Assembly: GCA_035493135.1 (NCBI GenBank) | Contig: DATJIR010000380.1 | Coordinates: 4,501-68,500 of the forward strand | Direction: 5' to 3' | DNA: 64,000 nucleotides | Source: Verrucomicrobiia bacterium | GTDB taxonomy: Bacteria; Methylomirabilota; Methylomirabilia; Rokubacteriales; CSP1-6 | Part shown: positions 1-64,000 of the stretch, in pieces | Layout: each line of letters opens with the position of its first letter | Position numbering within the stretch: the first letter of the stretch is position 1 | Made by a program: the position numbers and the translations under genes | The notes under the pieces: generated by a model | The model's database searches: none | What the model was told of the DNA's origin: nothing | What the model saw: the letters and a program-made list of their open reading frames with translations, nothing else

Positions 1-218
1 ACCTGCGCGTGAGGGACGTGATGACGTGGGCGGTGGTCACGACGGGTCCGGAGACCCCGGTGCTCTCGGCGGCCCTCATCATGTTCGAGAGCCGGGTGGG
101 CAGCCTGCCGGTCATCGAGCGCGGACGGCTCGTCGGCCTGCTCACGGAGCAAGACGTGCTGAAGGCCCTCATGATGGAAGGGAAGGTCGCCGAGTTCGTC
201 GGCGGCTACATGTGGTAG
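1..218 (+). CDS. CBS-domain protein, C-terminal fragment (5' end outside the window)
   Basis: The frame is open to the window edge and ends at TAG 216-218. GSLPVIERGRLVGLLTEQDVLKAL is a typical CBS repeat. Third-position G/C bias is strong. Confidence 0.7.
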   Translation, partial: LRVRDVMTWAVVTTGPETPVLSAALIMFESRVGSLPVIERGRLVGLLTEQDVLKALMMEGKVAEFVGGYMW

Positions 219-240
219 CGGCGGGGCACAGGAGGACGCG

Positions 241-438
241 ATGGCAAAGGCGAAGGGCGGGGCGTCTCGCTCCAGCAAGGCGGGTCGACCGCCCGAGACG
301 CGGGCGGTGGCTCCGCGCGTCGCGCGGCGGATGAAGAGTGCCCGGGCCGCCTTCCGCAAGGACACCACGATTCACCAGGCCGCCCAGGGGCCGCGCGTGC
401 TGTGGGGTGTCACCAAGCCCAAGGTCAAGAAGGGGTAG
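241..438 (+). CDS. small basic hypothetical protein (65 aa, K/R-rich)
   Basis: ATG 241 has AGGAGG 5 nt upstream. Most third positions are G/C. No family recognised. Confidence 0.45.
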   Translation: MAKAKGGASRSSKAGRPPETRAVAPRVARRMKSARAAFRKDTTIHQAAQGPRVLWGVTKPKVKKG

Positions 439-450
439 GTCCTCCCGGAT

Positions 451-963
451 CTACCACTTCACGTCCCGCACCCCGACCCAGTGGCCCGCGTGGCTCACCA
501 GGATGTGTCCCGAGGCGCTCACGAGCAGGATGATCGCCACGTCGGCCCACGACAGGGCCGCCTGGCGCCCGACCAGAATGAGCGCCCCGAGCACGAAGTC
601 CACCTGATCCCACGGGAGCCAGGGCTTGCCCGGGGCGATGCCCAGCCGGCGCTTCACGAAGCTCTTCGCGGCGTCGCCCCCCATGGCCCCCGCGCCGAAT
701 CGAAGACCGAGCGCGATCCAGTGGTCGTACGCGACGAGCCCGCCCGGCCAGGCGATGCGCGACTGGGCGAGGGTGACGACGACCGCCGCGAGGACGCCCG
801 CCCCGAAGCCGACGACGGTCTTGTGGCTGCCGAGCCACCGCTCGCTGATCGGCCGGTTCCATCCCCTCCAGTAGCGGACCAGGGGCGGCGTCATGTTGGC
901 GACGTAGGCCGGTGCCATCAGGTACGCGAGTCGGGCGCCGCGCGACAGGCAGGCGGTGAGCAT
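451..963 (-). CDS. CDP-archaeol synthase (CarS, DUF46)-like membrane cytidylyltransferase
   Basis: GGDAAKSFVKRRLGIAPGKPWLPWDQVDF and the C-terminal ...RDVKW match, from memory, the CarS signature GDxxxSFxKRRxG...DQ and the ...VPW end of archaeal CarS. Several hydrophobic segments are present. Start set at ATG 963 (ATG 918 is also possible). The ORF extension to 1158 is R/P-rich and looks non-coding. Confidence 0.7.
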   Translation of the reverse strand: MLTACLSRGARLAYLMAPAYVANMTPPLVRYWRGWNRPISERWLGSHKTVVGFGAGVLAAVVVTLAQSRIAWPGGLVAYDHWIALGLRFGAGAMGGDAAKSFVKRRLGIAPGKPWLPWDQVDFVLGALILVGRQAALSWADVAIILLVSASGHILVSHAGHWVGVRDVKW

Positions 964-1107
964 GGGGCGGGGGCAGCTTGCCACGCCCGATCCGAAAGGG
1001 CCAGCCGTGGCGCGGCGGACCCACGAGAGGCGGCGGTGCCTCGCCGGGCCGATCTCGTGGGAGGCGACGAGATCGCCAGGCCACCGATTTCCCTGGCCTT
1101 TCCTTCC

Positions 1108-1123
1108 CGGCATCGCGCATGCA
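1108..1123 (+). promoter_or_regulatory. possible weak sigma-54 type -24/-12 element (CGGCATcgcgcATGCA)
   Basis: GG and GC have the canonical spacing, with three mismatches to TGGCAC-N5-TTGCA. The -12 C lies 55 nt upstream of the USP ATG at 1177. Confidence 0.3.
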
Positions 1124-1176
1124 CTCGATTGTCCGGGAATGAATAATTTCGCCGACACCCTCTACGGGAGGAGACG

Positions 1177-1653
1177 ATGTACAAGCGTGCACTGGTAGCA
1201 CTCGATGGCTCCCCGGTGGCCGAGACCATCATCCCATTCATCCTGGACATCGCCGGGCCTCTGGACCTCGAGGTGATCCTCCTCCGCGTCCTCCAGCCGC
1301 TCCCGCCGGTCGTGGTCGATGGCGCGGCGTACGTCCCGGTCGAAGACCCCGTGGCGGAACGGATCGACGCGCAGGAATATCTCGCCCCGGTGGCGATCGA
1401 GCTTCGGAACAAGGGCGTGCGCGCCACGACCGAGGTACGCAGCGGCGACCCGGCCCAGGAGATCGTGGCGGCGGCGCGTGAAGCCGGAGCCGATCTCATC
1501 GCGATGTCCACTCACGGGCGCGGCGGCCTGGGACGCCTGATCTTCGGGTCGGTGGCCGAGGCGGTACTGCGTGAGGCGGAGATCCCGGTATTCCTGCTGC
1601 GGACCACGGAAGCCGAGGTGGCGAGCCGCCGCCGGCGTGAAGCCGTGACGTGA
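1177..1653 (+). CDS. universal stress protein (UspA family)
   Basis: MYKRALVALDGS... and ...AMSTHGRGGLGRLIFGSVAEAVLREAEIPVFLL are USP hallmarks. GGAGGAG lies upstream of the ATG. Confidence 0.9.
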   Translation: MYKRALVALDGSPVAETIIPFILDIAGPLDLEVILLRVLQPLPPVVVDGAAYVPVEDPVAERIDAQEYLAPVAIELRNKGVRATTEVRSGDPAQEIVAAAREAGADLIAMSTHGRGGLGRLIFGSVAEAVLREAEIPVFLLRTTEAEVASRRRREAVT

Positions 1654-1666
1654 CGGCACGCCCGGC

Positions 1667-2236
1667 TCATCCCGCCGGCAGGGTCTTCCGAAGCGCGGAG
1701 GCGGCCGCCACGAGCAGCACGCCGAAGGCGAGCGCGTAGACGCCGAGGGTGGACACGACCGGCGGCTCCCCGGCGTGGGGCAGGACGAGGATGATCACGG
1801 CCAGGAACAGCGAGAACACCCCGCCGGTCGCCAGCAGCCAGTAGCCGGCTCCCCGACGGGGCAGGCGGACCGCGGCGGTGATCTCCAGGATCCCGGTGAG
1901 AAGGCCCCAGGTGGCGATGGCGAGCACGAGCTCGCGGGGCACGAGCGGCCACACGAGCGCGAGCCCGCCCACCGCGACACTCACCGCGCCTTCGAACAGG
2001 ACGGGCCACGCCGCGAACCACGTCCGCGTGACCCACAGCGCCGACGCGATCGCCCAGGCGCCGTCCAGCAGCGCGTAGGCGCCGAAGAGCGCCACCAGCA
2101 GGTTCAGGGAGGTGGCCGGGCGGAGCAGGAGCAGGGCGCCGAACAGGATCGCGAGCGCGCCCCTGGCACCGATCATCCACCAGTTCTTGCCGAGCGTGAC
2201 GAGAAGAGCGTGCCCGTCGGGCCTAGCGTTGATCAT
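1667..2236 (-). CDS. HdeD/DUF308 family membrane protein
   Basis: N-terminal ...GKNWWMIGARGALAILFGALLLL plus six hydrophobic helices are typical of HdeD-like proteins. It overlaps the stop of the upstream gene by 14 nt. Confidence 0.8.
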   Translation of the reverse strand: MINARPDGHALLVTLGKNWWMIGARGALAILFGALLLLRPATSLNLLVALFGAYALLDGAWAIASALWVTRTWFAAWPVLFEGAVSVAVGGLALVWPLVPRELVLAIATWGLLTGILEITAAVRLPRRGAGYWLLATGGVFSLFLAVIILVLPHAGEPPVVSTLGVYALAFGVLLVAAASALRKTLPAG

Positions 2237-5072
2237 CTCGGTCTCCGGGTTGGGGTGAGAGGATCTGGTGGTGGTCGACGGCCGGCTCGGTCGAGCGGCG
2301 GACGATCTCGGCCCGGGTACGGTCGCGCAGCCGCACCATGGCCGGCCAGCCGTCGTGCTCGGGCACGATCGGGGCGCCGACCGCCAGCGTGACCGGCCCG
2401 GGGCGCGGGAGCCAGCTGCCGTCGGGCAGGATCTCGCGGGTGCCCCTGATCGTGACCGGGATGACCGGGCAGCCGGTCTCCACCGCCGCCTTGAAGCCGC
2501 CCAGGCGGAACGGCAGGATGCCCGGCGCGCGCACGAACGTGCCCTCGGGGAACACCAGCACCGAAAGGCCGTCGTGGAGCGCGCGGGTGACCCTCAGGGC
2601 GTCGGTCACGCTCCGGGAGCTCGGCCCGCGCTCCACGGTCAGGTGTCCGACCTTGCCGATGATGCGTCCCACGACCGGCGCGGCGGCGAGCTCTTGCTTG
2701 GCCACGAACCGGAACGGGACCGACAGGGCCGCGAGGAGGACGACGACGTCCAGGTAGCTCCCGTGGTTGGCGGCCAGCACGAGCGGTCCGGGCGCGGTGA
2801 GATGTTCGGCTCCCTCCAGACGAAGCGAGCAACCGGAGGCCGCGAGCATCAGGCGACACCAGCCTCGGACCATGCGATCGGCCGCGGAGCCGGTCGGGGC
2901 GAGGCGCACCGCCAGCCAGAGTGGCGGAACGGTGAGCAGGAGCAGCGAGCCCAGGTAGCCGGCGCGGACGAGAGCGGGCAGCCGGCCGGCGGCCCGGATC
3001 GCCCGTGCTCCGAGATCGCGCAGGAGGAGGCGTGCCCATTGCGCCGCGACCGTCCGACCCGGCCGGCCGAGGCCGCCCGCCAGGTAGACGGCGCGCGTCG
3101 CGCTGCGCCGGACCTTGCCGCTGGAGGTCTTGAGCACGGCGTGGGGGTCCGCGATCACGACCACGTCGGCCGGGATCCCGAGCGCGGCCACCACCCGGTC
3201 CAGCACCGCAGCTCGCAGCTGCTCGCGCTCGGGCCGCGGGCGCGTCCGGGTCTCCGCGACGACCACCAGCCGCTCGGTGCCCACGCTCGGGTCGTGGACG
3301 CCGAAGGCCGCCACGCAGCCCTTCCGGATGCCCGGGACGGCGCCCACGATGTCCTCGACCTCCTGCGGATACAGATTGCGTCCGGCCTTGATGATGAGGT
3401 CCTTCTGCCGCCCGGTGACGTACAGCTCGCCGTCGGCCCAGTAGCCCAGGTCTCCCGAATCCATCCACCCCTCGTGACGCGCCGCCCGCGTCGCGGCCGG
3501 GTTGCGCCAGTAGCCCTCCGTGACCGACGGGCCACGGAACTCGATCCGGCCCTCGACCCGCTCGCCCAGGGTCCGACCCGCCCGATCGAGCACGCGTACC
3601 TCGTGTCGGGGCAGGGGCGGGCCGCACGACACGAAGGACAGCGGCGCTCGCTCCTCCCGAGAGGCGGGGACCGCCTGGCCCGCCTCCTGGAAGGCGGCCC
3701 GGGCGATCGTGTCGACACGGGGAGCCCCCGGTGGCGGGATGGTGAGAGCCACCGAGGCCTCGGCGAGCCCGTAGACCGGGCACATCGCGCTCGCCTTGAA
3801 CCCCCGCGGGCCGAACCGCCGCGTGAACCGGTCGATCGTCGCCGGGCTGACCGGCTCCGAGCCGTTGAGCGCCAGGCGCCACGACGACAGGTCGAGGCCC
3901 CCGACCTCCTCGTCGGTCAGCCGGCGGGCGCACAGATCGAAGGCGAAGTTGGGGGCGGCGGAGACGGTGGCCCGGTGGGCGTGAATGGCCTGCAGCCATC
4001 GGGCCGGCCGGGCGAGAAAAGCCAGCGGGGACAGGATCGCGATCGGGATGCCGAAGTACAGGGCACCCAGCCAGGATCCGATCAGCCCCATGTCGTGGTA
4101 GAGCGGCAGCCAGCTCGCCGCGACGTCGTCGGGGCGCACCCGGATGGCCTCGCCGATGGCCCGGATGTTCTCGAGCAGGTTCCCGTGGGAGAGCAGCACG
4201 CCCTTGGGCTCTCCGGTGCTGCCCGAGGTGTACTGGATCAACGCCGGGTCGCCCGGCCCCCCTCGCGCGGTGGCGGCGACCCCATGGGGGCGCGCCAGAT
4301 CGGGGGAAGCCACGACGTGCCGGAGCGACGGCACACGGGAGCGGAGCAGCGTGGCCACCCGCATGGCCTCCGGGAAGGTGATGATCGTCCGCGCGGCTGC
4401 GTTTCGCAGGATGCCGACCTGGCGGCGGGCGTAGTCCTCGATCAGGTCGCGCCGGAAGGGCGGGTAGATGGGCACCGGCACCGCGCCGGCCAGCAGGACA
4501 CCGAAGAAGGCGTGGAAGAAGGCCTCCTCGGTCCTGAGCATGATCGCCACCGTGTCCCCCCGACCGATTCTGCGCTCTCGCAGAGAGGCGGCGACTCCTT
4601 GCGCTCGCTGCCAGAGCGAGCCATAGGTGATCGGCTGCTCCTTTCCGTCCTCGTCCCGGAGGAAGATGTGGACCCGCTCGGGTGAGGCCTGGGCGTGCCA
4701 GTCGAGCGCCTCGACCAGCGATCGCGCTCCCGCCGGCGCCGGCCTGGCCTCGCCGACCGGCGAGCGCGGCGGCAGCACGGCCTCGACGCCGGGCGGCTCG
4801 GCACCCTGGATGGCGGTGACCAAATCGCGCGGCGTGACGGCCTCCGCCATCACCGCGTCGGGCAGACGTACTCCGTAGCGCTGCTCGAGGCGCACCAGCA
4901 GCTCGACCCGCTCGAGGCTGCCGATGCCCAGGTCGCGATCGAGCGCGTCGTCGAGCCCGACCGGCCGGTCGCCAGACCGGCCGCCGAGCTCGTCGACGAG
5001 CCCGGAGACGATGCCGAGGACGTCGCGCGCGACGGCCCGCGGGTCCTGCCCGATCGCGTCCGTGGCCAGCAC
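2223..5072 (-). CDS. tri-domain lipid enzyme: carrier-protein domain + fatty acyl-AMP/ACP ligase + membrane anchor + PlsC-type acyltransferase (Aas-like, permuted)
   Basis: The N-terminus LDRDLGIGSLERVELLVRLEQ is an ACP-like Ser site. YTSGSTGEPKGV and GWMDSGDLGY...GRQKDLIIKAGRN are AMP-binding motifs. A hydrophobic stretch LGSLLLLTVPPLWLAV follows. NHGSYLDVVVL (HX4D) and VFPEGT are the acyltransferase motifs. GTG start at 5072. Confidence 0.85.
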   Translation of the reverse strand: MLATDAIGQDPRAVARDVLGIVSGLVDELGGRSGDRPVGLDDALDRDLGIGSLERVELLVRLEQRYGVRLPDAVMAEAVTPRDLVTAIQGAEPPGVEAVLPPRSPVGEARPAPAGARSLVEALDWHAQASPERVHIFLRDEDGKEQPITYGSLWQRAQGVAASLRERRIGRGDTVAIMLRTEEAFFHAFFGVLLAGAVPVPIYPPFRRDLIEDYARRQVGILRNAAARTIITFPEAMRVATLLRSRVPSLRHVVASPDLARPHGVAATARGGPGDPALIQYTSGSTGEPKGVLLSHGNLLENIRAIGEAIRVRPDDVAASWLPLYHDMGLIGSWLGALYFGIPIAILSPLAFLARPARWLQAIHAHRATVSAAPNFAFDLCARRLTDEEVGGLDLSSWRLALNGSEPVSPATIDRFTRRFGPRGFKASAMCPVYGLAEASVALTIPPPGAPRVDTIARAAFQEAGQAVPASREERAPLSFVSCGPPLPRHEVRVLDRAGRTLGERVEGRIEFRGPSVTEGYWRNPAATRAARHEGWMDSGDLGYWADGELYVTGRQKDLIIKAGRNLYPQEVEDIVGAVPGIRKGCVAAFGVHDPSVGTERLVVVAETRTRPRPEREQLRAAVLDRVVAALGIPADVVVIADPHAVLKTSSGKVRRSATRAVYLAGGLGRPGRTVAAQWARLLLRDLGARAIRAAGRLPALVRAGYLGSLLLLTVPPLWLAVRLAPTGSAADRMVRGWCRLMLAASGCSLRLEGAEHLTAPGPLVLAANHGSYLDVVVLLAALSVPFRFVAKQELAAAPVVGRIIGKVGHLTVERGPSSRSVTDALRVTRALHDGLSVLVFPEGTFVRAPGILPFRLGGFKAAVETGCPVIPVTIRGTREILPDGSWLPRPGPVTLAVGAPIVPEHDGWPAMVRLRDRTRAEIVRRSTEPAVDHHQILSPQPGDRDDQR

Positions 5073-5091
5073 GGTCTCGCCGTGCCGAGCC

Positions 5092-5514
5092 CTACGAGGC
5101 CCGCCGCAGACCGGCCGAGAGGGCCCCGGCCATGTGCCCCATCTCGTTGCCGAGGAGCATGACCACGTCGTCCATCGTGATCACGCCGACCAGCACGCCG
5201 CTGGCGGTGACGACGGGGAGCCGGCGGACGCCGGTCTTGGCGAAGGTCCTGGCCGCGTCGAAGATCCCGAGATCCTGGCGAATCGTGACCGGCTTCTTGA
5301 CCATGACGTCGCCGACCCGGACCTCCTCCGGGTCCATCCCGCGGGCCACGACCTCGACCACGATGTCCCGGTCGGTCAGCATCCCGACCGGCCGTCCCGC
5401 GTTGACGACCACGAGAGCGCCCACGTTCTTGGAGCGCATCGCCCGCGCGGCCTGATCCACCGTCATCTGGGCCGATGCGGTCACAACTGGCTTGGTGCAG
5501 ATCTTCCCGAGCAT
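5092..5514 (-). CDS. CBS-pair domain protein
   Basis: It has two CBS repeats (VGALVVVNAGRPVGMLTDRDIV and VRRLPVVTASGVLVGVITMDDVV). AGGAGG lies upstream of ATG 5514. Confidence 0.9.
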   Translation of the reverse strand: MLGKICTKPVVTASAQMTVDQAARAMRSKNVGALVVVNAGRPVGMLTDRDIVVEVVARGMDPEEVRVGDVMVKKPVTIRQDLGIFDAARTFAKTGVRRLPVVTASGVLVGVITMDDVVMLLGNEMGHMAGALSAGLRRAS

Positions 5515-5555
5515 GGCACGCCTCCTGTGAGTGAGTGTGGGTCGCGTCAGGAGAG

Positions 5556-5571
5556 TGCAAGGCAGATGCCG
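5556..5571 (-). promoter_or_regulatory. sigma-54-like -24/-12 element (CGGCATctgccTTGCA on the minus strand)
   Basis: Two mismatches to consensus. The -12 C lies 43 nt upstream of the CBS ATG 5514. It is divergent from the hsp20 promoter and shares the dyads at 5613-5651. Confidence 0.4.
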
Positions 5572-5612
5572 ACAGAAATGCTCGGTATATCGGGCCTTCC
5601 GCGCCCGCCGGG

Positions 5613-5651
5613 CTGGGGCGGGCGAGCCTCACCGGGGCGCGCGCGCCTCGG
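5613..5651. promoter_or_regulatory. candidate enhancer (bEBP) sites: dyad CTGGGGCGggcgagCCTCAC plus adjacent dyad CCGGGGCGCGCGCGCCTCGG
   Basis: The same 20-bp element type occurs at 22448, 26563 and 33097. The first dyad starts exactly 90 bp upstream of the TGGCAC, as at the second hsp20 promoter. Confidence 0.5.
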
Positions 5652-5702
5652 CAAGCTGCCCGGACGCCGATGCCAAGCGGTTGAATTGGCGCGGTTTTCT
5701 TC

Positions 5703-5718
5703 TGGCACTCGCGATGCA
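5703..5718 (+). promoter_or_regulatory. sigma-54 promoter (TGGCACtcgcgATGCA)
   Basis: One mismatch to TGGCAC-N5-TTGCA. The -12 C lies 57 nt upstream of the hsp20 ATG 5774. Confidence 0.65.
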
Positions 5719-5773
5719 CCTAAAGCGGGGCGGGTAGGTCGACCGTAACGTTCCGACCACAGGAGGACCGACG

Positions 5774-6211
5774 ATGCGCGCGTTGATGCCGTGGACGGGG
5801 ATGACGGGCCTGAAGCAGGAGATGGACCGGATGTTCGACCGGTTCTTCGAGAGCAAGTGGGACGAGTTCCCCGCGCTCGGGGAGTGGGCGCCCAGCATGG
5901 ACATCTCGGAGACCAAGGACAGCCTGGTGGCCAAGATCGAGGCGCCGGGCATGCAGGAGAAGGACATCCAGGTCTCGCTCCAGGAGAACCTCCTGACCAT
6001 CAAGGGCGAGAAGAAGCAGGAGAAGGAAGAGAAGGACGAGCGGTATCACCGGGTGGAGCGGACCTACGGGTCCTTCACCCGCAGCGTGCGCCTGCCGGTG
6101 GCGGTGGACGCGAGCCGAGTGACCGCGAGCTTCAAGAACGGGCTGCTCACCGTGACCCTGCCCAAGACGCCGGCGGCCAAGGGCACGATGATCCCGATCA
6201 AGGCCGAGTAG
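5774..6211 (+). CDS. Hsp20/alpha-crystallin small heat-shock protein
   Basis: The alpha-crystallin core is ...PSMDISETKDSLVAKIEAPGM...LTIKGEKK...ERTYGSFTRSVRLP...NGLLTVTLPK. AGGAGG lies upstream. Confidence 0.95.
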   Translation: MRALMPWTGMTGLKQEMDRMFDRFFESKWDEFPALGEWAPSMDISETKDSLVAKIEAPGMQEKDIQVSLQENLLTIKGEKKQEKEEKDERYHRVERTYGSFTRSVRLPVAVDASRVTASFKNGLLTVTLPKTPAAKGTMIPIKAE

Positions 6212-6243
6212 CCAAGATCTAGAGAGCGGGAGGTGGTGCTCCG

Positions 6244-6915
6244 ATGCTGAGTGAGGACCGGGAGCGCATGGTCGCGACCCAGATCGAGGCCCGGGGCATC
6301 ACCGATCCGCTCGTCCTGGACGCGATGCGGGCCGTTCCGCGCGAGCGCTTCGTGCCCGCCTCGATGGCGCGGTTCGCCTACGACGACGGCCCGCTGCCGA
6401 TCGGCAAGGGCCAGACCATCTCGCAGCCGTACATCGTGGCGGTCATGACCGCGGCCGTCCGGATCAAGCCGGGTGAGCGGGCACTCGAGATCGGCACCGG
6501 CTCCGGCTACGGCGCGGCCGTCCTGTCCCGGATCGCGGGCGAGGTGTACACGGTCGAGCGGATCGGGGAGCTGGCCGAGGGGGCGCGCCGCCGGCTGGCC
6601 GCGCTCGGGTACGACAACGTCCACGTGCTCGAGGGCGACGGCAGCCTGGGCTGGCCCGAGCACGCTCCCTACGAGGCAATCCTGGTGACCGCGGGCGGGC
6701 CGCGCGTGCCCAAGGCGCTCCTGCACCAGCTCGCGGTGGGTGGCCGGCTGATCATGCCGGTGGGCACGGACCCGCATGGCCAGCGTCTCGTCCGGGTGAC
6801 CCGGACCGACGCGCACGAGTACGAGCACGAGAACCTGGAGTACGTGGCATTCGTCCCATTGATCGGCGCCGAGGGTTGGCCCGAGGGAGGCTCGACATGT
6901 ACAAGCACATCCTGA
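6244..6915 (+). CDS. pcm: protein-L-isoaspartate O-methyltransferase
   Basis: VPRERFVP, GQTISQPYIVAVMT and LEIGTGSGYGAAVLS are classic Pcm motifs. Confidence 0.9.
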   Translation: MLSEDRERMVATQIEARGITDPLVLDAMRAVPRERFVPASMARFAYDDGPLPIGKGQTISQPYIVAVMTAAVRIKPGERALEIGTGSGYGAAVLSRIAGEVYTVERIGELAEGARRRLAALGYDNVHVLEGDGSLGWPEHAPYEAILVTAGGPRVPKALLHQLAVGGRLIMPVGTDPHGQRLVRVTRTDAHEYEHENLEYVAFVPLIGAEGWPEGGSTCTSTS

Positions 6916-7334
6916 TCCCCACCGATGGCTCCGCGCTGTCCGAGATGGCGATCCGCCAGGGTATCGCCCTCGCCAAGAGCATGCAGGCCCGGGTGACCGC
7001 GATGACGGTCTCGATCCCGTTCCACGCCTTCTCCCTCGACCCGGTCATGGTGAGCGACACGCCCGGGCAGTACGAGAAGGACTGCGAGGCGCTGGCCGAG
7101 AAGTGTCTCGGATTGGCCAAGACCGAGGCGGGCCTCGCGGGCGTGCCCTGCGAGACGCTCCACGTCCGGGCGCCGCACCCCTACGAGGCGATCATCGACA
7201 CCGCCCGCAAGGGAGGCTGCGACCTGATCTTCATGGCCTCCCACGGGCGCAAGGGCATGTCGGCCCTCGTCCTGGGCAGCGAGACGGTCAAGGTGCTCAC
7301 CCACAGCAAGATCCCGGTGCTGGTCTGCCGGTGA
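6897..7334 (+). CDS. universal stress protein
   Basis: MYKHILIPTDGS... and ...MASHGRKGMSALVLGSETVKVLTHSKIPVLV. ATG 6897 has GGAGG 7 nt upstream. It overlaps the pcm 3' end. Confidence 0.9.
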   Translation: MYKHILIPTDGSALSEMAIRQGIALAKSMQARVTAMTVSIPFHAFSLDPVMVSDTPGQYEKDCEALAEKCLGLAKTEAGLAGVPCETLHVRAPHPYEAIIDTARKGGCDLIFMASHGRKGMSALVLGSETVKVLTHSKIPVLVCR

Positions 7335-7352
7335 GGGAGGCGACGACGCGCC

Positions 7353-7556
7353 ATGCCTGAGCTCTTCGTGATCGGCGATGAGACGACGCACGTCGTGGGC
7401 GACGCGAAGTGCCCGGAGTGCCTGGAGGAATACCCGGAGGTGTGCCCGTGCGGCGGGCTGATCCACGCCGCCTCGGGCGAGCAGGACGCGGGGGGGACCG
7501 ACTGGCCGGCGACCCGCTGCGACCACTGCGGCCGCTCCGAGGAGGAGCTCGACTGA
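7353..7556 (+). CDS. small acidic Cys-rich (zinc-ribbon-like) protein, 67 aa
   Basis: It carries CPEC...CPC...CDHC (six Cys). Nearly every third codon position is G/C, while the overlapping frame from ATG 7409 is R/G/P-rich. Confidence 0.55.
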   Translation: MPELFVIGDETTHVVGDAKCPECLEEYPEVCPCGGLIHAASGEQDAGGTDWPATRCDHCGRSEEELD

Positions 7557-8290
7557 TTCCGCTGATCGCGACCCAGGGGCTATCCAAGGACTACTCCCTC
7601 GGCGACCACACGGTGCACGCGCTGCAGGGGGTCTCGGTGGAGATCCGGGCGGGGGAGATGGTGGCGGTCATGGGCCCGTCCGGATCCGGGAAGTCGACGT
7701 TCATGACCATTCTGGGGTGCCTCGACACGCCGACGGCGGGGCGGTACCTGCTGGAAGGCCGCGACGTGTCGAGCCTCGAGGACGACGCGCTGTCGGCCAT
7801 CCGGCACCGGCGCATCGGCTTCGTGTTCCAGCAGTTCAACCTGCTCCCGCGCATCACGGCCCAGGCCAACGTGGAGATGCCGCTGCTCTACGGGGATGTC
7901 CCCGGGCGCGAGCGCCGGGAGCGGGCGCGGCGCAAGCTCGCGATGGTCGCGCTCGACGAGTGGGCCCAGCACCGGCCCGGGCAGCTCTCGGGAGGCCAGC
8001 AGCAGCGGGTCGCGATCGCGCGCGCCCTCGTCAACGATCCCATCCTGCTGCTGGCCGACGAGCCGACCGGCAACCTCGATACCCGTACCAGCGCCGAGAT
8101 CATGGCGGTGGTGCAGGACCTGCACCGGGCCGGTCTCACCATCGTGCTCGTGACGCACGAGCCCGACATCGCCCAGTTCGCGCAGCGCGTGCTGAGCTTC
8201 CGCGACGGCCAGCTGGTCGGCGACGAGCGGATCGAGCACCCCCGGAACGCCCGGGCCGGTCTCGCGGTGCCGGCGGGGCGGGCGGCGTGA
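7553..8290 (+). CDS. ABC transporter ATP-binding protein, MacB/LolD-type
   Basis: Walker A GPSGSGKST, Q-loop, signature LSGGQQQRVAIARAL, Walker B LLLADEPTGNLD and H-loop VTHE are all present. The N-terminus LIPLIATQGLSKDY aligns, from memory, residue for residue with E. coli MacB MTPLLELKDIRRSY. That puts the start at CTG 7553 inside a CTGA overlap. There is no in-frame ATG/GTG/TTG nearby. Confidence 0.85.
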   Translation: MIPLIATQGLSKDYSLGDHTVHALQGVSVEIRAGEMVAVMGPSGSGKSTFMTILGCLDTPTAGRYLLEGRDVSSLEDDALSAIRHRRIGFVFQQFNLLPRITAQANVEMPLLYGDVPGRERRERARRKLAMVALDEWAQHRPGQLSGGQQQRVAIARALVNDPILLLADEPTGNLDTRTSAEIMAVVQDLHRAGLTIVLVTHEPDIAQFAQRVLSFRDGQLVGDERIEHPRNARAGLAVPAGRAA

Positions 8291-9511
8291 AGATCGGCGC
8301 CACGCTCCAGATGGCGGAGGCCGCGCTCCGGAGCAACCGGCTCCGGACCGCCCTCACCGCGCTCGGGGTCATCATCGGGGTGGGGGCGGTGGTGACCATG
8401 ATGGCGGTCGGCGCGGGCGCGCAGATCCGCGTCGCCGAGCAGATCCGGAGCCTCGGCTCGAACCTGATCATCGTGATGTCGGGCTCCATCACCTCGGGCG
8501 GCGTCCGCCTCGGCTCGGGGAGCCTGCTCACGATCACCGAGGACGATGCGCGCGCGATCCAGCGCGACGTGCCGAGCGTCGAGGCCGCGGCACCCACGGT
8601 GCGGGGCGGCGTCCAGGCCGTGGTCGGCAACAGCAACTGGTCGACCGCGATGCAGGGCGTGACCCCGGAATACTTCCAGGCCCGCGACTGGGGCGTGACC
8701 ACCGGCCGGCTCCTCACCACGGAGGACGTCGACGCCGCGGGGAAGGTGATCCTGCTCGGGCAGACGGTGGCCGACAACCTCTTCGGGGGCAGCGACCCGC
8801 TCGACCAGACCGTGCGGATCAAGACAGTGCCGTTCACCGTCGTGGGCGTGCTGGCCCGCAAGGGGCAGAGCGCCCGGGGGGAGGACCAGGACGACACGGT
8901 GATCATCCCCATCTCGACCGCGAAGAAGAAGGTCCTGGGGGTGAGCCCCGCCAACGCCCGGTCGGTGGGCGGCATTCTCGTCAAGGTCGCCGATCCGGCC
9001 CGCATGGGGGAGGCCGAGCTGCAGATCCGCGAGCTGCTCCGGCAGCGGCATCACCTGCAGCCCCACCAGGACGACGACTTCGCGCTCCGCAACCTGGCCG
9101 AGGTCCTGGCCAGCCAGGAGGCGTCGTCCCGCGTCTTGAGCCTGCTCCTCGCGGCGGTGGCCGCGGTCTCGCTGGTGGTGGGCGGCATCGGCATCATGAA
9201 CATCATGCTGGTGTCGGTGACGGAGCGGACGCGGGAGATCGGCCTGCGCCGGGCGGTCGGTGCGCGGCGCCGGGACATCCTGGGCCAGTTCCTGATCGAG
9301 GCGGTGTTCGTGTCGCTGGCCGGGGGCCTGATCGGCATCGCGGTCGGGGTCGCCTCGTCCTACGTGATCGCCTACTTCTTCCAGTGGAGCGTGCTGGTCT
9401 CGTGGTCCGCGGTGCTGCCCGCGTTCCTCTTCGCCGCGGCGGTCGGGATCTTCTTCGGCTACTATCCGGCCCGCAAGGCGTCCCGGCTCAACCCGATCGA
9501 GGCGCTCCGCC

Positions 9512-9519
<8 letters not shown>
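8287..9519 (+). CDS. ABC transporter permease, MacB-type (MacB periplasmic domain + FtsX)
   Basis: GTG 8287 lies in a GTGA overlap. The N-terminal TM is LRTALTALGVIIGVGAVV. A large periplasmic domain follows, then C-terminal FtsX-like helices with ERTREIGLRRAVGARRRDI. Confidence 0.9.
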
Positions 9520-11922
<2,403 letters not shown>

Positions 11923-11926
<4 letters not shown>

Positions 11927-12120
11927 CGGCTTCGCTCGGGACCGTGACGTGGGCGCCGGGCCTCTCGCGGGTGGGGATCACGTACTCGCGCGAGGACCTG
12001 ACCTGCTGGCTCCGGGACACGCCGCCGCGCGAGGCGGTGGAGCACATGCCGAGGATCCCTCTGGCCGAGCCGGAGCTGGAGGCGCCGACCGCCTATCTGA
12101 TCTCGCTCCACGAGTTCTAG
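11923..12120 (+). CDS. cytochrome c-like C-terminal remnant without a CXXCH haem site (65 aa; possibly a gene relic)
   Basis: GTG 11923 lies in a GTGA overlap with the ppsA stop. ...LSRVGITYSREDLTCWLRDTPPREAVEHMPRIPLAEPELEAPTAYLISL aligns with ...LSRIGAKHDEAYLGAWLRDPSQQKPRQHMPKLKLTEAEVKALAAYLGSL of the cytochrome c at 27047-27352. No CXXCH occurs in this frame. Confidence 0.5.
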
Positions 12121-13979
12121 GAGCCGATCAGCCTCCGCACGAGCTCGGGGCCGTTCTGCCACATCACGAGCAGCACGCCCATGAGGCTCTCCCCCGCGAT
12201 CCAGCCCGAGGCCACCGGGAAGGTGAGCTCCTCCGACCGCCGGGGATGCCTCCTCTCCACCCACCGGCCGAGCGCGCCGCCCAGGAAGAAGAGCAGCCCG
12301 TAGTGCCAGTGGAAGGTCCACGCCAGGCCGAACCCGGCCGGTGACGGGAAGAGGTGCCGGCGCGCGGGGAACATCGCGGGCAGCACGGACAGGACGACGC
12401 CGACGAGGGCCCCGGCCGCGATGGACCAGGTCTTGACCGGGCCGAGCGCGAGGACGCCCTGGGACAGCGCGAGTGCCACCGCGCGCCACGCCTGGGCCGC
12501 GGGCGCCGGGAACTGGTCTCCGCCCAGCGCGCTCGCGTCCGGCACGAGCAGCCGGAACGACAGCACGCTCACGAGCGTCCCGACGAAGATGCCGGCGAAC
12601 TGGGCCACGAACTGCCGGCGGGGGTGGGCCCCAAGGAGATAGCCGCTCTTCAGGTCGGTGAGGAGGTCGGCGCTGCTGCTCGCGGCCGCCGCGGTGACCG
12701 CGGCGCTCATCAGGTTCACGTTCATGTTGCCGGGGCTCACCGCGCCGAAGAGGAGCTGGGTGATCTTGCCCATGGCGCCCACCGGCGTGGTGTCGGTCTC
12801 CCCGGTGACGCGGCACGCGACGAGCGCCAGCACGAACGAGAGCAGCACCGCGGCCGCGGTCTGCCAGTACGGCATCCCGAAGGTGACGTGGCCGAGCCAG
12901 GCGAGGCCGACGAAGCCCACGACCTGGCCCCACAGGAACCAGGCGGCGGGGGTCTCGATCGCGGCGAGGGGATCGTCCGCGGCACGCCCGCGGCCACTGA
13001 ACATCGCGCCCAGATCGGCAAAGGCGCGGCGCGCCGTCCGCCACTGCATCGCGAAGGTGACGAGGCTCGAGGTGACCATGCACGCCACGCCGCCCCAGAG
13101 CGTCCACTGCACGAGTGTGCCGTAGCCCGAGCCCTCGATCACGCCCTGGTGCTGCAGGATGGGCACGAAGATCATCCACGCCCCGACGCTGCCGAGCAGT
13201 ATGCTCCAGCCCACGTGCCAGCCGGTGATCGCGCCGGCCGCGACGAACATGGGCTCCCACGAGAGCATCACGGTCCGCCCGATCCAGGCGGGACCGAGGA
13301 GGCGCTCGTTGGCCGCCGTGATCCAGGAGCCGATCATGAAGGGGGCGAGCGTCGGGCTCACCAGCGCGAGCCCTTCCGCCCAGAGCTTCCCGAGGACCGC
13401 GGCGAGCCCGGCCCAGCCGAGGGCCCGCGCCGAGCGCGCCCCGCGGTCCCCGACCGAGTGGAGCGCCCGGAGGGTCTCGGCCGCCGCGATGCCGCTCGGG
13501 AAGCGGAGCTGCTCGATGTTGATCATCTGGCGCTTCATGGGGATGGCCATGGTCACGCCGAGCACCGAGAGGAAGAAGATCCACGCGAGCATCGCCGGGA
13601 GCGACAGCGCGCGGTCGTTGATCAGCATGTACGCCGCGAAGGCGGAGATGAGCGTGCCGCCGGTGGAGTAGCCGGCCGCGCTCGCGGTGGACTGCATGCA
13701 GTTGTTCTCGAGGATGGTCATCGGGGTGCGCGCGAGCCCCAGGCGGTGCACCACGCTCCAGATCGCGTACGAGAGGATGGAGGCGGTGATGGCGACCCCG
13801 AAGCCCCAGCCCGCCTTGAGCCCGATGTAGAGATTGGTGAGGGAGAGCAGCCCGCCCAGCACCGAGCCCATGGCCACCGCGCGCCACGTGAGCTGGGGCA
13901 GCCGGTCGCCGCGGCCGCGGTAGACCTGCTCGTACCACTGCCGCTCGATCTCCTCGGCGCTGCCCTGGAACCCGCGCAC
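12117..13979 (-). CDS. OPT-family oligopeptide transporter
   Basis: A polytopic membrane protein with LTNLYIGLKAGWGFGVAITASIL and TGETDTTPVGAMGKITQL, typical of the OPT family. First in-frame start is GTG 13979. The ORF extension to 14621 is a shadow of the neighbouring gene. Confidence 0.85.
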   Translation of the reverse strand: MRGFQGSAEEIERQWYEQVYRGRGDRLPQLTWRAVAMGSVLGGLLSLTNLYIGLKAGWGFGVAITASILSYAIWSVVHRLGLARTPMTILENNCMQSTASAAGYSTGGTLISAFAAYMLINDRALSLPAMLAWIFFLSVLGVTMAIPMKRQMINIEQLRFPSGIAAAETLRALHSVGDRGARSARALGWAGLAAVLGKLWAEGLALVSPTLAPFMIGSWITAANERLLGPAWIGRTVMLSWEPMFVAAGAITGWHVGWSILLGSVGAWMIFVPILQHQGVIEGSGYGTLVQWTLWGGVACMVTSSLVTFAMQWRTARRAFADLGAMFSGRGRAADDPLAAIETPAAWFLWGQVVGFVGLAWLGHVTFGMPYWQTAAAVLLSFVLALVACRVTGETDTTPVGAMGKITQLLFGAVSPGNMNVNLMSAAVTAAAASSSADLLTDLKSGYLLGAHPRRQFVAQFAGIFVGTLVSVLSFRLLVPDASALGGDQFPAPAAQAWRAVALALSQGVLALGPVKTWSIAAGALVGVVLSVLPAMFPARRHLFPSPAGFGLAWTFHWHYGLLFFLGGALGRWVERRHPRRSEELTFPVASGWIAGESLMGVLLVMWQNGPELVRRLIGS

Positions 13980-14017
13980 CGGGAGCGCGTCCGGCTCGGC
14001 CGCGGAGGGCGGGTGGC

Positions 14018-14929
14018 TCAGAAGCGCGACCAGGTGGGATCGGGATCGAAGAGGGTGAGCCCGCGCGCGGCCGCGGCGGTGCCCGGGCCCAGATCCTTCT
14101 GGTAGACGACCCCGTCGTGGCTGACGATGAAGGTCATCACGCCGGAGGCGCCGTACTCGGCCGGATAGGCGACCAGCGCGAAGCCGCCGATCATGTTGCC
14201 GCGCACGACGTAGTCGTACGCTCCGCCCGGCGCGTGCGGTCCCTGGGCCTTCACGATGCGGTAATAGTACCCCCAGTAGGGAATGCGCCCACCGCTCGGG
14301 CGCTTCGCCGGATAGCCTTCCGCCTCCGCGCGGGCGACCAGCGCTCCCAGCGGGCTCGCCGGCTCGTCGGGAGGCGTATCCCAGTAGAGCCCGTCGCGCT
14401 TGCCGGGCGTGCTGCGGAACCGCTGCGCGTACTGCAGCAGGGCGTCTCCGTCGGGGTCGCGCACGTAGTACTCGCGCTGGGCGTCGACGTAGGCCAGGCA
14501 GACCTGCACCGCGTTGAGCTCGTTCCGCCCGATGCGCCGGTTGAGGATCTCTTCCCGCCCCCGGGAGGTGTCGAACCACCAGCCCCCGGCGTCCTGGACG
14601 AGCGGGATCGGCATGGGCCACTCGTCCCGGCCGACGGTGAGGACGAGCCGCCCCGGGGCGACCTCGGCGAGCCGATGGGCGTCGTCGTAGGCGCGGACGA
14701 AGCGCTCCCGGCTCTGTCGATCGGCCACGTCGTCACCCGACGCGACGAGCGCCCGGGCGTCCGGCCCGAGCACGCGCAGCAGGGTCGCGGTGTCGCCCGC
14801 CCGCGCCGCCTGGACGAGAGCCGTGACGGCGGCCTCCGGGGACAGAAACCGGGTGAGCGTGGCCGACGCGGCGCTCGAGCCCGCTGCCATCAGGAGCACC
14901 ACCGCCAGCGCGATCCGCGCCAGGATCAT
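14018..14929 (-). CDS. DUF2950-family secreted protein
   Basis: The signal peptide is MILARIALAVVLLMAAGSSAAS. ...GGFALVAYPAEYGASGVMTFIVSHDGVVYQKDLG is the DUF2950 hallmark. ATG 14929 has GGAGG upstream and an ATGA overlap with the upstream gene. Confidence 0.8.
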   Translation of the reverse strand: MILARIALAVVLLMAAGSSAASATLTRFLSPEAAVTALVQAARAGDTATLLRVLGPDARALVASGDDVADRQSRERFVRAYDDAHRLAEVAPGRLVLTVGRDEWPMPIPLVQDAGGWWFDTSRGREEILNRRIGRNELNAVQVCLAYVDAQREYYVRDPDGDALLQYAQRFRSTPGKRDGLYWDTPPDEPASPLGALVARAEAEGYPAKRPSGGRIPYWGYYYRIVKAQGPHAPGGAYDYVVRGNMIGGFALVAYPAEYGASGVMTFIVSHDGVVYQKDLGPGTAAAARGLTLFDPDPTWSRF

Positions 14930-16221
14930 CGCCGACCTCCGCCGCCCGGCGCCGCGCCGTGGCTCGGGCCCGACGGGCCAGGTCGAGACGGGGCCGGTCG
15001 AGATGGGGCTGGTCGCGACGGGCCCGGCGGAGCGGGCCTCGGCGATGGGCCGATGCTTCGACGGCTCTCGCGGCCACGATCGCTGTAGGTTCGCGTGTCC
15101 GGGCCGCGCCCGAGGCCCTGGAAGGCGCCGGGCTCGCGCGGTGTGACCCCGGGGCCGATCGGGCGACTCGGCGCGGCGGCCCCCGGGCCTCGCTCCGGCC
15201 TCGGTATGGGGCCGGGGCGGACGTCGGCGCCCGGCGCGCGTCCGGGCAGGGGACCGGGTCTGATCTCGGCGCCGGGCGCGCGCCCGAGCGGCGGCCGTCC
15301 CGCGTCCTCCCGCCCCCGGAACATCTCCCGGGCCACCGGGTCCGGCGCCACCGGCCGGCCGAACACGCGCTGCAGGCTCTCGGTGCGATACAGGACGCCG
15401 CGCCGGTGCTCGGGGCTGTGCTCCCACGACAGGCGCTCGCCACCGGGGATCAGCCGCCCGCGGATCAGCTCGCCGCGATCCCGGTCGACGTTGACGACGC
15501 GCGAGAAGCGCTGGTAGCGGCCGACGTCGAGGTCGAGGCGATGGTGATGCCAGTCGGCGCGTCCCCAGAGCGCCATGCCCACCACGATGCCGACGCCGAA
15601 GGTGAAGAAGCCGCCCACGAACCATCCCGGCGGGTAGTAGTAGTACGGCGGATACGCCGGATACGGCCACGGGCCGTAGACGGCCATCGGATCGTAGGTC
15701 GGCACGTAGACCACGCCGGGCTCGGCCGGCTCGATGCCGATGACCGGCGGCCCCTCGACCGGCGCGGGCTCCACCGTGACCACCTGCTGCGGCGTGGTGG
15801 CGAGCGTGCCCTCGGCCTGGGCCCGCGCGCGGAGGCGCTGGATCGCCTCCATCAGCTCCTCGCGCTGCCCCAGGGACGCGTCGCCCAGCTTCTGGGTCCA
15901 CGCGAGCTGCTCGTTCATCATGCCGAGGACCTGGGGGAACGAGACGAGCGACTTCACGCTGTCGTCCCAGTTCTGGGCGGTGAGCGCCTCGTTCAGAGCC
16001 GGGCCGGCGAGGCCGGGATTGGCCTGGACAAATCGCGCGGCCATGACCACCTCGAGCGGATAGGTGGCCGCCATCAGCACCTGCGCCAGGAGCGGGTCGG
16101 GATAGAGCGCGATCGGCGCGGCGATCTGCTCCAGCTCCTCCGGAGCGAAGGACCGGGGCGCGACCAGCGGCTGGGCGAGCAGCGGAAGCGGCGCGGCGAG
16201 TGCCAGGGCCAGCAGGCCCAC
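14926..16221 (-). CDS. DUF3300-family protein with Pro/Arg-rich repetitive C-terminal tail
   Basis: EELEQIAAPIALYPDPLLAQVLMAATYPLEVVMAARF is the DUF3300 signature. It also has a Y/P-rich membrane-proximal segment and the tail ...RPAPPGPSRPAPSRPAPSRPGPSGPS. GTG start at 16221 (the signal peptide lacks basic residues, so the start is uncertain). Confidence 0.8.
   Translation of the reverse strand: MGLLALALAAPLPLLAQPLVAPRSFAPEELEQIAAPIALYPDPLLAQVLMAATYPLEVVMAARFVQANPGLAGPALNEALTAQNWDDSVKSLVSFPQVLGMMNEQLAWTQKLGDASLGQREELMEAIQRLRARAQAEGTLATTPQQVVTVEPAPVEGPPVIGIEPAEPGVVYVPTYDPMAVYGPWPYPAYPPYYYYPPGWFVGGFFTFGVGIVVGMALWGRADWHHHRLDLDVGRYQRFSRVVNVDRDRGELIRGRLIPGGERLSWEHSPEHRRGVLYRTESLQRVFGRPVAPDPVAREMFRGREDAGRPPLGRAPGAEIRPGPLPGRAPGADVRPGPIPRPERGPGAAAPSRPIGPGVTPREPGAFQGLGRGPDTRTYSDRGRESRRSIGPSPRPAPPGPSRPAPSRPAPSRPGPSGPSHGAAPGGGGRR
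14981..15025. repeat. 3 x 15-bp in-frame tandem repeat (ggtcgagacggggcc-like) encoding (SRPAP)n
   Basis: Read directly from the sequence: ggtcgagacggggcc / ggtcgagatggggct / ggtcgcgacgggccc. A degenerate copy lies just upstream. Confidence 0.8.
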
Positions 16222-16293
16222 GAGGGCGTTCCGCAGAGCGTGCCGCCGCCCGCCGCGTTCGCCTCGATGTCTCGTCGTCGCCTCCGATGGGCG

Positions 16294-17400
16294 TCAGGGC
16301 CGACGGTAGCCCATCGCTTCGCGCACGCGGGCGGTCGCCATCCGGACGGCAGCGTGCCGGGGTGACACGCGGTCGGCGCGCGCCCGCTCGAGGGTCTCGC
16401 GGGTGTTGGCGCGGATGCGCTCCTCGATGACGGCCAGGGCCTGGGTCTCCGTGCCGCCGTGGTACTCGATGGCCGCGCAGATGACTCCGCCCGCGTTGGC
16501 GATGAAGTCGGGGATGCTCAGGATGCCGTGGACGTGCATCCACTCCTCGGCCGGCCCGGTGGCCGGGATGTTCGCGCCCTGGATCACCAGCCGGGCCTGG
16601 AGGTGCTTCACGTTGTCGGCGGTGAGCGTGTCCGGCCGGGCGGCGGGAATCCAGATGTCGCACGGGACGCCGATCAGCGCTTCGCGGCCGATGGCCTGGC
16701 CGCCCGCGAAGCCGGACAGCGGCCGTCCCGCCCGCTTGTGGGCGATCAGGGCGTCGATGGGGAGCCCGGCGGGCTCGTAGGTGGCGCCGCGACTGTCGGA
16801 GGCAGCGACCAGCCGGGCGCCGCGGGCGGCGAGGAAGCGCGCCGCGTGCTGGCCCACCGCGCCGAATCCCTCGACGGCCACGCGCGCGCCGGCGAGGGAG
16901 ATCCCGGCCTCCGGCGCCGCGACCTCCGCCGCGACGGCCACGCCCAGGCCGGTGGCTCCGATCTCGTCGAGGGGGATGCCGCCGATCACCCGCGGCAGGC
17001 CGACCGCCCGGTCGATCTCGTCCTCGACCCACGCCATGCAATGCTCGTCGGTGCCCATGTCGGGACCCGGGATGTATTCCGTGAGGGAGCGGATCGCCCG
17101 CGCGAACGTCCGGACGCGGCGCTCCTTGTCCGCGGGATCGGCGGCGGGATCGGCGACGATGCCGGCCTTGCCGCCGCCGTGGGCCAGGCCGGCGGCCGCG
17201 TTCTTCATGGTCATGGCCCGCGCGAGCCGCGCCACCTCCACGAGCGTCACGTCCGGGGCCATGCGCACCCCGCCGATGGCGGGGCCGCAGGCCTCGTTGT
17301 CGACGACGACGATGGCCTCGAGCCCGACCCGCGGATCGCGGATCAGGACGACCTTGGTCGGGCCAAGCTCGTCGCCGCCGCCGGGTGCGAGGAGGTCCAT
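16294..17400 (-). CDS. Glu/Leu/Phe/Val dehydrogenase family protein
   Basis: GPAIGGVRMAP and MTMKNAAAGLAHGGGKAGI form the catalytic Lys region. The Rossmann motif is VAVEGFGAVGQH. ATG 17400 lies just after the pal stop. Confidence 0.9.
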   Translation of the reverse strand: MDLLAPGGGDELGPTKVVLIRDPRVGLEAIVVVDNEACGPAIGGVRMAPDVTLVEVARLARAMTMKNAAAGLAHGGGKAGIVADPAADPADKERRVRTFARAIRSLTEYIPGPDMGTDEHCMAWVEDEIDRAVGLPRVIGGIPLDEIGATGLGVAVAAEVAAPEAGISLAGARVAVEGFGAVGQHAARFLAARGARLVAASDSRGATYEPAGLPIDALIAHKRAGRPLSGFAGGQAIGREALIGVPCDIWIPAARPDTLTADNVKHLQARLVIQGANIPATGPAEEWMHVHGILSIPDFIANAGGVICAAIEYHGGTETQALAVIEERIRANTRETLERARADRVSPRHAAVRMATARVREAMGYRRP

Positions 17401-17407
17401 CGCGGGC

Positions 17408-17947
17408 TCAGAGCAGCTTGACCAGGAAGTGGGCCCGGCGATTCTTCGCCCAGCAGCTCTCGTCATGCTCGGTGCAGATCGGTCGCTCCTTGCCGTAGGA
17501 GATCGCGACCATGCGCGCCGCCGGCACGCCGTGGGCCATCAGATAGGTCATGGCGGCGCGAGCGCGCAGATCCCCGAGGCCCAGGTTGTACTCGCTGGTC
17601 CCGCGCTCGTCGGCGTGCCCCTCGATCAGGACCAGCGCGTTCGGCGTAGCCCGGAGCCACGCCGCGTTCTCGTCGAGCACGCGCGTGTCCTCGGCCCGGA
17701 CCTCGTGGGCGTCGAAGGCGAAGTAGATGTCCCCCAGCCGCGCGGCGGGGACGAACTCCTGCGGCGGCGGCGGTGAGCCCGTGGGAGTCAGGACGCCGTC
17801 GTCCGGGGGCTCGGTGGCGACCGCCACGGTCGAGGCCTCGGTCGGAGATGCCGAGAGATCGGCCTGACCGCTCGTCGCCGCTCGACAGCCGACCGCGGAG
17901 ACCAGGAGAACCACCAGCGCGAGGATCCGTATCGTGCTCATGCCCAT
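17408..17947 (-). CDS. pal: peptidoglycan-associated lipoprotein (OmpA-like domain)
   Basis: The lipoprotein signal is M(GM)STIRILALVVLLVSAVGC. The OmpA-C motifs are IEGHADERGTSEYNLGLGDLRARA and the end ...NRRAHFLV. Start at ATG 17947 or 17941. Confidence 0.85.
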   Translation of the reverse strand: MGMSTIRILALVVLLVSAVGCRAATSGQADLSASPTEASTVAVATEPPDDGVLTPTGSPPPPQEFVPAARLGDIYFAFDAHEVRAEDTRVLDENAAWLRATPNALVLIEGHADERGTSEYNLGLGDLRARAAMTYLMAHGVPAARMVAISYGKERPICTEHDESCWAKNRRAHFLVKLL

Positions 17948-17953
17948 CGGTCG

Positions 17954-17969
17954 TGCAAGCGGGGTGCCC
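17954..17969 (-). promoter_or_regulatory. possible sigma-54-like element (GGGCACcccgcTTGCA on the minus strand)
   Basis: One mismatch, but the -12 C is only 8-14 nt from the pal start codons. That implies an almost leaderless mRNA, so confidence is low. Confidence 0.25.
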
Positions 17970-18112
17970 GGCCCCCAAGCGCGCGCCGAATCGACGATCC
18001 GAGCCTTGCGGTGGGCTGCCCACGACCGGAATTCCCACGACAGTGGGGCAGGGGTGACCCGCCCCGGTCGGGCCAGGAACACCAACTACGGGGGCTTCCG
18101 GTCCGGCCGGCG

Positions 18113-18128
18113 TGGCACTAGGATTGCT
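18113..18128 (+). promoter_or_regulatory. sigma-54 promoter motif (TGGCACtaggaTTGCT)
   Basis: A perfect TGGCAC-N5-TTGC. The -12 C is only 16 nt upstream of GTG 18143, which is an unusually short leader. Confidence 0.55.
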
Positions 18129-18142
18129 CCGGTACCGCTCAC

Positions 18143-19882
18143 GTGTTCTTCAAGGCGCTCGCTTGTGATTTCGACGGGACCCTCGCGGTCGATGACCGGA
18201 TCGGCCCCGCGGTGCGCGCCGCGCTCGAGCGGGCGCGACAGGCGGGTCTCCGGCTGGTGCTCGTGACCGGGCGCACCTTCTTCGAGCTCACGCGCGTGTG
18301 CGACTGCCTGGAGCTCTTCGACGGCGTGGTGGCCGAGAATGGCGCGGTGATCTACTATCCCGGCTCGTCGATGATCCGCGACCAGGGACCCCCGGTGCCC
18401 GGGCGGCTGCTCGGAGAGCTCGAGCGGCGGGGCATCTACTACCAGGTGGGCCGGGTCATCGTCGGCACCGGCCGCGGCGACGAGGCGGCGGTGCGCGAGG
18501 CGCTGGGCGCGGCCGGCGTCACCCGCGACCTGATCCCGAACCGCGCGGCCCTCATGCTCCTGCCCTCCGGCGTGTCCAAGGGCTCGGGGGTCCAGCAGGT
18601 GCTGCGCTTTCTCGAGCTCTCGCCGCACGACGTGCTGGCCCTGGGGGACGCCGAGAACGACCTCGCCCTCTTCGACGCGTGCGGCTTCAGCGCCTGCCCG
18701 GGCAACAGCATCGCGGTCGTCCGCGAGCGCGTCGACTGGGTCTTGCCGGGGGGCGCCGGCGACGACGTCGGCGCCGCGATCGTGGGGCCGGTGCTCGAGG
18801 ACCGGCTCGCGGTGCAGCAGTCCCCGCGTCACCGGATCGCCCTCGGCTGGGGCGCGACCACCAGCGAGCCGATCAAGATCCCCGCCCGCCGGATCAACCT
18901 GCTGATCCACGGCGATCCCCACTCGGGCAAGTCCTGGCTCGCGGGCGCCCTCGTGGAGCGGCTGGTCGGGGCGCGCTACGCGGTCTGCGTCATCGATCCG
19001 GAAGGGGACTACCGGGTCCTCTCACGCCTGCCCGGGGTGGCGTGGGCGGAGGTGATGGAGGCGGGCGACGTGGACGCGGCCCTCGAGCACCTCCAGCACA
19101 ACCCCGACGCCTCCGCGGTGCTGGATCTCTCCACCCGGCCCCACGCCGAGAAGGTCGTCCTGATCGAGCGAGCCCTCCGGCGCATCCGCGAGATGCGCCA
19201 GCGCTTGGGGCGTCCGCACTGGGTCCTGGTCGACGAGGCCCACTACCTGCTGCACGACGGCGGTATCGCGAGCGACGCGCTCGGCCTCGAGGACCGTGGC
19301 TTCTGCTTCGTGACGTACCGACCGCGGTGGGTGTGCGCGGCCGTCATTCAGGCGGTGGACGTGTTCGTCCTCGCGCGGACCACCGCGCTCGACGAGCTCG
19401 CCTTCCTCCGGTCGGCCTTGCCGGTCCTCGACGGAAGCGAGGCGGTGCCGGCCGTGCTCCCACGGCTGCCGCGCGGGCAGTTCCTCATCGCCCAGCGCGA
19501 CCCGGGCGGCCGGGCCACCGCGGTGACCTTCGTGGCCGCGCCGCGCCAGACCGTCCACGTACGCCACCTGACCAAGTACGTGGACTCGCACGTGCCCCCC
19601 GGCCGCGAGTTCCTGTTCCGGGATCGCCGCGATGGGCGGGTCCTCGGATCGGCCAACAGCCTGCAGGCCTTCCGGCGGGTGGTGGCCACCGCGCCCGAGG
19701 GGCCGCTCGCCTACCACGCCGAGCGCGGCGACTTCTCGCGCTGGGTCCGCGACGTCTTCGCCGACCTCGAGCTGGCGCGGCAGCTCGGCAAGGCGGAGAC
19801 GCGCTGGCGGCGCGGCGAGCTGCCGGACCTGCGCGAGGCGATCGACGCGCTGATCACGGTGCGCTACGGGGGCGACGACTAG
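18143..19882 (+). CDS. fusion protein: HAD-IIB (Cof-type) phosphatase + HerA/DUF87-like P-loop ATPase + conserved C-terminal module
   Basis: HAD motif I is ACDFDGTL, motif II LVTGR and motif IV ALGDAENDLALF. The Walker A is IHGDPHSGKSW. VCVIDPEGDY and the Walker B HWVLVDEAHYLL resemble HerA-type ATPases. The C-terminal ~150 aa was not recognised. Confidence 0.8.
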   Translation: MFFKALACDFDGTLAVDDRIGPAVRAALERARQAGLRLVLVTGRTFFELTRVCDCLELFDGVVAENGAVIYYPGSSMIRDQGPPVPGRLLGELERRGIYYQVGRVIVGTGRGDEAAVREALGAAGVTRDLIPNRAALMLLPSGVSKGSGVQQVLRFLELSPHDVLALGDAENDLALFDACGFSACPGNSIAVVRERVDWVLPGGAGDDVGAAIVGPVLEDRLAVQQSPRHRIALGWGATTSEPIKIPARRINLLIHGDPHSGKSWLAGALVERLVGARYAVCVIDPEGDYRVLSRLPGVAWAEVMEAGDVDAALEHLQHNPDASAVLDLSTRPHAEKVVLIERALRRIREMRQRLGRPHWVLVDEAHYLLHDGGIASDALGLEDRGFCFVTYRPRWVCAAVIQAVDVFVLARTTALDELAFLRSALPVLDGSEAVPAVLPRLPRGQFLIAQRDPGGRATAVTFVAAPRQTVHVRHLTKYVDSHVPPGREFLFRDRRDGRVLGSANSLQAFRRVVATAPEGPLAYHAERGDFSRWVRDVFADLELARQLGKAETRWRRGELPDLREAIDALITVRYGGDD

Positions 19883-22408
19883 GTGCCGGTCTCGGCCCCC
19901 TGGGCCCTCGGCATCGAGCAGGCCCTCGCGGGCGCCGCCGGCACCGAGCGGGGCCTCTCGGCCGCGGAGGCGGCCGCGCGACTCGCGACCCGGGGCCCCA
20001 ACGAGCTCGCGCCCCCGCCGCGCTTCGAGGCGCTCCGCGAGCTGCTCCGGTACCTGGCCAACCCGCTGGTCCTGATCCTGCTCGTGGCGAGCGTGGTCTC
20101 GGCCGCGTTCGGGCAGGTGGTCAGCGCGGTGATCATCGCGCTCATGCTGATCTTGAGCGTGGCGCTCAACTTCACGCAGGCCTACCGCTCCCAGCAGGCG
20201 GCCCGGCGCCTCCGACAGCAGGTCGGGCAGACCGCGACCGTGGTCCGCGACGGGGTCGAGCGGGAGATCCCGGTGCGCGAGGTGGTGATCGGCGACGTGA
20301 TCCACCTGAAGGCGGGCGACCTGGTGCCGGCCGATTGCCGTCTGCTCTCGATCCGGGACCTCTTCGTGAACGAGGCCCTGCTCACCGGCGAGTCGCTGCC
20401 GCGCGAGAAGCAGGCGACCCCTGGGCCGCTCCCGCCCGGCGCCGGCGGCCTGGGTGACGCGGTGACCGGGGTGTTCCGCGGCACCTCGGTGGTGAGCGGG
20501 ATCGGCGCCGCGCTGGTGGTGGCCACCGGCGGCGCCACCGAGTTCGGGCGGGTGGCCGCCGGCCTGGTCGGGCGGCCCCCCGAGACCGAGTTCGAGCGCG
20601 GCACCCGCAAGTTCGGCTTCCTCATCCTGCAGGTGGTGGTCTTCCTGGTCCTGTTCGTGTTCCTGGTCAACGCGCTCCTGCGGCGGGATTTCCTCGAGTC
20701 CTTCCTCTTCTCGGTGGCGCTCGCGGTGGGCCTCACGCCCGAGCTCCTGCCCATGATCGTGTCGGTGACCCTGTCGAGCGGCGCGGTCCGCATGGCCGGC
20801 AAGAAGGTCATCGTCAAGCAGCTCGCCGCCATCGAGAACTTCGGCAGCATGGACATCCTCTGCAGCGACAAGACCGGGACCCTCACCCACGGCGAGATCA
20901 CGGTCGACTGCCACGTCAACCTGCGGGGCGAGGACGACGAGACGGTCATCCGGCTCGCCGCGCTGAACAGCGTGTACCAGACCGGACTGCGCAGCCCGAT
21001 GGACGAGGCCATCCTGCGCCACGAGCACCCGGCGGTGACACGCTACCGGCGGATCGACGAGATCCCCTTCGACTTCCAGCGGCGCCGCGTGTCGGTGATC
21101 GTCCAGGACGGCGCGCGGCGTCTCCTGATCACGAAGGGCGCTCCCGAGAGCGTCATGCCGGTCTGCGCCGCGGTCGAGACCGCCGGGACGGCCGGGCGGC
21201 TCGACGCGGGGGCCGGCGCCGCCGCGCAGGCGCTCTTTCACCGGCTGAGCGCCGACGGCTACCGGGCGCTCGCGGTGGCGTACCGGGTGGTGGACGAGCA
21301 GCCCGGCTACGGGGTCGCCGACGAGCGGGACCTCGTCTTCGTGGGCTTCGCCGCCTTTCTCGACCCGCCCTACGAGGGCGTCGCCGATACCCTGCGTGCG
21401 CTGCGGGCGGACGGGATCGAGGTCAAGATCATCACCGGGGACAACGAGCTGGTGACCCGGAAGATCTGCCAGGAGGTCGGCCTCGACGCCGGGGAGATCG
21501 TTCTCGGGGAAGCGGTGGAGCGCATGTCGGATCCGGCGCTCGGGGCGGTGGCGGAGCGGACCCGGGTGTTCGCGCGCGTCTCCCCGATCCAGAAGAACCG
21601 GATCGTGCGGGCGCTCCACGCCCGCGGGCACGTGGTCGGCTGCGTGGGCGACGGCATCAACGACGCCCCTGCCCTGCGCTCGGCCGACGTGGGCATCTCG
21701 GTCCAGAGCGCGGTGGACGTGGCGCGGGACGCCGCCGACATCATCCTGCTCGAGAAGCGGCTGTCGGTGCTGCACGACGGGGTCGTCGAGGGGCGCCGCA
21801 GCTTCGGCAACATCATGAAGTACGTGCTGATGGGCACCAGCTCCAACTTCGGTAACATGCTCAGCATGGCCGCCGCCTCGGTCTTCCTGCCGTTCCTGCC
21901 CATGCTGCCGCTGCAGATCCTGCTCAACAACTTCCTCTACGATCTCTCCCAGGTGCCGATCCCGTCCGACCAGGTGGACGAGACCTACATGCAGAAGCCC
22001 AAGCGCTGGAACATCGCGTTCATCCGGCGCTACATGCTGGTGTTCGGTCCGCTCTCGTCCGCCTTCGACTTCCTCACCTTCGCGGTGATGCTCGGGGTGT
22101 TCCACGCCGACCCGGTCCTGTTCCGCACCGGCTGGTTCGTCGAGTCGCTCGCCACCCAGACCCTGGTGATCTTCGTGATCCGCACCGCCGATCGCCCCTG
22201 GCGGAGCCGCCCGAGCCGCGGGCTCGTCTGGGGCGTGACCGCCTGCGCGACGGTGGGCGCCCTGCTCCCGTTCACGCCGGCGGCCCCGTGGCTCGGCTTC
22301 ACGCCGCTGCCGCCGCCGTTCTTCGCGGGGCTGCTCGGCATGGTGGTGGTGTACCTGGCGCTCGTGGAGGTGGTGAAGCGCTGGTTCTATCGGCGCTATC
22401 CGATGTGA
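19883..22408 (+). CDS. mgtA: magnesium-translocating P-type ATPase
   Basis: CSDKTGTLT is the phosphorylation site. TGDNELV and VGDGINDAPALRSADVGISV are present. It has ten TM segments, and the C-terminus ...VEVVKRWFYRRYPM is typical of MgtA/MgtB. GTG 19883 directly abuts the upstream TAG. Confidence 0.9.
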   Translation: MPVSAPWALGIEQALAGAAGTERGLSAAEAAARLATRGPNELAPPPRFEALRELLRYLANPLVLILLVASVVSAAFGQVVSAVIIALMLILSVALNFTQAYRSQQAARRLRQQVGQTATVVRDGVEREIPVREVVIGDVIHLKAGDLVPADCRLLSIRDLFVNEALLTGESLPREKQATPGPLPPGAGGLGDAVTGVFRGTSVVSGIGAALVVATGGATEFGRVAAGLVGRPPETEFERGTRKFGFLILQVVVFLVLFVFLVNALLRRDFLESFLFSVALAVGLTPELLPMIVSVTLSSGAVRMAGKKVIVKQLAAIENFGSMDILCSDKTGTLTHGEITVDCHVNLRGEDDETVIRLAALNSVYQTGLRSPMDEAILRHEHPAVTRYRRIDEIPFDFQRRRVSVIVQDGARRLLITKGAPESVMPVCAAVETAGTAGRLDAGAGAAAQALFHRLSADGYRALAVAYRVVDEQPGYGVADERDLVFVGFAAFLDPPYEGVADTLRALRADGIEVKIITGDNELVTRKICQEVGLDAGEIVLGEAVERMSDPALGAVAERTRVFARVSPIQKNRIVRALHARGHVVGCVGDGINDAPALRSADVGISVQSAVDVARDAADIILLEKRLSVLHDGVVEGRRSFGNIMKYVLMGTSSNFGNMLSMAAASVFLPFLPMLPLQILLNNFLYDLSQVPIPSDQVDETYMQKPKRWNIAFIRRYMLVFGPLSSAFDFLTFAVMLGVFHADPVLFRTGWFVESLATQTLVIFVIRTADRPWRSRPSRGLVWGVTACATVGALLPFTPAAPWLGFTPLPPPFFAGLLGMVVVYLALVEVVKRWFYRRYPM

Positions 22409-22447
22409 GGGGGTAGCCCGCATCCCGCCGGGGCGGCACGGTCCCGC

Positions 22448-22467
22448 CTGGGGCGTGCGCTCCCCAG
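22448..22467. promoter_or_regulatory. candidate enhancer dyad CTGGGGCGtgcgctCCCCAG
   Basis: A perfect inverted repeat CTGGGG-N8-CCCCAG, centred about 88 bp upstream of the predicted sigma-54 start site. Confidence 0.5.
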
Positions 22468-22519
22468 CCGGCGCGGGCGCTCGTCTCGGCAAGTCGTGGA
22501 TTCCGTAGCAGAAGAGCGG

Positions 22520-22535
22520 TGGCACTTCCGTTGCA
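22520..22535 (+). promoter_or_regulatory. sigma-54 promoter (TGGCACttccgTTGCA)
   Basis: A perfect consensus. The -12 C lies 43 nt upstream of ATG 22577. Confidence 0.8.
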
Positions 22536-22576
22536 CCGTCACGAGCGGACCACTTTGCACCGAGAGGAGGAGGCTC

Positions 22577-22969
22577 ATGTCGATGCTGCACGTCGTTCAA
22601 TCCCGCAAGCCGCTGGATCGGGCCGCCAAGGATCTCGAAGCCGCGGTGACCCGCCACAAGTTCGGGGTGCTGGGGACGCACGACCTCCGGGCCAAGATGG
22701 CCGAGAAGGGCGTGTCCTTCGACCGCGAGTGCCGGATCTTCGAGGTGTGCAACCCGATCCAGGCGAAGAAGGTGCTCGACACCAACCTCGAGATCTCCAC
22801 CGCGCTGCCGTGCCGGATCTCGGTCTACGAGGAAGGCGGCGTCACCAAGCTGGCCACGATCAAGCCCACCGCGATGCTCGATCTCTACGCGACGCCGGGA
22901 CTCAAGGAGGTCGCCCGCGAGGTGGAGGTCACGCTCGAGGCGATCATGGCGGAGGCGGCGGAGAGCTGA
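22577..22969 (+). CDS. DUF302 domain protein
   Basis: MSMLHVVQS...KFGVLGTHDLRAKMAEKGVSFDRECRIFEVCNPIQAKKVL...LPCRISVYEE is the DUF302 pattern. GGAGGAGG lies 6 nt upstream of the ATG. Confidence 0.85.
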   Translation: MSMLHVVQSRKPLDRAAKDLEAAVTRHKFGVLGTHDLRAKMAEKGVSFDRECRIFEVCNPIQAKKVLDTNLEISTALPCRISVYEEGGVTKLATIKPTAMLDLYATPGLKEVAREVEVTLEAIMAEAAES

Positions 22970-22976
22970 CCGCCAG

Positions 22977-23405
22977 ATGGGGCGGTACACGTTCCTGGAG
23001 GACGTGGCGCTGGCCGACTGCGCGGTCGAGATCCAGGGCAAGTCCCTCGACGACCTCTTCGAGACCGCGGCGGCGGCCATCGCCCGCCTCATGGTGGACC
23101 CGGCCACGCTCGCGATCACCGTCGACCGGCGGATCGAGCTCGAGGCCGCCGAGCGCGACCTGCTGCTCCACGACTGGCTGTCGGAGATGATCTTCCTCAA
23201 GGACCGGGACGCGCTGGTCTTCCCGCACGCCGCGGTGCGGGTGACCGGGGAGGGGCCGTACCGGCTGATCGCCGACGTCCAGGGCGGAATCATCGATCCC
23301 CCGCGCACCGCGCTGGGGGCCGACCCCAAGGCGGTCACCTTCCACCAGTTCGCGCTCGAGCCCGTCGACGGAGGGTGGCGCGCGCGGGTGGTCATCGACA
23401 TCTAG
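22977..23405 (+). CDS. archease (RtcB activator/chaperone)
   Basis: MGRYTFLEDVALADCAVEIQG... and ...DPKAVTFHQFALEP...ARVVIDI match the archease family. Confidence 0.85.
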   Translation: MGRYTFLEDVALADCAVEIQGKSLDDLFETAAAAIARLMVDPATLAITVDRRIELEAAERDLLLHDWLSEMIFLKDRDALVFPHAAVRVTGEGPYRLIADVQGGIIDPPRTALGADPKAVTFHQFALEPVDGGWRARVVIDI

Positions 23406-23412
23406 GGAGACG

Positions 23413-24882
23413 ATGAGGATCACCGAGTCCCTGCGCGGGGCGGCCCGGCGGGTCGACGAGTGCATCTGGGAGATTCCGGCGGAGGCAAAGCCCGGCATGC
23501 TGGTGCCGGCGCGCGTCTACGCCTCGGGCCCGCTGCTCGAGCAGATGGACGACGGCGTGTTCGAGCAGGTCACAAATGTGGCATGCCTGCCCGGCATCGT
23601 CCGCGCCTCGCTCTGCATGCCCGACGGCCACTGGGGGTACGGCTTCCCGATCGGCGGGGTGGCCGCCTTCCGCGCCGACTCGGGGGTGATCTCGCCGGGC
23701 GGCATCGGGTTCGACATCAACTGCGGGATGCGGCTCGTGCGCACCGGCCTCACCGAGGCCGAGGTGCGGCCCCGCCTGCCGCAGCTGATCGAGGCGCTGT
23801 TCGGCTCGGTACCGTCCGGGGTGGGCGCGAAGGGCTTCGTGCGGCTCTCCGGGTCCGAGTTCCGGAAGGTGATGGTGGAGGGGGCCGGCTGGTGCGTGGC
23901 GCGCGGTTACGCGTGGCCCGAGGACCTCGCGCACATCGAGAGTGGCGGCTGCCTGTCCGGCGCCGATCCCGCGCACGTCAGCGCGCGGGCGCTCGAGCGG
24001 GGGATGGAGCAGCTCGGGACGCTGGGCTCCGGCAACCACTACCTGGAGATCCAGGTGGTGCGACCGGGCGCCATCCACGACGAGCGCGTGGCGCGCGTCC
24101 TCGGGGTGGACGGCCCCGGCCAGATCTTCGTCATGCTCCACTGCGGCTCGCGCGGGTTCGGGCATCAGGTCGGCACCGACTACCTCCGGATCTTCGACCG
24201 GGCGATGAAGCAGTACGGTATCAGCGTGCGGGACCGCGAGCTCGCGTGCGCGCCGTTCGCGTCGAAGGAAGGGCAGGCCTACTTCGGGGCGATGACCGCC
24301 GCGGCCAACGCCGCATTCGCCAACCGGCAAGTCATTACCCACCGCATCCGGGAAGTGTTTTCCAGGGTGTTCGGGCGGGACGCCCGCGCGCTGGGCCTCT
24401 CGGTGGTGTACGACGTCTGCCACAACACCGCCAAGCTCGAGCGCCACGTCGTGGACGGGCGGGAGCAGGAGCTGGTCGTGCACCGCAAGGGCGCCACCCG
24501 CTCCTTCGGGCCGGGCGAGCCGGACGTGCCGGCCGACTACCGGGAGGTCGGCCAGCCGGTGATCATCGGCGGCTCCATGGAGACCGGCTCCGCGCTCCTG
24601 ATCGGAACCGCGCGCGCCATGACCGAGACCTGGGGCTCGACGGCCCACGGCGCCGGCCGCACCATGTCGCGCGCGCAGGCCAAGCGTCGAGTGTGGGGCG
24701 AGACCCTGATCAAGAGCATGGCGGAGCGCGGGATCGTCGTGCGCGCAGCGTCAAAGTCCGGCGTGGCCGAGGAAGCCGGGTTCGCCTACAAGGACCTCAC
24801 CGCGGTGGTCGACACCTTGCATCGCCTTGATCTCTCCCGCCCCGTGGTCTCGCTCGCGCCCATCGGCAACATCAAGGGCTGA
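23413..24882 (+). CDS. rtcB: RNA-splicing ligase RtcB
   Basis: MPDGHWGYGFPIGGVAAF, GGIGFDINCGMRL, GSGNHYLEIQ, HCGSRGFGHQ and HNTAKLE are metal- and GMP-histidine-site motifs of RtcB. Confidence 0.95.
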   Translation: MRITESLRGAARRVDECIWEIPAEAKPGMLVPARVYASGPLLEQMDDGVFEQVTNVACLPGIVRASLCMPDGHWGYGFPIGGVAAFRADSGVISPGGIGFDINCGMRLVRTGLTEAEVRPRLPQLIEALFGSVPSGVGAKGFVRLSGSEFRKVMVEGAGWCVARGYAWPEDLAHIESGGCLSGADPAHVSARALERGMEQLGTLGSGNHYLEIQVVRPGAIHDERVARVLGVDGPGQIFVMLHCGSRGFGHQVGTDYLRIFDRAMKQYGISVRDRELACAPFASKEGQAYFGAMTAAANAAFANRQVITHRIREVFSRVFGRDARALGLSVVYDVCHNTAKLERHVVDGREQELVVHRKGATRSFGPGEPDVPADYREVGQPVIIGGSMETGSALLIGTARAMTETWGSTAHGAGRTMSRAQAKRRVWGETLIKSMAERGIVVRAASKSGVAEEAGFAYKDLTAVVDTLHRLDLSRPVVSLAPIGNIKG

Positions 24883-24887
24883 GGCGG

Positions 24888-24907
24888 GGCGGCGGGGCAT
24901 CGCCGCC
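24888..24907 (+). terminator. GC hairpin after rtcB (ggcggcg-gggcat-cgccgcc)
   Basis: A 7-bp perfect stem with a 6-nt loop, 6 nt after the stop. There is no U-tract, so its function is uncertain. Confidence 0.35.
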
Positions 24908-24991
24908 TCAACCGGGAGCGAGCCGCCCCAGCCGGACGAGACCGGCTCCGTCCAAGGTCCCGTTTTCCCGCGCACGCTTCTTCGGGTTGCG

Positions 24992-25007
24992 TGGCACTTG
25001 GATTGCA
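24992..25007 (+). promoter_or_regulatory. sigma-54 promoter (TGGCACttggaTTGCA)
   Basis: A perfect consensus. The -12 C lies 40 nt upstream of ATG 25046. Confidence 0.8.
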
Positions 25008-25045
25008 TCCCTCTGCACGGGGTCATCTACCAAAAGGAGAAAGCC

Positions 25046-25603
25046 ATGAGGCAAGTCGTCGCTGTCATGCTCGGTCTCGGAATCATCGCGCTCACGACGC
25101 CTGCAGTGGTTCGCGCCGCGGACCAATGTCCGGCGGAGCTGGCCCAGGCCCAGGCTGCGCTCAAGAGCGCCCAGGCCAAGACCCAGGACATCCAGTCTCC
25201 ACGCGGTCAGGCGAGCGCGCGGTCGCAGGAGACCCAGTCACCGCGCTCCCAGGCGGGCGCCCGGTCGCAAGACATCCAGGCGCCGCGGCAGCAGGAGATC
25301 CAGGCGCCTCGCAGCCAGCAGGACATCCAGGCGCCGCGGCAGCAGGAGATCCAGGCGCCCCGCAGCCAGCATGACATCCAGGCGCCGCGGCAGCAGGAGA
25401 TCCAGGCGCCTCGCAGCCAGCAGGACATCCAGGCGCCGCGGCAGCAGGAGATCCAGGCTCCTCGCAGCCAGCAGGACATCCAGGCGCCGCGGGTGAAGCA
25501 GGCCACCGCGCTCGTGCGTCAGTCGGAGGCCGCGTGTAAGAAGGGTGACATGGCCCTCTCGACCAAGAAGGCTCGCGAAGCCCTCGGTCTCCTCAAGAAG
25601 TAG
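25046..25603 (+). CDS. secreted Gln/Pro/Arg-rich tandem-repeat protein (185 aa)
   Basis: AAGGAGA lies 6 nt upstream. The signal peptide is MRQVVAVMLGLGIIALTTPAVVRA/AD. About eleven [DE][IT]Q[AS]PR units are flanked by two helical segments, each with one Cys. Confidence 0.75.
   Translation: MRQVVAVMLGLGIIALTTPAVVRAADQCPAELAQAQAALKSAQAKTQDIQSPRGQASARSQETQSPRSQAGARSQDIQAPRQQEIQAPRSQQDIQAPRQQEIQAPRSQHDIQAPRQQEIQAPRSQQDIQAPRQQEIQAPRSQQDIQAPRVKQATALVRQSEAACKKGDMALSTKKAREALGLLKK
25271..25492. repeat. 4.4 copies of a 51-bp in-frame tandem repeat (gacatccaggcgccgcggcagcaggagatccaggcgcctcgcagccagcag)
   Basis: Unit starts were read at 25271, 25322, 25373, 25424 and 25475. The copies differ by 1-3 nt. 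Each encodes DIQAPRQQEIQAPRSQQ. Confidence 0.95.
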
Positions 25604-25616
25604 TTGGAGGGACCAC

Positions 25617-26006
25617 ATGACCACGCTCAGCTTCTACCGGCGGGTGATCGACGAGACGGGACAGGCTAACCGCGCGGCGGCCAAGATCGGGTCCGCGGCC
25701 GTCCTTCACGCCCTGCGGGACCGCCTCCTGCCGACGGAGGCGGCGCAGGCGGTCGCTCAGCTGCCGCGCCCGCTCAAGGAGGCGTGGAAGGCCGGGGAGG
25801 TGCCGGGTCGCAAGCCGATCAAGATGAATCGCCAGGAGTTCTACGATCGGGTCAGGCGGGAGGCGGGCCTCAAGACCATTCGCGAGGCGCGCTTCCTCAC
25901 CATAGGCGTCTTCGCGGCGCTCAAGGAGCAGCTCTCGCCCGGCGAGGCCGACGACGTGTGCGCGCAGCTGCCCCGCGATCTCAAGGACGTCTGGGAGGAC
26001 GCGTGA
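25617..26006 (+). CDS. DUF2267 domain protein
   Basis: It has two repeats of the DUF2267 pattern (...AVLHALRDRLLPTEAAQAVAQLPRPLKEAW... and ...IGVFAALKEQLSPGEADDVCAQLPRDLKDVW). GGAGGG lies upstream of ATG 25617. Confidence 0.75.
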   Translation: MTTLSFYRRVIDETGQANRAAAKIGSAAVLHALRDRLLPTEAAQAVAQLPRPLKEAWKAGEVPGRKPIKMNRQEFYDRVRREAGLKTIREARFLTIGVFAALKEQLSPGEADDVCAQLPRDLKDVWEDA

Positions 26007-26425
26007 TGGTCTCCCCGCCGACCGCGCTGGCCGCTCCGGTGGAGACCGTGATGAGGCGGGGGATCGTGCAGATCATCGAGGCGATCCCGATGGCGGAGGT
26101 CCGTAACGTCGCGGGCAGGTACGACTACAACGCCTTTCCGGTCGTCACTCGCGAGGGCCGGCTGGTGGGCATGGTCACCAAAGGTGACCTCCTGCGGGTC
26201 GCGTGCCTGGCCCTCGAGGACCCCGGGATCTGGCAGCAGCCGGTGTCGCGGTTCATGGCCCACGGGATCCTGGCCCTGCGTCCGACGGACTCGCTGGCCT
26301 CCGCGGTCGAGTACCTGACCGAAGCCAAGCTCCGGAGCCTGCCCGTCATCGACGACGAGCAGCGGATCGTCGGCATGGTCTCCCGCAACGACCTGATGGA
26401 CGCCATCGCGCCGGCCGCGGCGTGA
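26006..26425 (+). CDS. CBS-pair domain protein
   Basis: The two CBS repeats are ...YNAFPVVTREGRLVGMVTKGDLL and LRSLPVIDDEQRIVGMVSRNDLM. ATG 26006 shares one base with the upstream TGA. Confidence 0.85.
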   Translation: MVSPPTALAAPVETVMRRGIVQIIEAIPMAEVRNVAGRYDYNAFPVVTREGRLVGMVTKGDLLRVACLALEDPGIWQQPVSRFMAHGILALRPTDSLASAVEYLTEAKLRSLPVIDDEQRIVGMVSRNDLMDAIAPAAA

Positions 26426-26442
26426 TCGGCGGGTGAGGTCTC

Positions 26443-26462
26443 GGCCCGGCTCAATCCGGGCC
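26443..26462 (+). terminator. GC hairpin (ggcccgg-ctcaat-ccgggcc) after the CBS gene
   Basis: A 7-bp perfect stem with a 6-nt loop, 18 nt after the stop. A second hairpin lies at 26544-26561. There is no U-tract. Confidence 0.4.
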
Positions 26463-26562
26463 GCTGCCCCAGATGTCGAACATCAGCCGCAGCCGGTGGG
26501 GCCGCCCCCCGCGCGCGTACGGCGCGCTCGATCGCCTTAGAATCGGGGCCCACCGGCCCCGA

Positions 26563-26582
26563 CTGAGGCGTGTTCTCCTCAC
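26563..26582. promoter_or_regulatory. candidate enhancer dyad CTGAGGCGtgttctCCTCAC
   Basis: The same element type as at 22448, 5613 and 33097, centred about 87 bp upstream of the predicted sigma-54 start site. Confidence 0.45.
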
Positions 26583-26632
26583 GCGCCCGCGCGGCGGCGA
26601 CGCCAACGTCCCGATTCTTCAGCCTTGCCGCA

Positions 26633-26648
26633 TGGCACCCGCGTTGCA
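26633..26648 (+). promoter_or_regulatory. sigma-54 promoter (TGGCACccgcgTTGCA)
   Basis: A perfect consensus whose 16-mer is identical to 33187-33202. The -12 C lies 41 nt upstream of ATG 26688. Confidence 0.8.
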
Positions 26649-26687
26649 CCCGCTCCTCTCCCAGAAGGCCAACCGAGGAGGAGCGCG

Positions 26688-27050
26688 ATGGATGCCCGGT
26701 TCGATTCGACCCTGCACGCGGAGTTCCGCCGTCGGCTCCTCGCGAGCCGTGAGAGCCTCCTGCGCACGGTGGCCGCCAGCGACGAGGAGGTGTCGGCGCT
26801 CGAGGCGCCGGGACCCGGCGACTCGCCAGACCACGCCTCGGCCCGCTCGATCGCCACGCTGATGTCGCGGCTGGCGGGTCAGGAGAAGCGCGAGCTCGAC
26901 GAGGTGGCGGCCGCGCTGCGCCGGCTCGGGTCGGGCGCGTACGGCGTGTGTGAGAGCTGCCGCGAGCCCATCGCGCTCGCGCGGCTGCGGGCGGTGCCCG
27001 CGACGCGCTGCTGTGTGCATTGTCAGGCCAGCCAGGAGGTCGTTCCGTGA
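26688..27050 (+). CDS. DksA/TraR-family C4 zinc-finger protein
   Basis: The C-terminus GVCESCREPIALARLRAVPATRCCVHC is the CxxC-N17-CxxC DksA/TraR finger, preceded by a coiled-coil-like region. GGAGGAG lies upstream of the ATG. Confidence 0.8.
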   Translation: MDARFDSTLHAEFRRRLLASRESLLRTVAASDEEVSALEAPGPGDSPDHASARSIATLMSRLAGQEKRELDEVAAALRRLGSGAYGVCESCREPIALARLRAVPATRCCVHCQASQEVVP

Positions 27051-27352
27051 TCAAGGGAATGCTGCTGATGCTCTTGCTGGCCGCCGGCGCCGAGGCGCAA
27101 GACGGCGCGCTGGTGGCCCGGGGGCAGGGCGTCTTCAAGGACCAGGGCTGCTACGGCTGCCACACCGTGGGCAAGACGGGCACGCCGATCGCGACGGACC
27201 TCTCCCGGATCGGCGCGAAGCACGACGAGGCGTATCTCGGGGCGTGGCTGCGCGACCCCTCGCAGCAGAAGCCGCGGCAGCACATGCCCAAGCTCAAGCT
27301 GACCGAGGCCGAGGTGAAGGCCCTGGCCGCCTACCTCGGATCGCTGCGGTGA
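27047..27352 (+). CDS. monohaem c-type cytochrome (class I-like), secreted
   Basis: The signal-like N-terminus is IKGMLLMLLLAAGAEA. The haem site is CYGCH and the distal Met region is QHMPK. GTG 27047 lies in a GTGA overlap with AGGAGG 8 nt upstream. Confidence 0.85.
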   Translation: MIKGMLLMLLLAAGAEAQDGALVARGQGVFKDQGCYGCHTVGKTGTPIATDLSRIGAKHDEAYLGAWLRDPSQQKPRQHMPKLKLTEAEVKALAAYLGSLR

Positions 27353-27385
27353 TCCGGAGACCCCGGCGCGGCTGAGCAGGCGGGC

Positions 27386-28480
27386 ATGGCGCGCCCACGC
27401 CACATCGGGGTCCTGACCGCGGGGGGCGACTGCCCCGGGATGAACGCGGCGGTGCGCGCGGTGGTGAAGACCGCGGAGCACCGGCACGAGCTGCGGGTGA
27501 CCGGCTTCCTCGACGGCTTCGCCGGGCTGCTCGCGGACCGCGCCCGTCCGCTCGGCTTCGACGACGTGGCCGGCATTCTCGTGCAGGGCGGCACCATGCT
27601 CGGCGCCTCCAACCGCGACGATCCGTTTCGCGTGCCGATCGCGGGCGGCGGCTACGAGGATCGATCGGACGCGGTGCTGGCCACCGCGGCGCGGCACCGG
27701 CTCGACGGGCTGGTGGTGGTCGGCGGCGACGGCAGCCTCACGATCGCCCGCCGGCTCGCCGCCCGCGGCCTGCCGATCGTCGGCATCCCGAAGACCATCG
27801 ACAACGACGTGTCGGGCACCGACATCACGGTGGGCTTCGACTCGGCGCTGTGCGTGGCGACCGAGGCGCTCGATCGGCTGCACAGCACCGCCGCGGCCCA
27901 TCACCGCGTCATGGTCGTCGAGGTGATGGGCCGGCAGGCGGGCTGGATCGCCCTCGAGGCCGGCATCGCGGCGGGCGGGGACGTGATCCTGATCCCGGAG
28001 ATCCCGTTCCGCTACGAGGCCGCCGCCGCCGGCATCGTCGCGCGCGCCCATCGCGGCCGCCGCTTCTCGATCGTGGTGGTGGCGGAGGGAGCCCTCTGTC
28101 CCGACGGAGGCCCGGTGGTGCGCGAACGCGTCGCGGACAGCCCGGAGCCGATCCGCCTGGGCGGGGTGGGAGCGGTGGTCTCCCACGCGCTGGAGTCCCT
28201 CGTGCCCTTCGAGGTGCGCTGCGTCGTGCTCGGGCACCTGCAGCGCGGCGGCGGCCCGACCCCGTTCGATCGGATGCTGGCGACCCGGTTCGGGGTCGCG
28301 GCGGTGACCGCGCTCGCCGAGGGCGACTCCGGGTGCATGGTGGCCCTGCGCGGCGATCGGATCGAGCGCGTGCCCATCGACGAGACCGTCACCCGCCCGC
28401 GCCTCGTCGACCCGCGCGGGGAGCGCGTGACGGTGGCGCGCAGCGTGGGGACGATCTTCGGCGACGAGGTCCCCGCCTAG
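27386..28480 (+). CDS. pfkA: ATP-dependent 6-phosphofructokinase
   Basis: IGVLTAGGDCPGMNAAVRAVV, VVVGGDGS, GIPKTIDNDV and VMGRQAGWIAL are classic PFK motifs. Confidence 0.95.
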   Translation: MARPRHIGVLTAGGDCPGMNAAVRAVVKTAEHRHELRVTGFLDGFAGLLADRARPLGFDDVAGILVQGGTMLGASNRDDPFRVPIAGGGYEDRSDAVLATAARHRLDGLVVVGGDGSLTIARRLAARGLPIVGIPKTIDNDVSGTDITVGFDSALCVATEALDRLHSTAAAHHRVMVVEVMGRQAGWIALEAGIAAGGDVILIPEIPFRYEAAAAGIVARAHRGRRFSIVVVAEGALCPDGGPVVRERVADSPEPIRLGGVGAVVSHALESLVPFEVRCVVLGHLQRGGGPTPFDRMLATRFGVAAVTALAEGDSGCMVALRGDRIERVPIDETVTRPRLVDPRGERVTVARSVGTIFGDEVPA

Positions 28481-29334
28481 GGCTCGCGCCCGCTCGCGCG
28501 CTTCGAGGCCGGTCGACCCCGCAGGTAGACGAACCAGTAGACCGCGCCGACCAGCACCGCGCCGCCGATGACGTTGCCGAGCGTGACCGGCGCCAGGTTC
28601 CGGACCAGGAACGCGCTCCACGTCGGCGCGGCGGCGCCCACGACCGGCGCGTGGGCGCGGACCCAGTCGGGATCGAGCGCGGTGACGAAGATCGCGTAGG
28701 GCACGAAGTACATGTTGGCGACCGAGTGCTCGAAGCCGGCGGCGACGAACGCGCTGATCGGCGGCACGATCGCGAGGATCCGGTCGGCGGTGGTCCGCGC
28801 GCTGTAGCCGAGCCACACCGCGAGGCACACGAGCGCGTTGCCCAGCATCCCGAGCACCACCGCCTGGACCGGATGGAGCGCGAGCTTGGCCTGCGCGACG
28901 GCGAAGGCGGCCTCGCCGAACGCGCCATCGCCGCCGCGGGCGGTCCCGGCCAGGCAGACCGCGAGCGCGGTCGCGGCGGCCCCCGCGAAGTTGCCCACGA
29001 ACACGATGGTCCAGTTGCGGAGCAGGGCGGGCGTGCTCACCCGGCCGCTCGCCCACGCCATCACGATCAGGTTGTTGCCGGTGAAGAGCTCGGCGCCGCC
29101 CACCACCACCAGGATGAGCCCGAGGCTGAAGGCGACCCCGCCGAGCACACGGGCGGGCCCCCAGGGCAGGGCGGACGACCCGGCCAGCGCGGTGGTGGCG
29201 AAGACGGCCCCCAGCGCGATGAACGCGCCGGCCAGGACCGCGAGCACGAAGAGACGCGGGGTGTCCATCGACGTCTTCGCCACCCCGATCGTCTCGGCGC
29301 GCTCCGCCATCTGAGGCGGCAGCAGGGCATCCAT
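28477..29334 (-). CDS. formate/nitrite transporter family protein (FocA/NirC-like)
   Basis: GAELFTGNN and [10 protein letters not shown] are the FNT signature regions. It has six TM segments. ATG 29334 has GGAGGAGG upstream. Confidence 0.9.
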
Positions 29335-29401
29335 CGCGTCACCTCCTCCGGGCCGAGTATGCCCCGGAGGGCGGGCCGGCGGCTGTAGCATAATCGGACT
29401 C

Positions 29402-30835
29402 GTGGACGAGCTCCGGAAGACCCTCCCCGTCGTCGAGCAGGCGTTCACCCGCGCGTCGGGGGCGCCCCTCCTCACCGGCAACGAGGTACGGCTGCTCAAG
29501 GACGCGGGCCAGAACTACCCGGCGTGGCTCGAGGCCATCGAGGGCGCGGAGCACACGATCCACTTCGAGAGCTACATCATCCACGACGACGCGACGGGAC
29601 AGGAGTTCGCCCGCGCGCTCGCAGCGCGCGCCCGCGCGGGCGTCCGGGTGCGCGTGATCTACGACTGGCTCGGCGCGGTCGGCAAGACCGGCCGGCGGTT
29701 CTGGCGCGACCTGCGCGCGGCGGGCGTCGAGGTGCGCGCCTTCAATCCGCCGGGCCTGTCGAGCCCGTTCGCCTGGCTGGGGCGCGACCACCGGAAGATG
29801 CTCGCGGTCGACGGTCGGGTCGCGTTCGTCACCGGCCTCTGCGTGGGCCGCTACTGGGTGGGCGATCCCGCGCGCGGGATCGAGCCCTGGCGCGACACCG
29901 GGGTGGCGGTGCGGGGCCCGGCGGTCGCGGCGCTCGAGGACGCGTTCGCCCAGATGTGGGCGCTGGCCGGCCCGCCGCTCCCTCCGGCCTCGCGCGTGGC
30001 CCACGAGCGCCTCGCGCCCGCCGGCCCCGTGGCGCTGCGGGTGATCGCGAGCGCGCCGGGCACCGCCGCGCTCTACCGGCTGGACCAGCTGGTGGCGGCG
30101 GCCGCGCGGCGGACCCTCTGGCTCACCGACGCCTACTTCGTCGGGACCGCGACGTACGTGCAGGCGCTCAGCTCGGCGGCCCGCGACCGCGTCGACGTTC
30201 GCCTGCTCGTGCCCGGCGCCAGCGACATCTGGATCCTGCGGGGCCTGTCGCGGGCGGGCTATCGCCCGCTCCTCGAGGCGGGGGTGCGCGTCTACGAGTG
30301 GAACGGGCCCATGCTGCACGCCAAGAGCGCGGTCGCCGACGGTCGCTGGGCGCGCGTGGGCTCGACCAACCTGAACCTCCAGTCCTGGTTCGGGAACTGG
30401 GAGCTCGACGTGGCGGTGGAGGACGAGGGCTTCGCCCAGGCCATGGAGCGGATGTACCTCGACGACCTCACGCGCGCCACCGAGATCACGCTCTCCGCGC
30501 GCTCGCGCGTGGTGCGGACCGCGCCCGCGCCCCATCGCCGGGGGACCCGGCGGCCGGGCAGCGCCGGCCGGGCCGCCGCCGGGGCGGTCAGCATCGGCAG
30601 CGCGGTGGGCGCCGCGGTGACCGGCCGCCGCGCGCTGGGCCCGGCCGAGGCGCGGCTCCTGGGCGGGGCCGGGGTCGCGCTCGTCGTGCTGGCCCTCCTC
30701 GGCCTCGTCTGGCCGCGGCTCATCGCGGTGCCGGGGGCGGTGATCGCGCTATGGGTGGCGCTCGGCCTGCTGCTCCACGCGCGCACGCTCCATCGCGAGC
30801 GAACCGGGCGAGCGAAGCGCGAGAGCCAGGACTGA
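29402..30835 (+). CDS. phospholipase D-family cardiolipin synthase with C-terminal membrane helices
   Basis: It has two HKD motifs ([16 protein letters not shown] and [21 protein letters not shown]). Two hydrophobic helices lie near the C-terminus ([14 protein letters not shown] and [13 protein letters not shown]). GTG start. Confidence 0.85.
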
Positions 30836-30862
30836 GGCCGCGCCAACTGCGACCGGCCGCCG

Positions 30863-33073
<2,211 letters not shown>

Positions 33074-33096
33074 GGCCCGGGCCGCATCAAGGGGCC

Positions 33097-33134
33097 CTGG
33101 GGCGCCGTCGCCACAGCGAGGCGGGGCCGCCTCG
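33097..33134. promoter_or_regulatory. candidate enhancer sites: dyad CTGGGGCGccgtcgCCACAG plus adjacent palindrome CGAGGCGGggCCGCCTCG
   Basis: The first dyad starts exactly 90 bp upstream of the TGGCAC, as at 5613/5703. The block ...CGCCTCGGCA is shared with the first hsp20 promoter. Confidence 0.5.
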
Positions 33135-33186
33135 GCAGTCGTCGACCTCTCGGGCCGTAACTTACCGAATCGATGAGGATCTCCCG

Positions 33187-33202
33187 TGGCACCCGCGTTG
33201 CA
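33187..33202 (+). promoter_or_regulatory. sigma-54 promoter (TGGCACccgcgTTGCA)
   Basis: A perfect consensus. The -12 C lies 49 nt upstream of ATG 33250. Confidence 0.85.
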
Positions 33203-33249
33203 ATTCTTGCCGGGGGGGCGCGTGACGCTCGAGGAGGGAGGAGACCACC

Positions 33250-33681
33250 ATGATGCGCGGGCTGATGCCGTGGACGGGAATCGAGAGCCTGCAGCGGGAG
33301 ATGGACCGGCTGCTCGATCGCATCGCGCGGGTCAAGCGCACGGAGCTACCGGCGCTGGGGGACTGGGTGCCCAGCCTGGACGTCGCCGAGACCGCGGACA
33401 GCCTGGTCGCGACCGTCGAGGTGCCGGGGCTGGAGCGGCAGGACGTCGAGATCGCGCTGCACGACGGCCTGCTCACGATCACGGGGGAGAAGCGCCGGGA
33501 GCCCAAGGCGCGCTATCATCACGCGGAGCGAGCCTGCGGGACCTTCGTCCGCAGCCTGCGGCTGCCGATGGCGGTGGACGCGGCGCGGGTGACCGCGACG
33601 GTCAAGAACGGGCTCCTGACCGTGACGCTGCCCAAGACGCCCGCGGCGCGGGGCACCATGATCCCGATCGGGGAGGTCTAG
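33250..33681 (+). CDS. Hsp20/alpha-crystallin small heat-shock protein (paralogue of 5774-6211)
   Basis: It has the same architecture as the first hsp20. The C-terminal NGLLTVTLPKTPAA(R/K)GTMIPI is near-identical. GGAGGGAGGAG lies upstream. Confidence 0.95.
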   Translation: MMRGLMPWTGIESLQREMDRLLDRIARVKRTELPALGDWVPSLDVAETADSLVATVEVPGLERQDVEIALHDGLLTITGEKRREPKARYHHAERACGTFVRSLRLPMAVDAARVTATVKNGLLTVTLPKTPAARGTMIPIGEV

Positions 33682-33685
33682 CACC

Positions 33686-34126
33686 ATGTTCTACCGGATC
33701 ATCGTCCCGACCGACTTCTCGTCCTGCTCGGAGGAAGCGTGGCGCCTCGCCCAGCGCCTCGCCGGCATGTCCGGCGCGGAACTGGTGCTGACCCACGTGC
33801 TGAGCGAGGCCCCGCTGTTCCGCGAGGGCCCGTTCATCATGCCCAAGGTGCGCGAGGTCTTCGAGGCGGCCCGGAGCTTCGCCGATGCCGCGCTCGAGGA
33901 GTGGGTGGCCAAGGCGCGGGCCGAGGGTCTCTCGGCGCGCGCGGCGCTCCGCAGCGGCGTGGCCTACCAGGAGATCGTCACGCTCGCGGGAGACGAGCGG
34001 GCCGACCTCGTCGTCATCGGCACCCACGGCCGCGGCGGGATCGATCGCGTGCTGCTCGGCAGCGTGGCCGACCGGGTGGTCCGGCTCGCGCCGTGCCCGG
34101 TGCTCACGGTCCGCGAGCCCGCCTGA
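33686..34126 (+). CDS. universal stress protein
   Basis: MFYRIIVPTDFS... and ...IGTHGRGGIDRVLLGSVADRVVRLAPCPVLTV. Confidence 0.9.
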   Translation: MFYRIIVPTDFSSCSEEAWRLAQRLAGMSGAELVLTHVLSEAPLFREGPFIMPKVREVFEAARSFADAALEEWVAKARAEGLSARAALRSGVAYQEIVTLAGDERADLVVIGTHGRGGIDRVLLGSVADRVVRLAPCPVLTVREPA

Positions 34127-34131
34127 GCGCC

Positions 34132-34554
34132 ATGACGCCGGACGTCGGGGCGCGCGGCGGCACGGTGGGCGACTGGATGAGCAAGCCGCCAATGGCGGTG
34201 GCCGAGGACACCCCGATCCGCGCCGCCATCGCCCAGATGGAGCGCGCCGATGTCCGCCACCTGCTCGTGATGGACGGCCCGGTGCTCACCGGCATCCTCT
34301 CCATTCGCGATCTGCGACGGATAGTGGGCCGCGAGTCGGGGGAGCCGGCTCTCTCCGCGCCGGTGCGCTCCATCATGAGCGAGGGCCCGCTCGGCGTGGG
34401 TCGCGGGGTGCCGATGACGATAACGGCGCGGCTCCTGCTCGAGCGCCGCATCGGCGCGCTCCCGGTCTGGGACGGCGAGCAGGTGGTGGGCGTCTTCACG
34501 GCCACGGACGCCCTCGAGGCGCTGCTGGCGATCGCCGAGAGGTCCCACGCGTGA
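34132..34554 (+). CDS. CBS-pair domain protein
   Basis: The CBS repeats are ...VRHLLVMDGPVLTGILSIRDL and IGALPVWDGEQVVGVFTATDAL. ATG 34132 lies 5 nt after the USP stop. Confidence 0.85.
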   Translation: MTPDVGARGGTVGDWMSKPPMAVAEDTPIRAAIAQMERADVRHLLVMDGPVLTGILSIRDLRRIVGRESGEPALSAPVRSIMSEGPLGVGRGVPMTITARLLLERRIGALPVWDGEQVVGVFTATDALEALLAIAERSHA

Positions 34555-36641
34555 GCGGTTCGCTCGTTCCGTTCCTCGACCCAGGCAGCGTGGCGGTGAT
34601 CGGGGCCTCGCGCGATCCGTTCAAGGTCGGCGGCAGCGTCATCGCCAACCTGCGCTCGGCCGGCTTCCGCGGCCGCATCATCCCGGTCAACTCGCGCGCG
34701 AGCACCGTGCAGGGCCTGGCCGCGGTGCCGCGGGTGCAGGACGTCGACGGCCCGGTGGACCTGGCCGTGATCGCGGTGCCCGCGGTCGACGTCCTGCCCG
34801 TGCTCGTGCAGTGCGTGGCCAAGGGAGTGGGCGGCGCGGTGGTGATCTCGGCCGGCTTCCGGGAGATCGGCGGGGAGGGCGCGCGGCGGGAGGCGCAGCT
34901 GCGCGAGTGGCTGCGGGGCCAGCCGATCCGCGTGCTGGGCCCGAACTGCCTCGGCTGGATCCGGCCGACCCGGCGCCTCAACGTGACGTTCGCCCCCGGC
35001 ATGCCCGATCCGGGCGGCATCGCCTTCGTCTCGCACTCCGGCGCGCTCGCGGTGGCGATCCTCGACTGGGCGCGCGACCGCCGGGTCGGCTTCTCCCTCT
35101 TCGCCTCGCTCGGCAACCAGGCCGACGTCAACGAGAGCGACCTGCTCGACGCGGTGGCCACCGATCCGGAGACGCGCGTGATCGCCGGCTACATCGAGGG
35201 CGTGGCCGACGGCCGCCGGTTCCTCGACGCGCTCCGGCGGGCCGCCGCGGTCAAGCCGGTGGTGCTGCTGAAGGCGGGCCGCTCCGCGGAGGGCGCGCGG
35301 GCGGTCTCCTCGCACACCGGCGCGCTCGCCGGCTCCGATCGGGCCTTCGACGCGGCGGTCCGGCAGGCGGGCGCGCTGCGCGTCGATACCGTCGCCGAGC
35401 TGTTCGACGTCGCGCGTGGGCTCGGGAGCCAGCCGATGCCGCGCGGCCGCCGGCTGGTGGTGGTGACCAACGGCGGCGGGCTCGGCATCGTCGCCACGGA
35501 CGCGGCGCGCGCCGCCGGTTTCACCATGGAGCCGCCCGCGGAGCCGCTGCGCCGGCGCCTCGCCGAGGGGCTGCCCGCGACTGCCGGGCTCGGCAACCCG
35601 GTGGACCTGGTGGGCGACGCCGACGCGCGCCGGTACGGCCACGCGCTGCACACCCTGGGCAGCGACAGCGCCGACGCGATGCTCGTGTTGTTGACGCCGC
35701 AGGCCGCGACCGACGCGGCCAGCGTGGCGCGGACCATCGCGGGCGCCACCCTCGGCTGGTCGATCCCGGTGGTCGCGGCCTTCGTGGGCGGCGCGCGCGT
35801 GGCCCCCGGGGTGCGCACGCTCGAGGAGGCGGGCATCCCGTGCTACGCGTTCCCCGAGCCCGCGGTGAAGACCCTGGCCGGCATGGCGCGGCTCGGCGAG
35901 CGTCGCCTCGCGGCTCCGGGGTCCTTCGTGCCGTCGGTCGATCCGGCCGCGGCCCGCGCCTGGCTCGCCGAGCAGGGCGGCCCGGCGGCGCGCCAGCTCG
36001 GCACGCCGGAGCTGCTGCCGCTGCTCGCCGCCTACGGCATCCCCGGCGTCGGCGGCCGCGTGGTCAAGAGCGCCGACGACGCGGCGGCCGCGGCGGAGCG
36101 TCTCGGCTTCCCGGTGGCGCTCAAGATCGTCTCGCCCGACATCACCCACAAGACCGAGGTGGGCGGTGTGGCCCTCGCCCTGCGCGACGCGGGCGCGGTG
36201 CGCGAGGCGGCGGCGGCCATGCTGACGCGTGTCGCGACGGCGCGGCCGCAGGCCACGATCCGCGGGCTGCTCGTCGAGGCCATGGCCCCGGCCGGCAAGG
36301 AGCTGCTGCTGGGCGGCGTGCGCGATTCGCAGTGGGGCCCGGTCCTGATGGTCGGGCTCGGCGGCATCTACGTCGAGGTCATTGGCGACACCGTGGTGTG
36401 CCTGGCCCCGGTCTCGCCCGACGAGGCGGCGACCCTCCTCGACGAGCTCCGCATCGCCCCGCTGCTCCGCGGCATCCGCGGCGAGCGGCCGGTGGATCGC
36501 CCCGCGCTGGCCGGCATCATCAGCCGGTTCTCGCAGCTGCTGGTGGATCTCCCCGAGCTGCGGGAGATCGAGATCAACCCCCTGCTGGCGAGCCCGGACG
36601 GCGTGATCGCGGTGGACGCGCGGGCGCGCCTCGACGCCTAG
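34551..36641 (+). CDS. ADP-forming acetyl-CoA synthetase / acetate-CoA ligase (fused alpha-beta: CoA-binding, succinyl-CoA-synthetase-like and ATP-grasp domains)
   Basis: VAVIGASRDPFKVGG is the CoA-binding motif. GPNCLG and FVSHSGAL mark the phospho-His region. The C-terminal ATP-grasp has GFPVALKIVSPDITHKTEVGGV. GTG 34551 lies in a GTGA overlap. Confidence 0.85.
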   Translation: MSGSLVPFLDPGSVAVIGASRDPFKVGGSVIANLRSAGFRGRIIPVNSRASTVQGLAAVPRVQDVDGPVDLAVIAVPAVDVLPVLVQCVAKGVGGAVVISAGFREIGGEGARREAQLREWLRGQPIRVLGPNCLGWIRPTRRLNVTFAPGMPDPGGIAFVSHSGALAVAILDWARDRRVGFSLFASLGNQADVNESDLLDAVATDPETRVIAGYIEGVADGRRFLDALRRAAAVKPVVLLKAGRSAEGARAVSSHTGALAGSDRAFDAAVRQAGALRVDTVAELFDVARGLGSQPMPRGRRLVVVTNGGGLGIVATDAARAAGFTMEPPAEPLRRRLAEGLPATAGLGNPVDLVGDADARRYGHALHTLGSDSADAMLVLLTPQAATDAASVARTIAGATLGWSIPVVAAFVGGARVAPGVRTLEEAGIPCYAFPEPAVKTLAGMARLGERRLAAPGSFVPSVDPAAARAWLAEQGGPAARQLGTPELLPLLAAYGIPGVGGRVVKSADDAAAAAERLGFPVALKIVSPDITHKTEVGGVALALRDAGAVREAAAAMLTRVATARPQATIRGLLVEAMAPAGKELLLGGVRDSQWGPVLMVGLGGIYVEVIGDTVVCLAPVSPDEAATLLDELRIAPLLRGIRGERPVDRPALAGIISRFSQLLVDLPELREIEINPLLASPDGVIAVDARARLDA

Positions 36642-36650
36642 GAGAGCTCG

Positions 36651-37118
36651 ATGGCCGCTCCGCGAAGCTATCGCCGCATCGTGGTCGGGCTGGACGGGTC
36701 GGCCCACTCGCGCCGGGCCGCCGCCTTCGTCGCGCGGCTCCGTCCGCCGCGGGGCGGCCGGGTGACGTGCGTGCGGGTGGTCGAGCCGGTGCGGCTGCCG
36801 TCGATGCCGCTCGTGCCGGGGCCCATGCGCGCGCAGATCGCGGCGCAGGCGGCCGCGATGGAGCGGGGTCGCCGGGCGGTGGCCCGGCGCCAGGTCGATT
36901 GGGCGGCGGCGCTGCTGGCCAAGGCCGGCTGGCGCGCGCGCGGTGTCCTGCGCACCGGTCTCCCGCTGCGGGAGCTACTGGCCGCGGTCCGCGCGGAGAG
37001 GGCGGACGTGCTGGTGGTGGGGGCGCGCGGCGCGGGCGCGGTGACCCACTTCCTGCTGGGGAGCGTCGCGGAAGCCGCGCTGAAGCGCTCGCCCGTCGAG
37101 GTGCTGGTGGTCAAGTGA
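36651..37118 (+). CDS. universal stress protein
   Basis: YRRIVVGLDGSAHS... and ...VGARGAGAVTHFLLGSVAEAALKRSPVEVLVV. Confidence 0.85.
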   Translation: MAAPRSYRRIVVGLDGSAHSRRAAAFVARLRPPRGGRVTCVRVVEPVRLPSMPLVPGPMRAQIAAQAAAMERGRRAVARRQVDWAAALLAKAGWRARGVLRTGLPLRELLAAVRAERADVLVVGARGAGAVTHFLLGSVAEAALKRSPVEVLVVK

Positions 37119-37132
37119 GCGAGGAGGCCGAC

Positions 37133-37702
37133 ATGCGACCCACCGAGATTCTCTTCCCGACCGACTTCTCCCCCGCCTCCGAGGCGGCGGGCCGTATCGC
37201 CCGGGCCATGGCCCTCGAGGCCGGGGCCCGCCTGCACGTGCTGCACGTGGTGCCTCCGGTCACCGATCCGTCGACCTTCTCGGAGCGACTCGCGCACGCG
37301 GCACAGGCTCTCGCCGAGGGGCTCCGGGTGGAGACCGCGCTCCGCACCGGGCTGGCCGGGCGGACCATCGTCGACTACGCGCGCGAGAAGGGGATCGGCC
37401 TGGTCGTGCTCGGCACGCACGGGCGCACGGGGTGGAGCCACGCGATCCTGGGCAGCGTCGCCGAGACGGTGGTGCGGCTCGCGCCCTGCCCGATCCTCAC
37501 CGTGCCGGCCGGGTCGCTCGAGCCGGCGGGCGCGGCCACGCCCGCGGCGACCGCCGCGCCGACCCCGCCGCGGCCCTGCCTCGTGTGCGGCAAGCCGAGC
37601 GACGAGCTGATCTGCGAGCCCTGCCGCGCGCACATCCGCGCGGAGGCGATGGACCAGAAGCGGGAGGCCGAGCGCCCCGGGCGCCGCGGCATGCCGGTAT
37701 GA
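37133..37702 (+). CDS. universal stress protein with C-terminal CxxC-N8-CxxC extension
   Basis: MRPTEILFPTDFS... and ...LGTHGRTGWSHAILGSVAETVVRLAPCPILTV form the USP domain. A Pro/Ala linker follows, then PCLVCGKPSDELICEPCRAH. Confidence 0.85.
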   Translation: MRPTEILFPTDFSPASEAAGRIARAMALEAGARLHVLHVVPPVTDPSTFSERLAHAAQALAEGLRVETALRTGLAGRTIVDYAREKGIGLVVLGTHGRTGWSHAILGSVAETVVRLAPCPILTVPAGSLEPAGAATPAATAAPTPPRPCLVCGKPSDELICEPCRAHIRAEAMDQKREAERPGRRGMPV

Positions 37703-37728
37703 GCGAGGCCGAGAGAGGAGGACGCCCC

Positions 37729-38178
37729 ATGCGAGTCGACGAGCTCATGACGAGGAATCCCATCACGGTCAAGCCGGGAACCGGGGTGCTCGACGCGCGG
37801 CACATGATGGTGGAGAAGCAGATCCGACACCTGCTGGTCGTCGGCCCCGACGGGCTCCTGGCCGGGATGGTGACCGATCGGGACATCCGGCTCAACCTGC
37901 CCTCGCAGGCCACGAGCCTCTCGGTGTGGGAGGTCAACCACCTCCTGACCAAGCTCACGGTGGGGGAGGTCATGACCAAGACCGTGATCACGGTCGGGCC
38001 CGATCGCGACGCACGGGCCGCCGCGGTCCTGATGCTCGACCACAAGATCGGCGCGCTGCCGGTGACCGATGGCGGCAAGCTGATCGGGATCGTCACCGAG
38101 ACCGACATCCTGCGCGGCTTCGTGTGGCTGACCGGCGGGGCGACCGCGGCGCACCCGGAGCCGTACCGCCGGCCCTGA
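37729..38178 (+). CDS. CBS-pair domain protein
   Basis: The CBS repeats are IRHLLVVGPDGLLAGMVTDRDI and IGALPVTDGGKLIGIVTETDIL. GAGAGGAGGA lies upstream. Confidence 0.9.
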   Translation: MRVDELMTRNPITVKPGTGVLDARHMMVEKQIRHLLVVGPDGLLAGMVTDRDIRLNLPSQATSLSVWEVNHLLTKLTVGEVMTKTVITVGPDRDARAAAVLMLDHKIGALPVTDGGKLIGIVTETDILRGFVWLTGGATAAHPEPYRRP

Positions 38179-38245
38179 TCGTCCGCCGAGCGCGGGTGGC
38201 AGGCGACCCGGTGCCGTGGCAGACTGGCGCCGGGAGGTATCGTCC

Positions 38246-38683
38246 ATGTCCACGCCCCGCCCCGCTCCGTCGAGCCGGCCGCCCGGCTGGCAGCAAGAGC
38301 ATGCCCGCCGCTACCTCGCGACCGGCGGCCAGGACGGTCACATCTGGGAGGGCGTGACGACCCTCCTGCTGACCACGACCGGCCGCCGCTCCGGCCAGGC
38401 GCGCACCACCCCACTGATCTACGGACGCGACGGCGAGCGCTACGTGGTGGTGGCGTCCCGCGGCGGCGCCCCGGCGCATCCGGCGTGGTACGACAATCTC
38501 GTCGCGCAGCCCACGGTGCAGGTGCAGGTGATGGCGGATCGGTTCACCGCGCGCGCCCGCACCGCCACCCCGGCCGAGCGGCCGGCGCTGTGGCGGACGA
38601 TGGCCGCGATCTGGCCGCCCTACGACGACTACCAGGCGCGGACCACGCGCGAGATCCCGGTCGTCGTCCTCGAGCGCGTCTGA
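38246..38683 (+). CDS. deazaflavin (F420)-dependent nitroreductase family protein (Ddn/DUF385-like)
   Basis: LLLTTTGRRSGQARTTPLIYGRDGERYVVVASRGGAPAHPAWYDNL matches the Ddn-family core, from memory. GGGAGG lies upstream of ATG 38246. Confidence 0.8.
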   Translation: MSTPRPAPSSRPPGWQQEHARRYLATGGQDGHIWEGVTTLLLTTTGRRSGQARTTPLIYGRDGERYVVVASRGGAPAHPAWYDNLVAQPTVQVQVMADRFTARARTATPAERPALWRTMAAIWPPYDDYQARTTREIPVVVLERV

Positions 38684-38699
38684 GGGTGGCGGGCGCCCC

Positions 38700-39572
38700 A
38701 TGAGCGAGACCTCGCGCCCGGTCGCCCAGGTCGTCAAGCCGGAACCGGTGGTAGAAGGGGCCGGGGTGCATCTCCGGCGCAGCATCGGCACGCGGCGTCT
38801 CGACCACCTCGATCCGTTCCTGCTCCTCGACCACTTCGAGTCGGTCCGCCCCGAGGACTACGAGGCCGGGTTTCCCTACCACCCGCACCGCGGGATCGAG
38901 ACGGTGACGTTCGTCCGCACCGGGGAGGTGCAGCACCGCGACTCGCTCGGCCACCACGGGAGCATCGGGCCCGGCGACATCCAGTGGATGACCTCCGGCA
39001 GCGGGATCCTCCACGAGGAGATGCCGCAGGTGCGGCCCGAGGGGATCGGGGGGCTGCAGCTCTGGCTCAACCTGCCCGCGCGCGAGAAGATGACGCGGCC
39101 GAAGTACCGCGACCTGACCGGGGACCACCTGCCCGAGACCCCGCTCGACGGCGGCGCGCGGGCGCGCGTCGTCGCGGGCGAGGCGGCCGGCGGGCGGCTC
39201 ACCGGACCGGTCGACGGCCTCGCGGTGGCGCCGAAGTTCCTCGACGTGACGCTGCCCGCCGGCGCCGCGTTCCGCGAGGCGGTGCCGCGCGGGCACACCG
39301 CGTTCGCGTACGTGGACCAGGGCGAGGTGCGCTTCGGCCCGCAGCGGACCGCGGCGCGCGCTCCGGCGCTCGTGGTATTCGGCGACGGCGATCTCGTGGA
39401 GGCGGCCGGCGCGCCCGGAGGCGGGCGCTTCCTCCTCGCGGCGGCGCGCCCGCTCGGCGAGCCGATCGCCCGGCACGGGCCGTTCGTCATGAACACCCGC
39501 GCCGAGATCGATGAGGCGCTGCAGGATCTGAGGACCGGTCACTTCATCCGCGAAGATCCCCGCGACGCCTAG
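38700..39572 (+). CDS. pirin family protein
   Basis: FPYHPHRGIETVTFV...GDIQWMTSGSGILHEEMP is the pirin metal-binding cupin signature. Confidence 0.9.
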   Translation: MSETSRPVAQVVKPEPVVEGAGVHLRRSIGTRRLDHLDPFLLLDHFESVRPEDYEAGFPYHPHRGIETVTFVRTGEVQHRDSLGHHGSIGPGDIQWMTSGSGILHEEMPQVRPEGIGGLQLWLNLPAREKMTRPKYRDLTGDHLPETPLDGGARARVVAGEAAGGRLTGPVDGLAVAPKFLDVTLPAGAAFREAVPRGHTAFAYVDQGEVRFGPQRTAARAPALVVFGDGDLVEAAGAPGGGRFLLAAARPLGEPIARHGPFVMNTRAEIDEALQDLRTGHFIREDPRDA

Positions 39573-39584
39573 GGCCGCCCCGGC

Positions 39585-41111
39585 CTACTTGAGCTTCAGG
39601 TCCTCGCAGGGCGCCGCGTACGGGTAGCCCTGGATCAGGCCCGCGCCCGCCTGCTCGACCCGCGACCCGACCCCCCAGATGAAGCCCTGCTGGAAGATCG
39701 GCGCGACCATTACCTGGTCCGCGATGATCTTCTGGATCTGGTGGAGCACCGCCTCGCGCTTCTTGCGGTCGCCCTCGTTCGACTGCCGCTGGAAGAGGTC
39801 GTCGATCTCCGGCCGGGTGCCGTAGGCGTAGATGCCGCTCTTGGTGAAGAAGGGCTCGATGCGGGCCGCCGCGTTGCCGGCCGCGCCGGTGGCGCCGATG
39901 AGCAGGCCGTGGAACTTCTTCTCGCGCCAGCTGGAGAAGAAGGTGGCGCGCTCCATCGTGCGCACCGAGCTGCGGATGCCGATCGCCTGCAGGTAGCCGC
40001 CGACCGCCTCGGCCAGCGAGGTGTAGGGCGGTAGCGGGGTGAGGTCGCCCGCGTCGAAGCCGTTCGGGTACCCGGCCTCGACCATGAGCTGCTTGGCCCG
40101 CTTCGGATCGTAGGCGGGCGGATCGACGTGCAGGGCGAAGTCGAACTCCGGGGGCACGAAGGCGCCGGCCGGCTTGCCGAGCCCGAGCATCTCGGCCTGG
40201 TTGATGGCCGGCCGGTCGATGGCGAGGCTCGCCGCCTGGCGCACCCGCCGGTCGTGCCAGGGCGATTTCGGGTCCCACTGGTCCAGGAAATCCAGCCAGT
40301 ACATGCCGTAGAGCAGGGGGGCCACCACCCGGACTCCGGGCGAGCGCTTCAGGTCCTCCGCCACGGCCCCGCCGAAGAGATACGCCGCGTCGACCTCGCC
40401 GGTCTTCACCGCGGCGGCGCGAGTGGTCTCGTCGGGGATGGAGCGCATGACCAGCCGCTTGACCTGCGGGGCCTTCCGCCAGTAGTCCCCGAAGGCCTCG
40501 ACGGTCAGCTCGATGCCCGGGGTGAAGGCGACGAACTTGTAGGGGCCGGCCCCGACCGGGGCCTTCTTGAAGCCGTCTTCCCCGACCTTCTCGATGTACT
40601 TCTTCGGCACGATCCAGCCGGCCCCGGTGGCCGAGGTCCCGTAGAAGGCCATGAAGTCCGGCCACGGCTCCTTGAGGACGAACCGCACCCGGTTCGGCGC
40701 GAGGACCTGGATCTCCTTCACCTTCTCCTTCAGGAGCTTCGCGCCGCTGCCCTTGTACCGTTCGAACGTGAACTTCACGTCCTCGGCGGTGACCGGGTCA
40801 CCGGTATGGAAGCGCGCGTTCTTCCGGATGACGAACTCGTAGCTCAGGCCGTCCTTCGACACGGTCCAGGACTCGGCCAGGCTCGGCGTCATGATGTTCC
40901 CGGGCATGGGCTTCACCAGCGCGTCGTGCAGCGCGTAGAGCACCATGAACGGGGTGATGAGTGCCTCCGTCTCGCCGGGATCGAGCCAGCGCGAGACGAG
41001 GGTCACGTGGACGCCGATGGCCATCGTGCCGTCTGGCGGCACCGCCGCGGCGGGGGCCGCGCCGAGCAGGGTGACGAGGACGAGAGTCAGGATCGCTCCG
41101 AGAACACGCAT
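39585..41111 (-). CDS. ABC transporter substrate-binding protein, family 5 (peptide/nickel type)
   Basis: The signal peptide is [23 protein letters not shown]. The ~500 aa length and family-5 SBP-like sequence fit (LVKPMPGN..., [19 protein letters not shown]). Confidence 0.9.
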
Positions 41112-41218
41112 CGCTCACCTCCGAGGAAGGTCGGTGCCAGAAGGTACCACGGGGCGGGATTCGCCTCACCCCCCAAAAAACCGGGGCAGGGTCTCGCCGA
41201 CCCGCTTACGATGACCTG

Positions 41219-42091
41219 ATGAAAGGAATCATCCTCGCGGGCGGCTCCGGGACGCGGCTCTACCCCGCGACCCGGGGGATCAGCAAGCAGCTCGTACCGA
41301 TCTACAACAAGCCGATGGTGTATCACCCGCTGTCCACCCTCATGCTGGCGGGCATCCGGGAGATCCTCCTGATCACGACCCCGGAGGACGCCCCCGCGTT
41401 CCACCGGCTCTTCGGGGACGGGCGCGACCTGGGGCTCCGGCTCGCCTACGCCGAGCAGCCGCGGCCCGAGGGGCTGGCCCAGGCCTTCATCATCGGCCGC
41501 GAGTTCGTCGGCCACGACGCGGTGGCGCTGGCCCTGGGCGACAACGTCTTCTACGGCCACAACCTGCCGGTCGCGCTGCAGGCGGCGGCGGCCCGCGCCA
41601 CCGGGGCCACCGTGTTCGCCTACCGGGTGCGCGATCCGTGGCGCTACGGGGTGGTGACCTTCGGGCCCGATGGGCGCGCGCGGGAGATCGAGGAGAAGCC
41701 GGCCCAGCCCCGCTCCAACTTCGCGGTCACCGGTCTCTACTTCTACGACAACCGCGTGCTCGACATCGCGGCCGGGCTCAAGCCGTCCGCGCGGGGAGAG
41801 CTCGAGATCACCGACGTCAACCGGGCGTACCTCGAGTGGGGGGAGCTGCACGTGGAGCGCCTCGGGCGGGGCATCGCGTGGCTCGACACCGGCACCTACG
41901 ACTCGCTGCTGCAGGCCTCGAACTTCATCCAGGCCATCGAGGAGCGGCAGGGCCTCATGGTCGCGTGCGTGGAGGAGATCGCCTGGCGCATGGGCTGGAT
42001 CACCGCGGAGGACATCCGGCGCATCGCGGCGCCGATGAAGCAGAACGGCTACGGTCAGTACCTGCTGGGCCTGCTGGACGGCGACCCCTGA
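41219..42091 (+). CDS. rfbA: glucose-1-phosphate thymidylyltransferase
   Basis: [52 protein letters not shown] is near-canonical RmlA/RfbA. Confidence 0.95.
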
Positions 42092-43377
42092 TCGGCCGGC
42101 GAGCGGCAGGGACAGGAGCGTGCCCACACGCCTATCGGCCCTTCGCCCTTCTCGCGTTCGCGGTCGCCCTCGTCGGAGGGCTCCCGCTCGGCCTCTGGCT
42201 GCTGGGCTGGCTGTACCTCGGAGCCCGGGCGGTTCCGCCGGGATGGCTGCTCCTGCACGCCCACCTGCAGATCTTCGGGTTCTTCGGGACGCTGATCATG
42301 GGAGTGGCCCAGCATCTCCTTCCTCGCTTCACCGGCCGGCCGGTGGAGCGGAGCCGGCTCCTCGTGCTGATCCTGGGCCTGCAGGCCGGCGGCCTGGGGC
42401 TGCGCATCGTCGGCACCGCGGGCGATCTCGGCGCCGCGATCTGGCTGGCCTCGCTGGTCCAGACGGTCGCGTTCCTGCTCTTTGGCGGGTGGGTGTGGGG
42501 CATGCTCGATCCGCCGCCGCTCGCCTTCCTCCGGTGGCATCTCACCGCGAGCAGCCTCTGGCTCGGGGGCGCATGCGCGCTCGAGGCCTGGCTTCGCGGC
42601 GGCGCGCTCGGCTCGGGACTTCCCCTGCCGACAACCGCCGGGCTCCGCGTCGTGCACGTGATGGGGCTCTTCGGTGGCGTGCTCGGCTGGGTCCTGGGTG
42701 TGCTGTTGCGGGCCGGTCCCATGTTCCTCGCTCGCTGGCGCGCGCCCATGGGGCCGGCCCGCGCGCTGCCGTGGCTCCTCGCGCTGGGCATCGGCATCGC
42801 GGCATCGGGTGAGACGGGAGACTGGAGCGCCGAGACCGCGGCGGCCCTGGCCCGGCTCGGCGAGCTCGTCATCCTCGCGGGCGGGGCGGGGCTGATGCTG
42901 CTCGGCGGCGTGCTGACCCGGGCGCGAGATGCGCTCCCGATGGTGGCCCGGAGCCCGGTGGAGTCTCGGATCTTCCGGATGGCGATGCTGTCGGGCGGCG
43001 GGGCCGTCGTCGGCTCGGCGGTGACGGTGGGGATGGCCTGGGCGGGGCTCGAGACACGGGTGCTCGCCGACGTGGTCCGCCACCTGGTCACGGTGGGCGT
43101 CCTGACGTCCGTGGTGGTCGCGATGGTCTTCCGCCTCATTCCCGTCCTCGAGGGTCGGGCCGTGCGCTGGCCTCGGCTGCGGCAGGTGGCGCTGTGGAGC
43201 CTCGCGGTCGGGATCATCCTGAGGAGCGCGGAGGTGCTGGTGAGCCTCGGCTGGGCTTCGCTGGCATCGTGGATCCCGCTCTCGGGCATTCTCGTCTGGA
43301 TCGCGGTGGCGTGCGCCGGGACCAACCTGGCCGCCGCGATCGGCACGCCGGGGCGCCCGGCCGTGCCGCCTCGCTGA
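42088..43377 (+). CDS. NnrS-family haem/copper membrane protein (NO-stress associated)
   Basis: The N-terminal YRPFALLAF... and [25 protein letters not shown] motif, plus ~12 TM segments, fit NnrS. There is no in-frame ATG/GTG/TTG before the conserved N-terminus. The start is proposed at CTG 42088 in a CTGA overlap with the rfbA stop. Confidence 0.7.
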
Positions 43378-43397
43378 CGGACCACGCCCGGTCCGTC
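43376..43397 (+). terminator. hairpin gacggacc-acgccc-ggtccgtc overlapping the NnrS stop
   Basis: An 8-bp perfect stem with a 6-nt loop and no U-tract. Confidence 0.4.
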
Positions 43398-43590
43398 GGA
43401 TCGTGCCCCGCGTCGGCGCGTCTCTATGACCGGCGTCATATCCGCCCCCGGCGCGATGGCCGATGCTGTGATTCGTCCAGCACATCCGCACCCTCAGGAA
43501 GTGACGGGGGAGGTGGGTCGATCGCACTAGGAAAATGAGGCAGCCGCCCGATTCCGTTCGGGGCGGAGGCCTTCTAGCGTAGGGCTGACC

Positions 43591-43602
43591 GAACGATCGT
43601 TC
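43591..43602. promoter_or_regulatory. perfect 12-bp palindrome GAACGATCGTTC, candidate TetR operator
   Basis: It lies 16 nt upstream of the TetR ATG 43618. It is AT-richer than its surroundings. Confidence 0.4.
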
Positions 43603-43617
43603 AGGCGGGGGTTCGGA

Positions 43618-44238
43618 ATGGCGATCGGCGAGCGGTACGAGGGTATCGTCAGCGCGGCGTGCGGGGTCATCGCGCGCCGCGGCTTCCACCAGGCGTCGAC
43701 GCGGGAGATCGCCCGCGCGGCGGGGCTATCGCTGGCCGGCCTCTACCACTACGTCGGCGAGAAGGACGAGCTCCTGTTCCTGGTGCTCGACCGGTCGCTC
43801 GATCGGCTCATCGCGGACCTGGACCGAAATCTCGCCGAGGCGCGCACTGCCGAGGATCGGCTGCTGGCCCTGATCCGCACTCATCTCGATTTCGGCTTTC
43901 ACCACGCGCACGCGCTGCGGATCATCAACCGCGACCACGAGCTGCTGGCCGATCCGCGCCGCTCCGAGATCGCGGCCAAGCGGCAGGCCTACCTGCAGCG
44001 GGGGCTGACCATCCTGCGCGATCTCGATCCGCACCGCCGCTCGGAGGACGAGCTCTTCTCGGCCACGAACCTGCTCCTGGGCATGCTGAACGGGATCGCC
44101 ACCCGGCCCTTCCTCCGGTCCCTCGACGACGCGCGCGGGCTCGCGGCCGAGGTGGGTGCGCTGTTTCTCTACGGATTCCTGGAGCGCTCGGCGGGCGCCG
44201 AGCGAGAGGTGCGCTCCGCCGTGAGGAGGTCCGCATGA
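43618..44238 (+). CDS. TetR/AcrR family transcriptional regulator
   Basis: The N-terminal helix-turn-helix is RRGFHQASTREIARAAGLSLAGLYHYVGEKDELL. Confidence 0.9.
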   Translation: MAIGERYEGIVSAACGVIARRGFHQASTREIARAAGLSLAGLYHYVGEKDELLFLVLDRSLDRLIADLDRNLAEARTAEDRLLALIRTHLDFGFHHAHALRIINRDHELLADPRRSEIAAKRQAYLQRGLTILRDLDPHRRSEDELFSATNLLLGMLNGIATRPFLRSLDDARGLAAEVGALFLYGFLERSAGAEREVRSAVRRSA

Positions 44239-45389
44239 CGCCCGAGCAGATCGTCGAGCGCAGTCGGGAGCTCGTCGCCCAGCCGCTGGGCGCGGTGGCG
44301 GAGCGCTGGAAGGCCGAGCACCCCGGGGGCCGTGCGGTGGCGGCCTACCCGGTGTGGGCGCCGGCCGAGCTGATCCACGCGGCGGGGATGCTGCCGCTGT
44401 CGCTGCTCGGGGGGGGCACGTCGGTGGAGCTGACCCACGCCGACGCGCGCTTCCAGTCCTTCGTGTGCTCCATCGCCAAGTCCACGCTCGAGCTCGGCTT
44501 CCAGGGCCAGGTCAAGGGCGTGGACGGCTTCGTCTTCTCGAACATCTGCGACGTGGCGCGCAATCTCAGCAGCATCTACCAGCGGAACTTCCCGGGGACC
44601 TTCGTGGAGTACCTGCACCTGCCCCAGAACTCCACCTCCGCCGCGGTGGTGGAGTACGCGGCCGCCGAGCTCCGGCGTCTCGCGGGCGCCTTCGTCGACG
44701 CGTTCGGCCTCGCGGCGAGCCCGGCCGCGCTCGCCAAGAGCATCGAGGTCTACGACGCGCTGCGAGCCCGGCTGCGGGCGCTCTACGCGCTGCGGATCGC
44801 CGAGCCCCACAAGCTCTCCACCGTCGAGCTCTACACCGTGCTGCGCGCCTGCACCCTGGTGCCGCCCGAGGAAGGCATCGCGTGGCTCGACGTCCTGCTC
44901 GCGGAGCTCCCGCGCCGTGCGGCCCGCGCCCGCGACCGGCTGCGGGTGGTGGTCGAGGGGGCCTTCTGCGAGCAGCCGCCGCTGGGCCTGCTGGAGGTGC
45001 TGGAGGAGGCGGGCTGCTACGTCGTCGAGGACGACCTGCTGCTGGGCTGGCGCTGGTTCACCACCGACGTGGCGGGGGAGGGCGATCCGTTCGAGCGACT
45101 GGGCGCGGCCTACGTGAACCAGGCCGTCCCCTCGTCGACCCGCCACGAGAGCCGGCAGCACCGCTCCGTCGGCCTCATCGAGAAGGTGCGGCGCGCGAAG
45201 GCCGACGCGGTGGTGTTCATGCCCGCGAAGTTCTGCGAGCCCGCGCTGTTCGACTACGTTCTGATGAAGCAGGGGCTGGAGCGGGAGGGCATCCCGCACC
45301 TCCTGGTGGAGTTCGAGGAGAAGATGTGGACCTTCGAGCGGACCCGGAACGAGATCGAGACGTTCGTGGAGTCCATGCTGTTCGACTGA
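44235..45389 (+). CDS. benzoyl-CoA reductase / 2-hydroxyacyl-CoA dehydratase family subunit (HGD-D family, BzdN/BcrC-like, 384 aa)
   Basis: ATGA overlap with TetR. The family-typical layout has conserved Cys (...FQSFVCSIAKS..., ...FSNICDV..., ...MPAKFCEP...) and the C-terminus ...IETFVESMLFD. Confidence 0.8.
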   Translation: MTPEQIVERSRELVAQPLGAVAERWKAEHPGGRAVAAYPVWAPAELIHAAGMLPLSLLGGGTSVELTHADARFQSFVCSIAKSTLELGFQGQVKGVDGFVFSNICDVARNLSSIYQRNFPGTFVEYLHLPQNSTSAAVVEYAAAELRRLAGAFVDAFGLAASPAALAKSIEVYDALRARLRALYALRIAEPHKLSTVELYTVLRACTLVPPEEGIAWLDVLLAELPRRAARARDRLRVVVEGAFCEQPPLGLLEVLEEAGCYVVEDDLLLGWRWFTTDVAGEGDPFERLGAAYVNQAVPSSTRHESRQHRSVGLIEKVRRAKADAVVFMPAKFCEPALFDYVLMKQGLEREGIPHLLVEFEEKMWTFERTRNEIETFVESMLFD

Positions 45390-45442
45390 CCGGAGGCTCC
45401 CGCTCCCCCACCGGGGAGTGGGATCGGGACGAGGGGGCGGTC

Positions 45443-46705
45443 ATGACCGCAGTCACCGAACGCCAGTACCAGGGCCAGGTCCACGAGCACTCGCGACGGC
45501 TCATGGCCGCCTGGATGGACGAGCTGTCGCGGGCCGAGGCCGAGGGCCGGCCGACCGGCGCCCTGATGATCTCGGGCAACTGCGTGGAGCTCCTCCGCGC
45601 CTGCCACATCCTGCCGATGTTCCCGGAGGTGACCGCGCTGCAGAACGCGATCCGCAAGAAGTCCCTCCCCCTGATCCTGAAGGCGGAGCAGGCCGGATAC
45701 TCCAGCGACAACTGCGCCTACGTGAAGGCGGACATCGGCCTCTTCCTGGAGGGCGGCATGGGGCCGGGCAAGCCCATCCCGTTCCCGACCATCACCGTCT
45801 GCAACTACGTGGGCTGCAACGTCTACGTGAAGTGGTTCGAGCATCTGGCCGACGTGAGCGGGAGCAAGCTGTTCATCCTGGATGTCCCGTTCGTCCGCAC
45901 CGCGGAGCCGAGCGCGGCGGACGTCCGGTACGTGGTGAGCCAGCTTCGCGAGCTCATCACGCTCGGCGAGAGCGTGTCGGGCCAGAAGTTCGACATCGAC
46001 GAGCTGCGCGAGATCCTGACCCACGCGGCGCGGGCCGAGGACGGGTACGCGCGGGCCAAGATGCTGTGCAAGCGCCACCCGGCGCCCTTCGACGCGTACT
46101 TCGACGCCATCAACATGATGGGGCCGATCAACGTCCTGCGGGGCACGCGGGAGGCGGCCGAGTTCTTCGACGTGGCGGTGGCCGAGTTCGAGGGACTCGT
46201 CGCCCAGGGCCTGGGGCCGCTGAGCGAGGAGCGCTTCCGCACCGTGGTCGAGGGGCCGCCGCCCTATCCCTTCTACCGGAACTTCCGGAACCTCTTCGCC
46301 AGATGGGGCGCGGTGGCGGTGGCTTCCACCTACTCCACGGTCGGAGGCATCTGGGAGTGGGGCTTCCGCCACGACCCGCGCCGGCCGCTCGAGTCCATCG
46401 CCGAGCAGATGCTGCGCGAGAACCTCACCAACCGCTCCATCGTCGCGCGCTACGCGCAGATCAAGCGCTACGTCGAGGAGTGGGAGGCCGACGCGCTCGT
46501 CATCCACTCCATCAAGTCCTGCCGGCTCTTCTCGGCCGGGCAGGGAGACATGCGCGACTACTTCACCCAGAAGCTCGGGGTGCCGACCCTCATGGTGGAG
46601 TCGGACCTCGAGGACCCGCGCTACTACGCGGAGGCCCAGATCAAGAACCGCATCGACGCGTTCTTCGAGTCACTCGAGCACCGGAAGCTCGTTCGGAGCG
46701 CCTAA
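45443..46705 (+). CDS. benzoyl-CoA reductase / 2-hydroxyacyl-CoA dehydratase family subunit (HGD-D family, BzdO/BcrB-like, 420 aa)
   Basis: ...SSDNCAYVKADIG..., ...TVCNYVGCNVY..., ...HSIKSCRLFSAGQ... and ...IKNRIDAFFESLE are typical of this family. Confidence 0.8.
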   Translation: MTAVTERQYQGQVHEHSRRLMAAWMDELSRAEAEGRPTGALMISGNCVELLRACHILPMFPEVTALQNAIRKKSLPLILKAEQAGYSSDNCAYVKADIGLFLEGGMGPGKPIPFPTITVCNYVGCNVYVKWFEHLADVSGSKLFILDVPFVRTAEPSAADVRYVVSQLRELITLGESVSGQKFDIDELREILTHAARAEDGYARAKMLCKRHPAPFDAYFDAINMMGPINVLRGTREAAEFFDVAVAEFEGLVAQGLGPLSEERFRTVVEGPPPYPFYRNFRNLFARWGAVAVASTYSTVGGIWEWGFRHDPRRPLESIAEQMLRENLTNRSIVARYAQIKRYVEEWEADALVIHSIKSCRLFSAGQGDMRDYFTQKLGVPTLMVESDLEDPRYYAEAQIKNRIDAFFESLEHRKLVRSA

Positions 46706-46706
46706 G

Positions 46707-49433
46707 ATGAGCGCCGCCCGCGGCGTCCGGAAGATCCCGGTCTACTGCTACCAGTGCGTGGCGGGGCCGGACCTGCTCAAGGTCCTCGTCGAGGACGGGG
46801 TGGCGGTCGGCGTCGAGCCGAACAGCGAGCTGGCCGACGTGCATCCGGCCTGCGGGACGGTGTGCGTCCGCGCCTACGCGCTGGTCCAGAAGCTCTACAA
46901 TCCGGCCCGCGTCCAGACTCCGATGCGCCGCACCAATCCCCGCAAGGGCCGCAACGAGGACCCCGGCTGGGAGCCGATCACCTGGGACGAGGCGCTCGGC
47001 ACGCTCGCGACGCGCCTGAACCGCCTGCGGGCCAACGGGCTCGTGGACGAGGCCGGGTATCCGCGCCTGGCCGTGACGCTCGGCTCGGGCGGCATCGCCC
47101 CGGCCTACCTCGGAACCTTCGCCGCCCTCCTGGCCGCCTGGGGCCCGGTGGACCAGGGCATCGGCAGCGGTCAGGGCGTCAAGTGCTACCACTCGGAGCA
47201 CCTGTACGGCGAGTTCTGGCACCGGGCCTTCACGGTGGCGGCGGATCTGCCGCGCAGTGAGTTCGTGCTCTCCTTCGGCTACAACGGCGACGCCTCCGGC
47301 GGCGTCACCGGGGTGTTCCGGCACGCGGAGGCGCGCGCCCGCGGCCTCGAGTGGATCCAGCTCGAGCCGCATCTCTCGGTGACCGGCGCCGGGGCCACCG
47401 AGTGGGTGCCGGTCCGCCCGAAGACGGACGCGGCGGTGCTCTTCGCGCTGCTGCACGTGATCCTGCTCGAGCACGACTGGCGGGCCGTCTGCGACATGCC
47501 CTTTCTCGAGCGCATGACCAGCTCGCCCTACCTCGTCGGTCCCGGCGGCTACTATCTCCGCGACGCCAAGACGAGGAAGCCGCTCGTCTGGGACGCGGGC
47601 AAGAATGGCCCGGTGCCCTTCGACGACGCGGACTGCCTGACCCCGGCGATGGAGGGCGAGTACGTCGTCGCCGGGATCGAGATCGGAGCCGACGGCTCGG
47701 AGAAGAGCGTGAGCGCGCGGGTGAAGCCCGCGTTCGCCCACCTCCTCGAGCACGTGAGGCCCTACACGCCGGAGTGGGCCGCGTCCGTCTCGGACGTGCC
47801 CGCGGAGACCATCCGGCGCCTGGCCCGTGACTACATCCGCCACGCGCGGGTCGGATCCACGATCGCGGTCGAGGGCGTGAAGTATCCCCACCGGCCGGTC
47901 GCGGTGCTGCTCGGCAAGACCGTGACCAACGGCTGGGGCGGCTACGAGTGCTGCTGGGCCCGGACGGTGCTGGCCGCGCTCGTGGGCGCCCTCGAGGTCC
48001 CGGGCGGCATCCTGGGCACCACCGTGAGGCTCAACCGGCCGGCCCAGAACCGCCAGGATTCGGTGCGGCCGGGCCCCGACGGCTTCATGGAGCAGCCGCT
48101 CAACCCCACCGAGAAGGGCACGTGGCAGGCGGCGCCCCACATTCGCAACGCGTATCGCACGCTCGTCCCCCTGGCCGATCACTCGCCCTGGTCCGCGGCG
48201 CTGGGACCCGCGCACCTGCCGTGGCTGTTCATGGACCGCCCGCCCGAGGCCTGGCCGGCCCCGACCGTGCCGGAGGTCTGGATCATCTACCGGACGAACC
48301 CGGCCATCTCCAACTGGGACGTCGAACGCATCGAGCACCAGCTCGAGCGCTTTCCCTTCGTGGCCGCGTTCGCCTATACCCAGGACGAGACCAACTGGTA
48401 CGCGGACCTCCTCCTGCCGGAAGCCACCGATCTCGAATCGCTGCAGCTCTACCGGATCGGCGGCACCAAGTACATCGAGCAGTACTGGCAGCACACCGGC
48501 TGGGCCCTGCGCCAGCCGGTCGTCAAGCCCCCCGTCGCCGCCCGGGATCTCACCGACATCGCCACCGAGCTGGCCGCCCGCACCGGGCTCCTCCCGGAAT
48601 ACCTGGCCGCGCTCAACCGCGGCAGCGGGACCACGGTCCCGCTCAAGGGCGACGACTACGACTATTCGTTCTCGGATGCGATCCGCCCGACCGCGGACGA
48701 GATCTGGGATCGGGTCTGCCGCGCCGCCACCTGGTCGCTGAGCCGCGGTGCGGTCGAGCGCGATCTCGAATGGTTCAAGCAACACGGCGCCTTCTTCGTC
48801 CCGTTCCGGACCAGGCAGTACTTCCTGCACGGGGCCATGGTGGCGCAGGGCCTGCGCTACGAGCTTCCCTATCAGGAGCGGATCAAGCGGGTGGGCGAGC
48901 AGCTGGCCTCGCGCCTTCACGAGCGCGGCATCACGTGGTGGGATGCGCAGCTCGACGAGTATCAGGCCCTGCCCGGGTGGCGGGACTTTCCCGCGATCTG
49001 GCAGGGGGGCGTCACGCTCCCGGGACAGCCGCCGGGCGCGTTTCCCTTCTGGCTCCTCACCAGTCGCAGCATGCAGTACTCGTGGGGCTCGAACGTCTCG
49101 CTCCCGGTGCTGGCCGACGTCGCCCGCCACGTCAAGGGGCATTTCGGCGTGATGCTCAATCGGGGGGCCGCGCGCGGGCTCGGGATCGAGGACGGCGACC
49201 TCGTCGAGATCGAATCGCGCACCGGACGGACGCGGGGGCGCGCGATCCTGCGCGAAGGCGTGCGTCCCGACGTGGCGGTGGTTCTCCAGCAGTTCGGTCA
49301 CTGGGCCACCCCGTTCGCGCGGGACCTGGGGATGCCGAACCTCAACCAGGTCGCCAGCATGGATCTCGCGCTCACCGATGCGACCGGCAGCGGCGCCGAT
49401 CTGGTGCCGGTCGCGATCCGGCCGCTGCCATGA
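46707..49433 (+). CDS. molybdopterin (bis-MGD) oxidoreductase catalytic subunit, no signal peptide
   Basis: The N-terminal Cys group is C14-x2-C17-x31-C49-x3-C53. The ~900 aa length and DMSO-reductase-family-like sequence fit (...PITWDEAL..., ...[14 protein letters not shown]..., ...[16 protein letters not shown]...GDLVEIES). There is no twin-arginine motif at the N-terminus. Confidence 0.85.
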
Positions 49434-50068
49434 CGCGCTGGGGAATGGCCGTCGACGTGCGGCGCTGCGTGGGCTGCCAGACCTGTACGATCGCCTGCAA
49501 GCAGGAGCACGGCCTGCCCGCCGAGACCGCGTGGCGGTTCGTCGCCGACTGCGAGGTCGGGGAGTACCCCGACGTGCGGCGCCTCTTCCTGCCGATGCAG
49601 TGCATGCACTGCGCCCAGCCTCCGTGCGTGCCGGTCTGCCCGACCGGGGCCTCGCGGCAGCGCGAGGACGGCATCGTGTGGGTGCACGACGACGCCTGCG
49701 TGGGCTGCGGCTACTGCGCCATGGCGTGTCCCTACCAGGCGCGCCATCTGGTCCACACCGGCAGCGGGTATTTCGAGACCCCGACGCCGTCGGAGGCGGC
49801 CCGCGCCCATCCGGAACGCCACGGGGTGATGACCAAGTGCACCTTCTGCAAGGAGCGGGTGGACGGAGGTGTCGGCCGCGGCCTCCGGCCCGGGGTCGAT
49901 CCGGACGCCACCCCGATGTGCGCGCTGGCCTGCATCGCGGGCGCGATCGTCTTCGGGGATCTGGACGACCCCGACAGCCGCGTGGCCCGCCTCGCGGCGG
50001 ATCCCCGCGCCCAGGTCCTCATGCCCGAGTGCGGAACGGAGCCGCGCGTGTACTACCTCGCGGACTGA
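49430..50068 (+). CDS. 4Fe-4S ferredoxin-type electron-transfer subunit (DmsB/PsrB-like)
   Basis: It has four Cys groups: [37 protein letters not shown] and CTFC...CALAC. ATGA overlap with the catalytic subunit. Confidence 0.9.
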
Positions 50069-50071
50069 GCC

Positions 50072-50950
50072 ATGACGACCGCGACGACGGCGCGTTGTCG
50101 GGTGATGATTCCGGCCCAGCCGCAGGTCCTCTGGGGCTGGCCGGCGGTGGCGAACTTCGTCCTGGGCGGTCTCGGCGCCGGGTGGTACGTCGTGGCGGTG
50201 CTCGCGGCGGGCTTCGAGCGCTCGCCGGGCGTGACGGTGGCCTCGTGGGTGGCGCCGGTCCTCGTGATGGCCGGGTTCGCGGCGGTGGCGGGCGAGGCCG
50301 GTCGCCCCCGGCGGGGGCCACGCGTGCTGACGCGGCTCCGGACGTCGTGGATGTCGCGCGAGCTGCTGATCGGAATCGTCTTCGTCTCGCTGGTCGCCGC
50401 CGATCTCATCTTCCCGCTCCGCCTGCATCGAGCCCAGGCCGTGGTCGCGGCGAGCCTGCTCGCGCTCGCCCAGGGCTTCATCGTGAGGCGCGCGCGGGGG
50501 GTGACCGCGTGGGACGTCCCCATCGTGCCGGTGCTGTTCGTGCTCTCGGCCCTGCTCTCGGGTGGCGGCGCCTACCTGCTGGTGGAGACGGGCACGGGGC
50601 GTCCGCTCACCCCCACGACGGTCGGCGTGGGGGTGGCGCTGGTGGCGGCGGCGTTCGTCGCGTGGGGCCGCTACCTCGTGTGGACGTCCGAGGACTCGTT
50701 CGTTCGGGCCGTCGCCCCGCTCCGCGCGACCGGCTCGGCGCTCGTCATCGACGGGGCGGGCTACGGGCTGCCCGTGCTGCTCGGTCTGCTGGCGCTGGCC
50801 ACGCCCGCCACCGCGGGGCCGGTGCTCGCGCTCGCGGGCGCGCTGCTCATCATCGGCCAGGCCTGGGCCAAGGCCCGCCTGATCCGGGTGGCCGGCCAGC
50901 TCCGCCCGATCACCCTCACCATCGCCCTCGCGAAGAGGAGGTCGTCATGA
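50072..50950 (+). CDS. integral membrane anchor subunit (NrfD/PsrC/DmsC-like, ~8 TM)
   Basis: [20 protein letters not shown] resembles the W-x-W...GG..G start of NrfD-type anchors. The rest is hydrophobic throughout. Confidence 0.75.
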
Positions 50951-51771
50951 TCCACGGCGCCGGCGTCGACGTGGGGTCCACCCAGACCAAGGCGGTGATC
51001 GTCGACGAGAGCCGGCGCATCGTGGCGCGGGCGCTGATCGCCACCGGCGCCAACGTGTCGCGCGCGGCGGAGAACGCCTTCCTCGAGGCCTGCCGGGCCG
51101 CGGGGCTCGCACGGGAGACGGTGGGCTACGTCGTGGGCACCGGCTACGGCCGCTACAAGGTCACCTTCGGCGACGCCCAGATCACGGAGATCACGTGCCA
51201 CGCGCGGGGCGCCCACTCGCTGTTCCCGGCGACGCGGACCGTCATCGACATGGGCGGCCAGGACACCAAGGCGATCAAGGTGGGCGCCGACGGCTCCGTC
51301 ATCGACTTCTCGATGAACGACAAGTGCGCGGCCGGTACGGGGCGCTTCCTGTCCGCCGCGGCCGACGTCACCGGCGTCGGGCTCGACGAGATCGGGCCGC
51401 TGGCGCTCCGGGCGACGACCCCCGTCCGGCTCACCTCGGTCTGCACGGTGTTCGTGGAGTCCGACATCATGTCGTACCTGGCCCAGCGCAAGACCATCGA
51501 GGACATCCTGGGCGGCGTCCACAAGGCGATCGCGACCCGGACCATGTCGCTGGTCCGTCGGGTCGGCGTCGAGGACGAGATCACGTTCACCGGCGGGGTG
51601 TCGCGGAACACCGGCATGGTGCGGGCCCTCGAGGAGGTGCTGGGCAAGCCGATCAACGTCAGCGAGGAGGGCCACTACATGGGGGCCCTGGGGGCCGCGC
51701 TGTTCGCGCTGGAGCGCGCGCGGGCCGGGGCTCGCGGCGAGACGGTGGCGTCCGGGGCGGCGAGGAGCTAG
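50947..51771 (+). CDS. BcrA/BcrD/BadF/HgdC-family ATPase subunit (acetate/sugar-kinase fold, FeS-bridging)
   Basis: [12 protein letters not shown] is the ATP motif. [10 protein letters not shown] is present. The cluster Cys motifs are [12 protein letters not shown] and [15 protein letters not shown] overlap with the membrane subunit. Confidence 0.9.
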
Positions 51772-51773
51772 CC

Positions 51774-52574
51774 ATGGTGATCGCGGGCATCGACATCGGG
51801 TCGGGCACGACCAAGTGCGTGCTGGTGGACGAGGCGGGTGCGGTGCGCGGGCGCGGCCAGGTGCGGACCAAGGCCGACTTCGAGAAGGTGACGCGGGAGG
51901 CGATCGCGGCGGCCCTCGAGGCCGCGGGCCACCTCGGGGATGCGATCGCCTACACCGCCACCACGGGTCTCGGGCGCTACGCGGTGGCCTTCCGGGATGT
52001 CCAGATCACCGATCTCACCTGCGGGGCGCGCGGCGCGGCGACGGTCTGCCCGGAGGCGCGCTTCGTGCTCGACATCGGCGCCCAGTGCTCGCGCGCCATT
52101 CGCCTGCGCGAGGGGGGCAAGGTCCGGGAGTTCCACATGAACGAGAAGTGCGCGGCGGGCTCGGGGGGCTTTCTCGAGCGGGCCGCCAAGTATCTCGAGG
52201 TCTCGATCGCCGACGTGGGGGCGCTGTCGCTCCACGCCGAGCGCCCGCAGGCCATCTCGAGCGTGTGCGCGGTGCTGGCCGAGACCGAGATCATCAACCA
52301 CGTCTCCGAGGGGGTCACGGTCGACAACATCCTGCGGGGGATCCACAACTCGCTGGCCGATCGCGCGCTGTCGCTGCTCAAGCGGGTGGGCCTGGACGGT
52401 CCCGTCGCCTTCATCGGCGGCGTGGCCCGGCAGGAGGGCATGGTGGTGGCGCTCCGGGACAAGCTCGGGGTGCCCGTGCACGTGCCGGAGGGCCCGCAGT
52501 TCGCGGCGGCACTCGGCGCCGCGCTCCTCGGCCGCCAGCGGTTCCTCAAGACGGGCCGGGCCGCCGCGGCCTGA
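51774..52574 (+). CDS. second, distinct BcrA/BcrD/HgdC-family ATPase subunit
   Basis: GIDIGSGTTKCV, DIGAQCSRAI, NEKCAAGSGGFL and SSVCAVLAETE are present. It has diverged clearly from the preceding paralogue. Confidence 0.9.
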   Translation: MVIAGIDIGSGTTKCVLVDEAGAVRGRGQVRTKADFEKVTREAIAAALEAAGHLGDAIAYTATTGLGRYAVAFRDVQITDLTCGARGAATVCPEARFVLDIGAQCSRAIRLREGGKVREFHMNEKCAAGSGGFLERAAKYLEVSIADVGALSLHAERPQAISSVCAVLAETEIINHVSEGVTVDNILRGIHNSLADRALSLLKRVGLDGPVAFIGGVARQEGMVVALRDKLGVPVHVPEGPQFAAALGAALLGRQRFLKTGRAAAA

Positions 52575-52585
52575 GGGAGACCGCC

Positions 52586-53038
52586 ATGAGCCGGAGCGGC
52601 ATCAACGTGCGCCCGATCGAGCCGTCGGATCTGGATGCCATCGTGCAGATCGACGAGAAGCTGTCCGGCCAGATCCGGAAGGACTACTGGCAGCGACGGC
52701 TCGACATCGCCGTCCTCCGTCCGCCCTGGATGTCGCTGATCGCCGAGACCGACGGCCGACCGGTGGGCTTTCTCTTCGGCTGGGTGGGCGAGTCCGAGTT
52801 CGGCATCGCCCGGCCCACCGGATGGGTCGACCTGATCGGGGTGGCCCCGCCCTATCGCGGCCGCGGCGTCGCCCAGGCCCTCCTCCGCCGTTTCGTGGAC
52901 AGCGGCCGTGAGCTGCGCGCGATCGAGCGGGTGGCGACCCTGATCGACCTCGGGCAGGCCGACGTGCGGGAGTTCTTCACCCGGGTGGGGTTTCACCACG
53001 GCCCGATGATCCACATGGAGCAATCGATCGGACCCTGA
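52586..53038 (+). CDS. GNAT family N-acetyltransferase
   Basis: ...VDLIGVAPPYRGRGVAQALL... is the acetyl-CoA-binding R/Q-x-x-G-x-G/A motif. Confidence 0.8.
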   Translation: MSRSGINVRPIEPSDLDAIVQIDEKLSGQIRKDYWQRRLDIAVLRPPWMSLIAETDGRPVGFLFGWVGESEFGIARPTGWVDLIGVAPPYRGRGVAQALLRRFVDSGRELRAIERVATLIDLGQADVREFFTRVGFHHGPMIHMEQSIGP

Positions 53039-53082
53039 TCGCGCGGAGGAGCGGGGTACGGCAGAAGAAAGGAGGCGTGCGC

Positions 53083-53625
53083 ATGGAACGTGAAGCCACG
53101 ACGAGCCCGACCCAGACGCTGCGGGAGGAGCATCGGGTGATCCTGCGCGCCCTCGCGCTGATCGAGGTGGCCGCGAGCCGGCTGAGCACCGGGCTCCCGC
53201 TGCCGGGCGGCTGGTGGGAGGAGGCGCTCGGCTGGCTGCGGGCCTTCGCCGATCGCAACCACCACGCCAAGGAAGAGGAGTATCTGTTCCCGGCGCTGGG
53301 CCGCGCCGGCGTCCCGGCCGCGGGCGGGCCGGTGGGGGTGATGCTCGACGAGCACGCCGAGGGCCGCGCGCTGATCCAGGCGATGGCCGCGAGCGACCCG
53401 GATCGGCGCGGGGAGGCCGCGCGGCGCTACGTCCACCTGCTGCGCGACCACATCGACAAGGAGAACGAGGTGCTGCTGCCGCTGAGCGACGGGGTCCTCG
53501 ATTCGCAGGCCCAGCTGGTCGTCGCCCGGGGATTCGAGCGGGTCGAGGCCGAGCAAGGGCCCGCGGCCTCCATCGAGCGCGCGGAGGCGGTGGTGGATCG
53601 TCTCGCCGCCGCGCTCGGCGGCTGA
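53083..53625 (+). CDS. hemerythrin (HHE cation-binding) domain protein
   Basis: LREEHRVI..., FADRNHHAKEEEYLFP..., MLDEHAEG... and LLRDHIDKENEVLLP are His/Glu ligand motifs. AAAGGAGG lies 7 nt upstream of ATG 53083. Confidence 0.8.
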   Translation: MEREATTSPTQTLREEHRVILRALALIEVAASRLSTGLPLPGGWWEEALGWLRAFADRNHHAKEEEYLFPALGRAGVPAAGGPVGVMLDEHAEGRALIQAMAASDPDRRGEAARRYVHLLRDHIDKENEVLLPLSDGVLDSQAQLVVARGFERVEAEQGPAASIERAEAVVDRLAAALGG

Positions 53626-53626
53626 C

Positions 53627-54469
53627 GTGCGGAGGACCGGATCTGCCGCCGGTCGCGGGGCTCACGATGGCACGCGACGCCGCGGAGCCGCCCGCCCGCG
53701 GCCCGACGCCGCGCGGTCGGCCTTCTGGACCGATCGGACGGCGGGCTGGTACCGGCGGGCGGCCGAGCGCGGCGACTACGCCGCGCGCGTGCTCGACGCC
53801 ATCGGCCCGCGGCTCGATGCCTGCGAGACCGCGCTCGATGTGGGGGCCGGCTGCGGAGCGCTGGCCGTGCCGCTCGCCCGCCGGCTGCGCGCGGTGACCG
53901 CGCTCGAACCGTCGCCCGCCATGGCCGGCGGGCTCAGGGACTGGGCCGCCGAGGCCGGGCTCGGCAACGTGACGGTGGTGGAAGCGGCGTGGGGCGAGGC
54001 GGAGGTGCGACCCCACGACCTCGTGCTCTGCGCGCACGTGGGAGGTCTGCTCCGGCCTGACTCCGCCTTTCTCCACGAGGTCGGCCGGATCGCGCGGCGG
54101 CTCGTGGTCCTGGCCCGCGACCTCACGTCGACGAGGGGCGGGGAGGACAAGTTCTTCTTTCGCGAGCTGTACCCGATCCTGCTGGGCCGCCCGTACCCGC
54201 GCCGCCGCGGGGCCGACGACCTCGTCACCGCGCTGCGGGCGCGGGGCATCCGCCCCCGCGTGACCGAGATCGTCTACCGCTCGGACCAGCCCTTCGCCGA
54301 CCTGGAGGAGGCGTGCGACTTCTGGATGACGTATCTCGGGCTCTCGGATCCGGGAGCCCGGGCCTATCTGGCCGCGTTTCTACGGGAGCGACTCGTGCGC
54401 CGTGACGGAGAGTGGGTCGCGCCGTTCCGGAAGACGGCGGCGGTGATCACCTGGGGAGAGGAGCCATGA
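53627..54469 (+). CDS. class I SAM-dependent methyltransferase (start uncertain)
   Basis: ALDVGAGCGALAVPLA is motif I and ...VTALEPS... is motif II. The first ~20 codons after GTG 53627 are R/G-rich with weaker codon bias. Confidence 0.7.
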   Translation: MRRTGSAAGRGAHDGTRRRGAARPRPDAARSAFWTDRTAGWYRRAAERGDYAARVLDAIGPRLDACETALDVGAGCGALAVPLARRLRAVTALEPSPAMAGGLRDWAAEAGLGNVTVVEAAWGEAEVRPHDLVLCAHVGGLLRPDSAFLHEVGRIARRLVVLARDLTSTRGGEDKFFFRELYPILLGRPYPRRRGADDLVTALRARGIRPRVTEIVYRSDQPFADLEEACDFWMTYLGLSDPGARAYLAAFLRERLVRRDGEWVAPFRKTAAVITWGEEP

Positions 54470-55056
54470 CGCTCGCGCTGTCGATCATCCGCGAAGAGCA
54501 CCGGTCGCTGTCGGCGGTCATCCGGAGCCTGGATCTGCTGGCCCGGGAGGCCCGCGACCGCGGCCACGAGCCCGACTACGAGCTCTTCACCGTCATGCTG
54601 GACTACGTCGAGGGCTTCTCGGACCGCTTCCATCACCCGAAGGAGGACGAGCACCTCTTCTCGGCGCTCCGTCGTCGCGCCCCCGAGGCCAACCACGCGC
54701 TCGACGTCCTGGAGGGCGATCACGCGCGAGGTGAGGAGCTGATCCGGGACCTGCGCTACCTGCTCTCACGGTGCCGGGTGGGCGGAGCGGCGGCCGTCGA
54801 CGTCTTTGCCGCCGCGGTCGGCGAGTACGTCGACTTTTACTGGCGGCACATGCGCCTGGAAGAGGATGTCGTCATGCCGCTGGCCGAGCGGAAGCTCACC
54901 CCGGCGGACTGGCAGCCGATCGACGCCGCCTTTCAGGCGAACGACGACCCGCTCTTCGGGGCCCGACCGCGGGAGGAGTTCAAGCGGCTGTTCGGTCTCA
55001 TCCTCAACCGGGCCCCGGCGCCGGTCGGCGTCGGCCCGGAGCGCAAGACGCCGTGA
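54466..55056 (+). CDS. hemerythrin domain protein
   Basis: IIREEHRSL..., FSDRFHHPKEDEHLF..., LEGDHARGEE and YWRHMRLEEDVVMP. ATGA overlap with the methyltransferase. Confidence 0.8.
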   Translation: MTLALSIIREEHRSLSAVIRSLDLLAREARDRGHEPDYELFTVMLDYVEGFSDRFHHPKEDEHLFSALRRRAPEANHALDVLEGDHARGEELIRDLRYLLSRCRVGGAAAVDVFAAAVGEYVDFYWRHMRLEEDVVMPLAERKLTPADWQPIDAAFQANDDPLFGARPREEFKRLFGLILNRAPAPVGVGPERKTP

Positions 55057-56159
55057 AGCGCCGCGACCTGCTCCTGGCGATGGTGGCCGGAATCGGGGGA
55101 TCCCTCCGGGCCGCGCGGCCCGCGGCCGGCGGCGGCGGCACGCGCGTGCCGGTGACGAAGGAGATGCTCGGCGCGGGCGCGGTGCGGAGCGGCGTCGCGC
55201 TCCCCGCGATCCCGCCCGTGATCGGCTCCCGACGCGCTCCGGCGCCCTCGTGGGGCAAGCCCCTGCCGTATCCGATCGTCATCGCCGACCGGCGCAACAA
55301 CCGGTTGATCGAGGTCACGCCGGACCGGCGCATCGTGTGGGAGTTCCCGTCGCCCGATCTCGGAATCTACCGCGGAAACGAGGACGTGAACTTCTCGCCC
55401 GACGGGCACCTGCTCGCGGTGAGCGAGGAGGACAACTACGACGTCCACATCGTGGACTACGACAAGCGGGCGCTCGCCTGGACGTACGGAGCGCCCGACG
55501 TCAGGGGCCGCGGATCGGGCCTGTTCAATTACCCGGACGACGCTCACCTGCTCGAGGACGGCACGTTCATCACCGCCGACATCCGCAATTGCCGCGTGCT
55601 CATCATCGACCCGCGCACGAACCGGATCGTGACCGAGTGGGGGACCCCCGGCCAGTGCCGCCACGTACCGCCGCGCCATCTCGCCCACCCGAATGGGGTG
55701 ACGCCGCTGGACAACGGCGACATCCTGGTGACCGAGATCCAGGGGTCCTGGATCTCGCGCATCACCCGCGCGGGGGAGGTCGTCTGGAGCGTCCCGGCGC
55801 CGCGCGTTCGCTACCCCTCGGACGCGTTCCCGACCACGGATGGGCAGGTGATCGTGGCCGACTTCTCCAAGCCGGGCCGGGTCGTCATCTTCGACCCTCT
55901 CCGCCGACGGGTCACCTGGGAGTACGAGGCGCAGGCGGGGGAGAAGATGCTCGACCACCCCTCACTCGCGCGGGAGCTGCCGGGGACGGGGGACGTCATC
56001 GTGGCGGACGATCTGCGTGAGCGTGTCGTCGTGATCGACCGGCAAACGAAGGAATTCATCTGGCAGTACGGGGTCACCGACACCAAGGGCTACGCGCCCG
56101 GCTATCTGAACTACCCGGACGGATTCGACCTCGACGTGTTCCGCGACTGGAGGACCTGA
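55053..56159 (+). CDS. Tat-signal beta-propeller repeat protein (family not recognised; ASST/NHL-like repeats)
   Basis: VKRRDLLLAMVAGIGGSL is a twin-arginine leader. Repeated ...NRLIEVTPDRRIVWEF... and ...RVVVIDRQTKEFIWQY... blades follow. GTGA overlap. Confidence 0.7.
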   Translation: MKRRDLLLAMVAGIGGSLRAARPAAGGGGTRVPVTKEMLGAGAVRSGVALPAIPPVIGSRRAPAPSWGKPLPYPIVIADRRNNRLIEVTPDRRIVWEFPSPDLGIYRGNEDVNFSPDGHLLAVSEEDNYDVHIVDYDKRALAWTYGAPDVRGRGSGLFNYPDDAHLLEDGTFITADIRNCRVLIIDPRTNRIVTEWGTPGQCRHVPPRHLAHPNGVTPLDNGDILVTEIQGSWISRITRAGEVVWSVPAPRVRYPSDAFPTTDGQVIVADFSKPGRVVIFDPLRRRVTWEYEAQAGEKMLDHPSLARELPGTGDVIVADDLRERVVVIDRQTKEFIWQYGVTDTKGYAPGYLNYPDGFDLDVFRDWRT

Positions 56160-56161
56160 CC

Positions 56162-56620
56162 ATGGACCGAGAGACGCGCTCCACCATGAAGCCGCTACCC
56201 CATCGCTACGAGGTCAAGCTCACCGGCGGTCCGGTCGGCCACGCCACGATCTCCGCCGCGGACGTGCCCGACCTCCGGTCGGCCCCGCCCCTGGAGTTCG
56301 GCGGGCCGGGGGACGCCTGGAGCCCCGAGCATCTGCTGATGGCCGCGGTGCAGACCTGCTTCCTGTTCACCTTCCGCGCGGTCGCCCGGGCCTCCCGGCT
56401 CGAGTTCACCTCGCTCACGCTGTCGGGCGAGGGGACGGTGGACCGCGCCGACGGCGTCACCCGGTTCACCGAGATCGTGCTCCGGCCGCGGGTCGCCCTC
56501 GCACCGGGGGCGGACCGAGCCCGGGCGCTCCGGGCTCTCGAGAAGAGCGAGAAGGCCTGCCTGGTCTCCGCCTCCCTCTCGACGCCGGTGCGACTGGAAC
56601 CCGAGATCGTGGGGGCGTGA
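56162..56620 (+). CDS. OsmC/Ohr family peroxiredoxin-like protein
   Basis: ...SPEHLLMAAVQTCFLFTF... and ...EKSEKACLVSASL carry the two conserved Cys of the OsmC family. Confidence 0.85.
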   Translation: MDRETRSTMKPLPHRYEVKLTGGPVGHATISAADVPDLRSAPPLEFGGPGDAWSPEHLLMAAVQTCFLFTFRAVARASRLEFTSLTLSGEGTVDRADGVTRFTEIVLRPRVALAPGADRARALRALEKSEKACLVSASLSTPVRLEPEIVGA

Positions 56621-58407
56621 CCGTGAACGGCGGCGAGGTCATCGTCGAGTACCTCGCGCGGGAGAAGGTCCCCTACGTCTTCGGTCTCTGCGGTCACGGC
56701 AACGTGGGGCTGCTCGATGCCCTCTACGACCGCACGGACGCCATCCGGACCATCTCGACGCGACACGAGCAGACCGCCGGACACATGGCCGACGCGTACT
56801 TCCGCGTGGCCCACCGCCCGGTCGCGACGCTCACCTCGTGCGGGCCGGGGTCGGCGAACCTGCCCATCGCACTCGCGTGCGCCTTCATGGACTCGTCCGC
56901 GTTCCTCGCGATCACCGGCAACGTTCCGACCTCGCAGTTCAACCGGGCCGCGTTCCAGGAGACGTACCGGCACTTCCAGGCGGACTTCCCGTCGGTCATC
57001 CGTCCGTACGTGAAGCGGAGCTGGCAGCCCACGCGCACCGACATGCTGCCCACCGCGCTCCGGCAGGCGTTCGCCACCATGCTGGGCGGACGGCCCGGCC
57101 CCGTGAACCTCGACGTGCCGTTCAACGTCTTCAAGGAGCCCGCGGACGTCGAAGTCCCCGAGCCGGGCGACTGGCGGGCGGGGATCAGCCCCCGCAGCGG
57201 CGGCGACCCGGAGGCGATCCGGCGGGCGGTCGACCTCCTGCAGACCGCGCGGCGTCCCCTGATCTACGTGGGGCACGGCGTGACCCTCTCCGAGGGGTCG
57301 GACGAGCTGACCACGCTCGCCCATCGCCTGCGGATCCCGGTGATCTTCTCGCCCAACGGCTTCGGCGCGCTGGACATGGCGGATCCGCTGGCGCTGGGCT
57401 TCGTCGGACGCAACGGCGTCTTCCACGCCAACGAGGCCGCCCGCACCTGCGACGTGCTCCTCGCGCTGGGCGTCCGGTTCGACGACCGCTCCAGCAGCTC
57501 CTGGATCCCGGGCTACTCGTTCAACATCCCGCCGACCCGGCTCATCCACGTCGACATCGACGCCGAGGAGATCGGCCGCAACTACCCGGTGCACCTCGGC
57601 ATCGTCGGCGACGCGCGGACCGTGCTGCGCCAGCTTCTCGAGGTGGCGAAGACTGCGCCGCCTCGGGCCGCCGCGCGCGACGCCTGGCTGGCCGACATCG
57701 CGGGGTGGCGCGCCCAGTGGGAGGCGTTCATCCGACCCCAGCGGGAGAGCGAGGTCGAGCCGATCCATCCGCAGCGCGTCGTCCAGGCGCTCCGCGCGGT
57801 GATGCCGGACGACGGCATCATCCTTCCGGACGTCGGCGTCCACCACAACTGGCTCGTCCAGTTCTGGACGGCCCGACGGCCCCGGACGCTGCTCAACAGC
57901 TGGGGCTTCGGGGCCATGGGGTTCGGGGTGTGCGGGGTGCTCGGCGCCAAGCTGGCCGCGCCCGACCGGCCGTGCGTGGCCGTCTGCGGCGACGGCGGCT
58001 TCATGATGCGCCCGGACGTGCTCTGCACCGCCGTCGAGTACGACATTCCCGCGGTGTGGGTCATCTGGAACAACTTCGCCTACGGCGGTATCCGCGACAT
58101 CCAGCTCGGGATGCTGGCCAAGCGCGAGATCGCGACCAGCTTCGTCCGAGAGAAGGACGGCCGGCTGGTCAACCCGGACTTCGTGGCGCTGGCCCGCGCG
58201 TGCGGAGCCGACGGCATCCGCGTGGAGCGCCCGGGCGATCTGGCGGGCGCGCTCGAGCACGCCCTCCAGGCCGCCGCCCCCTTCGTCCTGGACGTGCACG
58301 TGGACCGCGATATCCGGCCGCCGGGGGTGGGCACCTGGGAGCTGCCGCCCCTGCCTTACGGGGAGCCCGCGTTCGGCCAGCGTCGGCTCGCCGCGCCCGA
58401 CGGCTGA
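56617..58407 (+). CDS. thiamine-diphosphate-dependent enzyme (acetolactate synthase / benzoylformate decarboxylase superfamily)
   Basis: The N-terminal Pyr domain has RHEQTAGHMADAY and SCGPGSANL. The ThDP-binding motif is GDGGFMM...WNNFAYGG. GTGA overlap with osmC. Confidence 0.85.
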   Translation: MTVNGGEVIVEYLAREKVPYVFGLCGHGNVGLLDALYDRTDAIRTISTRHEQTAGHMADAYFRVAHRPVATLTSCGPGSANLPIALACAFMDSSAFLAITGNVPTSQFNRAAFQETYRHFQADFPSVIRPYVKRSWQPTRTDMLPTALRQAFATMLGGRPGPVNLDVPFNVFKEPADVEVPEPGDWRAGISPRSGGDPEAIRRAVDLLQTARRPLIYVGHGVTLSEGSDELTTLAHRLRIPVIFSPNGFGALDMADPLALGFVGRNGVFHANEAARTCDVLLALGVRFDDRSSSSWIPGYSFNIPPTRLIHVDIDAEEIGRNYPVHLGIVGDARTVLRQLLEVAKTAPPRAAARDAWLADIAGWRAQWEAFIRPQRESEVEPIHPQRVVQALRAVMPDDGIILPDVGVHHNWLVQFWTARRPRTLLNSWGFGAMGFGVCGVLGAKLAAPDRPCVAVCGDGGFMMRPDVLCTAVEYDIPAVWVIWNNFAYGGIRDIQLGMLAKREIATSFVREKDGRLVNPDFVALARACGADGIRVERPGDLAGALEHALQAAAPFVLDVHVDRDIRPPGVGTWELPPLPYGEPAFGQRRLAAPDG

Positions 58408-58408
58408 T

Positions 58409-60349
58409 ATGGCCAGGTACCCGCTCCTCTTCTCCGCCGGCCGCATCGGTCGCCTGGCGCTCCGGAACCGGATCCTCATGGCGCCCATGGAGAAGAACCT
58501 CGCGCTCCCGACCGGCGCGGTGAGCCGCCGGTACATCGACTACTGCGAGGCGCGCGCGGCCGGGGGCGCCGCGCTCATCCTGCTCGAGTCGATGTACGTT
58601 CACCCGGCCGGCCGGAACCATCGCTACCAGCTCGGCCTCCACGACGACGAGCTGGTCCCCGGCTATCGGCGGCTCATCGAGGCCTGCCAGCGGCACGGCG
58701 CGCTCGTCGGGGCGCAGCTCGAGTTCGCGGGGCGTGAGGCGTCCGCCGCCATCACCGGCACCCAGCCGGTGGCCCCGTCGCCCGTGCCGTGCACCGCCCT
58801 GACCGGCGGGGACGTGCCGCGCCCGCTCGAGATCGAGGAGATCCGCGCTCTCGTGCGCGCGTTCGCGGAGGCGGCCCGCCGTGCCATCGCCGCGGGGTTC
58901 GACGCGGTGGAGATCCACGGGGCGCACGGCTACCTGGTGGGCCAGTTCCTCTCGCCCTACGCCAACCGGCGCGACGACGAGTACGGCGGCGACTTCGAGC
59001 GGCGTCTGCGCTTCCCCCTCGAGGTGATCGCGGCGGTGCGCGAGGTGGTGGGCGAGCGCGTGCCTCTCCTCTACCGGATCAGCGCCGACGAGCACGTGGA
59101 GGGCGGCCTCACGCTCCCGGATGCCTGCCGGATCGCCGGCCGGCTGGAGGCGGGCGGCGTCGATCTGATCGACGTCTCGGCCGGCATCTACGAGTCGGCG
59201 CCGTGGATCGTGCAGCCGATGGAGATGGCCCCGGGGTGCCTGGCCCCGCTGGCGCGGGAGATCCGCCGCCACGTCGGCATCCCGGTGAGCGTGGCGGGAC
59301 GGATCAACGACGCGAGCGTGGCCGAGCACGTCCTCGAGGCCGGCGACGCCGACTTCGTGACCCTGGGGCGCGCCCTGCACGCCGATCCCGCGATGCCGCG
59401 CAAGAGCCGGGAGGGCCGCGAGGACGAGGTCTGCGTCTGCGTGGGCTGCCTGAAGTGCAGCGACCTGCTGGGCCAGAACGAGCCGGTACTCTGCCTGGCG
59501 AACACGCACACCGGGCGGGAGCGGCAGTATGCGATCCGGGGCACGCCGCGGCCGCAGCACGTGCTGGTCGTCGGGGCCGGCCCGGCCGGGCTCGAGGCCG
59601 CGCGCGTGCTCGCCCTCCGCGGGCACGCGGTGACGGTGCTCGAGCGGGCGAGCGAGGTCGGCGGGCAGCTCCGGCTGGCCCGCCTCGTGCCGGGCCGGGC
59701 GGACCTCGCGGGGCTCGCGACCTATCTGGCCGAGGCCGCGACGCGCGCGGGAGCGCGCATCCACCTCGACGTCGAGGCGACGGCGGACGACGTGCTCGCG
59801 CGCCAGCCCGACGCGATCGTGATCGCCACCGGGGCCGGCCCCGGGATCCCGCCCGTCCCCGGCATCGAGCGGAGCCCGGCGGTGGATCCGTTCACGGTGC
59901 TCGGGCGGGCGGCCGGGCCCGTGAAGCGAGCGCTCGTCGTGGGCGGGGGCATGCTGGGCGTCGGGGTGGCCCACGTTCTCGCCGCGCGGGGCACGGAGGT
60001 GATCGTCGTGGAGCCCGGGGGCGAGCTGGCGGGGGAGCTGGGCGTGAGACCGAGGTGGCAGCACGTCGCGGACCTGCGGGCGCGCCGGAACGTGACGATC
60101 CTCCTCGGCGCCACCGTCGAGCAGCTCTATCCCGACGCCGCGCTGGTCCGGCGGGCGGGGGAGGACCTGAAGCTCCGTGACCTGGACCTGGTCGTGCCGA
60201 CGAGACCGATGGTGCCCGCCGCGGATCTCGGCGAGGCGCTCAAGGCGCGCCCCGGCGGCCCCGCCGTCTTCGACATCGGGGATTGCTCGGTGCCGCGCAC
60301 CGCGTTCGAGGCGATGCAGGACGCGGCCGCGCTCGGTCATCGTCTCTGA
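58409..60349 (+). CDS. Old-Yellow-Enzyme/2,4-dienoyl-CoA reductase (FadH)-type flavoprotein with FeS and FAD/NAD(P) domains
   Basis: The OYE barrel has ...RILMAPME... and GFDAVEIHGAHGYLVGQFLSP. The Cys cluster is CVCVGCLKC...C. The Rossmann motif is VLVVGAGPAGLEAA. Confidence 0.9.
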   Translation: MARYPLLFSAGRIGRLALRNRILMAPMEKNLALPTGAVSRRYIDYCEARAAGGAALILLESMYVHPAGRNHRYQLGLHDDELVPGYRRLIEACQRHGALVGAQLEFAGREASAAITGTQPVAPSPVPCTALTGGDVPRPLEIEEIRALVRAFAEAARRAIAAGFDAVEIHGAHGYLVGQFLSPYANRRDDEYGGDFERRLRFPLEVIAAVREVVGERVPLLYRISADEHVEGGLTLPDACRIAGRLEAGGVDLIDVSAGIYESAPWIVQPMEMAPGCLAPLAREIRRHVGIPVSVAGRINDASVAEHVLEAGDADFVTLGRALHADPAMPRKSREGREDEVCVCVGCLKCSDLLGQNEPVLCLANTHTGRERQYAIRGTPRPQHVLVVGAGPAGLEAARVLALRGHAVTVLERASEVGGQLRLARLVPGRADLAGLATYLAEAATRAGARIHLDVEATADDVLARQPDAIVIATGAGPGIPPVPGIERSPAVDPFTVLGRAAGPVKRALVVGGGMLGVGVAHVLAARGTEVIVVEPGGELAGELGVRPRWQHVADLRARRNVTILLGATVEQLYPDAALVRRAGEDLKLRDLDLVVPTRPMVPAADLGEALKARPGGPAVFDIGDCSVPRTAFEAMQDAAALGHRL

Positions 60350-60371
60350 CCGCCCGGCGAGGGAGCCCGTG

Positions 60372-62054
60372 ATGGACGATCGGGAGACCGGCGAGGAGAT
60401 GCGGCAGGCCCGGCAGCGGTGGGAGGTCGCGGTCGGGCCCGCCACCGGGGCCGACCGGGACGCCTCGCGCGGCGGCCAGCACGATCCGGACCTGACCGTG
60501 CGGGCGGTCTACACGCCGGCCGAGGGGACGGGGCGGGACGCCGACTACCTCCGGGACCTCGGGTTCCCGGGCGAGTATCCGTTCACGCGCGGCATCTACC
60601 CCTCGATGTACCGGGGCCGGCTGTGGACGATGCGGCAGTACGCGGGATTCGGGACCGCGCGGGAGACCAACCGGCGATTCCGCTACATGCTCGAGGAGGG
60701 CGTGACCGGGATCAACGTCGCTTTCGACCTCCCCACCCAGCACGGCCTCGATTCGGACGATCCGCGGGCGCAGGGGGAGGTGGGAACCGTGGGGGTGCCG
60801 GTCAGCTCGCTCCGCGATCTCGAGATCCTCTTCGACGGGATCCCCCTCGCGGGGGTCAGTCCGGCCAACGCCATCAATGCGCCGGCCGCGGCGATCCTGG
60901 CCATGTACGTGGCCCTGGCCGAGCGCCAGGGCCTCGCGCGGGATCGGCTCTCCGGCAGCATCCAGAACGACATCCTCAAGGAGTTCTTCGCGCGCGGCAC
61001 CTACATCTTTCCGCCCCGGCCCTCGCTCCGGCTCGTGACGGACGTGCTCGAGTACTGCGCCGAGTCCCTGCCGCGCTGGAACTTCATCAACGTGTGCGGC
61101 TATCACATGCGGGAAGCGGGATCGACGCTGGTGCAGGAGGTGGCCTTCGCCCTCGCCGACGCGGTCGCCTACACCCGGGCGGCCGTCGAGCGGGGGATCG
61201 CGGTGGACCGCTTCGCTCCCCGCTTCGCGTTCAACTTCACCGCCGGCACCAATCTCTTCGAGGAGGCGGCGAAGTTCCGCGCCGCCCGTCGCCTGTGGGC
61301 GCGTCTCATGCGTGAGCACTTCGGGGCGGAGCGGCCCGCGAGCTGGGCCTTCCGCACCGGCGCCGGCTCCGGGGCCAGCCAGCTCACCGCGCAGCAGCCC
61401 GAGAACAACCTCATCCGGGTGACCCTCAACGCGCTGGCCGCCATCCTCGGCGGGGCCCAGTCGCTGCACACGGCCGCCTACGACGAGGCCCTCGCCCTGC
61501 CGACCGAGCGGTCGGTCCGGCTGGCCCTGCGGACCCAGCAGGTGCTGGCCCACGAGGCGGGCCTGACCGAGGTGATCGATCCGCTCGCGGGGTCGTACTA
61601 CGTGGAGACGCTGACGACCGAGATCGAGACGAGCGCGCGGGCGCTCATGGACGAGATCGAGCGCCGCGGCGGCGTGATCGCCGCCATCGAGTCCGGGTGG
61701 ATCCAGCAGCAGATCGCCGACGCTTCCTGGGAGCGCCAGCGACAGATCGAGGCGGGCGAGCGCGTGGTCGTCGGAGTCAACCGGTTCGTCGAGGAGGAGC
61801 CGGTGCGCGTGGACATCCATCGTCATCTCGACGCGGTGGCCGCCGAGCGGGGCGGCGCGCTCCGGGCGCTCCGGGAGGAGCGGGACGCCCACCGGGTGGC
61901 CCACGCCCTCCGCGGGGTGCGGGCGATCGCGGCCGGGGAGGGCAATCTCATGCCGGCGCTCGTGGAGGCGGTGAAGGCCTACGCCACGATCGGCGAGATC
62001 TGCGGGACCCTGCGCGAGGTGTTCGGCGAGTACCGGGCGGCGGCGGTGTACTGA
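60372..62054 (+). CDS. methylmalonyl-CoA mutase-family large (substrate-binding) subunit, no B12-binding domain
   Basis: GEYPFTRGIYPSMYRGRLWTMRQYAGFGTARETNRRF... and ...NVAFDLPTQHGLDSDD are present. The 560 aa length is like the IcmA/HcmA-type split mutases. GAGGGAG lies upstream of ATG 60372. Confidence 0.9.
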   Translation: MDDRETGEEMRQARQRWEVAVGPATGADRDASRGGQHDPDLTVRAVYTPAEGTGRDADYLRDLGFPGEYPFTRGIYPSMYRGRLWTMRQYAGFGTARETNRRFRYMLEEGVTGINVAFDLPTQHGLDSDDPRAQGEVGTVGVPVSSLRDLEILFDGIPLAGVSPANAINAPAAAILAMYVALAERQGLARDRLSGSIQNDILKEFFARGTYIFPPRPSLRLVTDVLEYCAESLPRWNFINVCGYHMREAGSTLVQEVAFALADAVAYTRAAVERGIAVDRFAPRFAFNFTAGTNLFEEAAKFRAARRLWARLMREHFGAERPASWAFRTGAGSGASQLTAQQPENNLIRVTLNALAAILGGAQSLHTAAYDEALALPTERSVRLALRTQQVLAHEAGLTEVIDPLAGSYYVETLTTEIETSARALMDEIERRGGVIAAIESGWIQQQIADASWERQRQIEAGERVVVGVNRFVEEEPVRVDIHRHLDAVAAERGGALRALREERDAHRVAHALRGVRAIAAGEGNLMPALVEAVKAYATIGEICGTLREVFGEYRAAAVY

Positions 62055-62097
62055 CCGGGATGAAGCGCTCGCCCCGAGGTTCAGGGCGCCCAGCGCC

Positions 62098-62140
62098 GGA
62101 GGCGGCGGCGGCCGGTGTCGAGGCCGGCGCCGCCACCTCC
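62098..62140. terminator. long imperfect GC hairpin between convergent genes (possible bidirectional terminator)
   Basis: The arms ggaggcggcggcggccgg / gccggcgccgccacctcc pair over about 16 bp, with one mismatch, one bulge and an 8-nt loop. Confidence 0.4.
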
Positions 62141-62157
62141 CGCGAGACGGGAGCCGT

Positions 62158-63333
62158 CTAGAAGCGCAGCGGGTCGGTCAGGCGCGTCCAGCGCCCGCCC
62201 TTCACCACCGCGAGGAACGACGAGTCGGCGCCCTGGTGCTTGTCGGGCGCGAAGTTGATCTCGGGGCCGTGGAAGATGTCGTGGTAGCCCCGGATCGACT
62301 CCATGGCCCGGACGAAGTTGTCGGTGGTCAGCTCGACGCCCGTCTTCTCGAGCCCGGTCACGGTGAGATCGGCGGCCACGTGCCCGTAGATCGCGCCGAT
62401 GTTCGGGTCGACCTTGTAGCGCTCCTTGTAGCGATCGAACCAGGCCTGCGCCTCCGGGGAGAGGGTGTCGCGATAGGGCATCGCGGTGAGGCCCATGGCG
62501 TAGAAGCCCTCGGTCACCCCGCCCTGGGCGGAGGCCACGAAGAGATCGTAGGAGGCGGCCGAGCCGAGGAAGTCCACGTCGGTCCAGCCGATCTTCCGCG
62601 CGGTGGCGTAGGGGACGATCGAGTCGCGCACGATGGTGCCCATCACCACCAGGTCGCAGCCCGCCGCCTTGAGCTTGGTGACCTGGGCGCTGAAGTCCTG
62701 GTCGGTCGGCTTGTGGGTGACCGTCTCCACCACCTTCAGCTTGAGCTTCTCGGCCTGCATCTGCACGCCGTCGAGCACCTCCTTGCCGAAGTCGGTGTCC
62801 TGGTACATCGCGCACAGGGCCTTCTTGCCCTTCTTGCTCACGAAGTACTGGATGCCGGCCCGCACCTGGTCCACGTAGCTGGCCGCCCCGTAGAACTTGA
62901 GCTTGTGGAAGGGCTCGTACATCGAGCGGGCCGCGGAGAGCGGGAAGAGGTTGGGCACCCCCGCGTCGAACTGGTCCTTGAAGAGCGCGTTGTTCATCGG
63001 AGTGCCGAGCCCGGCCACCATCGCGAAGATGCGGTCGCGGTTGATCAGCTTGGCCCCCGCCTGCACCGCGCGCGGCACCTGGTACTGGGTGTCCTCGACC
63101 ACCAGGCGGATCTTGCGTCCGTGGATGCCGCCCTTGTCGTTGACCTCGTCGAAGCGCATCTTCACCGCGTTCGAGGAGGAGACCCCGTAGGTCGCGGCGG
63201 GACCGGAGAGGTCGGTGTGCATGCCGAGCACGATCTCGGTCTTGGTGACCCCGCGGGTGTCCTTCTGGGCCGCGGCCACCCCGGCCAGGGCCACTGCGGC
63301 CGCCACGGCCGCGATCGTCAGTAGTCGCTTCAT
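62158..63333 (-). CDS. ABC transporter substrate-binding protein, LivJ/branched-chain amino-acid type (family 4)
   Basis: The signal peptide is MKRLLTIAAVAAAVALAGVAAA. ...IVLGMHTDLSGPAATYG... and GGIHGRKIRLVVEDTQY are typical. AAGGAG lies upstream of ATG 63333. Confidence 0.9.
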   Translation of the reverse strand: MKRLLTIAAVAAAVALAGVAAAQKDTRGVTKTEIVLGMHTDLSGPAATYGVSSSNAVKMRFDEVNDKGGIHGRKIRLVVEDTQYQVPRAVQAGAKLINRDRIFAMVAGLGTPMNNALFKDQFDAGVPNLFPLSAARSMYEPFHKLKFYGAASYVDQVRAGIQYFVSKKGKKALCAMYQDTDFGKEVLDGVQMQAEKLKLKVVETVTHKPTDQDFSAQVTKLKAAGCDLVVMGTIVRDSIVPYATARKIGWTDVDFLGSAASYDLFVASAQGGVTEGFYAMGLTAMPYRDTLSPEAQAWFDRYKERYKVDPNIGAIYGHVAADLTVTGLEKTGVELTTDNFVRAMESIRGYHDIFHGPEINFAPDKHQGADSSFLAVVKGGRWTRLTDPLRF

Positions 63334-64000
63334 CACTCGCTCCTTTCGTACATGCTGTCGATCAGGTCCTTGTACTTCACGTTGACGAAGGCGCGCTTCA
63401 GCTTCATGGTGGGGGTGAGCTCCTCGTCCTCCGGCGTGAGGAGCTGCTCGATCAGCCGGAACTTCTTGACCGTCTCCACGCGGGCGAGCTGCCGGTTCAC
63501 CCGCTCGATCTCGCCCCAGATCAGGTCCTGCACCTCGGCCGCCCGGCAGAGGGACGCGAAGTTGCTGAAGGGCACGTTGCGCTCCTGGGCGAACTGGGCC
63601 ACCGTCTCGTGGTCGATCATGACCAGGCAGGAGAGGAACTTCCGCATGTCGCCGATCACCACCGCGTCGGAGATGAAGGGCGAGAACTTCAGCTGGTTCT
63701 CGATCTCGGAGGGGGTCACGTTCTTGCCCCCCGCGGTGATGATGATGTCCTTCATGCGGTCGGTGATCCGCACGAAGCCGTCCGCGTCGATGGTGCCCAC
63801 GTCGCCGGTGTGCAGCCACCCGTCGACCACCGTCTCCGCGGTCTTCTCCGGCTTGCCGTAGTAGCCCAGGAAGACGTGGGGGCCCCGGAGCAGGATCTCG
63901 CCGTCGGGGGAGAGGCGCACCTCGGTATCCGGCCGCGCCACCCCGACGGTGCCGAGCTTGATGTGGTCGGGCGGCATCGCGGTGGCGAGGCCGGTGTTCT
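63333..64000 (-). CDS. AMP-dependent acyl-CoA synthetase (long-chain-fatty-acid-CoA ligase-like), C-terminal part (5' end outside the window)
   Basis: ...GWLHTGDVGTIDADGFVRITDRMKDIIITAGGKNVTPSEIE... and ...TPTMKLKR are AMP-binding core and C-terminal motifs. The frame is open to the window edge. Its stop shares one base with the SBP start. Confidence 0.85.
   Translation of the reverse strand, partial: NTGLATAMPPDHIKLGTVGVARPDTEVRLSPDGEILLRGPHVFLGYYGKPEKTAETVVDGWLHTGDVGTIDADGFVRITDRMKDIIITAGGKNVTPSEIENQLKFSPFISDAVVIGDMRKFLSCLVMIDHETVAQFAQERNVPFSNFASLCRAAEVQDLIWGEIERVNRQLARVETVKKFRLIEQLLTPEDEELTPTMKLKRAFVNVKYKDLIDSMYERSE

Follow-up and report, generated by a model that had tools for sequence, protein, structure and literature searches.

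NtrC- and ZraR-type regulators act on sigma-54 promoters from enhancers that consist of dimer-sized dyads about 80-130 bp upstream of the -24/-12 element, with tandem sites and an IHF-assisted loop. In the zraP-zraSR region of Escherichia coli, a central enhancer is common to two divergent sigma-54 promoters. The rtcBA genes of E. coli and Salmonella have a sigma-54 promoter with an upstream enhancer, and their regulator RtcR (CARF-AAA+-HTH) is usually encoded divergently from rtcBA. The DosR/DevR regulon of Mycobacterium tuberculosis includes a small heat-shock protein, many Usp, CBS proteins and phosphofructokinase, and receives two-component input. DosR is a NarL-type regulator that works at sigma-70 promoters.

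The NmpRSTU system of Myxococcus xanthus includes an NtrC-like regulator, NmpR, that binds two tandem dyads of consensus GCGCA-N5-TGCGC upstream of sigma-54 promoters (PMC11841059). Under hypoxia NmpR induces a CBS-domain protein, Usp, a cbb3 oxidase, the radical-SAM enzyme HemN and its own operon, with a protoglobin kinase and a hybrid kinase (NmpU, NmpS) as sensors (PMC11841059). In Desulfovibrio vulgaris, conserved palindromes upstream of sigma-54 promoters have been assigned to neighboring EBP genes; that study contains no usp or hsp20 regulon and no motif similar to the one described below (PMC4641369). Our literature search for a usp/hsp20 sigma-54 regulon returned survey-level mentions only, and it returned no paper linking Rokubacteria/Methylomirabilota to sigma-54.

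Rokubacteria/Methylomirabilota are abundant soil bacteria without a cultured model, and we know of nothing published on their gene regulation. We analyzed a window of 64,000 nucleotides (C380:4501-68500) from a genome of this group (G000; 4.57 Mb, 71.6% G+C, 409 contigs, 80% complete). The relatives of its RtcB protein assign the genome to Candidatus Methylomirabilota/Rokubacteria. A sequence-only reading of this DNA had described a shared dyad, CTGRGGCG-N6-CCNCAS, upstream of sigma-54 promoters and had proposed it as a candidate site for an enhancer-binding protein (bEBP).

Results

Exact matches to CTGRGGCG-N6-CCNCAS begin at 5613, 22448, 26563 and 33097, all on the forward strand, just as the sequence-only reading had listed them. 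It had estimated about 0.1 expected copies per window; dinucleotide shuffles averaged 0.10 matches, and none of 100 shuffles reached four. A TGGCAC-N5-TTGCA element had been placed downstream of every dyad. We found this element on the forward strand at 22520, 26633 and 33187, and the element at 5703 differs in having ATGCA as its -12 box. The distance from dyad start to TGGCAC start is 90, 72, 70 and 90 bp for the sites at 5613, 22448, 26563 and 33097, which preserves the earlier claim of identical 90-bp spacing at the two hsp20 promoters. The form TGGCAC-N5-(T/A)TGCA describes the elements at 5703, 22520, 24992, 26633 and 33187, and CGGCAT-N5-TTGCA the one at 5571(-). These six elements stand 55-71 bp ahead of start codons. 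Pfam matches support the gene names in the operons hsp20-PCMT-Usp, CBS - AMP-ligase/acyltransferase - DUF308, DUF302-archease-RtcB, DksA/TraR - cytochrome c - PFK and hsp20-Usp. All features are collected in Table 1.

The sites at 22448 and 26563 are single, and those at 5613/5632 and 33097/33116 form tandem pairs 19-21 bp apart. The second GC dyads reported at both hsp20 promoters proved to be weaker copies of the same motif when scored with a position weight matrix (PWM), in which they were taken as 5632-5651 and 33116-33135; both start 71 bp from TGGCAC. At the first hsp20 promoter the distal dyad is centered near -106 and the proximal dyad near -87; their distances from the divergent CBS promoter are 61 and 80 bp, respectively. 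That divergent sigma-54-type promoter, which had been reported beside 5613-5651, was found again on the minus strand. Another site, at 24892, comes straight after the rtcB stop codon. A longer GC hairpin beginning with this stop codon (CTGAGGCGG...CCGCCTCA, window 24880-24912) overlaps the site, which could have an additional role as a terminator stem.

Table 1. Predicted regulatory features of the window and the candidate regulators. Positions refer to the window unless a contig is named.
Feature	Position	Strand	Remarks
Divergent sigma-54-like promoter CGGCATCTGCCTTGCA, operon CBS - acyl-ligase/acyltransferase - DUF308	5556..5571	-	
Distal dyad CTGGGGCGGGCGAGCCTCAC (hsp20-PCMT-Usp promoter)	5613..5632	+	PWM 20.8; conserved in orthologous hsp20 regions
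Proximal dyad CCGGGGCGCGCGCGCCTCGG	5632..5651	+	PWM 15.2
IHF-like box ATTCAACCGCTTG, 1 mismatch to WATCAANNNNTTR	5674..5686	-	between dyads and hsp20 promoter
Sigma-54 promoter TGGCACTCGCGATGCA of hsp20 (ATG 5774)	5703..5718	+	-12 box ATGCA
Weak distal site CCGGGGCGGCACGGTCCCGC, 92 bp before TGGCAC	22428..22447	+	PWM 7.1
Perfect dyad CTGGGGCGTGCGCTCCCCAG, 72 bp before DUF302-archease-rtcB promoter	22448..22467	+	PWM 22.4
IHF-like box AATCCACGACTTG, 1 mismatch	22490..22502	-	
Sigma-54 promoter TGGCACTTCCGTTGCA of DUF302-archease-rtcB	22520..22535	+	
Reverse-oriented dyad TTGAGGCGGCGATGCCCCGC, 100 bp before 24992 promoter	24892..24911	-	PWM 12.3
Sigma-54 promoter TGGCACTTGGATTGCA, operon repeat protein - DUF2267	24992..25007	+	
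Dyad CTGAGGCGTGTTCTCCTCAC, 70 bp before DksA/TraR - cytochrome c - PFK promoter	26563..26582	+	PWM 23.0
IHF-like box AATCGGGACGTTG, 2 mismatches	26604..26616	-	conserved in L001
Sigma-54 promoter TGGCACCCGCGTTGCA of DksA/TraR - cytochrome c - PFK	26633..26648	+	
Orphan CHASE3-PAS-PAS histidine kinase, candidate sensor	30866..33073	-	domains
Distal dyad CTGGGGCGCCGTCGCCACAG, 90 bp before second hsp20-Usp promoter	33097..33116	+	PWM 19.6
Proximal dyad GCGAGGCGGGGCCGCCTCGG, 71 bp before promoter	33116..33135	+	PWM 10.3 forward, 14.7 reverse
Sigma-54 promoter TGGCACCCGCGTTGCA of second hsp20 (ATG 33250)	33187..33202	+	
Candidate activator, REC-AAA+-HTH_8, 469 aa	G000:C210:11254-12660	-	REC + Sigma54_activat + HTH_8, GAFTGA

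Because the original pattern had been defined after seeing the data, we ran genome-wide tests. Two exact matches lie beyond the window, on C130 and C328, with sigma-54-like elements 111 and 82 bp downstream. Each of the six exact matches in 9.1 Mb of strand therefore lies upstream of a sigma-54-like element, at 70-111 bp, and the motif is not equally frequent at random GC-rich positions. Sigma-54-like elements number 450 in 9.13 Mb of strand, so the chance of meeting one in an 80-bp window is 0.004. When one mismatch was allowed, a promoter followed 9 of 77 dyads, and the mirrored upstream control gave 0. We also enumerated all palindromic 5-mer pairs with spacings of 0-14, leaving the original pattern unused. 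Upstream of 117 sigma-54-like sites, the top dyads were GGGGC-N6-GCCCC (p = 1e-10) and TGGGG-N8-CCCCA (p = 3e-8), so de novo discovery of the kind suggested by the sequence-only reading recovers the motif. The palindromes are often imperfect, and how far a half-site extends is not exactly fixed.

The dyad is not a generic feature of sigma-54 promoters. A PWM scan found no dyad at the window promoters 18113(+) and 17969(-), which led us to reject that idea and indicates that the dyad marks one regulon. These two promoters must be served by a different activator. They are back-to-back sigma-54 elements (window 17954-18128). An unsystematic reading by eye of the regions upstream of the 23 strict genomic TGGCAC-N5-TTGCW sites left about 14 without an obvious dyad.

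The distances from dyad to TGGCAC cluster near 60, 70, 81, 91, 101 and 112 bp, and the best-fitting period in this genome is 10.4 bp (Rayleigh p = 1e-4). In relatives the distances cluster at 68-72, 79-83 and 89-94 bp, with no values at 73-78 or 84-88. An IHF-like box, WATCAANNNNTTR with at most two mismatches, is present on the opposite strand in seven of 17 regulon promoters, always -42 to -30 from TGGCAC, compared with a background frequency of 2.5%; the remaining regulon promoters have weak boxes only. The box also occurs at the C130 and C210 promoters of this genome, and relatives keep it as GGCAAC-N4-TGAATC. The genome encodes five HU/IHF-family genes, rpoN (in fragments on C219 and C168) and 16 bEBPs (Sigma54_activat matches). 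Read this way, the dyad, the IHF-like box and the -24/-12 element form what is, by prediction, the textbook layout of enhancer, IHF site and sigma-54 promoter.

Dyad-bearing promoters define a predicted regulon of about 17 operons in this genome. They precede the two hsp20 operons, which carry Usp, CBS and acyl-CoA synthetase, and the operons for CBS - acyl ligase, DUF302-archease-RtcB, repeat protein - DUF2267, DksA-like - cytochrome c - PFK and malic enzyme - CBS. Further members are a second malic enzyme, citrate synthase, a fused cbb3 oxidase, Usp genes, a radical-SAM enzyme, a PAS-LuxR regulator (PAS-GerE) and several small or unknown proteins. The same architecture stands ahead of Usp, CBS, DUF2267, cytochrome c, hsp20 and archease genes in G021, which belongs to another family.

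Just upstream of the window, at G000:C380:2591-2651, three dyads in a row precede a weaker promoter, TGGCCGTCGAGTTGCA, which drives malic enzyme - CBS - small basic protein. A comparable protein, likewise small and basic, is encoded behind dyad-bearing promoters on C284 and in G021.

We examined the conservation of the dyad, the gap and the promoter as one composite pattern. A strict form found 41 matches, spread over 14 of 31 relatives, and its reversed control found none. This form misses sites that start with CG and -12 boxes of the ATGC type, and G007, G016, G019, G027 and G028 appeared motif-free with it. A relaxed form that corrects for this gave 62 matches, against 1 for the reversed control, in 18 of the 31 relatives and in four families of the order. 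Motif and spacing are kept at the orthologous hsp20, rtcB, dksA and usp promoters of relatives, so the dyad also came through the conservation check that had been suggested. In relatives the rtcB operons are also preceded by sigma-54 promoters and dyads, for example GTGAGGCGCGGACGCCCCAG, and these dyads suggest that the site may be a fuller palindrome, STGRGGCG-N4-CGCCYCAS. L001, the closest public relative, retains the half-sites and the IHF-like box at its DksA promoter, with a diverged spacer. The dyad at 33097..33116 is identical in G009 and nearly identical in G010. The candidate enhancer-binding-protein site proposed at the outset thus fared well in all of these computational checks, from which we infer protein binding.

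Every sigma-54-driven hsp20 ortholog has tandem dyads and the IHF-like box, and relatives keep the proximal dyad at this promoter as CGGGGCG/CGAGGCG-N6-GCCTCGG. The sequence-only reading had noted that 5613-5651 lies between two divergent promoters, and the CBS promoter on the other side is likewise conserved: it accompanies hsp20 in seven relatives, which keep the reverse complement TGCAAGGCAG[AG]TGCCG. In contrast, hsp20 paralogs with sigma-70-like promoters have no dyads, no IHF-like box and no divergent CBS promoter. Because the classes differ in both promoter type and dyad, we distinguish two hsp20 classes under different control. A third hsp20 of this genome, at G000:C20:5500-5934(-), is 74% identical to the gene at 5774. 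It has a sigma-70-like TTGAC...TATAAGAT promoter and an AT-rich leader without a dyad, and the same holds in G009.

The rtcB operon of L001 has neither a sigma-54 promoter nor a dyad. This operon has lost its promoter and therefore cannot be used as a footprint for the 22448 site. At L001:2900-2940 (JBGQHJ010000004.1), DUF302-archease-rtcB comes directly after an RND efflux pump gene, and a 230-bp insertion follows the DUF302 gene.

Three genomes, G003, G004 and G008, have no regulon, activator, kinase or hsp20 subfamily, though they are 93-95% identical to G000 in control proteins. The more distant genus members G001, G007 and G013 have the module. Because nearer relatives lack it and more distant ones have it, this distribution suggests that regulon, activator, kinase and hsp20 subfamily may be gained or lost as one accessory island. 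In G000 the parts of this island are spread over the window and contigs that include C130, C210 and C229.

A candidate activator is encoded on another contig, C210. Directly behind its gene stands a usp-usp-kinase operon with a perfect TGGCACCTCGGTTGCA promoter, preceded by an IHF-like box and by tandem dyads at 73 bp. The order of C210-type gene, tandem dyads, perfect sigma-54 promoter and usp is found in at least 11 genomes from several families (G000, G001, G007, G009, G010, G013, G014, G017, G020, G021 and Rokubacteria GWA2_70_23). Orthologs of the C210 regulator share at least 62% identity and paralogs at most 53%, which separates them cleanly. Of the 20 genomes with a C210 ortholog, counting a frameshifted copy that tblastn revealed in G028, 18 contain the motif, and none of the 11 genomes without one does; these genomes are related and not independent, so that Fisher p-values overstate the case. 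The two exceptions, G002 and G023, have the ortholog and no composite match. As controls we compared C141 and C197, two of the 15 other bEBPs, and both occur in essentially the whole genus regardless of the motif. The islands of G013 and G007, which lie on long contigs, contain no bEBP gene other than the C210-type gene. The neighborhood of the gene, and its co-occurrence with the motif in related genomes, make the REC-AAA+-HTH protein at G000:C210:11254-12660 the probable activator.

The C210 regulator scored below the cut-off of every NCBIfam equivalog model, and its best hits outside Rokubacteria are 40-49% identical. A related-locus search with it returned one true ortholog, L081, and otherwise mostly generic AAA+ peptides. 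The G028 copy (G028:C10:107271-108634(-), L246, in a 10-contig assembly) lies next to hsp20 and is frameshifted near residue 272; it could be a pseudogene or reflect an assembly indel. Another bEBP of G000, at C50:588-1103(-), has no N-terminal regulatory domain (a PspF-like start), and its long C-terminal extension is truncated where the contig stops.

The window itself encodes an orphan kinase whose core resembles kinases encoded beside C210-type regulators. In G002, G019, G020, G021 and G022 the C210-type gene is immediately preceded by a kinase gene whose product shares 53-65% identity with the core of the 30866-33073 kinase, and we found no other close paralog of this core in G000. The upstream kinases vary in their sensor parts, which comprise TM+PAS, PAS-PAS and PAS-GAF arrangements. 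In G000 the kinase gene is divergent from the dyad-bearing promoter at 33097-33135, and a kinase gene is divergent from such a promoter in G001, G007, G013, G014 and G017 as well. On balance, the same two kinds of genomic evidence favor the CHASE3-PAS kinase of the window as the kinase of the C210 activator, and we lean toward reading the two as a split two-component pair.

Discussion

The dyads are very likely upstream activator sequences, or enhancers, for one NtrC-family bEBP. The consensus of the sites is approximately STGRGGCG-N4-CGCCYCAS, with a core of TGGGGC-N6-GCCCCA. In the mechanism that we propose, activator dimers would occupy one to three phased sites with centers near -87, -107 and -128, and the phosphorylated dimers would assemble into an ATPase ring. 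An IHF-like bend at about -62 would bring this ring to sigma-54 RNA polymerase at the -24/-12 element, where ATP hydrolysis would open the promoter. The two sites at 5613-5651 would serve both divergent promoters, as the sequence-only reading had imagined. One regulator would in this way co-induce an accessory island of stress and low-energy genes. Oxygen or energy limitation is a possible signal for the regulon, which we put forward tentatively.

The sites might instead be enhancers for a different bEBP, either one of the 16 or one that is absent from the 80%-complete assembly, and the usp promoter next to the C210 gene would then be merely another regulon member. A profile search found no bEBP gene on the window's contig, and the phyletic controls covered just two other bEBPs. 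Dyads are present in G018 (78% complete) and G005, where no C210 ortholog was found, and G021 has a further bEBP gene at a distance of 6 kb from hsp20. These observations would fit a different activator, but that explanation has to contend with the order of bEBP, dyads, sigma-54 promoter and usp that at least 11 genomes keep, with the C210-type gene as the sole bEBP gene in two islands, with the split of 18 of 20 against 0 of 11 genomes, and with the paired kinase gene, which in six genomes is transcribed divergently from a dyad-bearing promoter. We consider it unlikely.

We regard two further explanations, in which no bEBP binds the dyad, as considerably less probable. A non-bEBP, for example a PAS-LuxR regulator of the NarL/LuxR type (DosR-like) or a repressor, could modulate sigma-54 promoters that are activated elsewhere. 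Its appeal lies in gene content like that of the DosR dormancy regulon, in the PAS-GerE regulator among the regulon members and in half-sites of some relatives (GGGAC/GTCCC) that are reminiscent of the DosR box. However, sigma-54 promoters require a bEBP, and the dyad is, besides the IHF-like box, the only conserved upstream element, at a canonical upstream-activator distance and in helical phase; if it were not the bEBP site, no alternative candidate site would remain. We judge this very improbable. It is more improbable still, to the point of being negligible, that the dyads are structural repeats without a protein partner, such as hairpin or terminator remnants or a dispersed repeat, that lie near promoters by accident. 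The perfect 6-bp inverted repeat at 22448 and the position of the 24892 site, straight after the rtcB stop codon and inside a longer GC hairpin, are what such repeats might look like. Yet arm sequence is conserved across unrelated promoters beyond what complementarity needs, many of the palindromes are imperfect, and sites are found between divergent genes. A T-run is missing, the flanking sequence shows no conservation, the distance and phasing to sigma-54 elements are strict, and the reversed-pattern control gave 0-1 matches. Enhancer sites for a single NtrC-family bEBP thus remain our preferred interpretation of the dyads.

The predicted enhancer element of this sigma-54 stress regulon is real and belongs to a well-known kind. 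The motif and the likely sensor-regulator pair are previously undescribed, and the wiring is textbook. Because the mechanism is classical, the value of the finding lies in annotation and physiology and not in a new principle. It supplies a testable cis-element, a regulon of about 17 operons and a named candidate sensor kinase and activator. The regulon suggests how slow-growing Rokubacteria may enter a maintenance state, and it places RtcB RNA repair under a general stress activator instead of RtcR. In a broader and more speculative view, Rokubacteria could possess a 'dormancy cassette' that is self-contained and horizontally mobile, with the dyads as its cis-code. It would consist of a split two-component pair (a variable-sensor kinase and an NtrC-type activator) and about 17 sigma-54 operons whose cargo includes Hsp20, Usp, CBS, ADP-forming acyl-CoA synthetase, cbb3 oxidase, malic enzymes and RtcB RNA repair. 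It would be switched by oxygen or energy limitation, be gained or lost as a unit and be convergent with mycobacterial DosR and myxobacterial NmpR. We hold this view to be possible, though rather less than probable.

The locus shares features with each of the systems introduced above. Like zraP-zraSR, it has an enhancer between divergent sigma-54 promoters (5556-5718). It differs from NtrC and ZraR systems in its motif and in a regulon that is stress- or dormancy-like and concerned with neither nitrogen nor zinc. As in rtcBA, rtcB is placed behind a sigma-54 promoter with an upstream enhancer, but the operon here is DUF302-archease-rtcB, rtcA was not seen, and the upstream neighbor is a co-directional P-type ATPase gene. 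No RtcR was found in the 80%-complete assembly, in which the best match scored 347 bits against a cut-off of 650. Because the rtcB operon has the same dyad as hsp20 and usp, RNA repair appears to be folded into the general regulon. The likeness to DosR is limited to gene content, since the promoters here are of the sigma-54 type and call for an AAA+ enhancer-binding protein.

The NmpR regulon is matched here by CBS, Usp, cbb3 oxidase and radical-SAM members. The regulon described here adds hsp20, RtcB, a DksA-like protein and malic enzymes, and its candidate kinase has a CHASE3-PAS-PAS arrangement and is not a protoglobin kinase. The dyad itself, TGGGGCG-N4-CGCCCCA, does not match the NmpR consensus. 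We conclude that M. xanthus NmpR appears to be the closest characterized system, and that the likeness, known here from sequence, lies in the mode of regulation and in the targets.

What the first reader, a model, noticed from the sequence alone, without database searches (positions are those of the whole stretch)
33187..38178. Sigma-54-driven seven-gene operon hsp20-USP-CBS-(ADP-forming acetyl-CoA synthetase)-USP-USP(Zn)-CBS
All seven genes are co-directional with gaps of at most 26 nt or a GTGA overlap (34551). They follow a perfect sigma-54 promoter. The only catalytic gene is a fused ADP-forming acetyl-CoA synthetase, an enzyme that makes ATP from acetyl-CoA by substrate-level phosphorylation. 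It is embedded among nucleotide-binding sensor or regulator modules (3 USP, 2 CBS pairs) and a chaperone. This looks like a dedicated low-energy or hypoxia survival module. The USP and CBS proteins may gate the synthetase according to adenylate status. The gene content parallels the mycobacterial DosR dormancy regulon, which has an alpha-crystallin, many USPs, the CBS protein Hrp1 and Pfk. Here, however, it is wired to sigma-54, which actinobacteria lack.
Basis: inference. Interest (0 to 1): 0.6.

Follow-up and report, generated by a model that had tools for sequence, protein, structure and literature searches.

The report
Sigma-54 low-oxygen stress operon, Rokubacteria
An uncultured soil bacterium (Rokubacteria) puts an ATP-yielding acyl-CoA enzyme, a small heat-shock protein and five small nucleotide-binding stress proteins in one operon that belongs to a larger sigma-54 regulon probably switched on by a haem-type oxygen sensor; it is a differently wired version of known low-oxygen survival gene sets.

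Summary
Seven co-directional genes (hsp20, USP, CBS, ADP-forming acyl-CoA synthetase, USP, USP with a CxxC-x8-CxxC tail, CBS) follow an exact sigma-54 promoter, with gaps of 26 nt or less. The unit probably continues into an F420H2-quinone-reductase-like gene and a pirin gene.

The operon is one member of a regulon. An 18-bp dyad (TGGGGC-N6-GCCCCA) lies 70-110 nt upstream of about 16 of the genome's 62 sigma-54 promoters (1.3 expected). It is conserved across the order.

I identified a likely regulator pair:
- the divergent histidine kinase, whose second PAS domain matches FixL/DosP haem sensors;
- an NtrC-type activator that sits inside the synthetase cluster in one relative and next to the kinase in another.

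Other regulon members point to oxygen or energy limitation. They include cbb3 and other haem-copper oxidases, NrfHA, phosphofructokinase, malic enzyme and a hibernation-factor-like protein.

Direct gating of the synthetase by the USP and CBS proteins is not supported. These genes occur across the regulon, and the zinc-tailed USP and the synthetase each occur without the other.

The closest known systems are the mycobacterial DosR regulon and the Burkholderia lxa locus. The scan already found this operon on other DNA (e1-3094655). No transcript data could be obtained.

The parts
30863..33073 (-). Divergent sensor histidine kinase (CHASE3, PAS, haem-PAS-like PAS, HisKA, HATPase). The likely true start is the GTG at 33028.
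   Evidence: Pfam. The transmitter domain is most similar to AtoS, ZraS and NtrB kinases, which pair with sigma-54 activators. PAS2 best matches FixL/DosP haem-PAS structures, with the proximal His aligned. The divergent position is conserved in G009, G013, G007, G001, G018 and G014.
33062..33089 (-). Conserved sigma-70-like promoter for the kinase gene (TTGATG-N17-CACAAT on the minus strand). Inferred.
   Evidence: The block ATTGTGGGCCAAG...(C/A)TCAAG is conserved in all seven orthologous intergenic regions. The promoter reading is my inference, at 8 of 12 consensus positions.
33098..33115 (+). Enhancer (UAS) dyad 1, TGGGGCGCCGTCGCCACA.
   Evidence: It lies at -89 from TGGCAC and is conserved at that position in orthologous promoters.
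33117..33134 (+). Enhancer (UAS) dyad 2, CGAGGCGGGGCCGCCTCG, a perfect palindrome set 19 bp from dyad 1.
33158..33170 (+). IHF-like bend site (TAAC-N3-YYGAAT) between the enhancer and the promoter. Inferred.
   Evidence: The block is conserved in the orthologue alignment. Relatives read TAACGGGTTGAAT, one mismatch from YAANNNNTTGATW.
33187..33202 (+). Sigma-54 promoter TGGCACCCGCGTTGCA.
   Evidence: All orthologues keep it.
33250..33681 (+). Small heat-shock protein (Hsp20/alpha-crystallin).
   Evidence: Pfam 2e-20. It is present in this position only in G000, G009 and G010.
33686..34126 (+). USP1, of the ATP-binding class.
   Evidence: Pfam 5e-34. Motif at residue 112. Best PDB match is MJ0577.
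34132..34554 (+). CBS pair 1. Its stop overlaps the synthetase start (GTGA).
   Evidence: Pfam 3e-22.
34551..36641 (+). Fused NDP-forming acyl-CoA synthetase (ACD) with catalytic His255 and His533.
   Evidence: Pfam. PDB 8wzu at 3.5e-137; the histidines are present, unlike in Pat acetyltransferases.
36651..37118 (+). USP2, of the ATP-binding class.
   Evidence: Pfam 7e-24. Motif found.
37133..37702 (+). USP3 with a conserved C-terminal CxxC-x8-CxxC tail and a basic helix.
   Evidence: Pfam 1e-27. Tail conserved in seven orthologues.
37729..38178 (+). CBS pair 2, AcuB-like Bateman module without an ACT domain.
   Evidence: Pfam 3e-31. PDB 5awe at 8e-35 and the AcuB entries.
38246..38683 (+). 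F420H2-dependent quinone reductase-like protein, a probable eighth gene.
   Evidence: Pfam 3e-46. It follows the synthetase/USP genes in G009, G008 and G003 as well. No terminator was found in the 67-nt gap.
38700..39572 (+). Pirin, a probable ninth and last gene. The next gene converges on it.
   Evidence: Pfam. The gap is 16 nt.

Best explanation
The genes form one sigma-54-dependent transcription unit, probably nine genes long. It is one operon of a regulon found across the order Rokubacteriales (Methylomirabilota). An NtrC-type response regulator with REC, AAA+ (GAFTGA) and HTH domains binds tandem 18-bp dyads (TGGGGC-N6-GCCCCA) about 70-110 bp upstream of the -24 element. With a DNA bend in between, it activates sigma-54 holoenzyme. 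Its likely partner is the kinase encoded divergently from this operon. That kinase has a periplasmic CHASE3 domain and a FixL/DosP-like PAS domain, so it most plausibly reports falling oxygen (or NO, CO or redox state). When the system is on, the cell co-induces three groups of genes: (a) alternative respiration (cbb3 and other haem-copper oxidases, NrfHA, a formate/nitrite channel nearby); (b) substrate-level ATP supply (this synthetase running acyl-CoA + ADP + Pi -> acid + ATP, phosphofructokinase, malic enzyme); (c) stasis protection (Hsp20s, USPs, CBS proteins, an S30AE-like hibernation factor, BON protein, RtcB). What the sequence analysis shows: gene content, promoter, enhancer motif and its genome-wide and cross-genome enrichment, regulator linkage, and intact catalytic residues. 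What remains inferred: the signal, the direction of the synthetase reaction, and the kinase-regulator pairing.
For: Promoter and genes. Enhancer: the strict dyad lies upstream of 10 of 62 sigma-54 promoters against 0.65 expected, and the relaxed dyad upstream of 16 of 62 against 1.3 expected. It keeps the same position in orthologous promoters of six relatives. It is present at 26 of 35 sigma-54 promoters in relatives' loci. The composite dyad+promoter pattern gives 17 hits in five genomes and 0 in the reversed control. Regulator: the activator on C210 directly precedes a dyad-bearing promoter in this genome and in most orthologous loci (9 of the 15 that show a sigma-54 promoter there). In G007 it lies inside the synthetase cluster, and in G040 and G030 it is about 10 kb away. 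In G002 the kinase and activator orthologues are adjacent. Within the genus, both are present in 10 genomes, the kinase alone in 2, the activator alone in 0, and neither in 8. Signal: PAS2 matches only haem-PAS sensors at the top of the PDB list, with the proximal His aligned. Regulon content includes CcoNO/CcoP/CcoG, malic enzyme, an S30AE-like protein, BON and USPs. It also includes COX2-COX1-ACD in another family and NrfH-NrfA behind the next promoter in G007, and PFK, a P-type ATPase, DUF2267 and a second Hsp20 in the window. Enzyme: His255 and His533 are present. Experimental precedent: the low-oxygen lxa locus of B. cenocepacia has USPs flanking acetate kinase, plus an alpha-crystallin and a cation ATPase (PMC3721108). 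DosR regulon content is listed in PMC3177182.
Against: Operon structure and induction are therefore untested. Haem binding by PAS2 is only a homology inference. One FixL distal arginine is not aligned, and the CHASE3 domain suggests an additional, unknown periplasmic signal. Some regulon members (SCPU fimbriae, amine oxidase, HlyD, radical SAM) do not fit a pure hypoxia theme. The closest characterised homologue of the synthetase (4-hydroxybutyrate-CoA ligase) works in the acid-activating direction. An acetate kinase exists elsewhere in the genome. The genome is a fragmented MAG at 81% completeness, and the activator lies on a different contig.
Confidence: 0.6

Rival explanations
1. One reading: the USP and CBS proteins bind ATP or AMP, physically contact the synthetase, and switch it according to adenylate charge.
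For: At least one USP or CBS gene lies next to the synthetase in all 14 Methylomirabilota loci. CBS1 and the synthetase are translationally coupled through the GTGA overlap. All three USPs have the ATP-binding motif. CBS2 is closest to AcuB Bateman modules. AcuB is an adenylate and Ap4A sensor that controls acetyl-CoA synthetase activity in Bacilli (PMC13121692, PMC13039410).
Against: The partner set is not fixed. G007 has neither USP1, CBS1 nor USP2. G018 lacks CBS1. The f4 family has COX2-COX1-unknown-ACD. USP3Zn is found without the synthetase orthologue in G002, G016, G022 and G028, and the synthetase without USP3Zn in G003, G008 and all f4 genomes. USP and CBS genes also sit in other operons of the regulon. 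Only 3 of 66 distant ACD loci have a USP neighbour. AcuB acts through an ACT domain on the deacetylase AcuC, and both are absent here.
Confidence: 0.12
2. The regulon answers a signal other than oxygen, such as starvation, stationary phase, envelope or osmotic stress, or nitrogen status. Under this reading the operon is a general stasis module.
For: The kinase has a periplasmic CHASE3 domain of unknown ligand. Regulon members include BON/DUF5670, fimbriae, HlyD and amine oxidase. Sigma-54 regulons often serve nutrient limitation. USPs and Hsp20 proteins are general stress proteins.
Against: PAS2 is FixL/DosP-like. High-affinity and alternative oxidases and NrfHA share the enhancer. The synthetase is co-transcribed with a haem-copper oxidase in two lineages.
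Confidence: 0.2
3. The synthetase runs in the acid-activating direction, making an acyl-CoA from an organic acid and ATP (for example a hydroxy-acid or aryl acid), rather than yielding ATP from acetyl-CoA.
For: The best structural and NCBIfam matches are 4-hydroxybutyrate-CoA and 3-hydroxypropionate-CoA ligases (ADP-forming), which act synthetically. No acetate equivalog cut-off is reached. A second, widely conserved ACD paralogue (37% identity) could be the housekeeping acetate enzyme.
Against: The reaction is reversible in this family. The co-regulated genes (PFK, malic enzyme, oxidases) fit energy conservation better. The scores to the hydroxy-acid ligases are far below their cut-offs (528 against 1300 bits).
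Confidence: 0.2
4. The seven genes are not one transcript. Under this reading internal promoters or processing split them, and the sigma-54 promoter serves only the first genes.
For: Promoter and terminator scans are weak tools in a genome with 72% G+C. The 26-nt and 67-nt gaps could hold unrecognised signals.
Against: No sigma-70-like, sigma-54 or terminator-like sites were found inside 33250-39572. The gaps are 26 nt or less with one overlap. The same order and spacing hold in five relatives.
Confidence: 0.08

Closest known systems
Mycobacterium tuberculosis DosR/DevR dormancy regulon (PMC3177182)
   Same: Overlapping gene content: alpha-crystallin, several ATP-binding USPs, a stand-alone CBS protein (Rv2626c), a P-type ATPase (ctpF), a phosphofructokinase gene in the hspX operon, an RtcB homologue (Rv2631; that it is RtcB rests on my own knowledge), a translation-inhibitor/S30AE-like protein (Rv0079), and a nitrite/nitrate transporter. 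Both use tandem 18-20-bp dyads and a haem-based kinase.
   Different: DosR is a NarL/LuxR-type regulator acting at sigma-70-type promoters. Its kinases sense through GAF-haem domains. There is no ADP-forming synthetase in that regulon. Here the activator is NtrC-type with sigma-54, the sensor is PAS-type, and the dyad sequence differs. Sequence similarity of CBS2 to Rv2626c is only moderate (8e-10).
Low-oxygen-activated (lxa) locus of Burkholderia cenocepacia J2315 (PMC3721108)
   Same: It is experimentally induced by low oxygen and needed for anoxic survival. It is a clustered island with one shared dyad motif before many operons. It has six USPs, four of them flanking acetate kinase, the functional counterpart of the synthetase here. 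It also has an alpha-crystallin, a cation ATPase, and BON-type 'phospholipid-binding' proteins.
   Different: Its motif is Anr/FNR-like (TGA-N6-TCA), with CRP-family regulators and sigma-70-type promoters. It uses AckA plus a phosphotransacetylase instead of a one-enzyme ADP-forming synthetase. It is proteobacterial.
FixL/FixJ and DosP haem-PAS oxygen sensors; NtrY/NtrX (the latter from my own knowledge)
   Same: PAS2 of the kinase aligns with the FixL and DosP haem domains, including the proximal histidine. NtrY/NtrX also couples a haem-PAS kinase to an NtrC-family regulator that controls oxidases and nitrogen-oxide respiration.
   Different: FixJ is not a sigma-54 activator. NtrX of alpha-proteobacteria is reported to lack the GAFTGA loop, whereas this activator has it. 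Haem binding was not tested here.
AcuB of Bacilli, the energy and Ap4A sensor of the acu operon (PMC13121692, PMC13039410)
   Same: It is a Bateman (CBS-pair) protein encoded next to an acetyl-CoA synthetase gene that reads adenine nucleotides. CBS2's best PDB matches are AcuB-type proteins.
   Different: AcuB has a C-terminal ACT domain that inhibits the deacetylase AcuC, and its target enzyme is AMP-forming AcsA. Here there is no ACT domain and no AcuA or AcuC in the operon, and the enzyme is ADP-forming.
NDP-forming acyl-CoA synthetases (archaeal ACD, PDB 4xyl; Nitrosopumilus 4-hydroxybutyrate-CoA ligase, PDB 8wzu) and Pat protein acetyltransferases
   Same: The domain set is the same, with both phosphohistidine sites (His255, His533). 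The fused alpha-beta order matches 8wzu.
   Different: The substrate is unknown, because the protein scores below every NCBIfam equivalog cut-off. Unlike Pat, it has no GNAT domain and keeps the catalytic His.

Membership tests
Sigma-54-dependent promoter / bEBP-activated operon | -24 GG and -12 GC elements with canonical spacing (TGGCAC-N5-TTGC) | tested here: met
   Exact match at 33187-33202. There are 5 exact matches in the window against 0.06 expected. The promoter is conserved in orthologues.
Sigma-54-dependent promoter / bEBP-activated operon | rpoN and a GAFTGA-bearing AAA+ activator encoded in the genome | tested here: met
   Sigma54_AID match on C219. About 16 Sigma54_activat matches. 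The candidate activator has GESGTGKE and GAFTGA.
Sigma-54-dependent promoter / bEBP-activated operon | Upstream activator sequence shared by co-regulated promoters | tested here: met
   The dyad lies upstream of 16 of 62 promoters against 1.3 expected. It is present at 26 of 35 promoters in relatives. The composite pattern gives 17 hits against 0 in the control.
Sigma-54-dependent promoter / bEBP-activated operon | Transcription depends on RpoN and the activator | not testable with these tools
NDP-forming acyl-CoA synthetase (ACD) superfamily | CoA-binding, CoA-ligase and ATP-grasp domains | tested here: met
   Pfam CoA_binding_2, Succ_CoA_lig, Ligase_CoA_2 (weak) and ATP-grasp_5.
NDP-forming acyl-CoA synthetase (ACD) superfamily | Phosphohistidine in the SHTGA loop and a second His in the HK(S/T)(D/E)VGGV motif | tested here: met
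   His255 and His533.
Acetate-specific ADP-forming acetyl-CoA synthetase | Score above a curated equivalog cut-off, or measured acetate/acetyl-CoA activity | tested here: not met
   TIGR02717 scores 507 bits against a cut-off of 567. NF045494 scores 399 against 1200. NF045493 (4-hydroxybutyrate ligase) scores 528 against 1300. Activity is not testable here.
Pat/YfiQ-type protein lysine acetyltransferase | C-terminal GNAT domain, with the catalytic His of the ACD-like domain lost | tested here: not met
   The protein ends after the ATP-grasp domain. The His is present where Pat (9it0) lacks it.
Universal stress protein, ATP-binding (MJ0577/UspFG) class | Usp fold plus G-x2-G-x9-G-(S/T) | tested here: met
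   Pfam. The motif is present in all three USPs. The best PDB match is MJ0577.
AcuB-type energy sensor | Bateman module plus C-terminal ACT domain, encoded with AcuA and AcuC | tested here: not met
   CBS2 is 149 aa with only a CBS pair. No GNAT or HDAC gene is in the operon. Similarity is limited to the Bateman part.
DosR/DevR regulon | NarL/LuxR-type DosR binding Dev boxes at sigma-70-type promoters, with GAF-haem kinases DosS and DosT | tested here: not met
   The promoters are sigma-54 type. The linked regulator is NtrC-type. The kinase sensor is PAS-type. Only the gene content overlaps.
lxa-type low-oxygen locus | Anr/FNR-like TGA-N6-TCA motif before the operons, and low-oxygen induction | tested here: not met
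   The shared motif here is TGGGGC-N6-GCCCCA, placed upstream of sigma-54 promoters. Induction is not testable. Gene content is similar.
Haem-PAS oxygen-sensor kinase (FixL-like) | PAS domain homologous to haem-PAS with the proximal His conserved | tested here: met
   The top 14 PDB matches are a related multi-sensor histidine kinase PAS domain (10jx, ligand not stated) followed by FixL, DosP and EcDOS haem domains. 'RAAH' aligns with FixL 'RSRH'.
Haem-PAS oxygen-sensor kinase (FixL-like) | Binds haem, and O2 regulates autophosphorylation | not testable with these tools
   This needs purified protein. The FixL equivalog score is 182 bits against a cut-off of 850.

The most novel reading that the evidence does not exclude
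The small USP and CBS proteins, including the USP with a conserved zinc-ribbon tail, form nucleotide-dependent complexes with the ADP-forming synthetase and gate ATP-yielding acetate formation by adenylate charge. This would be an AcuB-like energy-sensing logic, but acting directly on an ADP-forming enzyme without acetylation.
Probability: 0.12. Interest if true: 0.7.

Novelty: new variant of a known kind. Interest (0 to 1): 0.45.

Why it matters
Rokubacteria are abundant and uncultured in soils and aquifers, where oxygen fluctuates. This analysis gives a concrete, testable regulatory circuit for how they may ride out anoxia or energy shortage. The circuit comprises a sensor kinase, an NtrC-type activator, an 18-bp enhancer, a sigma-54 promoter and at least 16 target operons. 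If correct, essentially the same survival gene set (alpha-crystallin, USPs, a CBS protein, a P-type ATPase, a glycolytic kinase, an acetate/ATP enzyme, a hibernation factor, RtcB) has been placed under three unrelated control systems. These are DosR in actinobacteria, Anr/FNR in Burkholderia, and sigma-54/NtrC here. That recurrence argues that the gene set is a recurrent functional module rather than a lineage quirk. The enhancer motif can also be used to predict the regulon in any Rokubacterial MAG.

Tried and rejected
2. Sigma-70 promoter and intrinsic terminator scans inside the operon found nothing. Folding of the intergenic gaps was no better than shuffles. This is uninformative in 72% G+C DNA and does not prove one transcript.
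3. Full-text searches combining ADP-forming acetyl-CoA synthetase with USP, or Rokubacteria with sigma-54, returned nothing. A search on RpoN, USP and hypoxia gave one irrelevant paper.
4. The dyad motif alone is not enriched in the window (7 against 4.25 expected). Only its position relative to sigma-54 promoters is significant.
5. I considered that the enzyme is a degenerate Pat-like regulatory domain. I rejected this because both catalytic histidines are present and there is no GNAT domain.
6. I considered an obligate USP3Zn-synthetase pair. I rejected this on phylogenetic profile.
7. I considered that the synthetase is the only acetate/ATP route. I rejected this because an acetate kinase exists on C246, although no phosphotransacetylase was found in this 81%-complete MAG.
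8. I looked for a second sigma-54 promoter on the kinase side of the intergenic region. The conserved block has the wrong GG-GC spacing and fits a sigma-70-like TTGAAG-N17-CACAAT better.

Full report
**What is there.** The window is contig C380:4501-68500 of an 81%-complete, 409-contig MAG. Its close relatives are labelled Candidatus Methylomirabilota / Rokubacteria, and G+C is 72%.

- Hsp20, 33250-33681
- USP, 33686-34126
- CBS pair, 34132-34554
- a 696-aa fused CoA_binding/Succ_CoA_lig/ATP-grasp_5 protein, 34551-36641
- USP, 36651-37118
- USP, 37133-37702
- CBS pair, 37729-38178

The junctions are +4, +5, -4 (GTGA), +9, +14 and +26 nt. TGGCACCCGCGTTGCA at 33187-33202 is an exact sigma-54 -24/-12 element, 48 nt upstream of the hsp20 ATG. 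The exact core occurs five times in the window, always on the + strand in front of a gene, against 0.06 expected. The genome has rpoN and about 16 sigma-54 activators, none of them on this contig.

No sigma-70-like promoter or terminator-like site lies inside the unit. The 67-nt gap after CBS2 folds no better than shuffled sequence. An F420H2-quinone-reductase-like gene (38246-38683) and a pirin gene (38700-39572) follow before a convergent gene. The unit is therefore probably nine genes long.

**The proteins.**
- *Synthetase.* It keeps both phosphohistidine sites of NDP-forming acyl-CoA synthetases: His255 in SHTGA and His533 in HKTEVGG. Its best structural homologue is the ADP-forming 4-hydroxybutyrate-CoA ligase 8wzu (3.5e-137). 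Pat acetyltransferases align over the same region but lack the first His and carry a GNAT domain that is absent here. It misses every NCBIfam equivalog cut-off, so 'acetyl' is a reasonable default, not a result. A 37%-identical paralogue on C386 is present in nearly all relatives. An acetate kinase also exists, on C246.
- *USPs.* All three have the ATP-binding motif.
- *USP3.* It ends in CLVCGKPSDELICEPC followed by a basic helix, strongly conserved in seven orthologues from two genera.
- *CBS2.* It is closest to AcuB-type Bateman modules (5awe, 8e-35) but has no ACT domain. Rv2626c scores 8e-10.

**Synteny.** Synthetase orthologues (64% identity or more) occur in about half of the genus and in a second family of the order.
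- In G013, G001 and G014 the order is sigma-54 promoter, USP1, CBS1, ACD, USP2, USP3Zn, CBS2, with the kinase divergent.
- G018 lacks CBS1.
- Hsp20 leads only in this genome, G009 and G010.
- G008 and G003 have ACD-USP2-F420 reductase.
- In G007 the promoter directly precedes ACD, followed by USP3Zn, COX2, COX1, CBS2 and an NtrC-type activator (Pfam).
- In the other family the order is promoter, COX2, COX1, an unknown gene, then ACD.

All 14 Methylomirabilota loci have a USP or CBS gene next to the synthetase. Only 3 of 66 loci from other phyla (45% identity or less) do.

**The operon belongs to a regulon.** I aligned the orthologous promoter regions. This exposed two tandem 18-bp dyads upstream of the promoter: TGGGGCGCCGTCGCCACA at 33098-33115 and CGAGGCGGGGCCGCCTCG at 33117-33134. 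It also exposed a conserved IHF-like block (33158-33170) and a conserved block nearer the kinase gene. That last block reads as a sigma-70-like promoter on the minus strand; this is my inference.

Genome-wide, TGGCA[CT]-N5-TTGC occurs 62 times, and 59 of these have a co-directional gene within 300 nt. Enrichment figures for the dyad are as follows:
- The strict dyad GGGGC-N6-GCC[TAC]C occurs 200 times in the genome, yet lies within 260 nt upstream of 10 of the 62 promoters (0.65 expected).
- A relaxed form lies at -70 to -126 of 16 promoters (1.3 expected).
- In loci from relatives, 26 of 35 sigma-54 promoters carry it. In the second family it appears as the perfect palindrome TGGGGC-N6-GCCCCA.
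- A composite dyad-spacer-promoter pattern gives 17 hits in five genomes and none in the reversed control, often three within 8-55 kb.

I derived both independently and then added the genome-wide and cross-genome statistics.

**Regulon content.**
- *In the window*: a second Hsp20; a HAD-ATPase fusion plus an Mg-type P-type ATPase; DUF302 (with RtcB downstream); an unknown protein plus DUF2267; and DksA/TraR, cytochrome c and phosphofructokinase behind the identical 16-mer promoter.
- *Elsewhere in the genome*: a CcoNO fusion with CcoP and CcoG (cbb3 oxidase); malic enzyme with an enoyl-CoA hydratase; an S30AE/hibernation-factor-like protein; two further USPs; BON plus DUF5670; SCPU fimbriae; an amine oxidase; a radical-SAM protein; and an HlyD protein.
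- *In G007:* NrfH-NrfA follow the promoter downstream of the activator.

**The regulator pair.** Contig C210 carries a REC-AAA+(GAFTGA)-HTH activator immediately upstream of a dyad-bearing sigma-54 promoter. That promoter drives a USP, two kinase-like genes and a CBS gene. A P-type ATPase lies further along the same strand and is followed by a second dyad-bearing promoter that drives the S30AE-like gene. A dyad-bearing sigma-54 promoter follows the activator gene in most orthologous loci (9 of the 15 that show a sigma-54 promoter there).

The activator orthologue lies inside the synthetase cluster in G007. It is about 10 kb from the synthetase in G040 and G030, and about 50 kb away in G013. 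The kinase divergent from the operon has a transmitter most like AtoS, ZraS and NtrB, which partner with sigma-54 activators. In G002 the kinase orthologue (C57:1370-2809) is directly followed by the activator orthologue (2922-4313), with USP3Zn divergent. Within the genus the two genes co-occur: both in 10 genomes, kinase only in 2, activator only in 0, neither in 8. Related genomes are not independent samples.

The kinase's second PAS domain finds, at the top of the PDB list, a related multi-sensor kinase PAS domain (10jx) and then only FixL, DosP and EcDOS haem domains (3.6e-16 to 3e-10 for the top 14), and the proximal histidine aligns. That makes oxygen, or another haem ligand, the most plausible signal, but haem binding is untested. 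The CHASE3 domain implies a further input.

**Does the USP/CBS set gate the enzyme?** The recent AcuB work shows that a Bateman protein can read adenylates or Ap4A and control acetyl-CoA synthetase (PMC13121692, PMC13039410). The idea is therefore respectable.

The comparative data argue against a specific partnership:
- The neighbour set varies between relatives.
- USP and CBS genes are spread over many operons of the regulon.
- USP3Zn occurs without the synthetase orthologue in G002, G016, G022 and G028.
- The synthetase occurs without USP3Zn in G003, G008 and the whole second family.
- AcuB's effector part, the ACT domain acting on AcuC, is missing.

I put this reading at about 0.12.

**Comparison with known systems.**
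- *DosR regulon.* The gene-content overlap is real (PMC3177182). The regulator class, the promoter class and the sensor domain all differ.
- *B. cenocepacia lxa locus.* This is the best functional precedent. It is a low-oxygen-induced island with one shared dyad, an alpha-crystallin, a cation ATPase and USPs flanking acetate kinase, and it is needed for anoxic survival. It runs on an Anr/FNR-like motif (PMC3721108).
- *Earlier scan result.* The scan has already reported essentially this operon from another Rokubacterial genome (e1-3094655).

**Verdict.** This is a new wiring variant of a known kind of system, a clustered low-oxygen or stasis regulon. The signal, the single transcript and the direction of the enzyme reaction remain inferences, because no expression data could be reached.

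Noticed in passing
G000 contig C210 (17,956 bp; not in the window), about 2680-13311, minus strand: This is a second piece of the same regulon. It reads: NtrC-type activator, sigma-54 promoter with dyad, USP, a phosphotransferase-like gene, a tandem double APS-kinase/AAA_33 protein, and a CBS pair. A Pat-type GNAT lies on the opposite strand. A P-type ATPase follows, then a second sigma-54 promoter and an S30AE-like protein. In G013 the equivalent regions lie within about 55 kb on one contig, so C210 and C380 may be neighbours in the real genome.
   Followed up: partly
window 37577-37702 (USP3 residues 149-189): A CxxC-x8-CxxC motif plus a basic helix is appended to a USP domain. It is very strongly conserved across two genera and matches no Pfam family. 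The same USP sits divergent from the kinase-activator pair in G002, which suggests a role tied to the signalling system rather than to the synthetase.
   Followed up: partly
window 33062-33091: A conserved block, ATTGTGGGCCAAG-N10-(C/A)TCAAG, lies between the kinase gene and the enhancer. On the minus strand it reads TTGATG-N17-CACAAT, a sigma-70-like promoter. If this reading is right, the kinase starts at the GTG at 33028, not at the TTG at 33073.
   Followed up: partly
window 26633-28480: The identical promoter 16-mer (TGGCACCCGCGTTGCA) with a palindromic dyad drives a DksA/TraR zinc-finger protein, a small cytochrome c and an ATP-phosphofructokinase.
   Followed up: partly
window 18113-22408: A sigma-54 promoter lies in front of a HAD-IIB phosphatase/P-loop ATPase fusion and an Mg2+-type P-type ATPase (TIGR01524 at 898 bits, above its cut-off). 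The canonical dyad was not found upstream of this promoter.
   Followed up: no
window 5614-6211: A second Hsp20 gene has tandem dyads (5614-5631, 5633-5650) and a promoter one mismatch from consensus (TGGCACTCGCGATGC at 5703).
   Followed up: partly
L024 (G007:C20) 372-2486 and 5900-8037, minus strand: In a relative, a haem-copper oxidase (COX2, COX1) is inserted in the synthetase operon. NrfH-NrfA (cytochrome c nitrite reductase) follow the next dyad-bearing sigma-54 promoter.
   Followed up: partly
L035 and L038 (public records DATHSW010000229.1, DATJFY010000132.1): Two contigs carry this operon at 77-82% identity but are labelled Deferrimicrobiaceae and Verrucomicrobiia. They are probably mis-binned or mislabelled Rokubacterial contigs.
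   Followed up: no

Follow-up and report, generated by a model that had tools for sequence, protein, structure and literature searches.

The window analysed here, a 64-kb stretch of DNA from an uncultured soil bacterium (Rokubacteria/Methylomirabilota), contains a run of genes led by a TetR-family regulator at positions 43618-52574 of the plus strand, on which all features described below are located. The genes are arranged in the order TetR, two HGD-D proteins, a Mo-bisPGD protein, a 4x[4Fe-4S] protein, an NrfD-like protein and two BcrAD-type ATPases. This eight-gene array had been predicted from the sequence, and all of its genes are indeed present on one strand, tightly spaced and with strong Pfam family matches. 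ATGA overlaps connect TetR to the first HGD-D gene (bcrC-like), the Mo gene to the FeS gene and the NrfD-like gene to the first ATPase gene, while gaps of 1, 3, 2 and 11 nt separate the second HGD-D gene (bcrB-like) from the Mo gene, the FeS gene from the NrfD-like gene, the first ATPase gene from the second, and the latter from a GNAT gene. The overlaps and the 3-nt and final 2-nt gaps agree with the original prediction. However, the gap before the Mo gene had been given as 2 nt, and the 53-nt gap between the bcrC- and bcrB-like genes was missing from the list of tight junctions.

The TetR-family regulator (43618-44238, 206 aa; TetR_N 1.3e-11, TetR_C_24 2.4e-7) starts at 43618 and not at 43591, the first position of the region originally described. 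It heads the operon, a position that is kept in related loci. The nearest NCBIfam models are acyl-CoA-sensing FadR-like TetRs, all matched below their cutoffs. The palindrome CCGAACGATCGTTCAG (43589-43604), with the family consensus CCGAAC-N4-GTTCGG, lies 14-29 nt before the start codon of TetR and is probably the operator of the regulator. It has a single match in the window versus 0.11 expected by chance, and nearly all Rokubacterial loci contain the same palindrome at the same position. A further GTTCGG half-site overlaps the ribosome-binding site (43607-43617).

The two HGD-D proteins are most similar to the catalytic subunits of the Thauera-type and Mbd aryl-CoA reductases. The BcrC/MbdN-like subunit (44235-45389, 384 aa, 42.5 kDa; PF06050, 8e-68) scores 299 bits against the NCBIfam model for BcrC (cutoff 421), followed by HadC (189) and BzdN (96), and its best match in the PDB is MbdN (1.9e-72), ahead of HadC (8e-48) and BzdN (5e-27). 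Five cysteines are common to all five BcrC-like sequences aligned, which come from BCR lineages located beside Pad genes. The BcrB/MbdO-like subunit (45443-46705, 420 aa, 47.3 kDa; HGD-D, 2e-58) gives a corresponding ranking, both against the models (BcrB 332 bits with a cutoff of 487, HadB 157, BzdO 98) and against solved structures (MbdO 2.8e-72, HadB 4.5e-39, BzdO 7.5e-28). Its residues C91, C125 and C360 are invariant, and a canonical BcrB with a score of 831 bits shares 40% identity with it.

The two ATPases contain the cluster-bridging cysteine motifs that had been noted in them, KCAAGTG/SVCTV and KCAAGSG/SVCAV. The BcrA/MbdQ-like ATPase (50947-51771, 274 aa; PF01869 BcrAD_BadFG, 8e-68) matches MbdQ (7e-105) and then HadI (1e-66) in the PDB, its C127 and C166 are invariant, and the ATP-binding motifs DVGSTQTK and DMGGQD are intact. 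The BcrD/MbdP-like ATPase (51774-52574, 266 aa; PF01869, 8e-58) obtains its best subunit-specific NCBIfam score with the BcrD model (191 bits) and matches MbdQ (3e-59) and MbdP (2.6e-54). Its C126 and C165 are invariant. In the second phosphate motif it has a degenerate sequence (DIGAQCS), a property shared with canonical BcrD (DVGALHG). All four subunits thus rank the Thauera-type Bcr models and the solved MbdONQP above the Had dehydratase and activator, and these above Bzd. The similarities support a four-subunit class I aryl-CoA reductase, as predicted, of the Thauera/Mbd (Bcr) type; the label "Bzd-type" given to it at first was wrong.

The genes inserted between the two reductase pairs encode a predicted Mo enzyme. 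The PadB-like Mo-bisPGD catalytic subunit (46707-49433, 908 aa, 100.2 kDa) contains the Pfam domains Molybdopterin (5e-18) and Molydop_binding (9e-10), and its nearest solved structures are ArrA (9e-29) and PsrA (7e-15). No start codon lies between the preceding stop and position 46707, so the reading frame has no possible upstream extension. The N-terminus lacks a twin-arginine motif, and there is no room for a Tat leader in any family member examined. The absence of such a leader, as originally described, is therefore borne out, and the active subunit is predicted to face the cytoplasm; a grouping with periplasmic reductases combined with a missed Tat signal was not found. The unusual cysteine spacing (C14-x2-C17-x31-C49-x3-C53) is present in this copy as described, but it is not a family trait, as C49 is not conserved. 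A 16-residue motif is conserved in all family loci where it could be read, and a search with its two halves as patterns identified relatives in at least 596 GTDB species. The PadC-like subunit (49430-50068, 212 aa, 23.1 kDa; Fer4_11, 5.5e-13) has 18 cysteines, of which 16 fall within four ferredoxin-type motifs by eye, and no signal peptide. Its nearest models, DsrO, TtrB, QrcC and ArrB, are all matched below cutoff. The PadD-like anchor of the NrfD/DmsC family (50072-50950, 292 aa, 30.3 kDa; NrfD PF03916 4.5e-7, DmsC 2e-4) has about eight hydrophobic helices in the hydropathy profile and presumably holds the quinone site. Conservation is lowest in this subunit (29-38% identity to proteobacterial copies), which is missing from three related loci (L010, L122 and L126).

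The similarity of this trio to PadBCD, which had been proposed from size and composition, is upheld by synteny and by the pipeline annotation of its homologs. Close homologs of the Mo subunit are annotated by JGI as phenylacetyl-CoA:acceptor oxidoreductase, and in about 20 proteobacterial loci, where the Mo subunit is 56-60% identical, a PaaK-type phenylacetate-CoA ligase (588-602 bits) directly follows the anchor gene. An FlK-type thioesterase gene is located 5' of the Mo gene in L039 and L027, and IOR-like, box, bzdN or canonical bcrA/bcrB genes occur near the Pad genes. Together, these data support placing the trio, which is without signal peptide, in the PadBCD family.

The nested order, in which PadB follows BcrB, was observed in 75 of the 84 readable loci of the reductase clade, a count that includes some contigs twice because two collections contain them, and the FeS gene follows the Mo gene in 78 of the 84. 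Misassembly was rejected as the source of the nested order because of this recurrence. The position of the Pad genes nevertheless takes three forms across lineages: they are also found after the ATPase genes (L015, L017) or after the first ATPase gene (L162, L163). Furthermore, the four reductase genes are contiguous, in the order BcrC-BcrB-ATPase-ATPase, in five loci with a BcrB 83-89% identical to the one studied here (L117, L118, L119, L139, L153), and in L153 no Pad genes occur in the 6 kb visible downstream of them. Conversely, most of the about 60 non-Rokubacterial Pad loci have no adjacent reductase. No PaaK-type ligase and no dch/had/oah-like genes were found within the window, and for the middle step of the pathway the cluster has no conserved neighbour of the PadEFGHI (phenylglyoxylate oxidoreductase) type; these absences count against the reading proposed below. 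In L085-L087, among other Rokubacterial loci, genes for a Liv-type ABC transporter and a PaaK-type ligase (547-563 bits) lie downstream of the cluster. Upstream of it, L085 contains a benzoate-CoA-ligase-family gene (693 bits) and genes for a hydratase resembling Dch, a dehydrogenase resembling BadH and a thioesterase resembling PaaI.

Gene content, family membership, cofactor motifs, the absence of signal peptides and a conserved but variable synteny suggest that the locus is probably a TetR-controlled catabolic operon for two separate enzymes of known kinds, which would convert an arylacetate to benzoyl-CoA and then reduce the ring. Rather than a new fused machine, the operon most likely combines two enzymes that are already known from a single known anaerobic pathway, with their genes in an unusual order. 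The PadBCD-type enzyme, anchored in the membrane and facing the cytoplasm, would act in the arylacetate/phenylalanine route, where it would oxidise phenylacetyl-CoA, or a close analogue, at its alpha-methylene group. Water would donate the oxygen, the 2-oxo acid would be the product, and the electrons would reach quinone in the NrfD-like anchor by way of the four [4Fe-4S] clusters. In the reductase, ATP hydrolysis by the BcrA/BcrD-like heterodimer would drive low-potential electrons into the benzoyl-CoA ring bound by the BcrC/BcrB-like pair. The Pad genes and their usual GNAT and hemerythrin companions probably entered the reductase operon by recombination at a point between bcrB and bcrA, and would therefore all be co-transcribed from one operator-controlled promoter under TetR repression. 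We infer the substrates, the electron acceptor, the direction of reaction and the TetR effector as parts of this picture. The functional link had been thought undescribed, but it corresponds to the established pathway order PadJ, PadBCD, PadEFGHI and BcrCBAD (PMC5109826, PMC4453571).

The same two enzymes under one regulon could instead use other substrates, a possible but rather unlikely reading: a different arylacetyl-CoA, for instance 4-hydroxyphenylacetyl-CoA or indoleacetyl-CoA, would be oxidised by the Mo enzyme, and the divergent reductase would take the matching substituted aryl-CoA. All four reductase subunits score below the NCBI equivalog cutoffs and identity to canonical BcrB is about 40%, which would allow for another aromatic substrate. 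Among solved structures, the closest is that of a 3-methylbenzoyl-CoA reductase, so that the clade already varies in substrate. The moderate identity of PadB to its proteobacterial copies and the scores of the PaaK-type ligases, which at 547-602 bits fall just below the model cutoff of 646, are also consistent with other substrates. However, one Pad lineage adjoins four reductase lineages (those of the window, of L015, of Chloroflexi and of the canonical/Bzd types), which is most simply explained if all four reduce the common product benzoyl-CoA, in line with the benzoate-CoA-ligase-family, Dch-like and BadH-like genes nearby.

It is very unlikely that the HGD-D pair works with the ATPases as a ketyl-radical dehydratase or dehydroxylase acting on a 2-hydroxyacyl-CoA related to the chemistry of the Mo enzyme, for example mandelyl-CoA or phenyllactyl-CoA. 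The pair shares a superfamily with the 2-hydroxyacyl-CoA dehydratases, with HadB/HadC matches of 1e-39 to 1e-48, and the Pad reaction is expected to pass through a 2-hydroxyacyl-CoA. Yet the BcrB/BcrC and MbdO/MbdN models score much better, placing the pair outside the 2-hydroxyacyl-CoA dehydratases, and Dch-like and BadH-like genes of the downstream ring pathway occur nearby. Known activators of such dehydratases are homodimers, and a dehydratase with a homodimeric activator was rejected on these scores and because the two ATPase genes differ, one of them having the degenerate phosphate motif of the BcrD type.

Direct coupling is more doubtful still. Here the BcrA/D ATPases would receive the electrons of the Mo enzyme via its 4x[4Fe-4S] subunit, possibly in a supercomplex, and substrate oxidation would sustain the ATP-boosted reduction of the ring without free ferredoxin. 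The nested order and the stop/start overlaps imply co-translation in fixed proportions, no ferredoxin gene is visible in the conserved core of the cluster, and the Pad and reductase modules are adjacent in at least three different arrangements. In the three loci that lack the anchor, the FeS subunit would moreover be without its usual electron exit. However, the contiguous reductase operons, one of them visibly without Pad genes, the variable insertion point and the many Pad loci without a neighbouring reductase argue against this, and likewise against the physical coupling of the original prediction. Electrons from the alpha-oxidation of phenylacetyl-CoA would be delivered near the quinone potential, several hundred millivolts above ferredoxin, and in the known pathway neither reaction directly follows the other. 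That the Mo-like subunit is a cofactor-less scaffold similar to QrcB/ActB, within a quinone-interacting electron module without organic substrate, is scarcely credible, since the weak QrcB match (103 bits versus a cutoff of 440) is set against the detection of both the molybdopterin and the dinucleotide-binding domains, the invariance of the active-site-like motif across at least 596 species, the cytoplasmic orientation, the tight synteny with arylacetate-CoA ligase and thioesterase genes, and the Mo that Thauera PadBCD reportedly contains.

Two further genes accompany the cluster. The GNAT acyltransferase-fold protein (52586-53038, 150 aa; Acetyltransf_1, 9e-14) is conserved after the last ATPase gene and occurs in 19 related loci with 71-80% identity, and GNAT genes also flank the Pad genes in Proteobacteria. 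The hemerythrin-domain protein (53077-53625) is a frequent companion, with homologous genes beside the cluster in L002, L004, L006, L015, L017 and L019, and 3' of the PaaK-type ligase gene in the proteobacterial L039. The start supported by the sequence may be 53137.

All genes of the operon are located on the + strand of the window. Since the window has a G+C content of 72%, the genes were called from third-position G+C and homology. The gene for a TetR-family regulator (43618-44238) is followed by genes for two HGD-D proteins of 384 aa (44235-45389) and 420 aa (45443-46705), a Mo-bisPGD protein of 908 aa (46707-49433), a ferredoxin-like protein of 212 aa with 18 cysteines (49430-50068), an NrfD/DmsC-like membrane protein of 292 aa (50072-50950), and two BcrAD_BadFG ATPases (50947-51771 and 51774-52574), all with Pfam matches at E-values from 1e-7 to 1e-68. 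Three of the seven junctions from TetR to the second ATPase are ATGA overlaps, namely those between TetR and the first HGD-D gene, between the Mo and ferredoxin-like genes, and between the NrfD/DmsC-like gene and the first ATPase. The two HGD-D genes are separated by 53 nt, the second of them and the Mo gene by 1 nt, the ferredoxin-like and NrfD/DmsC-like genes by 3 nt, and the two ATPases by 2 nt. A GNAT gene starts 11 nt past the second ATPase. The original prediction had described the same eight-gene layout and stands in all but small details, namely the start of TetR, which is at 43618, and the spacing between the two HGD-D genes and between the second of these and the Mo gene, which is 53 nt and 1 nt, respectively.

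A palindrome, CCGAAC-N4-GTTCGG, is located at 43589-43604, 14-29 nt 5' of the TetR start, and is kept in place in nearly all Rokubacterial loci (window region 43572-43617; L001-L024 and L085-L087 among the related loci compared). An extra GTTCGG half-site overlaps the ribosome-binding site GGAGGTTCGG, and a CCGAAC half-site is found further upstream, next to a CTACCGTA box. The palindrome and the half-sites look like an auto-regulated TetR operator placed ahead of a single putative transcription unit. Repressors of the TetR family responsive to phenylacetyl-CoA are known (PaaR) and serve as an analogy only for the TetR protein in the window. A scan for sigma-70 promoters and terminators found nothing, but such a scan is uninformative in DNA of 72% G+C.

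The window proteins were compared with 87 loci collected from the side of the Mo subunit and another 80 found by scanning metagenomes for the BcrB-like 420-aa protein. Among the 84 loci with a BcrB of the window clade and readable DNA after it, BcrB is followed by the Mo gene (PadB-like, see below) in 75, a few of which represent the same contig in two collections. The full order TetR-BcrC-BcrB-PadB-PadC-PadD-ATPase-ATPase-GNAT is present in those 75 wherever the length of the contig permits. The interleaved order is therefore real and not a misassembly specific to this contig. In another five loci (L117, L118, L119, L139, and L153), BcrC, BcrB, and the two ATPases are uninterrupted, with identities to the window proteins of 83-89% for BcrB and 82-89% for the first ATPase, and L153 extends for 6 kb more without any Pad gene. 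In L015 (3327-12800) and L017, the four reductase genes are followed by a hemerythrin gene, PadBCD, and GNAT, in that order, and in L162 (2799-3714) and L163 (5351-6294), PadB comes after the first ATPase. In the Anaerolineae locus L071, a reductase of a third lineage is encoded 2 kb upstream of PadB, and outside the Rokubacteria, most Pad loci lack a reductase within 10 kb. The different points of Pad insertion, after bcrB, after the first ATPase, or after both ATPases and hemerythrin, imply repeated recombination between the modules, and the simplest scenario is the recombination of a pad module (PadBCD-GNAT-hemerythrin) into a bcr operon. The gene order is thus unusual and evolutionarily labile. 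Two metagenome contigs, L154 (8001-9251) and L156 (3193-4443), contain a BcrB-like gene that is 81% identical, with no BcrC, ATPase, or Pad gene detectable within 8 kb of it.

The HGD-D and ATPase genes resemble those of the class I aryl-CoA reductases. Against the NCBIfam models, the 384-aa protein scored 299 bits to BcrC, 189 to HadC, and 96 to BzdN, and the 420-aa protein scored 332 bits to BcrB, 157 to HadB, and 98 to BzdO. The Bzd type, to which the sizes of the two proteins had been likened, is contradicted by these scores. The top matches of the pair among solved structures in the PDB were MbdN (1.9e-72) and MbdO (2.8e-72), and HadBC/HadI ranked second and BzdNO third after Mbd. The first ATPase is nearest to MbdQ (7e-105). 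The second matched the structures of MbdQ (3e-59) and MbdP (2.6e-54), and its best subunit-specific model is BcrD/MbdP. In alignments that include canonical proteobacterial Bcr proteins, the cluster-bridging cysteines of the ATPases (C127/C166 in the first and C126/C165 in the second) are invariant, as are three cysteines in BcrB and five in BcrC. The second ATPase also has a degenerate phosphate-2 motif in common with canonical BcrD. These rankings, the conserved cysteines, and the BcrD-type motif identify the enzyme, as far as its sequence can tell, as a class I aryl-CoA reductase of the Thauera/Mbd type.

Similar to BcrCBAD/BadDEFG and MbdONQP (3-methylbenzoyl-CoA reductase; PDB 9g87 and 9gai), the window has two HGD-D catalytic subunits and two distinct ATPases with bridging-cluster cysteines, and these systems give the best model and structure matches for each window subunit. 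The BcrA-like subunit is short (274 aa), like MbdQ and unlike the BcrA of 437 aa. Unlike in the Thauera-type enzyme, the catalytic and the ATPase gene pairs are split by three foreign genes, and the window BcrB shares only about 40% identity with a canonical BcrB, itself scoring 831 bits. All four subunits scored below the NCBI equivalog cutoffs (BcrA 214 against 578, BcrB 332 against 487, BcrC 299 against 421, and BcrD 191 against 313 bits), which places the predicted reductase in a separate subclade of this type without settling the identity of its substrate. The 2-hydroxyacyl-CoA dehydratases HadBC/HadI and HgdAB/HgdC have catalytic subunits and an ATPase from the same superfamilies as the window proteins, with the cluster-binding cysteines of the ATPase at equal positions. 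However, they have one homodimeric activator rather than two ATPase genes, their models and structures score well below Bcr/Mbd, and the window genes have a benzoyl-CoA-pathway context, so a dehydratase with a single activator could be ruled out.

The three genes that split the reductase encode a Mo subunit of 100.2 kDa, an FeS subunit of 23.1 kDa with four Cys groups, and an anchor of 30.3 kDa with about eight helices. The subunits of phenylacetyl-CoA:acceptor oxidoreductase, PadBCD, have sizes of about 93, 27, and 26 kDa, and we count the roughly 100, 23, and 30 kDa of the window trio as a likeness to it. As in PadBCD from Thauera aromatica, Azoarcus evansii, and Aromatoleum aromaticum, a Mo-bisPGD subunit is combined with a 4x[4Fe-4S] subunit and a membrane anchor, and there is no Tat leader. 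The Mo gene opens at the first start codon past a stop and contains no twin-arginine motif. In this family, the first Cys is preceded by 8-15 residues, and the homologs of 940-950 aa have their additional length at the C-terminus, not at the N-terminus, which rules out a missed Tat signal. With neither a Tat nor a Sec signal on the Mo and FeS subunits, both are predicted to be oriented towards the cytoplasm, as for PadBCD.

Among the 80 best relatives of the window Mo subunit, the identity is 75-89% in Methylomirabilota, 70% in Tectomicrobia, 65% in Anaerolineae, and 59-60% in Caldarchaeum, and the many homologs from Alpha-, Beta-, and Gammaproteobacteria are 56-60% identical over their full length. 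In the loci of these relatives, the FeS gene comes after the Mo gene, and in most cases the anchor gene comes next. A phenylacetate-CoA ligase of the PaaK type is encoded directly 3' of the anchor gene in about 20 proteobacterial loci (scores of 602 bits in a Magnetospirillum bin and of 588 bits in L039), and such a ligase is also present within 10 kb of the cluster in several Rokubacterial loci. L039 also contains a benzoate-CoA-ligase-family gene, with canonical bcrA/bcrB 6-9 kb off, and in L027, from the Rhodocyclales, the trio is surrounded by boxABC, an IOR-like pair, and bzdN. Close homologs in Methylomirabilota/Rokubacteria are labeled phenylacetyl-CoA:acceptor oxidoreductase by JGI. 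The proteobacterial loci match the surroundings of the pad genes reported from Thauera, Azoarcus, and Aromatoleum (PMC5109826, PMC4453571), and on this match we place the trio in the PadBCD family, an assignment from synteny and pipeline annotation. The PadBCD likeness noted in the original prediction is thus borne out by the proteobacterial homologs beside the PaaK/PadJ-type ligase and by the JGI label. NCBIfam contains no PadB model, and the named PadB proteins of Thauera and Aromatoleum were absent among the matches of a protein search seeded with a Rhodocyclales homolog and of a cluster look-up; the named matches were limited to MAG entries and those with the JGI label. Unlike PadBCD, the window genes are located inside a bcr operon of an uncultured Methylomirabilota bacterium, with padEFGHI not nearby and padJ not near in the window.

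The periplasmic PsrABC/PhsABC/ArrAB-type enzymes share the alpha-beta-NrfD layout, and the Mo subunit is nearest to ArrA, PsrA, and PhsA among structures and NCBIfam models (closest solved structures ArrA, 9e-29, and PsrA, 7e-15). However, the overall similarity is low, the family has no Tat signal and is syntenic with CoA-ester metabolism, and its N-terminal cluster motif is altered. A periplasmic reductase of the Psr/Phs/Ttr/Arr type was ruled out since the RR leader is missing and the motif reads C14-x2-C17...H46...C53, with Pro at the usual position of the third Cys. Throughout the PadB family, this atypical motif, C-x2-C...H...C, contrasts with the usual C-x2-C-x3-C-x27-C, and C14, C17, H46, and C53 (residues 14-53; window 46746-46868) are kept wherever the N-terminus could be read. 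A "fourth" Cys shifts among positions 19, 40/41, 49, and 52 and is missing in L006, L011, L013, L020, and L085. In many Rokubacterial PadB proteins, such as the homologs P0002, P0004, P0007, P0015, and P0060, the C-terminus is extended by 35-40 poorly conserved aa, the last of which are RGL; the window PadB lacks this extension.

Synteny across the loci is limited to the genes from TetR to GNAT, with or without hemerythrin. Proteins with a GNAT fold and a hemerythrin domain accompany the PadBCD-like genes in both Rokubacteria and Proteobacteria (window 52586-53625), and in L039 a hemerythrin gene and two GNAT genes are located 3' of the ligase. In Proteobacteria, a FlK-type hotdog thioesterase is encoded immediately 5' of PadB, as in L039, where the companion genes are at 15610-17182 and 6989-7384. 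All three are conserved companions of the PadBCD family. Downstream of the cluster, a Liv-type ABC transporter and a PaaK-type ligase are encoded in L085-L087, L008, L012, L024, L098, L122, and L126. Upstream in L085 are a benzoate-CoA-ligase-family gene (693 bits), a PaaI-like thioesterase, and, both below cutoff, a Dch-like hydratase (180 bits) and a BadH-like dehydrogenase (312 bits). Many Rokubacterial loci have a PAS-GerE regulator upstream, and L002 and several others contain an acyl-CoA dehydrogenase. No PadEFGHI-type phenylglyoxylate oxidoreductase is conserved near the cluster in the loci compared. The Rokubacterial neighbors would fit a pathway of uptake and activation of phenylacetate or benzoate, alpha-oxidation, ring reduction, and modified beta-oxidation.

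The cluster is probably a co-regulated operon of two separate enzymes of known types that serve the known phenylacetate/benzoyl-CoA route. That the same architecture acts on substrate variants differing from phenylacetyl-CoA and benzoyl-CoA is less likely but plausible; the sub-cutoff scores of the reductase leave room for it, and the neighboring genes fit phenylacetate and benzoate. The original prediction had proposed a previously undescribed coupling of the two enzymes, an idea that our results do not support. Our searches of the literature on PadBCD, on benzoyl-CoA in Rokubacteria/Methylomirabilota, on Mbd, and on class I BCR found no description of the cluster. That the Pad module passes electrons via the four-cluster PadC straight to the BcrA/D ATPase module is highly improbable, and is retained as a long shot because the cluster has no conserved ferredoxin gene and three loci lack the membrane anchor. 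The Pad and reductase modules each function without the other in other genomes, which speaks against the two being obligately coupled, be it physically or electronically, and the position of Pad varies. If such a transfer did take place, the side-chain oxidation of one aromatic CoA ester together with an ATP boost would pay for the ring reduction of another with no need for free ferredoxin, and this would be clearest in the anchor-less loci, as an electron loop that is soluble and self-contained. In these loci, L010 (11970-12037), L122 (about 11800), and L126 (about 12650), the first ATPase gene starts at most about 70 nt past the FeS gene and there is no NrfD/PadD gene, which would leave a soluble PadBC.

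The cluster does not point to a novel kind of enzyme machine. It would provide a concrete, testable genetic basis for the O2-independent breakdown of phenylacetate, phenylalanine, and benzoate in Rokubacteria/Methylomirabilota, and it defines a distinct subclade of ATP-dependent ring reductases of the Thauera/Mbd type. Methylomirabilota are abundant in soil and groundwater and, to our knowledge, have cultured representatives only within Methylomirabilis. Relatives of the Mo subunit, sought with two invariant motifs in one genome per GTDB species, were found in at least 596 species, which would make the PadBCD family far wider than the few denitrifiers studied, with a range that covers Proteobacteria, Chloroflexota, Tectomicrobia, Methylomirabilota, and Caldarchaeales.

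The rest of the window encodes stress proteins and a set of metabolic enzymes, and none of these outlying genes is kept beside the cluster in other loci. Of the three co-directional genes at 56617-62054, downstream of the cluster, the one for the TPP enzyme was rejected as a phenylglyoxylate decarboxylase gene since its scores are those of an acetolactate-synthase-like protein and it is not kept beside the cluster elsewhere, and the OYE/FadH-type Fe-S flavoenzyme (best models mycofactocin-associated OYE and BaiCD) and the methylmalonyl-CoA-mutase-like protein were rejected as members of the system since they show no synteny in other loci. Small proteins that have four cysteines (CPE... or FWCPF...) and a single transmembrane helix recur beside the cluster in L085 (5772-6098, - strand), L001 (6119-6430, - strand), L086 (6170-6520), and L087 (16088-16426); being single-helix membrane proteins without a Pfam match, they were rejected as ferredoxins. 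The ORF at window 42132-43439, which has no Pfam match and is ambiguous in strand (435 aa on - or 344 aa on +), is kept next to the cluster in L006 (75%), L021, and L014. The upstream region at 33250-38683 contains a series of genes related to stress and energy sensing, which encode Hsp20, three universal stress proteins, two CBS-pair proteins, an ADP-forming acyl-CoA synthetase of 683 aa, and an F420H2-dependent quinone reductase.
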